64,000 bases of DNA. Source: Yuukianura sp. NJ FZ-2021 (taxonomy: Eukaryota). The stretch covers positions 992,001 through 1,056,000 of the forward strand of contig JAJCTO010000010.1 of NCBI GenBank assembly GCA_046563655.1, written 5' to 3'. The position numbers and the translations under genes are program-made. Below the pieces are notes generated by a model. That model ran no database searches. It was not told the DNA's origin and worked only from the letters and a program-made list of their open reading frames with translations. Within the stretch, counting starts at the first letter, position 1, and the number at the start of each line of letters is the position of its first letter. Shown here one piece after another: positions 1-64,000 of this stretch.

Positions 1-3000
1 GAAACTTTACAACAAGGTGTTAAACGTTCTGAAAAATGGAATTTATGCCTTGTTACCGCTCATACCAAAATTCTTGGTATTCATCAAATAACGGTCCACT
101 CCGTCGTAGTGCATAACTGACTAAATCACACGTTGAAAAACATGTCAGCCTCCATCTTTGAGCTTAAACTAGAAGTGCCGGTGAAGTGTCAAGCATGCCT
201 TCACTTCAGATGCAAACCATGCGTTCTCACTTTGACACCATGAATCATGATAACTCACACGTCGATGGAACTTCAGGGAAAAACCGACTATTACATTTTC
301 TAAATCAAAGTTGAACATTCAGCATTTTTGGCCATTTTTGGATAAAATTTTTGGAAAATACTTTTTTATATTTCCTACCGACTAGCACATTAAATACATC
401 ATGTCTGAAAACTTCTGCCCAACAATAGTCTGAAATTGTTATTTAGCACAACTCCACCATACAACAAGTGCATAAGTCTAACTACGATTTAGGTTTAACT
501 TAGGGTTGACACTATACAACAAGGTGTTAAACGTTCTGAAAAATGGAATTTATGCCTTGTTACCGCTCATACCAAAATTCTTGGTATTCATCAAATAACG
601 GTCCACTTCGTCGTAGTGCACAACTGACTAAATCACACGTTGAAAAACATGTCAGCCTCCATCTTTGAGCTTAAACTAGAAGTGCCGGTGAAGTGTCAAG
701 CATGCCTTCACTTCAGATGCAAACCATGCGTTCTCACTTTGACACCATGAATCATGATAACTCACACGTCGATGGAACTTCAGGGAAAAACCGACTATTA
801 CATTTTCTAAATCAAAATTGAACATTCAGCATTTTTGGCCATTTCTGAATAGAAATTTTGGAAAATACTTTTTTATATTTCCTACCGACTTGCACATTAA
901 ATAGATCATGTCTGAAAACTTCTGCCCAACAATAGTCCGAAATTGTATTTTAGCACAGCATCACCATACCACAAGTGCATAAGTCTAACTACGATTTAGG
1001 TTTAACTTAGGGTTGAAACTTTACAACAAGGTGTTAAACGTTCTGAAAAATGGAATTTATGCCTTGTTACCGCTCATACCAAAATTCTTGGTATTCATCA
1101 AATAATGGTCCACTTCGTCGTAGTGCATAACTGACTAAATCACACGTTGAAAAACATGTTGTCAGACTCCATCCTTGAGCTTAAACTAGAAGTGGCGGTG
1201 AAGTGTCAAGCATGCCTTCACTTCACATGCAATCCATGAGTTCTCACTTTGACACCATGAATCATGATAACTCACACGTCGATGGAACTTCAGGGAAAAA
1301 CCGACTATTACATTTTCTAAATCAAAGTTGAACATTCAGCATTTTTGGCCATTTTTGGATAAAATTTTTGGAAAATACTTTTTTATATTTCCTACCGACT
1401 AGCACATTAAATACATCATGTCTGAAAACTTCTGCCCAACAATAGTCTGAAATTGTTATTTAGCACAACTCCACCATACAACAAGTGCATAAGTCTAACT
1501 ACGATTTAGGTTTAACTTAGGGTTGACACTATACAACAAGGTGCTAAACGTTCTGAAAAATGGAATTTATGCCTTGTTACCGCTCATACCAAAATTCTTG
1601 GTATTCATCAAATAACGGTCCACTTCGTCGTAGTGCATAACTGACTAAATCACACGTTGAAAAACATGTCAGCCTCCATCTTTGAGCTTAAACTAGAAGT
1701 GTCGGTGAAGTGTCAAGCATGCCTTCACTTCAGATGCAAACCATGCGTTCTCACTTTGACACCATGAATCATGATAACTCACACGTCGATGGAACTTCAG
1801 GGAAAAACCGACTATTACATTTTCTAAATCAAAGTTGAACATTCAGCATTTTTGGCCATTTTTGGATAAAATTTTTGGAAAATACTTTTTTATATTTCCT
1901 ACCGACTTGCACATTAAATAGATCATGTCTGAAAACTTCTGCCCAACAATAGTCCGAAATTGTATTTTAGCACAGCATCACCATACCACAAGTGCATAAG
2001 TCTAACTACGATTTAGGTTTAACTTAGGTTTGAAACTTTACAACAAGGTGTTAAACGTTCTGAAAAATGGAATTTATGCCTTGTTACCGCTCATACCAAA
2101 ATTCTTGGTATTCATCAAATAATGGTCCACTTCGTCGTAGTGCATAACTGACTAAATCACACGTTGAAAAACATGTTGTCAGACTCCATCCTTGAGCTTA
2201 AACTAGAAGTGGCGGTGAAGTGTCAAGCATGCCTTCACTTCACATGCAATCCATGAGTTCTCACTTTGACACCATGAATCATGATAACTCACACGTCGAT
2301 GGAACTTCAGGGAAAAACCGACTATTACATTTTCTAAATCAAAGTTGAACATTCAGCATTTTTGGCCATTTTTGGATAAAATTTTTGGAAAATACTTTTT
2401 TATATTTCCTACCGACTAGCACATTAAATACATCATGTCTGAAAACTTCTGCCCAACAATAGTCTGAAATTGTTATTTAGCACAACTCCACCATACAACA
2501 AGTGCATAAGTCTAACTACGATTTAGGTTTAACTTAGGGTTGACACTATACAACAAGGTGTTAAACGTTCTGAAAAATGGAATTTATGCCTTGTTACCGC
2601 TCATACCAAAATTCTTGGTATTCATCAAATAACGGTCCACTTCGTCGTAGTGCATAACTGACTAAATCACACGTTGAAAAACATGTCAGCCTCCATCTTT
2701 GAGCTTAAACTAGAAGTGCCGGTGAAGTGTCAAGCATGCCTTCACTTCAGATGCAAACCATGCGTTCTCACTTTGACACCATGAATCATGATAACTCACA
2801 CGTCGATGGAACTTCAGGGAAAAACCGACTATTACATTTTCTAAATCAAAATTGAACATTCAGCATTTTTGGCCATTTCTGAATAGAAATTTTGGAAAAT
2901 ACTTTTTTATATTTCCTACCGACTTGCACATTAAATAGATCATGTCTGAAAACTTCTGCCCAACAATAGTCCGAAATTGTATTTTAGCACAGCATCACCA

Positions 3001-3327
3001 TACCACAAGTGCATAAGTCTAACTACGATTTAGGTTTAACTTAGGGTTGAAACTTTACAACAAGGTGTTAAACGTTCTGAAAAATGGAATTTATGCCTTG
3101 TTACCGCTCATACCAAAATTCTTGGTATTCATCAAATAATGGTCCACTTCGTCGTAGTGCATAACTGACTAAATCACACGTTGAAAAACATGTTGTCAGA
3201 CTCCATCCTTGAGCTTAAACTAGAAGTGCCGGTGAAGTGTCAAGCATGCCTTCACTTCACATGCAAACCATGAGTTCTCACTTTGACACCATGAATCATG
3301 ATAACTCACACGTCGATGGAACTTCAG
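1..3327. repeat. Tandem satellite array, left segment (507/510-bp monomers, local 1017-bp dimer)
   Basis: The landmark AAGGTG(T/C)TAAACG recurs at about 14, 521, 1028, 1538, 2045, 2555 and 3062, giving spacings of 507 or 510 bp. Copies differ by only a few substitutions. Confidence 0.98.
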
Positions 3328-3450
3328 AGTAGTAATCACGTAGGGACTACTACCAAAAAACGTAAACAAAACATGACCTCGTTTTTGAGTTTGAGCTCCG
3401 CCAGTGCACATGCACTGGCGGAGTTTTCTAGACGATGATCTCATTCATCT
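3328..3450 (+). repeat. Left terminal inverted repeat of the Polinton
   Basis: The first 43 bp are identical to the reverse complement of the right end, and 57 of the first 58 match. Similarity then decays to about 120 bp, so the inner boundary is approximate. Confidence 0.92.
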
Positions 3451-3503
3451 TCTCACCCGAGCGTGGGAATATGTCCTCTTTGCACTTTCCTCCCACTCAG
3501 GGA

Positions 3504-3598
3504 AGAAGAGTATACGTGGAAGAGTTCACTTCCACAATCTAATCCTCTCATTCCATCTCCCAGTGTAGAAGAGTATACGTGGAAGAGTTCACTTCCAC
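3504..3598. repeat. Two perfect 32-bp direct repeats (3504-3535, 3567-3598), each with an internal hairpin
   Basis: AGAAGAGTATACGTGGAAGAGTTCACTTCCAC occurs twice, 63 bp apart. Each copy contains a GTGGAAG/CTTCCAC 7-bp stem. Confidence 0.85.
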
Positions 3599-4119
3599 CC
3601 ACTCTCGCTTGGTAGAAAACTGATGAGGGAGGGTTGGGTGTGCTTTTTTTTAACACATTTGAGCAACACAAAAACGAAACTGAGTTCAGCTGTTCATAAA
3701 CCTTGAAGACGACACTTGCAGTGATGAGAATATGTCTGGTTTCAAAATTAACAAAAAAAGTCTCAATTGAAATTACAATTGAAATTAAATGTGAGGTTAG
3801 GAAATTTTTGGAGACAAAAAGAAAAGCTATTAAAATGTTGTGACAATAAGCTGTGTTTTGCTCGGGATTTTGGATTTAAACAAAGATTCAACTCACTACT
3901 TCATTACTAATTTAAAATGTACATATGAGGCTATCAGATGAGATATCATGTTTGGAGGAGGGAAAAAATCTATGTTATGACATTAAGCTGTATATGTCTC
4001 GGGATTTTTTAAGTTGGTTAAACATCTAGAAGTAAAATTTGAAGTTTGATGAGAAAATTATTTAAGTTGTTATTCAGGAGACTACTGCCCTGGTGGAGTA
4101 GGAGCTTGCTGTTGATTCA

Positions 4120-4347
4120 TTGAGTAATAGTCTTCTGTTTTGTATTTTGAGTTTTCGCCGAAACAAGCATACGGTCAACTTTGAGGTCAGCTCTATTCCG
4201 TACGTTTTGCGTCGGCTGTCTACATTCTACTTGAGGACAACTGGAGGAGGTGCGGAACAGTTGGCTACACTCAAGGCGACTCTGGAGACTTGCCTCAGCG
4301 ACATTGAAACCTTCAACCAGGAGCTGGAACATGTCCCACACGACTAA
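4120..4347 (+). CDS. Possible 3' part of a small unknown gene (start uncertain; may be a last exon or a pseudogene)
   Basis: Open frame that is more GC-rich than its flanks and has a helical-looking C-terminus. AATAAA follows at 4373, and it converges on the protease gene. There is no ATG start and no recognisable homology. Confidence 0.3.
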   Translation: MSNSLLFCILSFRRNKHTVNFEVSSIPYVLRRLSTFYLRTTGGGAEQLATLKATLETCLSDIETFNQELEHVPHD

Positions 4348-4457
4348 CTTTCCCTAACTTTTCACTTGGTAAAATAAAAATTTGTTAGCAATTACATCAA
4401 AACAAACGAGAGAGAGAGAGAATTTAGATTTTGTGAGATTTTATTTTTTTTTTAAAT

Positions 4458-4985
4458 TTATTTGAATGGAGTACAACATTGATTAAGGTTGGAGAAGGAA
4501 GGAGAAGAGTTTTTTGAGAGTCTCCTAAGCTTTTTTCTTACAAATTGTCTAACTAGCCTATCATTTCTTTTGGAGTTGGAGTTAAAGTTGCAGTAGATTG
4601 ACATGAGACAGCAAGTATGGTAAAGTTTGTAGAGAAAATAGATTGCATATTCTCCACACACTTGGGAGTTTGGGCTTTGAAGAGTCCGGATGTTTTCCAC
4701 AATTGAAGTCTGGAGCCGAGATGCAAAGTTTGAAAAGGCCTTGTCGTAAAACTCCACACCCAACCCGTACGAGTCAATGAATTTGAGGGAAGCCTTGGAA
4801 TTTTCTCGAAACAGGGCCACCCAATGACTTCCGGGAGATGTGGATGGATCCGAGTTGACAACCAGCAGCAGAGGATAACGCCGAACCTCAAGGTGATCCA
4901 AATAGTCACACGGAATAACTTGAAAGGTGGCCTGCGTCGGCTTCAAAAATGATGACAGGTAGGTGAAAATTTGTCGTGTCTCCAT
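4458..4985 (-). CDS. Adenain-like (adenovirus-type) cysteine maturation protease, ~175 aa
   Basis: Motifs NSDPSTSPGSHWVA (His), FIDSYG (Asp) and LQSPNSQVCGEYA (Gln, Cys). The likely ATG is at 4985, just past the capsid stop, rather than 5087 as in the ORF track. Confidence 0.93.
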   Translation of the reverse strand: METRQIFTYLSSFLKPTQATFQVIPCDYLDHLEVRRYPLLLVVNSDPSTSPGSHWVALFRENSKASLKFIDSYGLGVEFYDKAFSNFASRLQTSIVENIRTLQSPNSQVCGEYAIYFLYKLYHTCCLMSIYCNFNSNSKRNDRLVRQFVRKKLRRLSKNSSPSFSNLNQCCTPFK

Positions 4986-4992
4986 CGTCTCT

Positions 4993-6348
4993 CTATCCGC
5001 TGGCAGTGCTGGTTGCGCTGTAGTCTTTCCAAAAGACGTTCTTGCTCGAGTCAATGTAGAGAACTGCCTGGTATTCGGCATAGACAATCACAGTAATAGC
5101 CTTGGCAACAGCCTTTTTAAACTTCAACTCAATTTTCACATTTCCATGTTTTGGAGGTGCAAAGCCTTCTCGAGTATGTCGCAAGTTGTAAATCATCAAA
5201 GGTTGTTTCTTATACTCGGCTCTGGTCATGTCAATTCCGACATCTTCGTTGGACATTCCCAGACCGTAAAAGAGATTGTTGTAGAGCTGAATGTACTGAT
5301 CTCCTTCCCAATCCAAGTGCATTGCCAGAGATGAACTTTGATCTCCGTTGACAGTAACGTTGAGATGGTTAAAGTCAAAGTGAGAAAAATTGTAGGGATT
5401 CGTTGTGATTGTACCCATGTAGTCTTCCGATTCCAAAAGTCCAATTATAATTCTGTCTGGAAGGAGCCCACTCAGCAAATTTTCATTTATACTTTGCAAA
5501 CTCCCAGGTCCAACCGTGTAAGTTTTGAGTTCCACCCGACGAAGAGGATATGTAATTGAACGTCCCAGTTCCCACTCTTTGAGGATTGACGTTACGAGTG
5601 AGGGAAGAAGAGTATGCTTTTGAACAATGATTCTGGCCTCGGAAATTTGAACTTGATACTTTCCATCTGCTTTGTCAGCGATTAAACAAAATGCAGGAGA
5701 GGATCGTAGGAAGCTGATGCGAACATCAATTCCAGGAATCAGAAATTTGTTTTGGGCAAAAATGTCTCCAAATGGACGTCCAATCAACTCAACACTCTTG
5801 CTTCCCTTTGTCAAATCGAATCGAGTTTTGTAACCATCCTCTACTGTTGTGCTCTTGCTGCTAGGATCCTTGTCTTTGTAGTATAGAGAACCCTGGGCTT
5901 GTGACTTTTTGAATTCCTTGTTGTAACCGAGTAGAGTTTCAAGGTAGCTTCGGTAGGCGTATTGATTTGAGGATGGTGTGATGAGAGTCTCATTGAAATA
6001 AACGCTGAGTTGCTGAAACAGGGTATGTAGAAAATTGTTTGCAGGTGCGACAAGTTCCTCTGCCGCCAGAGCAGTTCCATTTTCAGCAACAATTCTCGCT
6101 TTGATGTACAACTTTGTCTCGGACAAGTCCAAAAAGTGTGTATCATTTCCTTGTATGTAAAATTCGACGGGAGCCAAACTGTCCGCTAGAGATGTAATTG
6201 GATGATACTCGGTTTGAATTGTCGACAAAAGGCTGACATCAAAAGCAGGTTCTTCAAACAAATTTGTCTCTGAACGGATAAAAGTGTAAGGAGCAGCCGG
6301 CCCTGAGGTTGTCCCTCCGTACCCTTTTGTTGTTTTTACGCGTGGCAT
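4993..6348 (-). CDS. Major capsid protein (double jelly-roll; Polinton PY), 451 aa, intact
   Basis: Typical Polinton MCP motifs: EYHPITSL, PVEFYI, LDLSETKLYIKARI, NNFLHTLFQQ, YAYRSYLETLL, PDRIIIG, NPYNF. Size and position next to the protease fit. Confidence 0.92.
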   Translation of the reverse strand: MPRVKTTKGYGGTTSGPAAPYTFIRSETNLFEEPAFDVSLLSTIQTEYHPITSLADSLAPVEFYIQGNDTHFLDLSETKLYIKARIVAENGTALAAEELVAPANNFLHTLFQQLSVYFNETLITPSSNQYAYRSYLETLLGYNKEFKKSQAQGSLYYKDKDPSSKSTTVEDGYKTRFDLTKGSKSVELIGRPFGDIFAQNKFLIPGIDVRISFLRSSPAFCLIADKADGKYQVQISEARIIVQKHTLLPSLVTSILKEWELGRSITYPLRRVELKTYTVGPGSLQSINENLLSGLLPDRIIIGLLESEDYMGTITTNPYNFSHFDFNHLNVTVNGDQSSSLAMHLDWEGDQYIQLYNNLFYGLGMSNEDVGIDMTRAEYKKQPLMIYNLRHTREGFAPPKHGNVKIELKFKKAVAKAITVIVYAEYQAVLYIDSSKNVFWKDYSATSTASG

Positions 6349-6351
6349 TTT

Positions 6352-6793
6352 TTAGAAAATGTACCTCGTACCACCGACTCTCTTACGATTCTTTGTTCGG
6401 CGTCTCTTATTTCTTTTGCTTTTAGCCTTCTTTGACTTTTTTCGCCTTGGACCGTTTGCTGGTTTTCCTCGTAGTCGTTTGATGCCTCGTTTCCTTGACC
6501 TCACACCTCGAATGCCCGAACCCGTCTGATTCATAACATCCCTACCCATACTCTTAAGTGCTTCCCAGCCGTGCGATTTCAGAGATTCCTTGATGGGTCT
6601 TTTGTTCAAAATAAAGTCAGAGGCGACACCTCCTACGGCATCTGCCGCATGTGGCAGTACGTACTGCTTAAGAAACGGAAAAAGCCGACGTGCAATTGCA
6701 CCAAAAACTCCTCCAAGACCAGCCCCTGACGGGTCACGTAAATTAGAATAATTGATTCGACCAAAACCAACATTATAAACATAATTTTGACAT
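6352..6793 (-). CDS. Basic core-like structural protein (~146 aa) with an apparent one-base insertion just after the start codon
   Basis: The frame extends upstream of the ORF-track start as ...RDPSGAGLGGVFGAIARRLFPFLKQYVLPH..., then QTGSG and a K/R-rich tail. The ATG at 6793 (AAAATG context) joins this frame if one A is removed from ATGTCAAAATTAT. Confidence 0.7.
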
Positions 6794-6970
6794 TTTTTAA
6801 ATTTTTATTTTGCTTTTTTTAACCTTTTTGACGACGAACCCCACTAAAGTAGATTGTGGTGGGGGAAAATCCACCACTACCAAATTGATTTTGTGAAAAA
6901 AATGAATCGACAGGAAAGTCTCCAGCACAATTGTAAGGGAGGGAGGCAGAGTGGTGTCCAGAAGTTGACC

Positions 6971-7902
6971 TCATGTCTTCCGTTCGCGAAAGCGAAGTGT
7001 AGCCGTGAGGTTACCAAACTCAAATGGCATCCTTTCCCCCACCTCGTTCATTATATACAAATGAATAGTATCAAATTGAGAGACGGCCAGCTGCATGTAG
7101 TGGGCATGAGTGAATTCATGAGAGTGTTGTTTTCGAAATTTTCCCTCATAGTTGACCACTCGAAGAATTGGCGCAAGAGCATCTCCAATGAATTGAGGCC
7201 GGATGAGGTTGCAGTAGACGAAAAGTTTTGTTTGTCCAGCATTCAAAAAGACTGGATACGCTCCTTCTCCTTCGTAAAGATAGAATCCATCTGCAGGTAG
7301 GGCTCCTCTGACGACTTGGTTCGCTGTCTGCAATTCTCCTCCACCCATCCCCAGAATGTCGGCTACTTGTGGAGAAAACTTGATTGTAGTTCCCTCCTTC
7401 AAGGGTACTTGAAGATGCTGGATTCGATTCGAAACTGAGAGTTGGGTAGCATATCGTGCAGAAAACTCAATAGTTGAGTGTCAGTCATCAAACGTCGGTG
7501 TGTTTTGGTTGGAATTTCCAAAACTTTTGGAGGTGAAAATGCACGCTGATTAGCAGAGCGACGCTGTCTTTCTCGAAACGAAATGCTCTTGTCATTCATA
7601 TCCAGTTCATTTACAGCAGCAGCGACTGTCTCTGCACCTGTTGGCGCGGCGACAAAAGATGGTGGTGGCAACTGGACCCGTTTCGTAAAAATTGTTCTTC
7701 CTGCTCCCACAAACGCATTTCCATAAGTATAGCTCAAGTCGGTCAGGGCCACCTCCCATTGATCTCCAGGCAGACTGATGGAACTTGCCAACTTATTCTT
7801 GAAATCGCAAATTAAATTGCCTGGAAAATAGTCCATCGAAGCATTCGATTGAAGTGTTACGTAGAAAGAGTTGGATGTACTCGAACCAGTTGCAGTCATC
7901 AT
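6971..7902 (-). pseudogene. Minor capsid protein/penton (single jelly-roll; Polinton PX), split by a frameshift within ~7399-7480
   Basis: ORF 7399-7902 has the N-terminal signature FYVTLQSNAS..FPGN...F...L...WEVAL. ORF 6971-7402 has the C-terminal signature LFVYCNLI.PQ.IGD..APILRVV...FDTI...GE.MPF..G...ATLRFR. Confidence 0.88.
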
Positions 7903-7917
7903 CTTGTCGTTGTCAAA

Positions 7918-8167
7918 GCACGAATCCTTTTAAATAAAAGCACGAATCCATAAAAATGTGAGGCACGAATCCTAAAAATTGGTTAGCACGAATCCTTAAA
8001 ATTAAACTTACCCTCAAATCCAAAAATACGTAGGTAGGGATGAGTAGAATTGTAAGCTCGAATCCACAAGAATGGTTGGCACGAATCCTAAAAGTCTTTT
8101 CTCAACAATTTGTGTTGATCCAAAAGAAGCAAAAGCACGAATGAACAAAATCGCTGGGCACGAATCC
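7918..8167. repeat. Phased array of a 10-bp motif, GCACGAATCC, with unique ~12-13-bp AT-rich spacers
   Basis: Exact copies start at 7918, 7940, 7963, 7986, 8079 and 8158. Variants are at 8056 (GCTCGAATCC) and 8135 (GCACGAATGA). Adjacent copies are 22-23 bp apart. Confidence 0.9.
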
Positions 8168-8274
8168 TCAAGAAATGATCACGCTGGATCCTCCCCACAC
8201 AACGTTCGGCTGCCCGATCAGCCCCCTCACGGGCGCGCAAGGGGGGGGACCTTGCGTCCGACTCCATCTCTCCT

Positions 8275-9258
8275 TCAAAACTTTTCCCAACGACAGAAGT
8301 TTTCTCCTCCTCCTCCTTTTTGACTCCTGGTCCCTCCTTTTTTGAACACATCTTTTCCAGTTGGATTAGCAGCCCTCCTAACAAGCCTCTTTGCAATAGG
8401 TGTAGCTTTAGCTCTAGTAGGTGAGGGACGATGAATTTGAAATGGTGGTGGTGGTTGGGGGTTTTGTTCAAAAACGTCTTCTATCTCTTCCTCTTCTTCC
8501 TCATCGGTTCCCCTATCATTCTGGCTGGCACTTGGAGTGTTGTAATTTGATCCCGCCAGGTTCTGTTGTTGTCTTTGCTCAAAAAATATTGCTGGGGAAG
8601 TGATTAGGCGTGAAATTCCAGAGTTTGGAGCAGATCCATCCACAATTTTTGGAGAAATGTACCTCTGCAATTGGTCTCGAACTTGTATGAATCCTTCGGG
8701 AGCTCTAATATGCTTTCGATCCTTGAGGTTTATGAAATATTGTAGTATGTTTACAATGTCAGAGCCTGGTAGACGTTGCTTTTGAATCAAAACTTCAAAC
8801 TTTTCATTCCATACAATGTCATTGTAGCGCATCAAATGCAAAAGTTTTCTTGCATTTTTACTTCCTCTTAGCTGCTCCAAAATGTATGGTTCAGTAACAT
8901 CTAAAAGATTTTCTACTCTGATGCTGGGATTGGAAATTATACTATCTCCAAGTTGAGTTCCGTAAAAAAGATTTGATTCATTTTCGTCTTCTTCTTGAAA
9001 TCCCTCATGTTGACGGTCACGGTCACCCGCAACATTTTTCACCAAAATTGGTTTGGATTCTAAAATAAGACGTTTTTGATGGAGACGACGAGCTAGGTCT
9101 TGATACAAAATTGCTTTTATGTCATCTGGTATGTTTGAATTTGACAACACGCTCAGTTTCGGGTCTGCGGAATCGACGGCAGGGATAGAAACGTCATTTC
9201 CAACTAATTTGGTTTGCTGTTGAAGTTTTTGAAAATCTGCTTCGTTCACCAACTTCAT
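8275..9258 (-). CDS. Conserved Polinton hypothetical protein, 327 aa
   Basis: Intact ORF. IVWNEKFEVLI....LPGSDIVNIL resembles a motif that recurs in Polinton structural-module proteins. The C-terminus is QKGGG...W. Confidence 0.75.
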   Translation of the reverse strand: MKLVNEADFQKLQQQTKLVGNDVSIPAVDSADPKLSVLSNSNIPDDIKAILYQDLARRLHQKRLILESKPILVKNVAGDRDRQHEGFQEEDENESNLFYGTQLGDSIISNPSIRVENLLDVTEPYILEQLRGSKNARKLLHLMRYNDIVWNEKFEVLIQKQRLPGSDIVNILQYFINLKDRKHIRAPEGFIQVRDQLQRYISPKIVDGSAPNSGISRLITSPAIFFEQRQQQNLAGSNYNTPSASQNDRGTDEEEEEEIEDVFEQNPQPPPPFQIHRPSPTRAKATPIAKRLVRRAANPTGKDVFKKGGTRSQKGGGGENFCRWEKF

Positions 9259-9263
9259 TCGCT

Positions 9264-9632
9264 TTATTCCGGCTGAGTTTTCTTTTTGAAAAATCCCACG
9301 GCAGTACTAATTGAAGAGGGTAGTACAGCTCCCAACAAAAGGGGTAGTATGGCTCCTCCCTTTTGAGACAAGAGTCGTTTTTTCTTAAACTTGAGACTTG
9401 ACCTCCGCCGACCCTTGAGTATTGCGAGAATGGTTTTTTTGTATGGTTTCAGGCGTTTGACAGTGTTGGCGGTGATGCCCACGTTCCCTTTGTACACGTT
9501 AAGTATACACTCACAAATGCCTTGAATTTCCTCTTTGCTTGCGTTTTTAATCAATTCTCGCCGCTGTTTAGGTGACGTTGCTTTGGACAAATAGCTCAAA
9601 AACTCTCTGTTTTGCGCTACACACTTGGACAT
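9264..9632 (-). CDS. Conserved small basic Polinton protein (putative virion core or membrane-active precursor), 122 aa
   Basis: The pattern PKQR..LIK.A...I..ICEC.LN..KGNV......K.LK.YKK....QKGG followed by a hydrophobic tail (AILPLLLGAVL) is characteristic of a small Polinton/adintovirus protein. Confidence 0.82.
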   Translation of the reverse strand: MSKCVAQNREFLSYLSKATSPKQRRELIKNASKEEIQGICECILNVYKGNVGITANTVKRLKPYKKTILAILKGRRRSSLKFKKKRLLSQKGGAILPLLLGAVLPSSISTAVGFFKKKTQPE

Positions 9633-9733
9633 GTTGACCAGCCAAGGAGTTGGGCGTCAATGAACCTTTTCACTCAAGAAGCTGCTAACAATAAAGACCA
9701 TGACACTTGTCGCATTTTAATTTAGTCGTCAAA

Positions 9734-11191
9734 ATGTCAGAGCTAGAAAAACAAATCAAAGAGGATTACGTAAATCCAAATGTCCAGCATAGCTTTTCGG
9801 GTGCATATCAAGTTAAAAAAAGTTTGAAAAATCATTCAAAAGATGTCGAGCAGTCACTCTACTCCATACCAGTATATACTCTGCACAAACGAGCTCGGAA
9901 AAGATATCCTAGGCGAAGAGTATTCATTCCTGGACTTAAGCAACAAATGTGTAACGCCGGAAATAGGCGTTCGCCATTTCAGGAAGGGCCCACGGGGGAG
10001 ACCGATGTTTGCCCCGTGGGGTCAAGGGCCCTAAAGACCCCTTCCGGGCGGCCGAGGTTCCATGCCAGTCAGTCCATTGTTGCGAGGAGGTGAAATGAAG
10101 TCTTTTTGTTCTTATTAAGTGTCGTACTTCTTTGTTCGGAGTTTTGCTTACTTCTTCGACTTCTGTACTGACTTAACTTAGGGCAGTAACTACCGGGTAT
10201 TTATACCAGGTGCTTAATTACTGCTAATTACTCAATTAAGGTTGCGGTAAACATAGGAAGTTCGGAGCTCTAACCGCATTACCGGCTACGGCTGTGGTTA
10301 CCTTAATTGGGCTAATTCACTAATCAATTTAGCCTTGTGGTTTTTGTCTTAATTAGCCTGGCCTTGCTATTACACTTCCTGCCTAGTGACTAAATACAAG
10401 GGCTGGGGTCCCTTAGCGACTAAGTGACTAAGTGTACTAAGTACTCTAAATATGGGTACTCTAAATCTGGGTGTAACAAATGGTAGCAGATCTGATTGAC
10501 GTAAGCAAGTATTGCGACTCAAACAACGGATACAAGTTCTTGTTGACTTGCATCAATGGGTTTAGTAAAGTTGCAGATGCAATTCCACTCAAGAATAAAA
10601 ATGCCCCAACTGTGCGAAATGCTCTGGCAAAGATTATAGAAAAGCGAGGGCCTTGCAAGTACTTGCAGGTAGATCGGGGCAAAGAATTCATCAACAAAAC
10701 TGTGGAAAAGTTACTCAAACAGCATGGAATCCATATGTTCAGTACAGGATCCGAGTTGAAGGCGGTAATTGTGGAGAGATTCAACCAGACTCTTATGAAT
10801 AGAATTGCTCGCTACATGACTTACAAGGGAACGGAGAAATTTTCTACCTGCGATCGTAGAGAATTACAACAATTCATACCACTCTTCCATCAAATGCACA
10901 CCAAATCAAGTCAATGAAGAAACGAAAACTGACGTTTTTCTAAATCTCTACAAAGACAGAGTCGTAAAGCGTCGTAAAAAAACGAAATTCTCCGTTGGGG
11001 ACACTGTTCTGATTAGTAAAATCAAAAAAATCTTTGAAAAGGGCTACTCGAGGTCTTGGAATCGAGAGCAGTTCAAGGTTTCCAAAGTTTGTTATACTAC
11101 TCCAACCAGCTATCAGCTTCAGGATTTAAAAGGAGAGTTCATCTTTGGTGTATTTTATGATCCGGAACTCCAGAAAATTCTTCATTCCTAA
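9734..11191 (+). pseudogene. Retroviral-type (rve, DDE) integrase, disrupted by a solo LTR and a frameshift near 10843
   Basis: Removing 9950-10482 gives in-frame ...PGLKQQ-MVADLIDV. DDE residues lie in ADLID, QVDRGKEF and VERFNQTL. After the shift the frame continues LPAIVENYNNSYHSSIKCTP...FSVGDTVLIS...FEKGYSRSW...FYDPELQKILHS to a stop at 11189-11191. Confidence 0.93.
9950..10478 (-). mobile_element. Solo LTR (529 bp), probably Ty3/gypsy type
   Basis: TG...CA ends with an imperfect terminal inverted repeat (TGTAACGCC...GGTGTAACA). The 4-bp TSD AATG lies at 9946-9949 and 10479-10482. Orientation is inferred only from a minus-strand TATAAATA (10198-10205) followed by TAAGT/TCAGT. Confidence 0.88.
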
Positions 11192-11374
11192 CCTTGAAGT
11201 CCGCGGGTGATGAACTGTGGTTGCATTTTTAGTATCTGGAGATCATTTTCCGAGTTTTTGTGTAAACGAAATTCTACAACTACAATCACAGTGTTTAAAT
11301 CCTTTTCTTGCAACTGCAACTTGAACAAATCGTCACGAGGACAATCTGTGAAGCTCCACCCACCCACTCAAGAA

Positions 11375-11737
11375 ATGGCTACTCCTGGACCAAGCTTTGT
11401 ACCATCCGAAGACATGGAAGGTCACGAAAGTTCACCTCCATACACCCTACATTCTACTCGTCAAAAGAAAAAGAAGCATTATCCAGCACACACGCGCAAA
11501 GTATCATCGGTTCCCATGATTGTGGAGATTCGTAAACAATTCCCAAATCCTCTTCCGCCGCCTCAAGTCATGCTCGAGAATGGATGGACCCTCTTTTTTG
11601 CTGATCATCTTGGGAATACTACAGACAACTCTTATCTTCACATTCGAAACCAGTTGGAAGCGGGTGTTGGAATCTGTATTCCTGCAGATTTGTTTGACTG
11701 TCTAGTTCAAGGACTACTTGAACTCAAACGAACTTGA
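11375..11737 (+). CDS. Hypothetical protein, ~120 aa, possibly a PC4-like ssDNA-binding fold
   Basis: ATG at 11375 (AAATGG context) lies within ORF 11207-11737. A disordered N-terminus with KKKK is followed by YLHIR......GICIPADLFDCLV. The gene converges on the ATPase. Confidence 0.55.
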   Translation: MATPGPSFVPSEDMEGHESSPPYTLHSTRQKKKKHYPAHTRKVSSVPMIVEIRKQFPNPLPPPQVMLENGWTLFFADHLGNTTDNSYLHIRNQLEAGVGICIPADLFDCLVQGLLELKRT

Positions 11738-11756
11738 GGGGTAAGTTACCTTGAAT

Positions 11757-12413
11757 CTATTTTTTCAAATAGACGATGCATGATGGGTCGGGAAAAAGAT
11801 TTGAACGGAAACGGTGTTCATCATCCTGCTGTTGACTCAAGTCCATAAACAAGTAACTGTTTGGCTTGTTTTTTGTTGCGTCCTCGTATGCAGCTTCAAG
11901 GACGGGATGACTTTTTCCATTGTTCATTTGTCTTCCCAGAAACTGAATAATTGTAGAGTCTCTCGGATTTCGAAATAACGCCAAATATTTGCTGTTTAAC
12001 GTCAAGTTTCTACAGTTTTTGTAGAAAAAGTTTTGCATTGTAATGATTAGAGACATTGATCTGTGATGACTCCCTCGTGTCACCATTGTGCAAACGTCCT
12101 TGGACATTGCAATCTCTTCCATAAAGTCGTCGAGAATAACGAGAGTGGGAACTCGGTTTCCCTCGGCCACCTCCACCTCCATACCCTTTTGAAATTCAAC
12201 ACAAACGTCCTCCTTGTCCTTGAAAGCTTCTCGCACAGAACTTGCAAACGAAGGCAAATCTTCACCGTAGCAATAGATTACTCGCTCAATTTTAGGCTCA
12301 ATCACTTCATCCTTCCTCAAAATTAATTGATGAATTAATGTACTTTTTCCAGATTGCGTGGCTCCTGCACAAACCATCACAAACGGATGACTCAGCCCGA
12401 AATGAAAACTCAT
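11757..12413 (-). CDS. A32/FtsK-like genome-packaging ATPase, 218 aa, intact
   Basis: Walker A GATQSGKST, Walker B LVILDD, RGSHH arginine-finger region, ITMQN, FRNPRD and YLFMDL. Confidence 0.95.
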   Translation of the reverse strand: MSFHFGLSHPFVMVCAGATQSGKSTLIHQLILRKDEVIEPKIERVIYCYGEDLPSFASSVREAFKDKEDVCVEFQKGMEVEVAEGNRVPTLVILDDFMEEIAMSKDVCTMVTRGSHHRSMSLIITMQNFFYKNCRNLTLNSKYLALFRNPRDSTIIQFLGRQMNNGKSHPVLEAAYEDATKNKPNSYLFMDLSQQQDDEHRFRSNLFPDPSCIVYLKK

Positions 12414-12507
12414 CTCTACTACAACTTAAAAAAAACACTTGTGTTTGGTCAAACGGTTAAATTCAAACTAAAATTTAAATTTTTATTTAATTGGCTTAAA
12501 TAATAAC

Positions 12508-15500
12508 TTAAACTTGTTGCATTTGTTCGTCTTGTTGTTGTTCTTCTTCTTCTTCTTGTTGGTACATTGGGATTTGGTAGTGACCAAATCGGAGAGACTC
12601 GATTGGGGAAATGTAGTAGCCCGACTTATCCTCCAAGGCAGAAAGGCTCTGCTTGCATACGGTCGTTGTGTAAACTCGGTGGTCCAAACTTCGAATTGTG
12701 GTCATCCTAACACTGAGTGAAGATGACTCATCCAGCACACGAAGATAGTCATCAAAACGAAGTTGATTCCTCACCGCAGCTCTCACCGTGCCCTTGGCTT
12801 TTTTTCGGTCCGAGACGATGTTATTCTGGTCCAGAGAGCGGACGCAGTACAGTTTTGGCTTGAGTGCAACAACCTCAGTTACAATTGAATTGGCAAATTC
12901 GTCCTTGAAGTAGCCGCACTTTCCTTGATGTTGCTGGGAAGACAAGTGTCCGAGGGTTGGATGCTTTGGATCATAGTTGGAAGTGTCGAGTCGGCAGTCT
13001 GGATCTTGGGTCATTTGGTAAAAGTCTTGGTAGAGATCTGGAGTCTTGATGTGCAACAGGAGACTGTCCGTGTCCGTCATAACCAGTCTCATGTTTTCGC
13101 CATACTTTTTCGGCATGACATTGTAGTAGAAATCGTACATGATTCGTTTGCTGTCATCCAAAACTGTAAGTCCAGCACTTATGTGCTTATTTAAACATAC
13201 TGAAAGCTTTTTCATCATGAACAAAACACACTCTTCGTGTAAAATTTTGAAACGTTTCACAGTTGGTTTTTTTCCATACTCGAAAACTTTTTGACGAGTC
13301 AGCGCAATGTTGATTCTCTTGTGCTTTCGAACATTTTGCAACAGTTTCCCAAACACAATGTTTCCCATCGCTTTCCAAAATTTCACATCAACTGGATTCG
13401 TGGCACTTCTCCTTCTCTGGATGCACATTTCAATGTAGGGACGCATAAGTGGTGCTTGTGTGAAACGAAGACCTCGGTGGATTTTTGTCAACTTGAGTCC
13501 CAACTGCAAAAACAACTTGAGCAGTCTGTAGTGGATAATGTAATTTTTTTTTGGGTAAAAGGTGCCCATCAGTTTGGATTTGTTGACTGAGGTCGGTCTA
13601 ACACCCAAATTTTCCATCATGTTTTTTGTGTAGGGGGACAAGTTTTCATATTCAATCATTCCTCGTTCTACTGCCAGTGGATAGTCATTGTGCTGATCAT
13701 GCAGTTCATCTGGATAGTCCAAGTCAACTTCCAAAATGAGCCCTTCTCTCTCCTCATCTCCCATCCTCAAAATTCTTGCAACTGCACTCTCCAAATCTGC
13801 GGTTCGTGCTTCAAAGCTCGGATCCCAGCGGAAATTCTTCCAAGGAACAAAGCATCTCAAACATGTGCTGTAGAGAAGATTGGCGTCCAACAAGCACAAG
13901 TAGCTTAGTGGTTTCGACGGGTCGTATTGAGCTCCCATGTAAGGATTGTTTGCTTTTGCATATCGAAGCCCCACAGCACAATTTCCACCACGAATTCCCC
14001 TCTCACACCACATGTACATGTCATCCACTTTCAAGTAGTCATAATCGACTCTTCCAATCAACATTGCAGCATCGTATGCAATTCCTGGAAGGGTCACGTA
14101 ATGAGCGGGGTCTAAGCGGAAATTTGTAATCATCGTATCTCTCAAGTCCTGGAAACAATCTGCAAACAAGCAAACGTCCAACTTCACATAAAGGTTGTGA
14201 TAGTCTCTCAGTGTTCTACATCCAAACTCTTCCCACACCTTCAGTGCTCTTTCGTAATCTTCGTCGGAAATTCCTTCTCCTCTCAGTTCACTGTAGAATG
14301 CTTCCTTGCCGGGCAGTCCAGTCTCATCCATCTTTTCAAAACTGTCCATGTACTCGTATGGGTAGACCCCCTTTTGAAGCAGAAAAGACATTGCTCCTGG
14401 ATGATGACGAAATGCACCTTTGGTCACTTGGAACTTATTCACATCCTTTTTCGCCATCATTTCCACCAAGTCTGCCAAGCTGGAACTGATAAACTGATAA
14501 GAGTCTATAAACTTGAGAGCATTTCCGGCATGAGTTGTACACTCCATTGATGTAAACTTTTCTTCTGACGTAGGTAGGGGTAAAACATGTTTGAACAAGT
14601 TGCTTTTCAACGCTTGAACTATAAAGTGAGAGTCATAGTTTCGAAAATTGTGAAAAACGATGGGGATTTTTTTGGTGACTTGAAGTTGTAAGTTGCAATT
14701 GTTACAACTCACTCCTCGTATACGTCCCGTGAGGTGACAATGGTCAATCACTGTGTCCCTCACATTTCGAAACCCAGCACCACAGTGGATGCAGTTTGTC
14801 GCTGCGGTTCTCATATTATAAAAATCAATTTCTGTGTATGATGGGTCACGTCCAACATCTTGTTTCAATTTTATAAAATATGGTTCAGTAATATTCACCA
14901 AATCTTCGAGTAAATGCTGAGCAGCGTTTCGACCACAAAAGGTCAATGGTTCCTCGCACATCCTCCCGGTTGGTCCTAGAATCACAAAACTGTAGCCAAA
15001 GTCAACGTGTTCATTCAGCACATTTCCAATTCACATTGTTCCACATTCTTGTCGTAAAATGCACTCAAAGTCACAAACAATGACAAAAGACACAGGTAGT
15101 GTGTGGCGAATGTGCTTGAATGTGTACTTGAATTCTGGTGGAAAGCACACACCCTGTGGTTCTACTGCGGCACAGAAAATTTTATGTCTGTCCAGTGTCT
15201 CCTTTGATCGCCAGTAGTGGAGACAAAAATTGCAGATAAACTTTTCAGCACGCACTTGCTTCCCAGAAGGCGAGATAACCCAAAAGATGGATTTTCGTCC
15301 GTTTGTTTAAGCAAAACGAAATGCGAATCACTTCCGTCTATGAGTAATAATAAATCAATGTGCTTTTCCCTCTTTTCTTGACATACATGAAGTGGAAACA
15401 CTTTCAGCTTCTGTTTCGCGTAATTCGGATCCAACTCATCTCTGTGTTCATACCCATACACATTCACTGACAATTTAGGATTAAAGTGGTGAAACTTGTC

Positions 15501-17011
15501 CATTTGGTCTAGGTCCATCGGAAAGTTGACGCAGTCCCAGTCCACAGTGTTTGGAACATTGTCGTAGCTTCTGGGGTTAACGACATGGTACCACGGAGTT
15601 GATCCATTCTTATATAACGGATATAATTCGGACAAAATGGCATACTTGAAGCAGAATTCGTCAACATTTCTAATATTCACAATGCAACACTTGCGTCTTA
15701 TACTTGCTGGCGTGGGGATCCAACCGCGTCCTCGTTGGATTTGGTAAACAGAAAACTTGAAGGTAATCCATTTGAACCGGCTAACTTTCCACCCAGATCC
15801 CTTCCGCAGAAATACTGCTATTGTGTCTCCAATTTTGTTTGACATCAACCGAATTGCGTTTTCTATCATCCGTGGTTGCAGACAGACATGTGCAAAAGAA
15901 CGAAATGGGAAGTCTTCCACCTGATGTTCATCCGGATTATAACGCAGTTCTCGTGTCATTTCTACAAGTGCAACACTTGTCACTAAATACGAGCCAATTT
16001 CATCGTGAATCCTTGTCATCAACTCCCTCAAGGTCGCTGAGCAATGTGAAAACACGCCACGCACGTCCACAAACACATTTTCCTCAAATCTAGCCGTATA
16101 CTCGCGAGTTGTACCTCCAAAAGCTACCACTTCATCAAAAGGTACGCGGTTGAATGCAGCACAACCACCCTGCTGATTTGGAGTAACATTTCGAACATAA
16201 ATTTCGGGATGAACGTTGAATTGGTGTTCATCTAAATGTCCCGGAAATTCAAAGTTTATTCCGCATTGGGCGCAAAACCGCCTCTGGTAGTTTTGTAATT
16301 CCAAAACCTCAGGATCTGTCATTTCATACAAAACAAATACGTTTCACGAAAATTTAATACAAAATATAATAATTTGCAGCTTACCTTCTATTTCGTTCCG
16401 AAGGTGTTCAACAACCTGCTGCGGCCTCGGAATACCTGGCGACCTTGAACTTCTTGAACCAGCTGATCGTAAAATAAACAAGATGAATGTCATCTCAAAC
16501 AAAAATTTCATATAATTACAACTTTTCTTACATGGCAATTGAATGCTTGGATGAACTTGCTCCATATGACTTATAAAGTCTCGCTCTCTAAGTCCTCGTA
16601 TGTTACAAGTTTCGCAGCCGAACAGTCTTTCGCAAAATGTTTCCCTCGCGCGATTATCTTCAACTCGGACACCTTGTAACAAAAGGTAAATTGTACAACC
16701 ACTTTCTATCAACATTGGTTAATATTCATCGATTAGTCTGCTATTGTTCTAAACATACCTTGAATTTCAACATCCTGAAAAGTGCAACTAATGTGCGACA
16801 AATCTTGAATCTGATCGTCTTGTAACAGTTCGCCTAATGTACAAAGATTTTGTTTTAACAATATCGTTTAACATGCTATTGTACTAAAATTACCTGGGAT
16901 TTCAATGTCAGGATGAGTCCTTTGGACATGATTCAAGAACTCTGGTGCACTTAAGTTTCCTAACGCACATCTTTCACACGTATACAAAATCGACTTATTG
17001 TAACCCGACAT
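12508..17011 (-). pseudogene. Protein-primed family B DNA polymerase (~1400 aa). Predicted five exons: 17011-16894, 16833-16759, 16672-16532, 16462-16385, 16315-12508. One frameshift (~15258) and one in-frame TGA (15031-15033).
   Basis: Motifs include ExoI CDFE, an EndoVII/HNH-like DHCHLTG..RG..CNNCN, ExoII HNFRNYD, KGVYPYEY, motif A LDANLLY, motif B K..GN..FGK and motif C TDTDS. The N-terminal region has GSGW and NVDEFCF. The upstream exons join in frame through GT-AG introns. The polymerase identity is secure; the 5' exon model is inferred. Confidence 0.9.
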
Positions 17012-17224
17012 TTTCGTTGTATATGTACACTGCTTCTAAGTTGGTAATCAACTAAACTCACCCACTTGCATGCATTTGCCTAATGGTAAGTTTGGAGCAA
17101 AGTAATGAAAATGCAGTCAATCTCCCCTCCTGGTTTCCTCCCAACTCTTAAGTACAAAAGAATTTGTGTGAGAGGGAGGATGGTGGATCTCACTCTCACA
17201 CAGGCAGCCCCGTGTGGGAAAATT

Positions 17225-17347
17225 GATGACATCATAATCATTGTCTCGTCAACTCCGTCAGTGCACATGTACTCACAGAGTTCATATCGAAAACGAGGTC
17301 ATGGTTTGTTTACGTTTTTTGGTAGTAGTCCCTACGTGATTACTACT
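17225..17347 (-). repeat. Right terminal inverted repeat of the Polinton
   Basis: Ends ...TTTGTTTACGTTTTTTGGTAGTAGTCCCTACGTGATTACTACT, the reverse complement of the sequence from 3328. The inner boundary is approximate. Confidence 0.92.
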
Positions 17348-20300
17348 CTTCAGGGAAAAACCGACTATTACATTTTCTAAATCAAAGTTGAACATTCAGC
17401 ATTTTTGGTCATTTCTGAATAGAAATTTTGGAAAATACTTTTTTATATTTCCTACCGACTAGCACATTAAATACATCATGTCTGAAAACTTCTGCCCAAC
17501 AATAGTCTGAAATTGTTATTTAGCACAACTCCACCATACAACAAGTGCATAAGTCTAACTACGATTTAGGTTTAACTTAGGGTTGACAGTATACAACAAG
17601 GTGTTAAACGTTCTGAAAAATGGAATTTATGCCTTGTTACCGCTCATACCAAAATTCTTGGTATTCATCAAATAACGGTCCACTTCCTCGTAGTGCATAA
17701 CTGACTACATCACACGTTGAAAAACATGTCAGCCTCCATCTTTGAGCTTAAACTAGAAGTGCCGGTGAAGTGTCAAGCATGCCTTCACTTCAGATGCAAA
17801 CGATGCGTTCTCACTTTGACACCATGAATCATGATAACTCACACGTCGATGGAACTTCAGGGAAAAACCGACTATTACATTTTCTAAATCAAAATTGAAC
17901 ATTCAGCATTTTTGGCCATTTTTGGATAAAATTTTTGGAAAATACTTTTTTATATTTCCTACCGACTAGCACATTAAATACATCATGTCTGAAAACTTCT
18001 GCCCAACAATAGTCTGAAATTGTTATTTAGCACAACTCCACCATACAACAAGTGCATAAGTCTAACTACGATTTAGGTTTAACTTAGGGTTGACACTATA
18101 CAACAAGGTGTTAAACGTTCTGAAAAATGGAATTTATGCCTTGTTACCGCTCATACCAAAATTCTTGGTATTCATCAAATAACGGTCCACTTCGTCGTAG
18201 TGCACAACTGACTAAATCACACGTTGAAAAACATGTCAGCCTCCATCTTTGAGCTTAAACTAGAAGTGCCGGTGAAGTGTCAAGCATGCCTTCACTTCAG
18301 ATGCAAACCATGCGTTCTCACTTTGACACCATGAATCATGATAACTCACACGTCGATGGAACTTCAGGGAAAAACCGACTATAACATTTTCTAAATCAAA
18401 ATTGAACATTCAGCATTTTTGGCCATTTCTGAATAGAAATTTTGGAAAATACTTTTTTATATTTCCTACCGACTTGCACATTAAATAGATCATGTCTGAA
18501 AACTTCTGCCCAACAATAGTCCGAAATTGTATTTTAGCACAGCATCACCATACCACAAGTGCATAAGTCTAACTACGATTTAGGTTTAACTTAGGGTTGA
18601 AACTTTACAACAAGGTGTTAAACGTTTTGAAAAATGGAATTTATGCCTTGTTACCGCTCATACCAAAATTCTTGGTATTCATCAAATAACGGTCCACTTC
18701 CTCGTAGTGCATAACTGACTAAATCACACGTTGAAAAACATGTCAGCCTCCATCTTTGAGCTTAAACTAGAAGTGCCGGTGAAGTGTCAAGCATGCCTTC
18801 ACTTCAGATGCAAACCATGCGTTCTCACTTTGACACCATGAATCATGATAACTCACACGTCGATGGAACTTCAGGGAAAAACCGACTATTACATTTTCTA
18901 AATCAAAATTGAACATTCAGCATTTTTGGCCATTTCTGAATAGAAATTTTGGAAAATACTTTTTTATATTTCCTACCGACTTGCACATTAAATAGATCAT
19001 GTCTGGAAACTTCTGCCCAACAATAGTCCGAAATTGTATTTTAGCACAGCATCACCATACCACAAGTGCATAAGTCTAACTACGATTTAGGTTTAACTTA
19101 GGGTTGAAACTTTACAACAAGGTGTTAAACGTTCTGAAAAATGGAATTTATGCCTTGTTACCGCTCATACCAAAATTCTTGGTATTCATCAAATAATGGT
19201 CCACTTCGTCGTAGTGCATAACTGACTAAATCACACGTTGAAAAACATGTTGTCAGACTCCATCCTTGAGCTTAAACTAGAAGTGCCGGTGAAGTGTCAA
19301 GCATGCCTTCACTTCACATGCAAACCATGCGTTCTCACTTTGACACCATGAATCATGATAACTCACACGTCGATGGAACTTCAGGGAAAAACCGACTATT
19401 ACATTTTCTAAATCAAAATTGAACATTCAGCATTTTTGGCCGTTTCTGGATACAATTTCTGGAAAATACTTTTTTATATTTCCTACCGACTAGCACATTA
19501 AATACATCATGTCTGAAAACTTCTGCCCAACAATAGTCTGAAATTGTTATTTAGCACAGCATCACCATACCACAAGTGCATAAGTCTAACTACGATTTAG
19601 GTTTAACTTAGGGTTGAAACTATACAACAAGGTGTTAAACGTTCTGAAAAATGGAATTTATGCCTTGTTACCGCTCATACCAAAATTCTTGGTATTCATC
19701 AAATAACGGTCCACTTCGTCGTAGTGCATAACTGACTAAATCACACGTTGAAAAACATGTTGTCAGACTCCATCCTTGAGCTTAACCTAGAAGTGCCGGT
19801 GAAGTGTCAAGCATGCCTTCACTTCACATGCAAACCATGCGTTCTCACTTTGACACCATGAACCATGATAACTCACACGTCGATGGAACTTCAGGGAAAA
19901 ACCGACTATTACATTTTCTAAATCAAAATTGAACATTCAGCATTTTTGGCCGTTTCTGGATACAATTTTTGGAAAATACTTTTTATATTTCCTACCGACT
20001 TGCACATTAAATAGATCATGTGTGAAAACTTCTGCATAACAATAGTCCAAAATTGTATTTTAGCACAGCTCCACCATACAACAAGTGCATAAGTCTAACT
20101 ACGATTTAGGTTTAACTTAGGGTTGACACTATACAACAAGGTGTTAAACGTTCTGAAAAATGGAATTTATGCCTTGTTACCGCTCATACCAAAATTCTTG
20201 GTATTCATCAAATAATGGTCCACTTCGTCGTAGTGCATAACTGACTAAATCACACGTTGAAAAACATGTTGTCAGACTCCATCCTTGAGCTTAAACTAGA

Positions 20301-23300
20301 AGTGCCGGTGAAGTGTCAAGCATGCCTTCACTTCACATGCAAACCATGAGTTCTCACTTTGACACCATGAATCATGATAACTCACACGTCGATGGAACTT
20401 CAGGGAAAAACCGACTATTACATTTTCTAAATCAAAATTGAACATTCGGCATTTTTGGCCATTTTTGGATAAAATTTCTGGAAAATACTTTTTTATATTT
20501 CCTACCGACTAGCACATTAAATACATCATGTCTGAAAACTTCTGCCCAACAATAGTCTGAAATTGTTATTTAGCACAGCATCACCATACCACAACTGCAT
20601 AAGTCTAACTACGATTTAGGTTTAACTTAGGGTTGAAACTATACAACAAAGTGTTAAACGTTCTGAAAAATGGAATTTATGCCTTGTTACCGCTCATACC
20701 AAAATTCTTGGTATTCATCAAATAACGGTCCACTTCGTCGTAGTGCATAACTGACTAAATCACACGTTGAAAAACATGTTGTCAGCCTCCATCTTTGAGC
20801 TTAAACTAGAAGTGCCGGTGAAGTGTCAAGCATGCCTTCACTTCAGATGCAAACCATGCGTTCTCACTTTGACACCATGAATCATGATAACTCACACGTC
20901 GATGGAACTTCAGGGAAAAACCGACTATTACATTTTCTAAATCAAAATTGAACATTCAGCATTTTTGGCCATTTCTGAATAGAAATTTTGGAAAATACTT
21001 TTTTATATTTCCTACCGACTTGCACATTAAATAGATCATGTCTGAAAACTTCTGCCCAACAATAGTCCGAAATTGTATTTTAGCACAGCATCACCATACC
21101 ACAAGTGCATAAGTCTAACTACGATTTAGGTTTAACTTAGGGTTGAAACTTTACAACAAGGTGTTAAACGTTTTGAAAAATGGAATTTATGCCTTGTTAC
21201 CGCTCATACCAAAATTCTTGGTATTCATCAAATAACGGTCCACTTCCTCGTAGTGCATAACTGACTAAATCACACGTTGAAAAACATGTCAGCCTCCATC
21301 TTTGAGCTTAAACTAGAAGTGCCGGTGAAGTGTCAAGCATGCCTTCACTTCAGATGCAAACCATGCGTTCTCACTTTGACACCATGAATCATGATAACTC
21401 ACACGTCGATGGAACTTCAGGGAAAAACCGACTATTACATTTTCTAAATCAAAATTGAACATTCAGCATTTTTGGCCATTTCTGAATAGAAATTTTGGAA
21501 AATACTTTTTTATATTTCCTACCGACTTGCACATTAAATAGATCATGTCTGGAAACTTCTGCCCAACAATAGTCCGAAATTGTATTTTAGCACAGCATCA
21601 CCATACCACAAGTGCATAAGTCTAACTACGATTTAGGTTTAACTTAGGGTTGAAACTTTACAACAAGGTGTTAAACGTTCTGAAAAATGGAATTTATGCC
21701 TTGTTACCGCTCATACCAAAATTCTTGGTATTCATCAAATAATGGTCCACTTCGTCGTAGTGCATAACTGACTAAATCACACGTTGAAAAACATGTTGTC
21801 AGACTCCATCCTTGAGCTTAAACTAGAAGTGCCGGTGAAGTGTCAAGCATGCCTTCACTTCACATGCAAACCATGCGTTCTCACTTTGACACCATGAATC
21901 ATGATAACTCACACGTCGATGGAACTTCAGGGAAAAACCGACTATTACATTTTCTAAATCAAAATTGAACATTCAGCATTTTTGGCCGTTTCTGGATACA
22001 ATTTCTGGAAAATACTTTTTTATATTTCCTACCGACTAGCACATTAAATACATCATGTCTGAAAACTTCTGCCCAACAATAGTCTGAAATTGTTATTTAG
22101 CACAGCATCACCATACCACAAGTGCATAAGTCTAACTACGATTTAGGTTTAACTTAGGGTTGAAACTATACAACAAGGTGTTAAACGTTCTGAAAAATGG
22201 AATTTATGCCTTGTTACCGCTCATACCAAAATTCTTGGTATTCATCAAATAACGGTCCACTTCGTCGTAGTGCATAACTGACTAAATCACACGTTGAAAA
22301 ACATGTTGTCAGACTCCATCCTTGAGCTTAAACTAGAAGTGCCGGTGAAGTGTCAAGCATGCCTTCACTTCACATGCAAACCATGCGTTCTCACTTTGAC
22401 ACCATGAACCATGATAACTCACACGTCGATGGAACTTCAGGGAAAAACCGACTATTACATTTTCTAAATCAAAATTGAACATTCAGCATTTTTGGCCGTT
22501 TCTGGATACAATTTTTGGAAAATACTTTTTTATATTTCCTACCGACTTGCACATTAAATAGATCATGTGTGAAAACTTCTGCATAACAATAGTCCAAAAT
22601 TGTATTTTAGCACAGCTCCACCATACAACAAGTGCATAAGTCTAACTACGATTTAGGTTTAACTTAGGGTTGACACTATACAACAAGGTGTTAAACGTTC
22701 TGAAAAATGGAATTTATGCCTTGTTACCGCTCATACCAAAATTCTTGGTATTCATCAAATAATGGTCCACTTCGTCGTAGTGCATAACTGACTAAATCAC
22801 ACGTTGAAAAACATGTTGTCAGACTCCATCCTTGAGCTTAAACTAGAAGTGCCGGTGAAGTGTCAAGCATGCCTTCACTTCACATGCAAACCATGAGTTC
22901 TCACTTTGACACCATGAATCATGATAACTCACACGTCGATGGAACTTCAGGGAAAAACCGACTATTACATTTTCTAAATCAAAATTGAACATTCGGCATT
23001 TTTGGCCATTTTTGGATAAAATTTCTGGAAAATACTTTTTTATATTTCCTACCGACTAGCACATTAAATACATCATGTCTGAAAACTTCTGCCCAACAAT
23101 AGTCTGAAATTGTTATTTAGCACAGCATCACCATACCACAACTGCATAAGTCTAACTACGATTTAGGTTTAACTTAGGGTTGAAACTATACAACAAAGTG
23201 TTAAACGTTCTGAAAAATGGAATTTATGCCTTGTTACCGCTCATACCAAAATTCTTGGTATTCATCAAATAACGGTCCACTTCGTCGTAGTGCATAACTG

Positions 23301-26300
23301 ACTAAATCACACGTTGAAAAACATGTTGTCAGCCTCCATCCTTGAGCTTAAACTAGAAGTGCCGGTGAAGTGTCAAGCATGCCTTCACTTCACATGCAAA
23401 CCATGCGTTCTCACTTTGACACCATGAATCATGATAACTCACACGTCGATGGAACTTCAGGGAAAAACCGACTATTACATTTTCTAAATCAAAATTGAAC
23501 ATTCAGCATTTTTGGCCATTTCTGAATAGAAATTTTGGAAAATACTTTTTTATATTTCCTACCGACTTGCACATTAAATAGATCATGTCTGAAAACTTCT
23601 GCCCAACAATAGTCCGAAATTGTATTTTAGCACAGCATCACCATACCACAAGTGCATAAGTCTAACTACGATTTAGGTTTAACTTAGGGTTGAAACTTTA
23701 CAACAAGGTGTTAAACGTTCTGAAAAATGGAATTTATGCCTTGTTACCGCTCATACCAAAATTCTTGGTATTCATCAAATAACGGTCACTTCGTCGTAGT
23801 GCATAACTGACTAAATCACACGTTGAAAAACATGTTGTCAGACTCCATCCTTGAGCTTAAACTAGAAGTGCCGGTGAAGTGTCAAGCATGCCTTCACTTC
23901 ACATGCAAACCATGAGTTCTCACTTTGACACCATGAATCATGATAACTCACACGTCGATGGAACTTCAGGGAAAAACCGACTATTACATTTTCTAAATCA
24001 AAATTGAACATTCAGCATTTTTGGCCATTTTTGGATAAAATTTTTGGAAAATACTTTTTTATATTTCCTACCGACTAGCACATTAAATGTCTGAAAACTT
24101 CTGCCCAACAATAGTCTGAAATTGTTATTTAGCACAGCATCACCATACCACAAGTGCATAATTCTAACTACGATTTAGGTTTAACTTAGGGTTGAAACTA
24201 TACAACAAGGTGTTAAACGTTCTGAAAAATGGAATTTATGCCTTGTTACCGCTCATACCAAAATTCTTGGTATTCATCAAATAACGGTCCACTTCGTCGT
24301 AGTGCATAACTGACTAAATCACACGTTGAAAAACATGTTGTCAGACTCCATCCTTGAGCTTAAACTAGAAGTGCCGGTGAAGTGTCAAGCATGCCTTCAC
24401 TTCACATGCAAACCATGCGTTCTCACTTTGACACCATGAACCATGATAACTCACACGTCGATGGAACTTCAGGGAAAAACCGACTATTACATTTTCTAAA
24501 TCAAAATTGAACATTCAGCATTTTTGGCCGTTTCTGGATACAATTTTTGGAAAATACTTTTTTATATTTCCTACCGACTTGCACATTAAATAGATCATGT
24601 GTGAAAACTTCTGCATAACAATAGTCCAAAATTGTATTTTAGCACAGCTCCACCATACAACAAGTGCATAAGTCTAACTACGATTTAGGTTTAACTTAGG
24701 GTTGACACTATACAACAAGGTGTTAAACGTTCTGAAAAATGGAATTTATGCCTTGTTACCGCTCATACCAAAATTCTTGGTATTCATCAAATAATGGTCC
24801 ACTTCGTCGTAGTGCATAACTGACTAAATCACACGTTGAAAAACATGTTGTCAGACTCCATCCTTGAGCTTAAACTAGAAGTGCCGGTGAAGTGTCAAGC
24901 ATGCCTTCACTTCACATGCAAACCATGAGTTCTCACTTTGACACCATGAATCATGATAACTCACACGTCGATGGAACTTCAGGGAAAAACCGACTATTAC
25001 ATTTTCTAAATCAAAATTGAACATTCGGCATTTTTGGCCATTTTTGGATAAAATTTCTGGAAAATACTTTTTTATATTTCCTACCGACTAGCACATTAAA
25101 TACATCATGTCTGAAAACTTCTGCCCAACAATAGTCTGAAATTGTTATTTAGCACAGCATCACCATACCACAACTGCATAAGTCTAACTACGATTTAGGT
25201 TTAACTTAGGGTTGAAACTATACAACAAAGTGTTAAACGTTCTGAAAAATGGAATTTATGCCTTGTTACCGCTCATACCAAAATTCTTGGTATTCATCAA
25301 ATAACGGTCCACTTCGTCGTAGTGCATAACTGACTAAATCACACGTTGAAAAACATGTTGTCAGCCTCCATCCTTGAGCTTAAACTAGAAGTGCCGGTGA
25401 AGTGTCAAGCATGCCTTCACTTCACATGCAAACCATGCGTTCTCACTTTGACACCATGAATCATGATAACTCACACGTCGATGGAACTTCAGGGAAAAAC
25501 CGACTATTACATTTTCTAAATCAAAATTGAACATTCAGCATTTTTGGCCATTTCTGAATAGAAATTTTGGAAAATACTTTTTTATATTTCCTACCGACTT
25601 GCACATTAAATAGATCATGTCTGAAAACTTCTGCCCAACAATAGTCCGAAATTGTATTTTAGCACAGCATCACCATACCACAAGTGCATAAGTCTAACTA
25701 CGATTTAGGTTTAACTTAGGGTTGAAACTTTACAACAAGGTGTTAAACGTTCTGAAAAATGGAATTTATGCCTTGTTACCGCTCATACCAAAATTCTTGG
25801 TATTCATCAAATAACGGTCCACTTCGTCGTAGTGCATAACTGACTAAATCACACGTTGAAAAACATGTTGTCAGACTCCATCCTTGAGCTTAAACTAGAA
25901 GTGCCGGTGAAGTGTCAAGCATGCCTTCACTTCACATGCAAACCATGAGTTCTCACTTTGACACCATGAATCATGATAACTCACACGTCGATGGAACTTC
26001 AGGGAAAAACCGACTATTACATTTTCTAAATCAAAATTGAACATTCAGCATTTTTGGCCATTTTTGGATAAAATTTTTGGAAAATACTTTTTTATATTTC
26101 CTACCGACTAGCACATTAAATGTCTGAAAACTTCTGCCCAACAATAGTCTGAAATTGTTATTTAGCACAGCATCACCATACCACAAGTGCATAATTCTAA
26201 CTACGATTTAGGTTTAACTTAGGGTTGAAACTATACAACAAGGTGTTAAACGTTCTGAAAAATGGAATTTATGCCTTGTTACCGCTCATACCAAAATTCT

Positions 26301-29300
26301 TGGTATTCATCAAATAACGGTCCACTTCGTCGTAGTGCATAACTGACTAAATCACACGTTGAAAAACATGTTGTCAGCCGCCATCTTTGAGCTTAAACTA
26401 GAAGTGCCGGTGAAGTGTCAAGCATGCCTTCACTTCAGATGCAAACCATGCGTTCTCACTTTGACACCATGAATCATGATAACTCACACGTCGATGGAAC
26501 TTCAGGGAAAAACCGACTATTACATTTTCTAAATCAAAATTGAACATTCAGCATTTTTGGCCATTTCTGAATAGAAATTTTGGAAAATACTTTTTTATAT
26601 TTCCTACCGACTTGCACATTAAATAGATCATGTCTGAAAACTTCTGCCCAACAATAGTCCGAAATTGTATTTTAGCACAGCATCACCATACCACAAGTGC
26701 ATAAGTCTAACTACGATTTAGGTTTAACTTAGGGTTGAAACTTTACAACAAGGTGTTAAACGTTCTGAAAAATGGAATTTATGCCTTGTTACCGCTCATA
26801 CCAAAATTCTTGGTATTCATCAAATAACGGTCCACTTCGTCGTAGTGCATAACTGACTAAATCACACGTTGAAAAACATGTTGTCAGACTCCATCCTTGA
26901 GCTTAAACTAGAAGTGCCGGTGAAGTGTCAAGCATGCCTTCACTTCACATGCAAACCATGAGTTCTCACTTTGACACCATGAATCATGATAACTCACACG
27001 TCGATGGAACTTCAGGGAAAAACCGACTATTACATTTTCTAAATCAAAATTGAACATTCAGCATTTTTGGCCATTTTTGGATAAAATTTTTGGAAAATAC
27101 TTTTTTATATTTCCTACCGACTAGCACATTAAATGTCTGAAAAGTTCTGCCCAACAATAGTCTGAAATTGTTATTTAGCACAGCATCACCATACCACAAG
27201 TGCATAATTCTAACTACGATTTAGGTTTAACTTAGGGTTGAAACTATACAACAAGGTGTTAAACGTTCTGAAAAATGGAATTTATGCCTTGTTACCGCTC
27301 ATAACAAAATTCTTGGTATTCATCAAATAACGGTCCACTTCGTCGTAGTGCATAACTGACTAAATCACACGTTGAAAAACATGTTGTCAGACTCCATCCT
27401 TGAGCTTAAACTAGAAGTGCCGGTGAAGTGTCAAGCATGCCTTCACTTCACATGCAAACCATGAGTTCTCACTTTGACACCATGAATCATGATAACTCAC
27501 ACGTCGATGGAACTTCAGGGAAAAACCGACTATTACATTTTCTAAATCAAAATTGAACATTCAGCATTTTTGGCCATTTTTGGATAAAATTTTTGGAAAA
27601 TACTTTTTTATATTTCCTACCGACTAGCACATTAAATGTCTGAAAAGTTCTGCCCAACAATAGTCTGAAATTGTTATTTAGCACAGCATCACCATACCAC
27701 AAGTGCATAATTCTAACTACGATTTAGGTTTAACTTAGGGTTGAAACTATACAACAAGGTGTTAAACGTTCTGAAAAATGGAATTTATGCCTTGTTACCG
27801 CTCATAACAAAATTCTTGGTATTCATCAAATAACGGTCCACTTCGTCGTAGTGCATAACTGACTAAATCACACGTTGAAAAACATGTTGTCAGACTCCAT
27901 CCTTGAGCTTAAACTAGAAGTGCCGGTGAAGTGTCAAGCATGCCTTCACTTCACATGCAAACCATGAGTTCTCACTTTGACACCATGAATCATGATAACT
28001 CACACGTCGATGGAACTTCAGGGAAAAACCGACTATTACATTTTCTAAATCAAAATTGAACATTCAGCATTTTTGGCCATTTCTGAATAGAAATTTTGGA
28101 AAATACTTTTTTATATTTCCTACCGACTTGCACATTAAATAGATCATGTCTGAAAACTTCTGCCCAACAATAGTCCGAAATTGTATTTTAGCACAGCATC
28201 ACCATACCACAAGTGCATAAGTCTAACTACGATTTAGGTTTAACTTAGGGTTGAAACTTTACAACAAGGTGTTAAACGTTCTGAAAAATGGAATTTATGC
28301 CTTGTTACCGCTCATACCAAAATTCTTGGTATTCATCAAATAACGGTCCACTTCGTCGTAGTGCATAACTGACTAAATCACACGTTGAAAAACATGTTGT
28401 CAGACTCCATCCTTGAGCTTAAACTAGAAGTGCCGGTGAAGTGTCAAGCATGCCTTCACTTCACATGCAAACCATGAGTTCTCACTTTGACACCATGAAT
28501 CATGATAACTCACACGTCGATGGAACTTCAGGGAAAAACCGACTATTACATTTTCTAAATCAAAATTGAACATTCAGCATTTTTGGCCATTTTTGGATAA
28601 AATTTTTGGAAAATACTTTTTTATATTTCCTACCGACTAGCACATTAAATGTCTGAAAAGTTCTGCCCAACAATAGTCTGAAATTGTTATTTAGCACAGC
28701 ATCACCATACCACAAGTGCATAATTCTAACTACGATTTAGGTTTAACTTAGGGTTGAAACTATACAACAAGGTGTTAAACGTTCTGAAAAATGGAATTTA
28801 TGCCTTGTTACCGCTCATAACAAAATTCTTGGTATTCATCAAATAACGGTCCACTTCGTCGTAGTGCATAACTGACTAAATCACACGTTGAAAAACATGT
28901 TGTCAGACTCCATCCTTGAGCTTAAACTAGAAGTGCCGGTGAAGTGTCAAGCATGCCTTCACTTCACATGCAAACCATGAGTTCTCACTTTGACACCATG
29001 AATCATGATAACTCACACGTCGATGGAACTTCAGGGAAAAACCGACTATTACATTTTCTAAATCAAAATTGAACATTCAGCATTTTTGGCCATTTTTGGA
29101 TAAAATTTTTGGAAAATTCTTTTTTATATTTCCTACCGACTTTCACATTAATTAGATCATGTCTGAAAACTTCTGCCCAACAAAAGTCCGAAATTGTGTT
29201 TTAGCACAGCTCCACCATACCACAAGTGCATAAGTCTAACTACGATTTAGGTTTAACTTAGGGTTGAAACTATACAACAAGGTGTTAAACGTTGTGAAAA

Positions 29301-32300
29301 ATGGAATTTATGCGTTTTTACCGCTTATACAAAAATTCTTGGTATTCATCAAATAACGGTCCACTTTGTTGTAGTGCATAACTGACTAAATCACACGTTG
29401 AAAAACATGTTGTCAGCCTCCATCTTTGAGCTTAAACTAGAAGTGCCGGTGAAGTGTCAAGCATGCCTTCACTTCAGATGCAAACCATGCGTTCTCACTT
29501 TGACACCATGAATCATGATAACTCACACGTCGATGGAACTTCAGGGAAAAACCGACTATTCCATTTTCTAAATCAAAATTGAACATTCAGCATTTTTGGT
29601 CATTTCTGAATAGAAATTTTGGAAAATACTTTTTTATATTTCCTACCGACTTGCACATTAAATAGATCATGTCTGAAAACTTCTGCCCAACAATAGTCCG
29701 AAATTGTATTTTAGCACAGCATCACCATACCACAAGTGCATAAGTCTAACTACGATTTAGGTTTAACTTAGGGTTGAAACTTTACAACAAGGTGTTAAAC
29801 GTTCTGAAAAATGGAATTTATGCCTTATTACCGCTCATACCAAAATTCTTGGTATTCATCAAATAACGGTCCACTTCGTCGTAGTGCATAACTGACTAAA
29901 TCACACGTTGAAAAACATGTTGTTAGACTCCATCCTTGAGCTTAAACTAGAAGTGCCGGTGAAGTGTCAAGCATGCCTTCACTTCACATGCAAACCATGA
30001 GTTCTCACTTTGACACCATGAATCATGATAACTCACACGTCGATGGAACTTCAGTGAAAAACCGACTATTACATTTTCTAAATCAAAATTGAACATTCAG
30101 CATTTTTGGCCATTTTTGGATAAAATTTTTGGAAAATACTTTTTTATATTTCCTACCGACTAGCACATTAAATACATCATGTCTGAAAACTTCTGCCCAA
30201 CAATAGTCTGAAATTGTTATTTAGCACAGCATCACCATACCACAAGTGCATAATTCTAACTACGATTTAGGTTTAACTTAGGGTTGAAACTATACAACAA
30301 GGTGTTAAACGTTCTGAAAAATGGAATTTATGCCTTGTTACCGCTCATACCAAAATTCTTGGTATTCATCAAATAATGGTCCACTTCGTCGTAGTGCATA
30401 ACTGACTAAATCACACGTTGAAAAACATGTTGTCAGACTCCATCCTTGAGCTTAAACTAGAAGTGCCGGTGAAGTGTCAAGCATGCCTTCACTTCACATG
30501 CAAACCATGAGTTCTCACTTTGACACCATGAATCATGATAACTCACACGTCGATGGAACTTCAGGGAAAAACCGACTATTACATTTTCTAAATCAAAATT
30601 GAACATTCGGCATTTTTGGCCATTTTTGGATAAAATTTCTGGAAAATACTTTTTTATATTTCCTACCGACTAGCACATTAAATACATCATGTCTGAAAAC
30701 TTCTGCCCAACAATAGTCTGAAATTGTTATTTAGCACAGCATCACCATACCACAAGTGCATAAGTCTAACTACGATTTAGGTTTAACTTAGGGTTGAAAC
30801 TATACAACAAGGTGTTAAACGTTCTGAAAAATGGAATTTATGCCTTGTTACCGCTCATACCAAAATTCTTGGTATTCATCAAATAACGGTCCACTTCGTC
30901 GTAGTGCATAACTGACTAAATCACACGTTGAAAAACATGTTGTCAGACTCCATCCTTGAGCTTAAACTAGAAGTGCCGGTGAAGTGTCAAGCATGCCTTC
31001 ACTTCACATGCAAACCATGCGTTCTCACTTTGACACCATGAACCATGATAACTCACACGTCGATGGAACTTCAGGGAAAAACCGACTATTACATTTTCTA
31101 AATCAAAATTGAACATTCAGCATTTTTGGCCGTTTCTGGATACAATTTTTGGAAAATACTTTTTATATTTCCTACCGACTTGCACATTAAATAGATCATG
31201 TGTGAAAACTTCTGCATAACAATAGTCCAAAATTGTATTTTAGCACAGCTCCACCATACAACAAGTGCATAAGTCTAACTACGATTTAGGTTTAACTTAG
31301 GGTTGACACTATACAACAAGGTGTTAAACTTTCTGAAAAATGGAATTTATGCCTTGTTACCGCTCATACCAAAATTCTTGGTATTCATCAAATAATGGTC
31401 CACTTCGTCGTAGTGCATAACTGACTAAATCACACGTTGAAAAACATGTTGTCAGACTCCATCCTTGAGCTTAAACTAGAAGTGCCGGTGAAGTGTCAAG
31501 CATGCCTTCACTTCACATGCAAACCATGAGTTCTCACTTTGACACCATGAATCATGATAACTCACACGTCGATGGAACTTCAGGGAAAAACCGACTATTA
31601 CATTTTCTAAATCAAAATTGAACATTCGGCATTTTTGGCCATTTTTGGATAAAATTTCTGGAAAATACTTTTTCATATTTCCTACCGACTAGCACATTAA
31701 ATACATCATGTCTGAAAACTTCTGCCCAACAATAGTCTGAAATTGTTATTTAGCACAGCATCACCATACCACAAGTGCATAAGTCTAACTACGATTTAGG
31801 TTTAACTTAGGGTTGAAACTATACAACAAAGTGTTAAACGTTCTGAAAAATGGAATTTATGCCTTGTTACCGCTCATACCAAAATTCTTGGTATTCATCA
31901 AATAACGGTCCACTTCGTCGTAGTGCATAACTGACTAAATCACACGTTGAAAAACATGTTGTCAGCCTCCATCCTTGAGCTTAAACTAGAAGTGCCGGTG
32001 AAGTGTCAAGCATGCCTTCACTTCACATGCAAACCATGAGTTCTCACTTTGACACCATGAATCATGATAACTCACACGTCGATGGAACTTCAGGGAAAAA
32101 CCGACTATTACATTTTCTAAATCAAAATTGAACATTCGGCATTTTTGGCCATTTTTGGATAAAATTTCTGGAAAATACTTTTTTATATTTCCTACCGACT
32201 AGCACATTAAATACATCATGTCTGAAAACTTCTGCCCAACAATAGTCTGAAATTGTTATTTAGCACAGCATCACCATACCACAAGTGCATAAGTCTAACT

Positions 32301-35300
32301 ACGATTTAGGTTTAACTTAGGGTTGAAACTATACAACAAGGTGTTAAACGTTCTGAAAAATGGAATTTATGCCTTGTTACCGCTCATACCAAAATTCTTG
32401 GTATTCATCAAATAACGGTCCACTTCGTCGTAGTGCATAACTGACTAAATCACACGTTGAAAAACATGTTGTCAGACTCCATCCTTGAGCTTAAACTAGA
32501 AGTGCCGGTGAAGTGTCAAGCATGCCTTCACTTCACATGCAAACCATGCGTTCTCACTTTGACACCATGAACCATGATAACTCACACGTCGATGGAACTT
32601 CAGGGAAAAACCGACTATTACATTTTCTAAATCAAAATTGAACATTCAGCATTTTTGGCCGTTTCTGGATACAATTTTTGGAAAATACTTTTTTATATTT
32701 CCTACCGACTTGCACATTAAATAGATCATGTGTGAAAACTTCTGCATAACAATAGTCCAAAATTGTATTTTAGCACAGCTCCACCATACAACAAGTGCAT
32801 AAGTCTAACTACGATTTAGGTTTAACTTAGGGTTGACACTATACAACAAGGTGTTAAACGTTCTGAAAAATGGAATTTATGCCTTGTTACCGCTCATACC
32901 AAAATTCTTGGAATTCATCAAATAATGGTCCACTTCGTCGTAGTGCATAACTGACTAAATCACACGTTGAAAAACATGTTGTCAGACTCCATCCTTGAGC
33001 TTAAACTAGAAGTGCCGGTGAAGTGTCAAGCGTGCCTTCACTTCACATGCAAACCATGAGTTCTCACTTTGACACCATGAATCATGATAACTCACACGTC
33101 GATGGAACTTCAGGGAAAAACCGACTATTACATTTTCTAAATCAAAATTGAACATTCGGCATTTTTGGCCATTTTTGGATAAAATTTCTGGAAAATACTT
33201 TTTTATATTTCCTACCGACTAGCACATTAAATACATCATGTCTGAAAACTTCTGCCCAACAATAGTCTGAAATTGTTATTTAGCACAGCATCACCATACC
33301 ACAAGTGCATAATTCTAACTACGATTTAGGTTTAACTTAGGGTTGAAACTATACAACAAAGTGTTAAACGTTCTGAAAAATGGAATTTATGCCTTGTTAC
33401 CGCTCATACCAAAATTCTTGGTATTCATCAAATAACGGTCCACTTCGTCGTAGTGCATAACTGACTAAATCACACGTTGAAAAACATGTTGTCAGCCGCC
33501 ATCTTTGAGCTTAAACTAGAAGTGCCGGTGAAGTGTCAAGCATGCCTTCACTTCAGATGCAAACCATGCGTTCTCACTTTGACACCATGAATCATGATAA
33601 CTCACACGTCGATGGAACTTCAGGGAAAAACCGACTATTACATTTTCTAAATCAAAATTGAACATTCAGCATTTTTGGCCATTTCTGAATAGAAATTTTG
33701 GAAAATACTTTTTTATATTTCCTACCGACTTGCACATTAAATAGATCATGTCTGAAAACTTCTGCCCAACAATAGTCCGAAATTGTATTTTAGCACAGCA
33801 TCACCATACCACAAGTGCATAAGTCTAACTACGATTTAGGTTTAACTTAGGGTTGAAACTATACAACAAGGTGTTAAACGTTCTGAAAAATGGAATTTAT
33901 GCCTTGTTACCGCTCATACCAAAATTCTTGGTATTCATCAAATAACGGTCCACTTCGTCGTAGTGCATAACTGACTAAATCACACGTTGAAAAACATGTT
34001 GTCAGCCGCCATCTTTGAGCTTAAACTAGAAGTGCCGGTGAAGTGTCAAGCATGCCTTCACTTCACATGCAAACCATGAGTTCTCACTTTGACACCATGA
34101 ATCATGATAACTCACACGTCGATGGAACTTCAGGGAAAAACCGACTATTACATTTTCTAAATCAAAATTGAACATTCAGCATTTTTGGCCATTTTTGGAT
34201 AAAATTTTTGGAAAATACTTTTTTATATTTCCTACCGACTAGCACATTAAATGTCTGAAAAGTTCTGCCCAACAATAGTCTGAAATTGTTATTTAGCACA
34301 GCATCACCATACCACAAGTGCATAATTCTAACTACGATTTAGGTTTAACTTAGGGTTGAAACTATACAACAAGGTGTTAAACGTTCTGAAAAATGGAATT
34401 TATGCCTTGTTACCGCTCATACCAAAATTCTTGGTATTCATCAAATAACGGTCCACTTCGTCGTAGTGCATAACTGACTAAATCACACGTTGAAAAACAT
34501 GTTGTCAGCCGCCATCTTTGAGCTTAAACTAGAAGTGCCGGTGAAGTGTCAAGCATGCCTTCACTTCAGATGCAAACCATGCGTTCTCACTTTGACACCA
34601 TGAATCATGATAACTGACACGTCGATGGAACTTCAGGGAAAAACCGACTATTACATTTTCTAAATCAAAATTGAACATTCAGCATTTTTGGCCATTTCTG
34701 AATAGAAATTTTGGAAAATACTTTTTTATATTTCCTACCGACTAGCACATTAAATACATCATGTCTGAAAACTTCTGCCCAACAATAGTCTGAAATTGTT
34801 ATTTAGCACAACTCCACCATACAACAAGTGCATAAGTCTAACTACGATTTAGGTTTAACTTAGGGTTGAAACTTTACAACAAGGTGTTAAACGTTCTGAA
34901 AAATGGAATTTATGCCTTGTTACCGCTCATACCAAAATTCTTGGTATTCATCAAATAACGGTCCACTTCGTCGTAGTGCATAACTGACTAAATCACACGT
35001 TGAAAAACATGTTGTCAGACTCCATCCTTGAGCTTAAACTAGAAGTGCCGGTGAAGTGTCAAGCATGCCTTCACTTCACATGCAAACCATGAGTTCTCAC
35101 TTTGACACCATGAATCATGATAACTCACACGTCGATGGAACTTCAGGGAAAAACCGACTATTACATTTTCTAAATCAAAATTGAACATTCAGCATTTTTG
35201 GCCATTTTTGGATAAAATTTTTGGAAAATACTTTTTTATATTTCCTACCGACTAGCACATTAAATGTCTGAAAAGTTCTGCCCAACAATAGTCTGAAATT

Positions 35301-37915
35301 GTTATTTAGCACAGCATCACCATACCACAAGTGCATAATTCTAACTACGATTTAGGTTTAACTTAGGGTTGAAACTATACAACAAGGTGTTAAACGTTCT
35401 GAAAAATGGAATTTATGCCTTGTTACCGCTCATACCAAAATTCTTGGTATTCATCAAATAACGGTCCACTTCGTCGTAGTGCATAACTGACTAAATCACA
35501 CGTTGAAAAACATGTTGTCAGACTCCATCCTTGAGCTTAAACTAGAAGTGCCGGTGAAGTGTCAAGCATGCCTTCACTTCACATGCAAACCATGAGTTCT
35601 CACTTTGACACCATGAATCATGATAACTCACACGTCGATGGAACTTCAGGGAAAAACCGACTATTACATTTTCTAAATCAAAATTGAACATTCAGCATTT
35701 TTGGCCATTTTTGGATAAAATTTTTGGAAAATTCTTTTTTATATTTCCTACCGACTTTCACATTAATTAGATCATGTCTGAAAACTTCTGCCCAACAAAA
35801 GTCCGAAATTGTGTTTTAGCACAGCTCCACCATACCACAAGTGCATAAGTCTAACTACGATTTAGGTTTAACTTAGGGTTGAAACTATACAACAAGGTGT
35901 TAAACGTTGTGAAAAATGGAATTTATACGTTTTTACCGCTTATACAAAAATTCTTGGTATTCATCAAATAACGGTCCACTTTGTTGTAGTGCATAACTGA
36001 CTAAATCACACGTTGAAAAACATGTTGTCAGCCTCCATCTTTGAGCTTAAACTAGAAGTGCCGGTGAAGTGTCAAGCATGCCTTCACTTCAGATGCAAAC
36101 CATGCGTTCTCACTTTGACACCATGAATCATGATAACTCACACGTCGATGGAACTTCAGGGAAAAACCGACTATTCCATTTTCTAAATCAAAATTGAACA
36201 TTCAGCATTTTTGGTCATTTCTGAATAGAAATTTTGGAAAATACTTTTTTATATTTCCTACCGACTTGCACATTAAATAGATCATGTCTGAAAACTTCTG
36301 CCCAACAATAGTCCGAAATTGTATTTTAGCACAGCATCACCATACCACAAGTGCATAAGTCTAACTACGATTTAGGTTTAACTTAGGGTTGAAACTTTAC
36401 AACAAGGTGTTAAACGTTCTGAAAAATGGAATTTATGCCTTATTACCGCTCATACCAAAATTCTTGGTATTCATCAAATAACGGTCCACTTCGTCGTAGT
36501 GCATAACTGACTAAATCACACGTTGAAAAACATGTTGTTAGACTCCATCCTTGAGCTTAAACTAGAAGTGCCGGTGAAGTGTCAAGCATGCCTTCACTTC
36601 ACATGCAAACCATGAGTTCTCACTTTGACACCATGAATCATGATAACTCACACGTCGATGGAACTTCAGTGAAAAACCGACTATTACATTTTCTAAATCA
36701 AAATTGAACATTCAGCATTTTTGGCCATTTTTGGATAAAATTTTTGGAAAATACTTTTTTATATTTCCTACCGACTAGCACATTAAATACATCATGTCTG
36801 AAAACTTCTGCCCAACAATAGTCTGAAATTGTTATTTAGCACAGCGTCACCATACCACAAGTGCATAATTCTAACTACGATTTAGGTTTAACTTAGGGTT
36901 GAAACTATACAACAAGGTGTTAAACGTTCTGAAAAATGGAATTTATGCCTTGTTACCGCTCATACCAAAATTCTTGGTATTCATCAAATAACGGTCCACT
37001 TCGTCGTAGTGCATAACTCACTAAATCACACGTTGAAAAACATGTTGTCAGACTCCATCCTTGAGCTTAAACTAGAAGTGCCGGTGAAGTGTCAAGCATG
37101 CCTTCACTTCACATGCAAACCATGAGTTCTCACTTTGACACCATGAATCATGATAACTCACACGTCGATGGAACTTCAGGGAAAAACCGACTATTACATT
37201 TTCTAAATCAAAATTGAACATTCAGCATTTTTGGCCATTTTTGGATAAAATTTTTGGAAAATTCTTTTTTATATTTCCTACCGACTTTCACATTAATTAG
37301 ATCATGTCTGAAAACTTCTGCCCAACAAAAGTCCGAAATTGTGTTTTAGCACAGCTCCACCATACCACAAGTGCATAAGTCTAACTACGATTTAGGTTTA
37401 ACTTAGGGTTGAAACTATACAACAAGGTGTTAAACGTTGTGAAAAATGGAATTTATGCGTTTTTACCGCTTATACAAAAATTCTTGGTATTCATCAAATA
37501 ACGGTCCACTTTGTTGTAGTGCATAACTGACTAAATCACACGTTGAAAAACATGTTGTCAGCCTCCATCTTTGAGCTTAAACTAGAAGTGCCGGTGAAGT
37601 GTCAAGCATGCCTTCACTTCAGATGCAAACCATGCGTTCTCACTTTGACACCATGAATCATGATAACTCACACGTCGATGGAACTTCAGGGAAAAACCGA
37701 CTATTCCATTTTCTAAATCAAAATTGAACATTCAGCATTTTTGGTCATTTCTGAATAGAAATTTTGGAAAATACTTTTTTATATTTCCTACCGACTTGCA
37801 CATTAAATAGATCATGTCTGAAAACTTCTGCCCAACAATAGTCCGAAATTGTATTTTAGCACAGCATCACCATACCACAAGTGCATAAGTCTAACTACGA
37901 TTTAGGTTTAACTTA
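17348..37915. repeat. Tandem ~510-bp satellite array, middle segment (~40 monomers)
   Basis: Continuous head-to-tail copies in the same orientation as the left segment, resuming exactly at the TSD. Confidence 0.98.
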
Positions 37916-38425
37916 CGCTGAATCTATACTTTTACCTTTTCCATTTCCGTTCCTCTTCCATTCCCGTTCCATTCCATTACGAATGCATTGTTGTCATCCA
38001 TACTACAATTGCATTCCAGTACCATTTCCATGACAGTACCATTCCGTTTTCTATTTCATCGAGCATTCTCGCTGAAAAGTATGGATCGTTCCGTCGATGC
38101 ACAAATTGAAATTGCACATTTTGTATAGTTTTCTTTAGCGTTGGTGCATTTGTGCAAATTTAATTTGGCATAGCAACCCGCTTTTCCTCGGTCGTTCCAT
38201 TGAAGGAATAGAACTGAGTTGAATGGCACGATGTCACTGGCATGGCAATGGAATGCAACAGGAACGGAAAACTCAAAATGCATTTCCATTCCATTTCCAT
38301 TCCATCATCGTTCCTCATGGAAACCACGAAGCAACGATGGAAAACAAGTATGGATCGTGAAAATGGAAAATGGAATGGAATGCAACGAGAATGGAACGGG
38401 AAAACCACGAAGTATAGATTCAGCG
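37916..38425. mobile_element. Non-autonomous DNA transposon (MITE), PIF/Harbinger-like, 510 bp
   Basis: Perfect 16-bp TIR CGCTGAATCTATACTT / AAGTATAGATTCAGCG. The 3-bp TSD TTA lies at 37913-37915 and 38426-38428. The empty site (consensus AACTTAGGGTTG) is present in the other monomers. No transposase is encoded. Confidence 0.93.
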
Positions 38426-41400
38426 TTAGGGTTGAAACTTTACAACAAGGTGTTAAACGTTCTGAAAAATGGAATTTATGCCTTATTACCGCTCATACCA
38501 AAATTCTTGGTATTCATCAAATAACGGTCCACTTCGTCGTAGTGCATAACTGACTAAATCACACGTTGAAAAACATGTTGTTAGACTCCATCCTTGAGCT
38601 TAAACTAGAAGTGCCGGTGAAGTGTCAAGCATGCCTTCACTTCACATGCAAACCATGAGTTCTCACTTTGACACCATGAATCATGATAACTCACACGTCG
38701 ATGGAACTTCAGGGAAAAACCGACTATTACATTTTCTAAATCAAAATTGAACATTCGGCATTTTTGGCCATTTTTGGATAAAATTTCTGGAAAATACTTT
38801 TTTATATTTCCTACCGACTAGCACATTAAATACATCATGTCTGAAAACTTCTGCCCAACAATAGTCTGAAATTGTTATTTAGCACAGCATCACCATACCA
38901 CAAGTGCATAATTCTAACTACGATTTAGGTTTAACTTAGGGTTGAAACTATACAACAAAGTGTTAAACGTTCTGAAAAATGGAATTTATGCCTTGTTACC
39001 GCTCATACCAAAATTCTTGGTATTCATCAAATAACGGTCCACTTCGTCGTAGTGCATAACTGACTAAATCACACGTTGAAAAACATGTTGTCAGCCGCCA
39101 TCTTTGAGCTTAAACTAGAAGTGCCGGTGAAGTGTCAAGCATGCCTTCACTTCACATGCAAACCATGAGTTCTCACTTTGACACCATGAATCATGATAAC
39201 TCACACGTCGATGGAACTTCAGGGAAAAACCGACTATTACATTTTCTAAATCAAAATTGAACATTCAGCATTTTTGGCCATTTTTGGATAAAATTTTTGG
39301 AAAATACTTTTTTATATTTCCTACCGACTAGCACATTAAATGTATGAAAAGTTCTGCCCAACAATAGTCTGAAATTGTTATTTAGCACAGCATCACCATA
39401 CCACAAGTGCATAATTCTAACTACGATTTAGGTTTAACTTAGGGTTGAAACTATACAACAAGGTGTTAAACGTTCTGAAAAATGGAATTTATGCCTTGTT
39501 ACCGCTCATACCAAAATTCTTGGTATTCATCAAATAACGGTCCACTTCGTCGTAGTGCATAACTGACTAAATCACACGTTGAAAAACATGTTGTCAGCCG
39601 CCATCTTTGAGCTTAAACTAGAAGTGCCGGTGAAGTGTCAAGCATGCCTTCACTTCAGATGCAAACCATGCGTTCTCACTTTGACACCATGAATCATGAT
39701 AACTCACACGTCGATGGAACTTCAGGGAAAAACCGACTATTACATTTTCTAAATCAAAATTGAACATTCAGCATTTTTGGCCATTTCTGAATAGAAATTT
39801 TGGAAAATACTTTTTTATATTTCCTACCGACTTGCACATTAAATAGATCATGTCTGAAAACTTCTGCCCAACAATAGTCCGAAATTGTATTTTAGCACAG
39901 CATCACCATACCACAAGTGCATAAGTCTAACTACGATTTAGGTTTAACTTAGGGTTGAAACTTTACAACAAGGTGTTAAACGTTCTGAAAAATGGAATTT
40001 ATGCCTTGTTACCGCTCATACCAAAATTCTTGGTATTCATCAAATAACGGTCCACTTCGTCGTAGTGCATAACTGACTAAATCACACGTTGAAAAACATG
40101 TTGTCAGACTCCATCCTTGAGCTTAAACTAGAAGTGCCGGTGAAGTGTCAAGCATGCCTTCACTTCACATGCAAACCATGAGTTCTCACTTTGACACCAT
40201 GAATCATGATAACTCACACGTCGATGGAACTTCAGGGAAAAACCGACTATTACATTTTCTAAATCAAAATTGAACATTCAGCATTTTTGGCCATTTTTGG
40301 ATAAAATTTTTGGAAAATACTTCTTTATATTTCTTACCGACTAGCACATTAAATGTCTGAAAAGTTCTGCCCAACAATAGTCTGAAATTGTTATTTAGCA
40401 CAGCATCACCATACCACAAGTGCATAATTCTAACTACGATTTAGGTTTAACTTAGGGTTGAAACTATACAACAAGGTGTTAAACGTTCTGAAAAATGGAA
40501 TTTATGCCTTGTTACCGCTCATACCAAAATTCTTGGTATTCATCAAATAACGGTCCACTTCGTCGTAGTGCATAACTGACTAAATCACACGTTGAAAAAC
40601 ATGTTGTCAGACTCCATCCTTGAGCTTAAACTAGAAGTGCCGGTGAAGTGTCAAGCATGCCTTCACTTCACATGCAAACCATGAGTTCTCACTTTGACAC
40701 CATGAATCATGATAACTCACACGTCGATGGAACTTCAGGGAAAAACCGACTATTACATTTTCTAAATCAAAATTGAACATTCAGCATTTTTGGCCATTTT
40801 TGGATAAAATTTTTGGAAAATTCTTTTTTATATTTCCTACCGACTTTCACATTAATTAGATCATGTCTGAAAACTTCTGCCCAACAAAAGTCCGAAATTG
40901 TGTTTTAGCACAGCTCCACCATACCACAAGTGCATAAGTCTAACTACGATTTAGGTTTAACTTAGGGTTGAAACTATACAACAAGGTGTTAAACGTTGTG
41001 AAAAATGGAATTTATGCGTTTTTACCGCTTATACAAAAATTCTTGGTATTCATCAAATAACGGTCCACTTTGTTGTAGTGCATAACTGACTAAATCACAC
41101 GTTGAAAAACATGTTGTCAGCCTCCATCTTTGAGCTTAAACTAGAAGTGCCGGTGAAGTGTCAAGCATGCCTTCACTTCAGATGCAAACCATGCGTTCTC
41201 ACTTTGACACCATGAATCATGATAACTCACACGTCGATGGAACTTCAGGGAAAAACCGACTATTCCATTTTCTAAATCAAAATTGAACATTCAGCATTTT
41301 TGGTCATTTCTGAATAGAAATTTTGGAAAATACTTTTTTATATTTCCTACCGACTTGCACATTAAATAGATCATGTCTGAAAACTTCTGCCCAACAATAG

Positions 41401-44400
41401 TCCGAAATTGTATTTTAGCACAGCATCACCATACCACAAGTGCATAAGTCTAACTACGATTTAGGTTTAACTTAGGGTTGAAACTTTACAACAAGGTGTT
41501 AAACGTTCTGAAAAATGGAATTTATGCCTTATTACCGCTCATACCAAAATTCTTGGTATTCATCAAATAACGGTCCACTTCGTCGTAGTGCATAACTGAC
41601 TAAATCACACGTTGAAAAACATGTTGTTAGACTCCATCCTTGAGCTTAAACTAGAAGTGCCGGTGAAGTGTCAAGCATGCCTTCACTTCACATGCAAACC
41701 ATGAGTTCTCACTTTGACACCATGAATCATGATAACTCACACGTCGATGGAACTTCAGTGAAAAACCGACTATTACATTTTCTAAATCAAAATTGAACAT
41801 TCAGCATTTTTGGCCATTTTTGGATAAAATTTTTGGAAAATACTTTTTTATATTTCCTACCGACTAGCACATTAAATACATCATGTCTGAAAACTTCTGC
41901 CCAACAATAGTCTGAAATTGTTATTTAGCACAGCATCACCATACCACAAGTGCATAATTCTAACTACGATTTAGGTTTAACTTAGGGTTGAAACTATACA
42001 ACAAGGTGTTAAACGTTCTGAAAAATGGAATTTATGCCTTGTTACCGCTCATACCAAAATTCTTGGTATTCATCAAATAACGGTCCACTTCGTCGTAGTG
42101 CATAACTCACTAAATCACACGTTGAAAAACATGTTGTCAGACTCCATCCTTGAGCTTAAACTAGAAGTGCCGGTGAAGTGTCAAGCATGCCTTCACTTCA
42201 CATGCAAACCATGCGTTCTCACTTTGACACCATGAATCATGATAACTCACACGTCGATGGAACTTCAGGGAAAAACCGACTATTAAATTTTCTAAATCAA
42301 AATTGAACATTCAGCATTTTTGGCCGTTTCTGTATACAATTTTTGGAAAATACTTTTTATATTTCCTACCGACTTGCACATTAAATAGATCATGTCTGAA
42401 AACTTCTGCCCAACAATAGTCCGAAATTGTATTTTAGCACAGCATCACCATACCACAAGTGCATAAGTCTAACTACGATTTAGGTTTAACTTAGGGTTGA
42501 AACTTTACAACAAGGTGTTAAACGTTCTGAAAAATGGAATTTATGCCTTATTACCGCTCATACCAAAATTCTTGGTATTCATCAAATAACGGTCCACTTC
42601 GTCGTAGTGCATAACTGACTAAATCACACGTTGAAAAACATGTTGTTAGACTCCATCCTTGAGCTTAAACTAGAAGTGCCGGTGAAGTGTCAAGCATGCC
42701 TTCACTTCACATGCAAACCATGAGTTCTCACTTTGACACCATGAATCATGATAACTCACACGTCGATGGAACTTCAGTGAAAAACCGACTATTACATTTT
42801 CTAAATCAAAATTGAACATTCAGCATTTTTGGCCATTTTTGGATAAAATTTTTGGAAAATACTTTTTATATTTCCTACCGACTAGCACATTAAATACATC
42901 ATGTCTGAAAACTTCTGCCCAACAATAGTCTGAAATTGTTATTTAGCACAGCATCACCATACCACAAGTGCATAATTCTAACTACGATTTAGGTTTAACT
43001 TAGGGTTGAAACTATACAACAAGGTGTTAAACGTTCTGAAAAATGGAATTTATGCCTTGTTACCGCTCATACCAAAATTCTTGGTATTCATCAAATAACG
43101 GTCCACTTCGTCGTAGTGCATAACTCACTAAATCACACGTTGAAAAACATGTTGTCAGACTCCATCCTTGAGCTTAAACTAGAAGTGCCGGTGAAGTGTC
43201 AAGCATGCCTTCACTTCACATGCAAACCATGCGTTCTCACTTTGACACCATGAATCATGATAACTCACACGTCGATGGAACTTCAGGGAAAAACCGACTA
43301 TTAAATTTTCTAAATCAAAATTGAACATTCAGCATTTTTGGCCGTTTCTGTATACAATTTTTGGAAAATACTTTTTTATATTTCCTACCGACTTGCACAT
43401 TAAATAGATCATGTGTGAAAACTTCTGCATAACAATAGTCCAAAATTGTATTTTAGCACAGCTCCACCATACAACAAGTGCATAAGTCTAACTACGATTT
43501 AGGTTTAACTTAGGGTTGAAACTATACAACAAGGTGTTAAACGTTCTGAAAAATGGAATTTATGCCTTGTTACCGCTCATACCAAAATTCTTGGTATTCA
43601 TCAAATAACGGTCCACTTCGTCGTAGTGCATAACTGACTAAATCACACGTTGAAAAACATGTTGTCAGACTCCATCCTTGAGCTTAAACTAGAAGTGCCG
43701 GTGAAGTGTCAAGCATGCCTTCACTTCACATGCAAACCATGAGTTCTCACTTTGACACCATGAATCATGATAACTCACACGTCGATGGAACTTCAGGGAA
43801 AAACCGACTATTACATTTTCTAAATCAAAATTGAACATTCAGCATTTTTGGCCATTTTTGGATAAAATTTTTGGAAAATTCTTTTTTATATTTCCTACCG
43901 ACTTTCACATTAATTAGATCATGTCTGAAAACTTCTGCCCAACAAAAGTCCGAAATTGTGTTTTAGCACAGCTCCACCATACCACAAGTGCATAAGTCTA
44001 ACTACGATTTAGGTTTAACTTAGGGTTGAAACTATACAACAAGGTGTTAAACGTTGTGAAAAATGGAATTTATGCGTTTTTACCGCTTATACAAAAATTC
44101 TTGGTATTCATCAAATAACGGTCCACTTTGTTGTAGTGCATAACTGACTAAATCACACGTTGAAAAACATGTTGTCAGCCTCCATCTTTGAGCTTAAACT
44201 AGAAGTGCCGGTGAAGTGTCAAGCATGCCTTCACTTCAGATGCAAACCATGCGTTCTCACTTTGACACCATGAATCATGATAACTCACACGTCGATGGAA
44301 CTTCAGGGAAAAACCGACTATTCCATTTTCTAAATCAAAATTGAACATTCAGCATTTTTGGTCATTTCTGAATAGAAATTTTGGAAAATACTTTTTTATA

Positions 44401-47400
44401 TTTCCTACCGACTTGCACATTAAATAGATCATGTCTGAAAACTTCTGCCCAACAATAGTCCGAAATTGTATTTTAGCACAGCATCACCATACCACAAGTG
44501 CATAAGTCTAACTACGATTTAGGTTTAACTTAGGGTTGAAACTTTACAACAAGGTGTTAAACGTTCTGAAAAATGGAATTTATGCCTTATTACCGCTCAT
44601 ACCAAAATTCTTGGTATTCATCAAATAACGGTCCACTTCGTCGTAGTGCATAACTGACTAAATCACACGTTGAAAAACATGTTGTTAGACTCCATCCTTG
44701 AGCTTAAACTAGAAGTGCCGGTGAAGTGTCAAGCATGCCTTCACTTCACATGCAAACCATGAGTTCTCACTTTGACACCATGAATCATGATAACTCACAC
44801 GTCGATGGAACTTCAGTGAAAAACCGACTATTACATTTTCTAAATCAAAATTGAACATTCAGCATTTTTGGCCATTTTTGGATAAAATTTTTGGAAAATA
44901 CTTTTTTATATTTCCTACCGACTTGCACATTAAATACATCATGTCTGAAAACTTCTGCCCAACAATAGTCTGAAATTGTTATTTAGCACAGCATCACCAT
45001 ACCACAAGTGCATAATTCTAACTACGATTTAGGTTTAACTTAGGGTTGAAACTATACAACAAGGTGTTAAACGTTCTGAAAAATGGAATTTATGCCTTGT
45101 TACCGCTCATACCAAAATTCTTGGTATTCATCAAATAACGGTCCACTTCGTCGTAGTGCATAACTCACTAAATCACACGTTGAAAAACATGTTGTCAGAC
45201 TCCATCCTTGAGCTTAAACTAGAAGTGCCGGTGAAGTGTCAAGCATGCCTTCACTTCACATGCAAACCATGCGTTCTCACTTTGACACCATGAATCATGA
45301 TAACTCACACGTCGATGGAACTTCAGGGAAAAACCGACTATTAAATTTTCTAAATCAAAATTGAACATTCAGCATTTTTGGCCGTTTCTGTATACAATTT
45401 TTGGAAAATACTTTTTTATATTTCCTACCGACTTGCACATTAAATAGATCATGTCTGAAAACTTCTGCCCAACAATAGTCCGAAATTGTATTTTAGCACA
45501 GCATCACCATACCACAAGTGCATAAGTCTAACTACGATTTAGGTTTAACTTAGGGTTGAAACTATACAACAAGGTGTTAAACGTTCTGAAAAATGGAATT
45601 TATGCCTTATTACCGCTCATACCAAAATTCTTGGTATTCATCAAATAACGGTCCACTTCGTCGTAGTGCATAACTGACTAAATCACACGTTGAAAAACAT
45701 GTTGTCAGACTCCATCCTTGAGCTTAAACTAGAAGTGCCGGTGAAGTGTCAAGCATGCCTTCACTTCACATGCAAACCATGAGTTCTCACTTTGACACCA
45801 TGAATCATGATAACTCACACGTCGATGGAACTTCAGTGAAAAACCGACTATTACATTTTCTAAATCAAAATTGAACATTCAGCATTTTTGGCCATTTTTG
45901 GATAAAATTTTTGGAAAATACTTTTTTATATTTCCTACCGACTAGCACATTAAATACATCATGTCTGAAAACTTCTGCCCAACAATAGTCTGAAATTGTT
46001 ATTTAGCACAGCATCACCATACCACAAGTGCATAATTCTAACTACGATTTAGGTTTAACTTAGGGTTGACACTATACAACAAGGTGTTAAACGTTCTGAA
46101 AAATGGAATTTATGCCTTGTTACCGCTCATACCAAAATTCTTGGTATTCATCAAATAACGGTCCACTTCGTCGTAGTGCATAACTGACTAAATCACACGT
46201 TGAAAAACATGTTGTCAGCCTCCATCCTTGAGCTTAAACTAGAAGTGCCGGTGAAGTGTCAAGCATGCCTTCACTTCAGATGCAAACCATGCGTTCTCAC
46301 TTTGACACCATGAATCATGATGATAACTCACACGTCGATGGAACTTCAGGGAATAACCTACTATTACATTTTCTAAATCAAAATTGAACATTCAGCATTT
46401 TTGGAGATTTCTGAATAGAAATTTTGGAAAATACTTTTTTATATTTCCTACCGACTTGCACATTAAATAGATCATGTCTGAAAACTTCTGCCCAACAATA
46501 GTCCGAAATTGTATTTTAGCACAGCATGCATCACCATACCGCAAGTGCATAAGTCTAACTACGATTTAGGTTTAACTTAGGGTTGAAACTTTACAACAAG
46601 GTGTTAAACGTTATGAAAAATGGAATTTATGCCTTGTTACCGCTCATACCAAAATTCTTGGTATTCATCAAATAACGGTCCACTTCGTCGTAGTGCATAA
46701 CTGACTAAATCACACGTTGAAAAACATGTTGTCAGCCTCCATCCTTGAGCTTAAACTCGAAGTGCCGGTGAAGTGTCAAGCATGCCTTCACTTCAGATGC
46801 AAACCATGCGTTCTCACTTTGACACCATGAATCATGATGATAACTCACACGTCGATGGAACTTCAGGGAATAACCTACTATTACATTTTCTAAATCAAAA
46901 TTGAACATTCAGCATTTTTGGAGATTTCTGAATAGAAATTTTGGAAAATACTTTTTATATTTCCTACCGACTTGCACATTAAATAGATCATGTCTGAAAA
47001 CTTCTGCCCAACAATAGTCCGAAATTGTATTTTAGCACAGCATGCATCACCATACCACAAGTGCATAAGTCTAACTACGATTTAGGTTTAACTTAGGGTT
47101 GAAACTATACAACAAGGTGTTAAACGTTCTGAAAAATGGAATTTATGCCTTGTTACCGCTCATACCAAAATTCTTGGTATTCATCAAATAACGGTCCACT
47201 TCGTCGTAGTGCATAACTGACTAAATCACACGTTGAAAAACATGTTGTCAGACTCCATCCTTGAGCTTAAACTAGAAGTGCCGGTGAAGTGTCAAGCATG
47301 CCTTCACTTCACATGCAAACCATGAGTTCTCACTTTGACACCATGAATCATGATAACTCACACGTCGATGGAACTTCAGGGAAAAACCGACTATTACATT

Positions 47401-50400
47401 TTCTAAATCAAAATTGAACATTCAGCATTTTTGGCCATTTTTGGATAAAATTTTTGGAAAATTCTTTTTTATATTTCCTACCGACTTTCACATTAAATTA
47501 GATCATGTCTGAAAACTTCTGCCCAACAAAAGTCCGAAATTGTGTTTTAGCACAGCTCCACCATACCACAAGTGCATAAGTCTAACTACGATTTAGGTTT
47601 AACTTAGGGTTGAAACTATACAACAAGGTGTTAAACGTTGTGAAAAATGGAATTTATGCGTTTTTACCGCTTATACAAAAATTCTTGGTATTCATCAAAT
47701 AACGGTCCACTTTGTTGTAGTGCATAACTGACTAAATCACACGTTGAAAAACATGTTGTCAGCCTCCATCCTTGAGCTTAAACTAGAAGTGCCGGTGAAG
47801 TGTCAAGCATGCCTTCACTTCAGATGCAAACCATGCGTTCTCACTTTGACACCATGAATCATGATAACTCACACGTCGATGGAACTTCAGGGAAAAACCG
47901 ACTATTCCATTTTCTAAATCAAAATTGAACATTCAGCATTTTTGGTCATTTCTGAATAGAAATTTTGGAAAATACTTTTTTATATTTCCTACCGACTTGC
48001 ACATTAAATAGATCATGTCTGAAAACTTCTGCCCAACAATAGTCCGAAATTGTATTTTAGCACAGCATCACCATACCACAAGTGCATAAGTCTAACTACG
48101 ATTTAGGTTTAACTTAGGGTTGAAACTTTACAACAAGGTGTTAAACGTTCTGAAAAATGGAATTTATGCCTTATTACCGCTCATACCAAAATTCTTGGTA
48201 TTCATCAAATAACGGTCCACTTCGTCGTAGTGCATAACTGACTAAATCACACGTTGAAAAACATGTTGTTAGACTCCATCCTTGAGCTTAAACTAGAAGT
48301 GCCGGTGAAGTGTCAAGCATGCCTTCACTTCACATGCAAACCATGAGTTCTCACTTTGACACCATGAATCATGATAACTCACACGTCGATGGAACTTCAG
48401 TGAAAAACCGACTATTACATTTTCTAAATCAAAATTGAACATTCAGCATTTTTGGCCATTTTTGGATAAAATTTTTGGAAAATACTTTTTTATATTTCCT
48501 ACCGACTAGCACATTAAATACATCATGTCTGAAAACTTCTGCCCAACAATAGTCTGAAATTGTTATTTAGCACAGCATCACCATACCACAAGTGCATAAG
48601 TCTAACTACGATTTAGGTTTAACTTAGGGTTGAAACTATACAACAAGGTGTTAAACGTTCTGAAAAATGGAATTTATGCCTTGTTACCGCTCATACCAAA
48701 ATTCTTGGTATTCATCAAATAACGGTCCACTTCGTCGTAGTGCATAACTCACTAAATCACACGTTGAAAAACATGTTGTCAGACTCCATCCTTGAGCTTA
48801 AACTAGAAGTGCCGGTGAAGTGTCAAGCATGCCTTCACTTCACATGCAAACCATGCGTTCTCACTTTGACACCATGAATCATGATAACTCACACGTCGAT
48901 GGAACTTCAGGGAAAAACCGACTATTAAATTTTCTAAATCAAAATTGAACATTCAGCATTTTTGGCCGTTTCTGTATACAATTTTTGGAAAATACTTTTT
49001 TATATTTCCTACCGACTTGCACATTAAATAGATCATGTCTGAGAACTTCTGCCCAACAATAGTCCGAAATTGTATTTTAGCACAGCATCACCATACCACA
49101 AGTGCATAAGTCTAACTACGATTTAGGTTTAACTTAGGGTTGAAACTTTACAACAAGGTGTTAAACGTTCTGAAAAATGGAATTTATGCCTTATTACCGC
49201 TCATACCAAAATTCTTGGTATTCATCAAATAACGGTCCACTTCGTCGTAGTGCATAACTGACTAAATCACACGTTGAAAAACATGTTGTTAGACTCCATC
49301 CTTGAGCTTAAACTAGAAGTGCCGGTGAAGTGTCAAGCATGCCTTCACTTCACATGCAAACCATGAGTTCTCACTTTGACACCATGAATCATGATAACTC
49401 ACACGTCGATGGAACTTCAGTGAAAAACCGACTATTACATTTTCTAAATCAAAATTGAACATTCAGCATTTTTGGCCATTTTTGGATAAAATTTTTGGAA
49501 AATACTTTTTTATATTTCCTACCGACTAGCACATTAAATACATCATGTCTGAAAACTTCTGCCCAACAATAGTCTGAAATTGTTATTTAGCACAGCATCA
49601 CCATACCACAAGTGCATAATTCTAACTACGATTTAGGTTTAACTTAGGGTTGAAACTATACAACAAGGTGTTAAACGTTCTGAAAAATGGAATTTATGCC
49701 TTGTTACCGCTCATACCAAAATTCTTGGTATTCATCAAATAACGGTCCACTTCGTCGTAGTGCATAACTCACTAAATCACACGTTGAAAAACATGTTGTC
49801 AGACTCCATCCTTGAGCTTAAACTAGAAGTGCCGGTGAAGTGTCAAGCATGCCTTCAATTCACATGCAAACCATGAGTTCTCACTTTGACACCATGAATC
49901 ATGATAACTCACACGTCGATGGAACTTCAGGGAAAAACCGACTATTACATTTTCTAAATCAAAGTTGAACATTCAGCATTTTTGGCCATTTTTGGATAAA
50001 ATTTTTGGAAAATACTTTTTTATATTTCCTACCGACTAGCACATTAAATACATCATGTCTGAAAACTTCTGCCCAACAATAGTCTGAAATTGTTATTTAG
50101 CACAACTCCACCATACAACAAGTGCATAAGTCTAACTACGATTTAGGTTTAACTTAGGGTTGACACTATACAACAAGGTGTTAAACGTTCTGAAAAATGG
50201 AATTTATGCCTTGTTACCGCTCATACCAAAATTCTTGGTATTCATCAAATAACGGTCCACTTCGTCGTAGTGCATAACTGACTAAATCACACGTTGAAAA
50301 ACATGTTGTCAGCCTCCATCCTTGAGCTTAAACTCGAAGTGCCGGTGAAGTGTCAAGCATGCCTTCACTTCAGATGCAAACCATGCGTTCTCACTTTGAC

Positions 50401-53400
50401 ACCATGAATCATGATGATAACTCACACGTCGATGGAACTTCAGGGAATAACCTACTATTACATTTTCTAAATCAAAATTGAACATTCAGCATTTTTGGAG
50501 ATTTCTGAATAGAAATTTTGGAAAATACTTTTTTATATTTCCTACCGACTTGCACATTAAATAGATCATGTCTGAAAACTTCTGCCCAACAATAGTCCGA
50601 AATTGTATTTTAGCACAGCATGCATCACCATACCGCAAGTGCATAAGTCTAACTACGATTTAGGTTTAACTTAGGGTTGAAACTTTACAACAAGGTGTTA
50701 AACGTTCTGAAAAATGGAATTTATGCCTTGTTACCGCTCATACCAAAATTCTTGGTATTCATCAAATAACGGTCCACTTCGTCGTAGTGCATAACTGACT
50801 AAATCACACGTTGAAAAACATGTTGTCAGCCTCCATCCTTGAGCTTAAACTCGAAGTGCCGGTGAAGTGTCAAGCATGCCTTCACTTCAGATGCAAACCA
50901 TGCGTTCTCACTTTGACACCATGAATCATGATGATAACTCACACGTCGATGGAACTTCAGGGAATAACCTACTATTACATTTTCTAAATCAAAATTGAAC
51001 ATTCAGCATTTTTGGAGATTTCTGAATAGAAATTTTGGAAAATACTTTTTTATATTTCCTACCGACTTGCACATTAAATAGATCATGTCTGAAAACTTCT
51101 GCCCAACAATAGTCCGAAATTGTATTTTAGCACAGCATGCATCACCATACCACAAGTGCATAAGTCTAACTACGATTTAGGTTTAACTTAGGGTTGAAAC
51201 TTTACAACAAGGTGTTAAACGTTCTGAAAAATGGAATTTATGCCTTGTTACCGCTCATACCAAAATTCTTGGTATTCATCAAATAACGGTCCACTTCGTC
51301 GTAGTGCATAACTGACTAAATCACACGTTGAAAAACATGTTGTCAGACTCCATCCTTGAGCTTAAACTAGAAGTGCCGGTGAAGTGTCAAGCATGAATTC
51401 ATTTCACATGCAAACCATGAGTTCTCACTGTGACACCATGAATCATGATAACTCACACGTCGATGGAACTTCAGGGAAAAACCGACTATTACATTTTCTA
51501 AATCAAAATTGAACATTCAGCATTTTTGGCCATTTTTGGATAAAATTTTTGGAAAATACTTTTTTATATTTCCTACCGACTAGCACATTAAATACATCAT
51601 GTCTGAAAACTTCTGCCCAACAATAGTCTGAAATTGTTATTTAGCACAGCATCACCATACCACAAGTGCATAATTCTAACTACGATTTAGGTTTAACTTA
51701 GGGTTGAAACTATACAACAAGGTGTTAAACGTTCTGAAAAATGGAATTTATGCCTTGTTACCGCTCATACCAAAATTCTTGGTATTCATCAAATAACGGT
51801 CCACTTCGTCGTAGTGCATAACTGACTAAATCACACGTTGAAAAACATGTTGTCAGCCTCCATCCTTGAGCTTAAACTAGAAGTGCCGGTGAAGTGTCAA
51901 GCATGCCTTCACTTTAGATGCAAACCATGAGTTCTCACTTTGACACCATGAATCATGGTAACTCACACGTCGATGGAACTTCAGGGAAAAACCGACTATT
52001 ACATTTTCTAAATCAAAATTGAACATTCAGCATTTTTGACATTTTTTGATAAAATTTTTGGAAAATACTTTTTTATATTTCCTACCGACTAGCACATTAA
52101 ATACATCATGTCTGAAAACTTCTGCCCAACAATAGTCTGAAATTGTTATTTAGCACAGCATCACCATACCACAAGTGCATAATTCTAACTACGATTTAGG
52201 TTTAACTTAGGGTTGAAACTATACAACAAGGTGTTAAACGTTCTGAAAAATGGAATTTATGCCTTGTTACCGCTCATACCAAAATTCTTGGTATTCATCA
52301 AATAACGGTCCACTTCGTCGTAGTGCATAACTGACTAAATCACACGTTGAAAAACATGTTGTCAGACTCCATCCTTGAGCTTAAACTAGAAGTGCCGGTG
52401 AAGTGTCAAGCATGCCTACACTTCACATGCAAACCATGAGTTCTCACTTTGACACCATGAATCATGATAACTCACACGTCGATGGAACTTCAGGGAAAAA
52501 CCGACTATTACATTTTCTAAATCAAAATTGAACATTAAGCATTTTTGGCCGTTTCTGGATACAATTTTTGGAAAATACTTTTTTATATTTCCTACCGACT
52601 TGCACATTAAATAGATCATGTGTGAAAACTTCTGCATAACAATAGTCCAAAATTGTATTTTAGCACAGCTCCACCATACAACAAGTGCATAAGTCTAACT
52701 ACGATTTAGGATTAACTTAGGGTTGACACTATACAACAAGGTGTTAAACGTTCTGAAAAATGGAATTTATGCCTTGTTACCGCTCATACCAAAATTCTTG
52801 GTATTCATCAAATATCGGTCCACTTCGTCGTAGTGCATAACTGACTAAATCACACGTTGAAAAACATGTTGTCAGACTCCATCCTTGAGCTTAAACTAGA
52901 AGTGCCGGTGAAGTGTCAAGCATGCCTTCACTTCACATGCAAACCATGAGTTCTCACTTTGACACCATGAATCATGATAACTCACACGTCGATGGAACTT
53001 CAGGGAAAAACCGACTATTACATTTTCTAAATCAAAATTGAACATTAAGCATTTTTGGCCGTTTCTGGATACAATTTTTGGAAAATACTTTTTTAAATTT
53101 CCTACCGACTTGCACATTAAATAGATCATGTGTGAAAACTTCTGCATAACAATAGTCCAAAATTGTATTTTAGCACAGCTCCACCATACAACAAGTGCAT
53201 AAGTCTAACTACGATTTGGGATTAACTTAGGGTTGACACTAAACAACAAGGTGTTAAACGTTCTGAAAAATGGAATTTATGCCTTGTTACCGCTCATACC
53301 AAAATTCTTGGTATTCATCAAATATCGGTCCACTTCGTCGTAGTGCATAACTGACTAAATCACACATTGAAAAACATGTTGTCAGACTCCATCCTTGAGC

Positions 53401-56400
53401 TTAAACTAGAAGTGCCGGTGAAGTGTCAAGCATGCCTTCATTTCACTTGCAAACCATGAGTTCTCACTGTGACACCATGAATCATGATAACTCACACGTC
53501 GATGGAACTTCAGGGAAAAACCCACTATTACATTTTCTAAATCAAAATTGAACATTCAGCATTTTTGGCCATTTTTGGATAAAATTTTTGGAAAATACTT
53601 TTTTATATTTCCTACCGACTAGCACATTAAATACATCATGTCTGAAAACTTCTGCCCAACAATAGTCTGAAATTGTTATTTAGCACAGCATCACCATACC
53701 ACAAGTGCATAATTCTAACTACGATTTAGGTTTAACTTAGGGTTGAAACTATACAACAAGGTGTTAAACGTTCTGAAAAATGGAATTTATGCCTTGTTAC
53801 CGCTCATACCAAAATTCTTGGTATTCATCAAATAACGGTCCACTTCGTCGTAGTGCATAACTGACTAAATCACACGTTGAAAAACATGTTGTCAGACTCC
53901 ATCCTTGAGCTTAAACTAGAAGTGCCGGTGAAGTGTCAAGCATGCCTTCACTTCACATGCAAACCATGAGTTCTCACTTTGACACCATGAATCATGATAA
54001 CTCACACGTCGATGGAACTTCAGGGAAAAACCGACTATTACATTTTCTAAATCAAAATTGAACATTAAGCATTTTTGGCCGTTTCTGGATACAATTTTTG
54101 GAAAATACTTTTTTAAATTTCCTACCGACTTGCACATTAAATAGATCATGTGTGAAAACTTCTGCATAACAATAGTCCAAAATTGTATTTTAGCACAGCT
54201 CCACCATACAACAAGTGCATAAGTCTAACTACGATTTGGGATTAACTTAGGGTTGACACTATACAACAAGGTGTTAAACGTTCTGAAAAATGGAATTTAT
54301 GCCTTGTTACCGCTCATACCAAAATTCTTGGTATTCATCAAATATCGGTCCACTTCGTCGTAGTGCATAACTGACTAAATCACACGTTGAAAAACATGTT
54401 GTCAGACTCCATCCTTGAGCTTAAACTAGAAGTGCCGGTGAAGTGTCAAGCATGCCTTCACTTCACATGCAAACCATGAGTTCTCACTTTGACACCATGA
54501 ATCATGATAACTCACACGTCGATGGAACTTCAGGGAAAAACCGACTATTACATTTTCTAAATCAAAATTGAACATTAAGCATTTTTGGCCGTTTCTGGAT
54601 ACAATTTTTGGAAAATACTTTTTTAAATTTCCTACCGACTTGCACATTAAATAGATCATGTGTGAAAACTTCTGCATAACAATAGTCCAAAATTGTATTT
54701 TAGCACAGCTCCACCATACAACAAGTGCATAAGTCTAACTACGATTTGGGATTAACTTAGGGTTGACACTAAACAACAAGGTGTTAAACGTTCTGAAAAA
54801 TGGAATTTATGCCTTGTTACCGCTCATACCAAAATTCTTGGTATTCATCAAATATCGGTCCACTTCGTCGTAGTGCATAACTGACTAAATCACACATTGA
54901 AAAACATGTTGTCAGACTCCATCCTTGAGCTTAAACTAGAAGTGCCGGTGAAGTGTCAAGCATGCCTTCATTTCACTTGCAAACCATGAGTTCTCACTGT
55001 GACACCATGAATCATGATAACTCACACGTCGATGGAACTTCAGGGAAAAACCCACTATTACATTTTCTAAATCAAAATTGAACATTCAGCATTTTTGGCC
55101 ATTTTTGGATAAAATTTTTGGAAAATACTTTTTTATATTTCCTACCGACTAGCACATTAAATACATCATGTCTGAAAACTTCTGCCCAACAATAGTCTGA
55201 AATTGTTATTTAGCACAGCATCACCATACCACAAGTGCATAATTCTAACTACGATTTAGGTTTAACTTAGGGTTGAAACTATACAACAAGGTGTTAAACG
55301 TTCTGAAAAATGGAATTTATGCCTTGTTACCGCTCATACCAAAATTCTTGGTATTCATCAAATAACGGTCCACTTCGTCGTAGTGCATAACTGACTAAAT
55401 CACACGTTGAAAAACATGTTGTCAGACTCCATCCTTGAGCTTAAACTAGAAGTGCCGGTGAAGTGTCAAGCATGCCTTCACTTCACATGCAAACCATGAG
55501 TTCTCACTTTGACACCATGAATCATGATAACTCACACGTCGATGGAACTTCAGGGAAAAACCGACTATTACATTTTCTAAATCAAAATTGAACATTAAGC
55601 ATTTTTGGCCGTTTCTGGATACAATTTTTGGAAAATACTTTTTTAAATTTCCTACCGACTTGCACATTAAATAGATCATGTGTGAAAACTTCTGCATAAC
55701 AATAGTCCAAAATTGTATTTTAGCACAGCTCCACCATACAACAAGTGCATAAGTCTAACTACGATTTGGGATTAACTTAGGGTTGACACTATACAACAAG
55801 GTGTTAAACGTTCTGAAAAATGGAATTTATGCCTTGTTACCGCTCATACCAAAATTCTTGGTATTCATCAAATATCGGTCCACTTCGTCGTAGTGCATAA
55901 CTGACTAAATCACACGTTGAAAAACATGTTGTCAGACTCCATCCTTGAGCTTAAACTAGAAGTGCCGGTGAAGTGTCAAGCATGCCTTCATTTCACTTGC
56001 AAACCATGAGTTCTCACTGTGACACCATGAATCATGATAACTCACACGTCGATGGAACTTCAGGGAAAAACCGACTATTACATTTTCTAAATCAAAATTG
56101 AACATTCAGCATTTTTGGCCATTTTTGGATAAAATTTTTGGAAAATACTTTTTTATATTTCCTACCGACTAGCACATTAAATACATCATGTCTGAAAACT
56201 TCTGCCCAACAATAGTCTGAAATTGTTATTTAGCACAGCATCACCATACCACAAGTGCATAATTCTAACTACGATTTAGGTTTAACTTAGGGTTGAAACT
56301 ATACAACAAGGTGTTAAACGTTCTGAAAAATGGAATTTATGCCTTGTTACCGCTCATACCAAAATTCTTGGTATTCATCAAATAACGGTCCACTTCGTCG

Positions 56401-59400
56401 TAGTGCATAACTGACTAAATCACACGTTGAAAAACATGTTGTCAGACTCCATCCTTGAGCTTAAACTAGAAGTGCCGGTGAAGTGTCAAGCATGCCTTCA
56501 CTTCACATGCAAACCATGAGTTCTCACTTTGACACCATGAATCATGATAACTCACACGTCGATGGAACTTCAGGGAAAAACCGACTATTACATTTTCTAA
56601 ATCAAAATTGAACATTAAGCATTTTTGGCCGTTTCTGGATACAATTTTTGGAAAATACTTTTTTATATTTCCTACCGACTTGCACATTAAATAGATATGT
56701 GTGAAAACTTCTGCATAACAATAGTCCAAAATTGTATTTTAGCACAGCTCCACCATACAACAAGTGCATAAGTCTAACTACGATTTAGGTTTAACTTAGG
56801 GTTGACACTATACAACAAGGTGTTAAACGTTCTGAAAAATGGAATTTATGCCTTGTTACCGCTCATACCAAAATTCTTGGTATTCATCAAATAACGGTCC
56901 ACTTCGTCGTAGTGCATAACTGACTAAATCACACGTTGAAAAACATGTTGCCAGCCTCCATCCTTGAGCTTAAACTAGAAGTGCCGGTGAAGTGTCAAGC
57001 ATGCCTTCACTTCACATACAAACCATGAGTTCTCACTTTGACAACATGAATCATGATAACTCACACGTCGATGGAACTTCAGGAAAAAACCGACTATTAA
57101 ATTTTCTAAATCAAAATTGAACATTCAGCATTTTTGGCCGTTTCTGTATACAATTTTTGGAAAATACTTTTTTATATTTCCTACCGACTTGCACATTAAA
57201 TAGATCATGTGTGAAAACTTCTGCATAACAATAGTCCAAAATTGTATTTTAGCACAGCTCCACCATACAACAAGTGCATAAGTCTAACTACGATTTAGGT
57301 TGAACTTAGGGCTGACACTATACAACAAGGTGTTAAACGTTCTGAAAAATGGAATTTATGCCTTGTTACCGCTCATACCAAAATTCTCGGTATTCATCAA
57401 ATAACGGTCCACTTCGTCGTAGTGCATAACTGACTAAATCACACGTTGAAAAACATGTTGTTAGACTCCATCCTTGAGCTTAAACTAGAAGTGCCGGTGA
57501 AGTGTCAAGCATGCCTTCACTTCACATGCAAACCATGAGTTCTCACTTTGACACCATGAATCATGATAACTCACACGTCGATGGAACTTCAGTGAAAAAC
57601 CGACTATTACATTTTCTAAATCAAAGTTGAACATTCAGCATTTTTGGCCATTTTTGGATAAAATTTTTGGAAAATACTTTTTTATATTTCCTACCGACTA
57701 GCACATTAAATACATCATGTCTGAAAACTTCTGCCCAACAATAGTCTGAAATTGTTATTTAGCACAACTCCACCATACAACAAGTGCATAAGTCTAACTA
57801 CGATTTAGGTTTAACTTAGGGTTGAAACTTTACAACAAGGTGTTAAACGTTCTGAAAAATGGAATTTATGCCTTGTTACCGCTCATACCAAAATTCTTGG
57901 TATTCATCAAATAACGGTCCACTTCGTCGTAGTGCATAACTGACTAAATCACACGTTGAAAAACATGTTGTCAGACTCCATCCTTGAGCTTAAACTCGAA
58001 GTGCCGGTGAAGTGTCAAGCATGCCTTCACTTCAGATGCAAACCATGCGTTCTCACTTTGACACCATGAATCATGATGATAACTCACACGTCGATGGAAC
58101 TTCAGGGAATAACCTACTATTACATTTTCTAAATCAAAATTGAACATTCAGCATTTTTGGAGATTTCTGAATAGAAATTTTGGAAAATACTTTTTTATAT
58201 TTCCTACCGACTTGCACATTAAATAGATCATGTCTGAAAACTTCTGCCCAACAATAGTCCGAAATTGTATTTTAGCACAGCATGCATCACCATACCACAA
58301 GTGCATAAGTCTAACTACGATTTAGGTTTAACTTAGGGTTGAAACTTTACAACAAGGTGTTAAACGTTCTGAAAAATGGAATTTATGCCTTGTTACCGCT
58401 CATACCAAAATTCTTGGTATTCATCAAATAACGGTCCACTTCGTCGTAGTGCATAACTGACTAAATCACACGTTGAAAAACATGTTGTCAGACTCCATCC
58501 TTGAGCTTAAACTAGAAGTGCCGGTGAAGTGTCAAGCATGCCTTCATTTCACATGCAAACCATGAGTTCTCACTGTGACACCATGAATCATGATAACTCA
58601 CACGTCGATGGAACTTCAGGGAAAAACCGACTATTACATTTTCTAAATCAAAATTGAACATTCAGCATTTTTGGCCATTTTTGGATAAAATTTTTGGAAA
58701 ATACTTTTTTATATTTCGTACCGACTAGCACATTAAATACATCATGTCTGAAAACTTCTGCCCAACAATAGTCTGAAATTGTTATTTAGCACAGCATCAC
58801 CATACCACAAGTGCATAATTCTAACTACGATTTAGGTTTAACTTAGGGTTGAAACTATACAACAAGGTGTTAAACGTTCTGAAAAATGGAATTTATGCCT
58901 TGTTACCGCTCATACCAAAATTCTTGGTATTCATCAAATAACGGTCCACTTCGTCGTAGTGCATAACTGACTAAATCACACGTTGAAAAACATGTTGTCA
59001 GCCTCCATCCTTGAGCTTAAACTAGAAGTGCCGGTGAAGTGTCAAGCATGCCTTCACTTCAGATGCAAACCATGAGTTCTCACTTTGACACCATTGATCA
59101 TGGTAACTCAGACGTCGATGGAACTTCAGGGAAAAACCGACTATTACATTTTCTAAGTCAAAATTGAACATTCAGCATTTTTGGCCATTTTTGGATAAAA
59201 TTTTTGGAAAATACTTTTTTATATTTCGTACCGACTAGCACATTAAATACATCATGTCTGAAAACTTCTGCCCAACAATAGTCTGAAATTGTTATTTAGC
59301 ACAGCATCACCATACCACAAGTGCATAATTCTAACTACGATTTAGGTTTAACTTAGGGTTGAAACTATACAACAAGGTGTTAAACGTTCTGAAAAATGGA

Positions 59401-62400
59401 ATTTATGCCTTGTTACCGCTCATACCAAAATTCTTGGTATTCATCAAATAACGGTCCACTTCGTCGTAGTGCATAACTGACTAAATCACACGTTGAAAAA
59501 CATGTTGTCAGCCTCCATCCTTGAGCTTAAACTAGAAGTGCCGGTGAAGTGTCAAGCATGCCTTCACTTCAGATGCAAACCATGAGTTCTCACTTTGACA
59601 CCATTGATCATGGTAACTCACACGTCGATGGAACTTCAGGGAAAAACCGACTATTACATTTTCTAAGTCAAAATTGAACATTCAGCATTTTTGGCCATTT
59701 TTGGATAAAATTTTTGGAAAATACTTTTTTATATTTCCTACCGACTAGCACATTAAATACATCATGTCTGAAAACTTCTGCCCAACAATAGTCTGAAATT
59801 GTTATTTAGCACAGCATCACCATACCACAAGTGCATAATTCTAACTACGATTTAGGTTTAACTTAGGGTTGAAACTATACAACAAGGTGTTAAACGTTCT
59901 GAAAAATGGAATTTATGCCTTGTTACCGCTCATACCAAAATTCTTGGTATTCATCAAATAACGGTCCACTTCGTCGTAGTGCATAACTGACTAAATCACA
60001 CGTTGAAAAACATGTTGTCAGACTCCATCCTTGAGCTTAAACTAGAAGTGCCGGTGAAGTGTCAAGCATGCCTTCACTTCACATGCAAACCATGAGTTCT
60101 CACTTTGACACCATGAATCATGATAACTCACACGTCGATGGAACTTCAGGGAAAAACCGACTATTACATTTTCTAAATCAAAATTGAACATTAAGCATTT
60201 TTGGCCGTTTCTGGATACAATTTTTGGAAAATACTTTTTTATATTTCCTACCGACTTGCACATTAAATAGATATGTGTGAAAACTTCTGCATAACAATAG
60301 TCCAAAATTGTATTTTAGCACAGCTCCACCATACAACAAGTGCATAAGTCTAACTACGATTTAGGTTTAACTTAGGGTTGACACTATACAACAAGGTGTT
60401 AAACGTTCTGAAAAATGGAATTTATGCCTTGTTACCGCTCATACCAAAATTCTTGGTATTCATCAAATAACGGTCCACTTCGTCGTAGTGCATAACTGAC
60501 TAAATCACACGTTGAAAAACATGTTGCCAGCCTCCATCCTTGAGCTTAAACTAGAAGTGCCGGTGAAGTGTCAAGCATGCCTTCACTTCACATACAAACC
60601 ATGAGTTCTCACTTTGACACCATGAATCATGATAACTCACACGTCGATGGAACTTCAGGAAAAAACCGACTATTACATTTTCTAAATCAAAATTGAACAT
60701 TCAGCATTTTTGGCCATTTTTGCATAGAATTTTTGGAAAATTCTTTTTTATATTTCCTACCGACTTGCACATTAAATAGATCATGTCTGAAAACTTCTGC
60801 CCAACAATAGTCCGAAATTGTATTTTAGCACAGCATGCATCACCATACCACAAGTGCATAAGTCTAACTACGATTTAGGTTTAACTTAGGGTTGAAACTT
60901 TACAACAAGGTGTTAAACGTTCTGAAAAATGGAATTTATGCCTTGTTACCGCTCATACCAAAATTCTTTGTATTCATCAAATAACGGTCCACTTCGTCGT
61001 AGTGCATAACTGACTAAATCACACGTTGAAAAACATGTTGTCAGACTCCATCCTTGAGCTTAAACTAGAAGTGCCGATGAAGTGTCAAGCATGCCTTCAT
61101 TTCACATGCAAACCATGAGTTCTCACTGTGACACCATGAATCATGATAACTCACACGTCGATGGAACTTCAGGGAAAAACCGACTATTACATTTTCTAAA
61201 TCAAAATTGAACATTCAGCATTTTTGGCCATTTTTGGATAAAATTTTTGGAAAATACTTTTTTATATTTCCTACCGACTAGCACATTAAATACATCATGT
61301 CTGAAAACTTCTGCCCAACAATAGTCCGAAATTGTATTTTAGCACAGCATGCATCACCATACCACAAGTGCATAAGTCTAACTACGATTTAGGTTTAACT
61401 TAGGGTTGAAACTTTACAACAAGGTGTTAAACGTTCTGAAAAATGGAATTTATGCCTTGTTACCGCTCATACCAAAATTCTTGGTATTCATCAAATAACG
61501 GTCCACTTCGTCGTAGTGCATAACTGACTAAATCACACGTTGAAAAACATGTTGTCAGACTCCATCCTTGAGCTTAAACTAGAAGTGCCGGTGAAGTGTC
61601 AAGCATGCCTTCATTTCACATGCAAACCATGAGTTCTCACTGTGACACCATGAATCATGATAACTCACACGTCGATGGAACTTCAGGGAAAAACCGACTA
61701 TTACATTTTCTAAATCAAAATTGAACATTAAGCATTTTTGGCCGTTTCTGGATACAATTTTTGGAAAATACTTTTTTATATTTCCTACCGACTTGCACAT
61801 TAAATAGATCATGTGTGAAAACTTCTGCATAACAATAGTCCAAAATTGTATTTTAGCACAGCTCCACCATACAACAAGTGCATAAGTCTAACTACGATTT
61901 AGGATTAACTTAGGGTTGACACTATACAACAAGGTGTTAAACGTTCTGAAAAATGGAATTTATGCCTTGTTACCGCTCATACCAAAATTCTTGGTATTCA
62001 TCAAATATCGGTCCACTTCGTCGTAGTGCATAACTGACTACATCACACGTTGAAAAACATGTTGCCACCCTCCATCCTTGAGCTTAAACTAGAAGTGCCG
62101 GTGAAGTGTCAAGCATGCCTTCATTTCACATGCAAACCATGAGTTCTCACTGTGACACCATGAATCATGATAACTCACACGTCGATGGAACTTCAGGGAA
62201 AAACCGACTATTACATTTTCTAAATCAAAATTGAACATTCAGCATTTTTGGCCATTTTTGGATAAAATTTTTGGAAAATACTTTTTTATATTTCCTACCG
62301 ACTAGCACATTAAATACATCATGTCTGAAAACTTCTGCCCAACAATAGTCCGAAATTGTATTTTAGCACAGCATGCATCACCATACCACAAGTGCATAAG

Positions 62401-64000
62401 TCTAACTACGATTTAGGTTTAACTTAGGGTTGAAACTTTACAACAAGGTGTTAAACGTTCTGAAAAATGGAATTTATGCCTTGTTACCGCTCATACCAAA
62501 ATTCTTGGTATTCATCAAATAACGGTCCACTTCGTCGTAGTGCATAACTGACTAAATCACACGTTGAAAAACATGTTGTCAGACTCCATCCTTGAGCTTA
62601 AACTAGAAGTGCCGGTGAAGTGTCAAGCATGCCTTCATTTCACATGCAAACCATGAGTTCTCACTGTGACACCATGAATCATGATAACTCACACGTCGAT
62701 GGAACTTCAGGGAAAAACCGACTATTACATTTTCTAAATCAAAATTGAACATTCAGCATTCTTGGCCATTTTTGGATAAAATTTTTGGAAAATACTTTTT
62801 TATATTTCCTACCGACTAGCACATTAAATACATCATGTCTGAAAACTTCTGCCCAACAATAGTCTGAAATTGTTATTTAGCACAGCATCACCATACCACA
62901 AGTGCATAATTCTAACTACGATTTAGGTTTAACTTAGGGTTGAAACTATACAACAAGGTGTTAAACGTTCTGAAAAATGGAATTTATGCCTTGTTACCGC
63001 TCATACCAAAATTCTTGGTATTCATCAAATAACGGTCCACTTCGTCGTAGTGCATAACTGACTAAATCACACGTTGAAAAACATGTTGTCAGCCTCCATC
63101 CTTGAGCTTAAACTAGAAGTGCCGGTGAAGTGTCAAGCATGCCTTCACTTCAGATGCAAACCATGAGTTCTCACTTTGACACCATGAATCATGGTAACTC
63201 ACACTTCGATGGAACTTCAGGGAAAAACCGACTATTACATTTTCTAAATCAAAATTGAACATTCAGCATTTTTGGCCATTTTTGGATAAAATTTTTGGAA
63301 AATACTTTTTTATATTTCCTACCGACTAGCACATTAAATACATCATGTCTGAAAACTTCTGCCCAACAATAGTCTGAAATTGTTATTTAGCACAGCATCA
63401 CCATACCACAAGTGCATAATTCTAACTACGATTTAGGTTTAACTTAGGGTTGAAACTATACAACAAGGTGTTAAACGTTCTGAAAAATGGAATTTATGCC
63501 TTGTTACCGCTCATACCAAAATTCTTGGTATTCATCAAATAACGGTCCACTTCGTCGTAGTGCATAACTGACTAAATCACACGTTGAAAAACATGTTGTC
63601 AGACTCCATCCTTGAGCTTAAACTAGAAGTGCCGGTGAAGTGTCAAGCATGCCTTCACTTCACATGCAAACCATGAGTTCTCACTTTGACACCATGAATC
63701 ATGATAACTCACACGTCGATGGAACTTCAGGGAAAAACCGACTATTACATTTTCTAAATCAAAATTGAACATTAAGCATTTTTGGCCGTTTCTGGATACA
63801 ATTTTTGGAAAATACTTTTTTATATTTCCTACCGACTTGCACATTAAATAGATCATGTGTGAAAACTTCTGCATAACAATAGTCCAAAATTGTATTTTAG
63901 CACAGCTCCACCATACAACAAGTGCATAAGTCTAACTACGATTTAGGATTAACTTAAGGTTGACACTATACAACAAGGTGTTAAACGTTCTGAAAAATGG
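38426..64000. repeat. Tandem ~510-bp satellite array, right segment (~50 monomers), running off the window
   Basis: Continuous head-to-tail copies with local variant blocks. Confidence 0.98.

Follow-up and report, generated by a model that had tools for sequence, protein, structure and literature searches.

The locus described here raises the question of whether the DNA polymerase gene of a Polinton, an element that, like other endogenous DNA viruses, is usually treated as intronless, can be interrupted by spliceosomal introns. We analyzed a window of 64,000 nucleotides (the whole stretch of DNA studied, from contig JAJCTO010000010.1 of Yuukianura sp. NJ FZ-2021), in which the first-pass annotation had proposed that four introns add zinc-finger exons to the N-terminus of such a polymerase. 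The reading that we favor, with a probability of roughly 70%, is that the polymerase gene of a 14-kb, adintovirus-like Polinton is split by four short, AT-rich GT-AG spliceosomal introns of phase 1 and is probably truly spliced (Table 1). This reading was derived from sequence, and the evidence that carries it comes from the composition of the candidate introns, the joined reading frame and the layout of the same region in distant relatives.

The assignment of the element to the Polintons stands, as its terminal inverted repeats, 6-bp duplication, DNA_pol_B_2 and rve are all present. The arms of the element (3326-3388 and 17287-17349) form an inverted repeat of 63 nt, 97% complementary and 13.9 kb apart, and the identical hexamers at 3322-3327 and 17348-17353 make up a 6-bp target-site duplication around the termini at 3328 and 17347. 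Pfam searches within the element detected DNA_pol_B_2 (PF03175; 31.6 bits vs. a cut-off of 25.8, E 1.1e-7), Endonuclease_7 (E 8.7e-9, above cut-off) and the rve integrase (PF00665; 46.2 bits vs. a cut-off of 32.6). Candidates for the packaging ATPase (Pox_A32, Adeno_IVa2 or AAA; 16-22 bits) and for an adenain-like protease (Peptidase_C5; 18.4 bits vs. a cut-off of 21.3) were sub-threshold in Pfam, which found no capsid family in the element. The repeat spacing of the surrounding satellite is 507-510, above the limit of 500 of Tandem Repeats Finder, which reported no satellite for this reason.

Table 1 Features of the element and of the candidate spliced polymerase gene (window coordinates)
Feature	Position	Strand	Remarks
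Polinton/Maverick element	3328-17347	-	14,020 bp; sits within a 510-bp satellite
Candidate exon 1	16894-17011	-	118 nt; start codon and finger 1; donor end reads H-P-D-I-E-I-P-G; codon log-odds best in model frame
Finger 1 (motif)	16913-16978	-	exon 1; zf-C2H2_ZNF462_11, E 2.2e-4, 21.4 bits vs. cut-off 27
Candidate intron 1	16834-16893	-	60 nt; GTAATT..TTAG; phase 1; GC 0.23; in-frame stop
Candidate exon 2	16759-16833	-	75 nt; acidic, without finger; codon log-odds best in model frame
Candidate intron 2	16673-16758	-	86 nt; GTATGT..CAAG; phase 1; GC 0.30; in-frame stop
Candidate exon 3	16532-16672	-	141 nt; finger 2; donor end H-P-S-I-Q-L-P; codon log-odds best in model frame
Finger 2 (motif)	16551-16616	-	exon 3; 12.8 bits vs. 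Pfam cut-off 29
Candidate intron 3	16463-16531	-	69 nt; GTAAGA..TCAG; phase 1; GC 0.25; without in-frame stop
Candidate exon 4	16385-16462	-	78 nt; Ser/Arg/Pro-rich linker with P-R-P
Candidate intron 4	16316-16384	-	69 nt; GTAAGC..ACAG; phase 1; GC 0.25; single in-frame stop, TGA 16346-16344
Candidate exon 5	start 16315	-	head of main polymerase ORF
Finger 3	16209-16274	-	exon 5, start of main ORF; 14.2 bits vs. 25.2 for PF00096
Terminal-protein-like domain D1 (predicted)	15741-16148	-	ORF residues 66-201
OTU-like cysteine protease domain D2 (putative protease)	15291-15710	-	ORF residues 212-351
Frame break in polymerase gene	15255-15262	-	three-frame reading changes frame; near 15258
In-frame stop	15031-15033	-	in this copy
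Exonuclease and polymerase body of pPolB	12511-15030	-	open over 840 codons; Endonuclease VII-like insert at ~14677-14811

The model starts at an ATG on the minus strand (17011-17009, context AAAATG), and every figure given for it in the first-pass annotation was recovered exactly from the window. All four introns are phase 1, the internal exons (75, 141 and 78 nt) are multiples of 3, and the joined frame is open for 1566 nt, running into the polymerase ORF as had been claimed, with its first stop (TAG) at 15164-15162. Since introns 1, 2 and 4 contain in-frame stops, the fingers could be read together with the polymerase only if the transcript were spliced. Intron 3 is stop-free and intron 4 has one stop, so that the frame alone cannot separate retention of either intron from its splicing. 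Furthermore, a lax search for GT..AG paths returned many alternative open paths (72, from a search with a misplaced window anchor); therefore, an open path alone is weak evidence. Composition gives a sharper picture, with a pooled GC content of 0.261 for the introns vs. 0.372 for the region. When four segments with the lengths of these introns were placed at random 20,000 times, one placement was as AT-rich, and the AT-rich troughs end exactly at the GT and AG dinucleotides. Codon usage favors the model frame in four of the five exons, the exception being exon 4. Another AT-rich trough (14853-14916) was considered as a fifth intron and ruled out, as it is open coding sequence within the polymerase.

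Splicing could also be real but take a form other than this model, with intron 3 retained, other acceptors used or exon 2 constitutively skipped. The stop-free intron 3, whose length is a multiple of three, would permit such a form, as would the symmetry of all the internal exons and the weak coding statistics of exon 4. So would the sister copies of the element, which were seen through contigs of four DNA runs and diverge from the window sequence within the stretch of intron 1 and exon 2, where contigs end loosely at 16813, 16837 and 16872, one contig jumping back by 77 nt from 16889 to 16813. However, the donor, the pyrimidine-rich acceptor region and the low GC content of intron 3 resemble those of the other three introns, and no alternative form is positively supported. 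We consider a departure from the model to be unlikely.

The shared phase of the four introns has a partial explanation within the gene itself. When the end of exon 1 with intron 1 was aligned to the end of exon 2 with intron 2, the local score was 28, compared with a maximum of 20 in 300 shuffles. By this alignment, exon 2 repeats at its 3’ end part of the end of exon 1, and intron 1 is paralogous to the start of intron 2. As the two units are duplicates, their common phase comes partly from duplication, and the four phase-1 introns do not amount to four independent coincidences. The N-terminal extension would thus have grown at least partly via tandem duplication of a unit made of an exon end and the adjoining intron, and such duplication would yield matching intron phases. 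The 77-nt backward jump in one sister contig hints that copies may vary in how many of these units they contain.

In the joined frame, the three C-x2-C-x12-H-x4-H fingers listed in the first-pass annotation were found again, starting at residues 12, 84 and 152 and each followed by H-P-x-I. The strict motif occurs three times in the six frames of the 64-kb window, every time in the joined frame; in 200 block shuffles of the element it occurred 0.01 times on average and once at most. All three fingers have the classical C2H2 spacing and each scores under its Pfam cut-off, a value that single C2H2 fingers seldom reach. In finger 3, residues R22, C24, C27, F31, L37, D38, H40 and H45 are invariant between the window ORF and its three closest homologues. 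The AF2 model of this finger has strands at 22-23 and 30-31 and a helix at 34-44 (block pLDDT ~77), so finger 3 is predicted to adopt the beta-beta-alpha fold with conserved hydrophobic positions F31 and L37.

The ORF that begins in exon 5 was modeled with AF2 (mean pLDDT 80.5), and its domains were matched with VIA-align. According to these matches, the ORF would comprise the finger, a terminal-protein (TP) domain and an OTU protease domain. The D1 model matched the little-finger/PAD domains of Y-family polymerases with Z scores of 8.6 (rmsd 2.6, 106 aligned), 8.2, 8.1 and 7.9, down to 7.4. A Z score near 8 is middling on its own, yet it agrees with the published result for Polintons, whose D1 matches the same domains in the available text of PMC11161782. 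The D2 model matched many OTU chains with Z scores from 6.7 (rmsd 3.8, 110 aligned) to 5.0, and among 38 sequences C231 is invariant while D228 and H341 are conserved in at least 90%. Foldseek found nothing in the PDB that matched the model at E <= 0.001. The models agree with the claim that the ORF into which the exons run is the N-terminal part of a protein-primed polymerase, in which a conserved C2H2 finger is followed by TP-like and OTU domains.

The layout of the 5’ region recurs in relatives. Metagenomic relatives with 40-47% protein identity have an exon 1 with an ATG and a finger, followed by short AT-rich phase-1 introns. In L006 and L007 (40% identity), exon 1 is 124 nt long and encodes the ATG and a C2H2 finger ending in H-P-E; three introns follow (79-95 nt, GC 0.26-0.30, all phase 1), with internal exons of 66/159 and 69/162 nt. 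Between these two loci, the introns are 56-60% identical, exons 1 and 4 69-73%, exon 2 52% and exon 3 59%. In L003 and L004, a phase-1 intron ends three codons upstream of the D-P motif that the window has as well, and thereby three codons from the site of intron 4 in the window. Comparison of these two loci showed gap-free exons (upstream, 56 of 64 identical, 88%; downstream, 277 of 300, 92%) around introns of 96 and 73 nt with identity at 56 of 97 aligned columns (58%). L004 has a possible second intron, but its length of 41 nt is too small for a firm call. In P0003/L005, a basic P-R-P stretch lies 12 residues before D-P-E, which equals the spacing in the window once intron 4 is removed, and relatives have a basic R-P-K-R-R-R stretch as far from D-P-E as the exon 4 linker is. 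What the window has in common with L006 and L007 in its upstream exons is architecture rather than demonstrable orthology: BLASTP gave no alignment between exon 1 of the window and that of L006, and blastp-short with the L006 and L007 upstream exons against 2220 six-frame window fragments gave best E values of 0.17-3, on other fragments and none significant. In a protein word-index search, the 124-aa ORF that extends from exon 3 into intron 4 had no match, either longer or of near length, and the 393-aa ORF had one match at near length.

These searches, which detected no sequence relatives for the upstream exons of the window, would fit a simpler gene, in which the polymerase starts at the in-frame ATG at 16322-16320 with finger 3 alone and the upstream pieces are separate small zinc-motif genes (‘Oncoid’-like) or unjoined leftovers. 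This ATG has A at -3 and lies inside intron 4, just ahead of the acceptor and right before exon 5. In addition, the full-length relative P0004 (1286 aa) has its initial Met one or two residues from the same position, and small ORFs with paired CXXC motifs are described upstream of PolB in the available part of PMC8502044. However, exon 1 as a gene of its own would yield a peptide of ~48 residues ended by the stop in intron 1, and such a start would not account for AT-rich troughs that stop exactly at the splice dinucleotides. Four of the five close relatives (L003-L006) lack any Met in the stretch that leads from the upstream stop to the conserved finger, so that the start codon of their main ORF must come from another exon, and the relatives retain GT..AG sites that keep the frame from the upstream ATG into the polymerase. 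We regard a start at 16322 as quite unlikely, and the spliced gene with the start codon in exon 1 as the better reading.

N-terminal fingers are common in this polymerase clade. Among the 150 listed homologues, 36 have one to five C2H2 motifs at the N-terminus, most of these proteins having been predicted from single ORFs, and the fingers of P0009 and P0032 clear the Pfam zf-C2H2 cut-off. The domains zf-C2H2, Endonuclease_7 and DNA_pol_B_2 also occur together in Atlas clusters of arthropod and nematode proteins. Of the 54 loci at which a stop delimits the start of the ORF, only one has a C2H2 motif in that ORF ahead of the match, which suggests that the fingers are clade-specific.

The window copy itself is defective. 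It cannot make a full polymerase, as it has both a frame break and an in-frame stop, neither of which is present in sister copies. Relative to the window, all contigs that cross 15258 (three from run X1 and two from run X2) have a short indel of a length not divisible by three, and all contigs that cross the in-frame stop (three from X1, two from X2 and one from run X4) read another letter at 15033. The integrase gene is broken as well; the split integrase (10477-11188, plus strand) was considered as a spliced gene and is better read as a frame break plus a stop. The earlier interpretation of the locus therefore stands in its Polinton identity, in the finger/TP/OTU ORF and in the matching 5’ layout of relatives, but it has to be qualified in that the copy is broken downstream and the phases are partly derived from duplication.

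Damage of this kind, in the polymerase and the integrase, would also fit a once continuous multi-finger N-terminus that AT-rich insertions, duplications and point mutations have since disrupted, with the GT..AG borders and phases owed to chance and descent by duplication. The homologues with finger motifs in single ORFs point in the same direction, as do the duplicated units 1 and 2, the many open paths of the lax search, and the equal length of introns 3 and 4 (both 69 nt and in frame), which leaves a single stop from exon 3 to exon 5. On the other hand, sister contigs of ~98% identity span 16095-16754 without a gap and with the structure unchanged, the AT-rich segments do not lie at random positions, and the relatives with 40-47% protein identity keep the frame and the exons while intron lengths shift by non-multiples of three. 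Decay is in our view very improbable.

The first-pass annotation had expected exons to be conserved and introns to diverge between copies. This pattern is found in the comparison of L003 with L004 but not among the young sister copies. One such copy shows 4 differences from the window over 220 intron nt and 6 over 440 exon nt, four of the six exon changes being replacements; with such counts, purifying selection is not visible among young copies. A more diverged metagenome contig has 51 of 63 letters in common with the window over 16567-16629 (exon 3), and the similarity continues beyond the matched end of the contig. Three joints are listed among the DNA contigs of the four runs, and none of them corresponds to the removal of any of the four introns.

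If the gene is spliced as modeled, splicing would add an N-terminal extension of ~140 residues, in which the start and finger 1 are followed by an acidic segment, then by finger 2 and a Ser/Arg/Pro linker, to finger 3, the TP domain, the OTU protease and the exonuclease/polymerase. Transcription of the element would take place in the nucleus through host RNA polymerase II, followed by splicing of the pre-mRNA by the host, after which the OTU domain may cut the TP part off the polymerase, as proposed for Polintons. Because the fingers are N-terminal to the TP, they would stay with the protein attached covalently to the 5’ ends of the element, and could act there as a module for binding DNA or protein and for nuclear targeting. 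Exon skipping, a variable number of fingers and binding to the TIR, the 10-mer array at 7918-8167 or the 510-bp satellite, all raised in the first-pass annotation, are conjecture. The fullest version of this idea, in which the end-bound TP has a modular finger array built from symmetric, duplicating mini-exons that the spliceosome includes or skips, giving one to three fingers per copy or tissue and tuning terminus recognition or tethering to chromatin or satellite, strikes us as distinctly improbable. Were it true, exon shuffling and alternative splicing would operate within the replication protein of a virus-like transposon.

The preferred reading of a spliced gene has several consequences of its own. 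Surveys of endogenous DNA viruses call genes with prokaryote-type ORF finders (PMC10120064 and PMC8097293, in the available text). If the clade splices its polymerase gene, ORF-based surveys would miss the true N-terminus, which would be cut in particular where the main ORF lacks a start codon of its own, as in four of the five close relatives. Expression would have to pass through host nuclear RNA polymerase II and the spliceosome, which bears on whether the lifestyle is that of a transposon or of a virus. The TP domain would also gain C2H2 fingers as a previously undiscussed partner, in this clade and in the finger-bearing homologues listed above, and a role of the fingers in finding the element ends or the nucleus is a testable idea.

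The Polinton pPolB described by Krupovic et al. (2024, PMC11161782, available text) has the same order as the window ORF, with a TP-like little-finger/PAD domain, an OTU domain with Cys and His, and then the exonuclease/polymerase; in the window, by contrast, the TP domain follows the conserved finger and two more on mini-exons, in a gene that appears to be spliced. Neither ‘zinc’ nor ‘intron’ is used in the main text of that paper in its available form. The ‘Alpha’ class of adintovirus PolB (OTU-pfam03175; Starrett et al. 2021, PMC8502044, available text) likewise belongs to animal-type Polintons, with an OTU domain before a pfam03175 polymerase and small zinc-motif coding pieces just upstream, whereas the pieces in the window are C2H2 fingers that, unlike the ‘Oncoid’ ORFs, can be joined in frame to the polymerase via GT-AG introns; ‘splic’ does not occur in the available text of that paper. 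Our literature search, which covered sources available in part, did not turn up any Polinton polymerase described as spliced or as bearing fingers. For intact vertebrate Mavericks, Barreat and Katzourakis (2021, PMC8097293, available text) report eight ORFs, all intronless, ‘in agreement with Kapitonov and Jurka (2006)’; the window element is of the same kind and has the same core genes, but its polymerase has four candidate introns.

Spliced replication genes are found in related viruses. In human adenovirus, the start codon of both pTP and Pol is supplied by a tiny upstream exon. The pTP ORF of a turkey adenovirus is built from two exons, as confirmed by RNA-seq (PMC11304566, available text). 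The mRNAs of adenovirus E2B, which encode pTP and the polymerase, thus resemble the window model in being spliced mRNAs of replication proteins; they differ from it in that the adenovirus TP is separate and finger-free and the introns are long, whereas the window model has a TP fused to the polymerase, introns of 60-86 nt and additional exons that would encode fingers. Finally, the single-ORF pPolB homologues (such as P0009, P0032, P0061 and P0089) resemble the window in having one to five C2H2 fingers before the TP/OTU region, but their fingers belong to a single uninterrupted ORF on contigs processed by an ORF caller, while in the window clade the modules are separated by candidate introns.

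The 5' end of the Polinton polymerase gene (pPolB), read on the minus strand, was modeled as five exons and four candidate introns, and our analysis reproduced exactly the sequence description of the first-pass annotation (ATG, introns, phases, exon lengths and three fingers). Exon 1 (118 nt, minus strand) opens with the ATG at 17011 in the context AAAATG, and exons 2, 3 and 4 measure 75, 141 and 78 nt. Removal of candidate introns 1-4 leaves a 1566-nt stop-free frame up to the TAG at 15164-15162. The joined product carries the motif C-x2-C-x12-H-x4-H at residues 12, 84 and 152 (fingers 1, 2 and 3, in exons 1, 3 and 5), each followed by H-P-x-I. The reading frame is open through intron 3 and meets a single stop in intron 4, TGA at 16346-16344.

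Candidate introns at the 5' end of the polymerase gene
Feature	Position	Strand	Description
Intron 1	16893-16834	minus	60 nt, GTAATT..AG, phase 1
Intron 2	16758-16673	minus	86 nt, GTATGT..AG, phase 1
Intron 3	16531-16463	minus	69 nt, GTAAGA..AG, phase 1
Intron 4	16384-16316	minus	69 nt, GTAAGC..AG, phase 1

Translated in all six frames, the 64-kb window contains the strict finger motif three times, always in the joined frame, while 200 block shuffles of the element gave a mean of 0.01 and a maximum of 1. The GC content of the four candidate introns is 0.23-0.30 versus 0.39-0.51 in the intervening pieces, and their AT-richness was equalled in 1 of 20,000 random placements of the same lengths within 16240-17011. 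A codon-usage model built from the other long ORFs of the element favoured the model frame in four of the five exons, exon 4 being the exception. The open joined frame is weak proof by itself, because GT and AG are frequent and a lax GT..AG path search returned dozens of open paths. The shared phase also has to be read with care: a stretch covering about 25 nt at the end of exon 1 and about 40 nt at the start of intron 1 can be aligned to the exon 2 end and intron 2 start (local score 28; 300 shuffles, mean 10.7, maximum 20), so at least one 'exon end + intron' unit has undergone tandem duplication. Since such a duplication copies the phase too, the four phase-1 introns are less independent than the first-pass annotation took them to be. 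The alignment was not significant for the other five unit pairs.

A split gene was also found in relatives, a metagenome scan having returned five close loci (L003-L007). For L006 and L007 (40% identity) upstream DNA was present, and in both exon 1 is 124 nt long, with an ATG and a C2H2 finger ending in H-P-E. Their introns (95, 87 and 82 nt in L006; 79, 93 and 81 nt in L007) have a GC content of 0.26-0.30 and are all phase 1 (6/6) in a frame-keeping model, with internal exons of 66 and 159 nt and of 69 and 162 nt, respectively; the main exon opens on the basic stretch R-P-K-R-R-R, followed by the conserved finger. Between the two loci, identity is 69% in exon 1 and 73% in the main exon versus 56-60% in the introns and 51-53% in shuffled controls; in exon 2 (52%) and exon 3 (59%) it does not exceed that of the introns. 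The pattern that had been expected of sister copies, with conserved exons and diverged introns, holds for L003 and L004, both 47% identical to the window: the upstream and downstream exons are identical at 56/64 and 277/300 positions, ungapped, whereas the intron is 96 nt in one and 73 nt in the other and matches at 56 of 97 aligned columns. This phase-1 intron stops three codons short of the D-P motif where the window exon 5 begins. In four of the five loci (L003-L006), the stretch from the upstream stop to the conserved finger contains no Met, which means that their start codon must sit on another exon. Furthermore, the spacing from P-R-P of the basic stretch to D-P-E is 12 residues in P0003, a homologous protein, and in L005, which equals the window spacing once intron 4 is removed. 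No significant sequence similarity was detected between the upstream exons of the window and those of L006 and L007; what they have in common is a plan, not demonstrable orthology.

On this comparative and compositional basis, we consider it probable (roughly 70%) that four short introns are spliced from the polymerase gene. The main alternative is that the finger pieces are separate small ORFs resembling the zinc-motif 'Oncoid' ORFs, which are known upstream of PolB in adintoviruses, whose PolB carries an OTU domain (PMC8502044). Other studies report intact vertebrate Mavericks as intronless (PMC8097293), presume endogenous viruses without introns in a large protist survey (PMC10120064), and describe splicing of the pTP and polymerase mRNAs in the related adenovirids (PMC11304566). 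Neither 'zinc' nor 'intron' occurs in the main text of PMC11161782, and a spliced or finger-bearing Polinton polymerase was not found in the literature searched.

The main ORF (15165-16343, 393 residues) matched no Pfam family, but a search of 1.84 billion representative proteins gave 2956 homologues at E ≤ 0.001. In its AlphaFold2 model (38-sequence alignment, mean pLDDT 80.5), residues 22-44 form a small strand-strand-helix unit that corresponds to finger 3. Residues 66-201 match the little-finger/PAD domain of a Y-family polymerase (Z 8.6, rmsd 2.6, 106 aligned), with several further Y-family matches at Z 7.4-8.2, and residues 212-351 of the predicted structure match many OTU proteases (Z 6.7-5.0). 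Among the putative OTU residues, C231 is invariant in the 38 sequences, with D228 and H341 conserved in at least 90% of them. The same order was described for Polinton polymerases by Krupovic et al. 2024, in whose scheme D1 is the terminal protein (TP) with an LF/PAD-like fold and the following D2 is a vOTU, proposed to separate TP from the polymerase by cleavage (PMC11161782). This match bears out the earlier placement of the terminal protein inside the pPolB N-terminal region. The fingers lie N-terminal to the terminal-protein domain, the full order being finger, TP, OTU and polymerase. An extra zinc-type motif, C-x2-C-x13-H-x4-C, lies at about 15171-15233 (minus strand) in the stretch that separates the OTU domain from the exonuclease motif; it is read in the post-break frame, and P0002-P0004 and most of the 38 aligned homologues share it. 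The polymerase also contains, at about 14677-14811 (minus strand), an insert of the Endonuclease VII-like (His-Me finger) type (35.6 bits, Pfam cut-off 23.6), and the combination of this insert with the polymerase recurs in arthropod proteins (ESM Atlas clusters).

Fingers are common on Polinton polymerase homologues. Among the best 150 of the 2956, 36 have strict C2H2 motifs (one to five each, almost always N-terminal), and P0009 and P0032 exceed the Pfam zf-C2H2 cut-off. The nearest ESM Atlas clusters contain arthropod and nematode proteins with zf-C2H2 in 49-50% of members, and further clusters combine zf-C2H2, Endonuclease_7 and DNA_pol_B_2. In finger 3, R22, C24, C27, F31, L37, D38, H40 and H45 are invariant in the window and its three closest homologues. 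All eight finger-bearing homologues that we traced derive from contig ORF calls, and hence their fingers lie in a single ORF. In the window, an in-frame ATG at 16322-16320 (minus strand) lies inside intron 4, two codons upstream of exon 5. In the alignment it is no more than two residues away from the first Met of P0004, a full-length relative, which suggests that it was the ancestral start codon and that the mini-exons were later added upstream.

Nuclear transcription and host splicing would unite exons 1-5, and the OTU domain would free the TP part, as hypothesized in PMC11161782. Because they are N-terminal to TP, the fingers would then stay with the DNA-end-linked protein. They are about 50-70 residues apart and lack short linkers. 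Tandem DNA-reading finger arrays have short linkers; we therefore ranked reading of the TIR sequence below other roles, and protein binding, or low-specificity DNA or chromatin tethering together with nuclear import, seems more likely. The basic stretch is a candidate for nuclear import. Skipping of internal exons is possible because all of them are symmetric, but it is unsupported, and we infer the functional roles of the fingers as a whole.

Young sister copies show no contrast between exons and introns, the differences being evenly spread: one sister contig departs from the window at 4 of 220 intron nt and at 6 of 440 exon nt, and four of these six exon changes are replacements. Such a spread is expected when transposon copies decay neutrally. 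A diverged metagenomic contig (run X5) has 51 of 63 letters alike over the finger 2 core; its loose end reads like the window V-H-P-S-I-Q with third-position changes (one 30-letter consensus, depth about 2.6), so that the resemblance past the core is only a hint. In the DNA runs of the source organism, one contig of run X1 steps backwards by 77 nt (16889 to 16813), and contigs of run X2 diverge from the window at 16813, 16837 and 16872. Sister copies thus seem structurally variable around intron 1 and exon 2, i.e. at the unit-duplication site.

By its sequence, the host element belongs to the animal (adintovirus-like) Polintons/Mavericks. It spans 14,020 bp (3328-17347), with the exon cluster at one end, and terminates in 63-nt inverted repeats flanked by identical 6-bp sequences. 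ORF 12508-15021 contains DNA_pol_B_2 and Endonuclease_7, and 10480-10917 contains rve (Pfam, all above cut-off); ATPase and adenain-like matches are weak. The window polymerase copy is defective, with a frame change near 15258 and an in-frame stop at 15033-15031, and the integrase region has a frame change near 10880 and a stop (11189-11197). Over 14900-17350, all contigs from the source organism and a second organism (run X4) that cross the two polymerase lesions differ from the window there, so the lesions are private to the window copy and the family is young. Contigs of the second organism and of metagenome run X5 are 95-99% identical to parts of the element, finger exons included, which points to very close host relatives or recent element transfer between hosts.

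Mid-element, between gene blocks, the 10-mer GCACGAATCC has six exact copies at 7918-8167 (plus strand), four of them spaced 22-23 nt; six copies were reached in 0 of 100 shuffles, and the repeats may be a regulatory or binding array. ORF 6848-7297 (plus strand), opposite in strand to the morphogenetic genes, has a weak ZAP-like CCCH zinc-finger match (E 0.0022, 17.9 bits, cut-off 27). The remainder of the window (1-3321 and 17354-64000) is satellite in 507-510-bp units, mutually 80-100% identical, some of which, at 52899-63931, contain 102-codon open frames.
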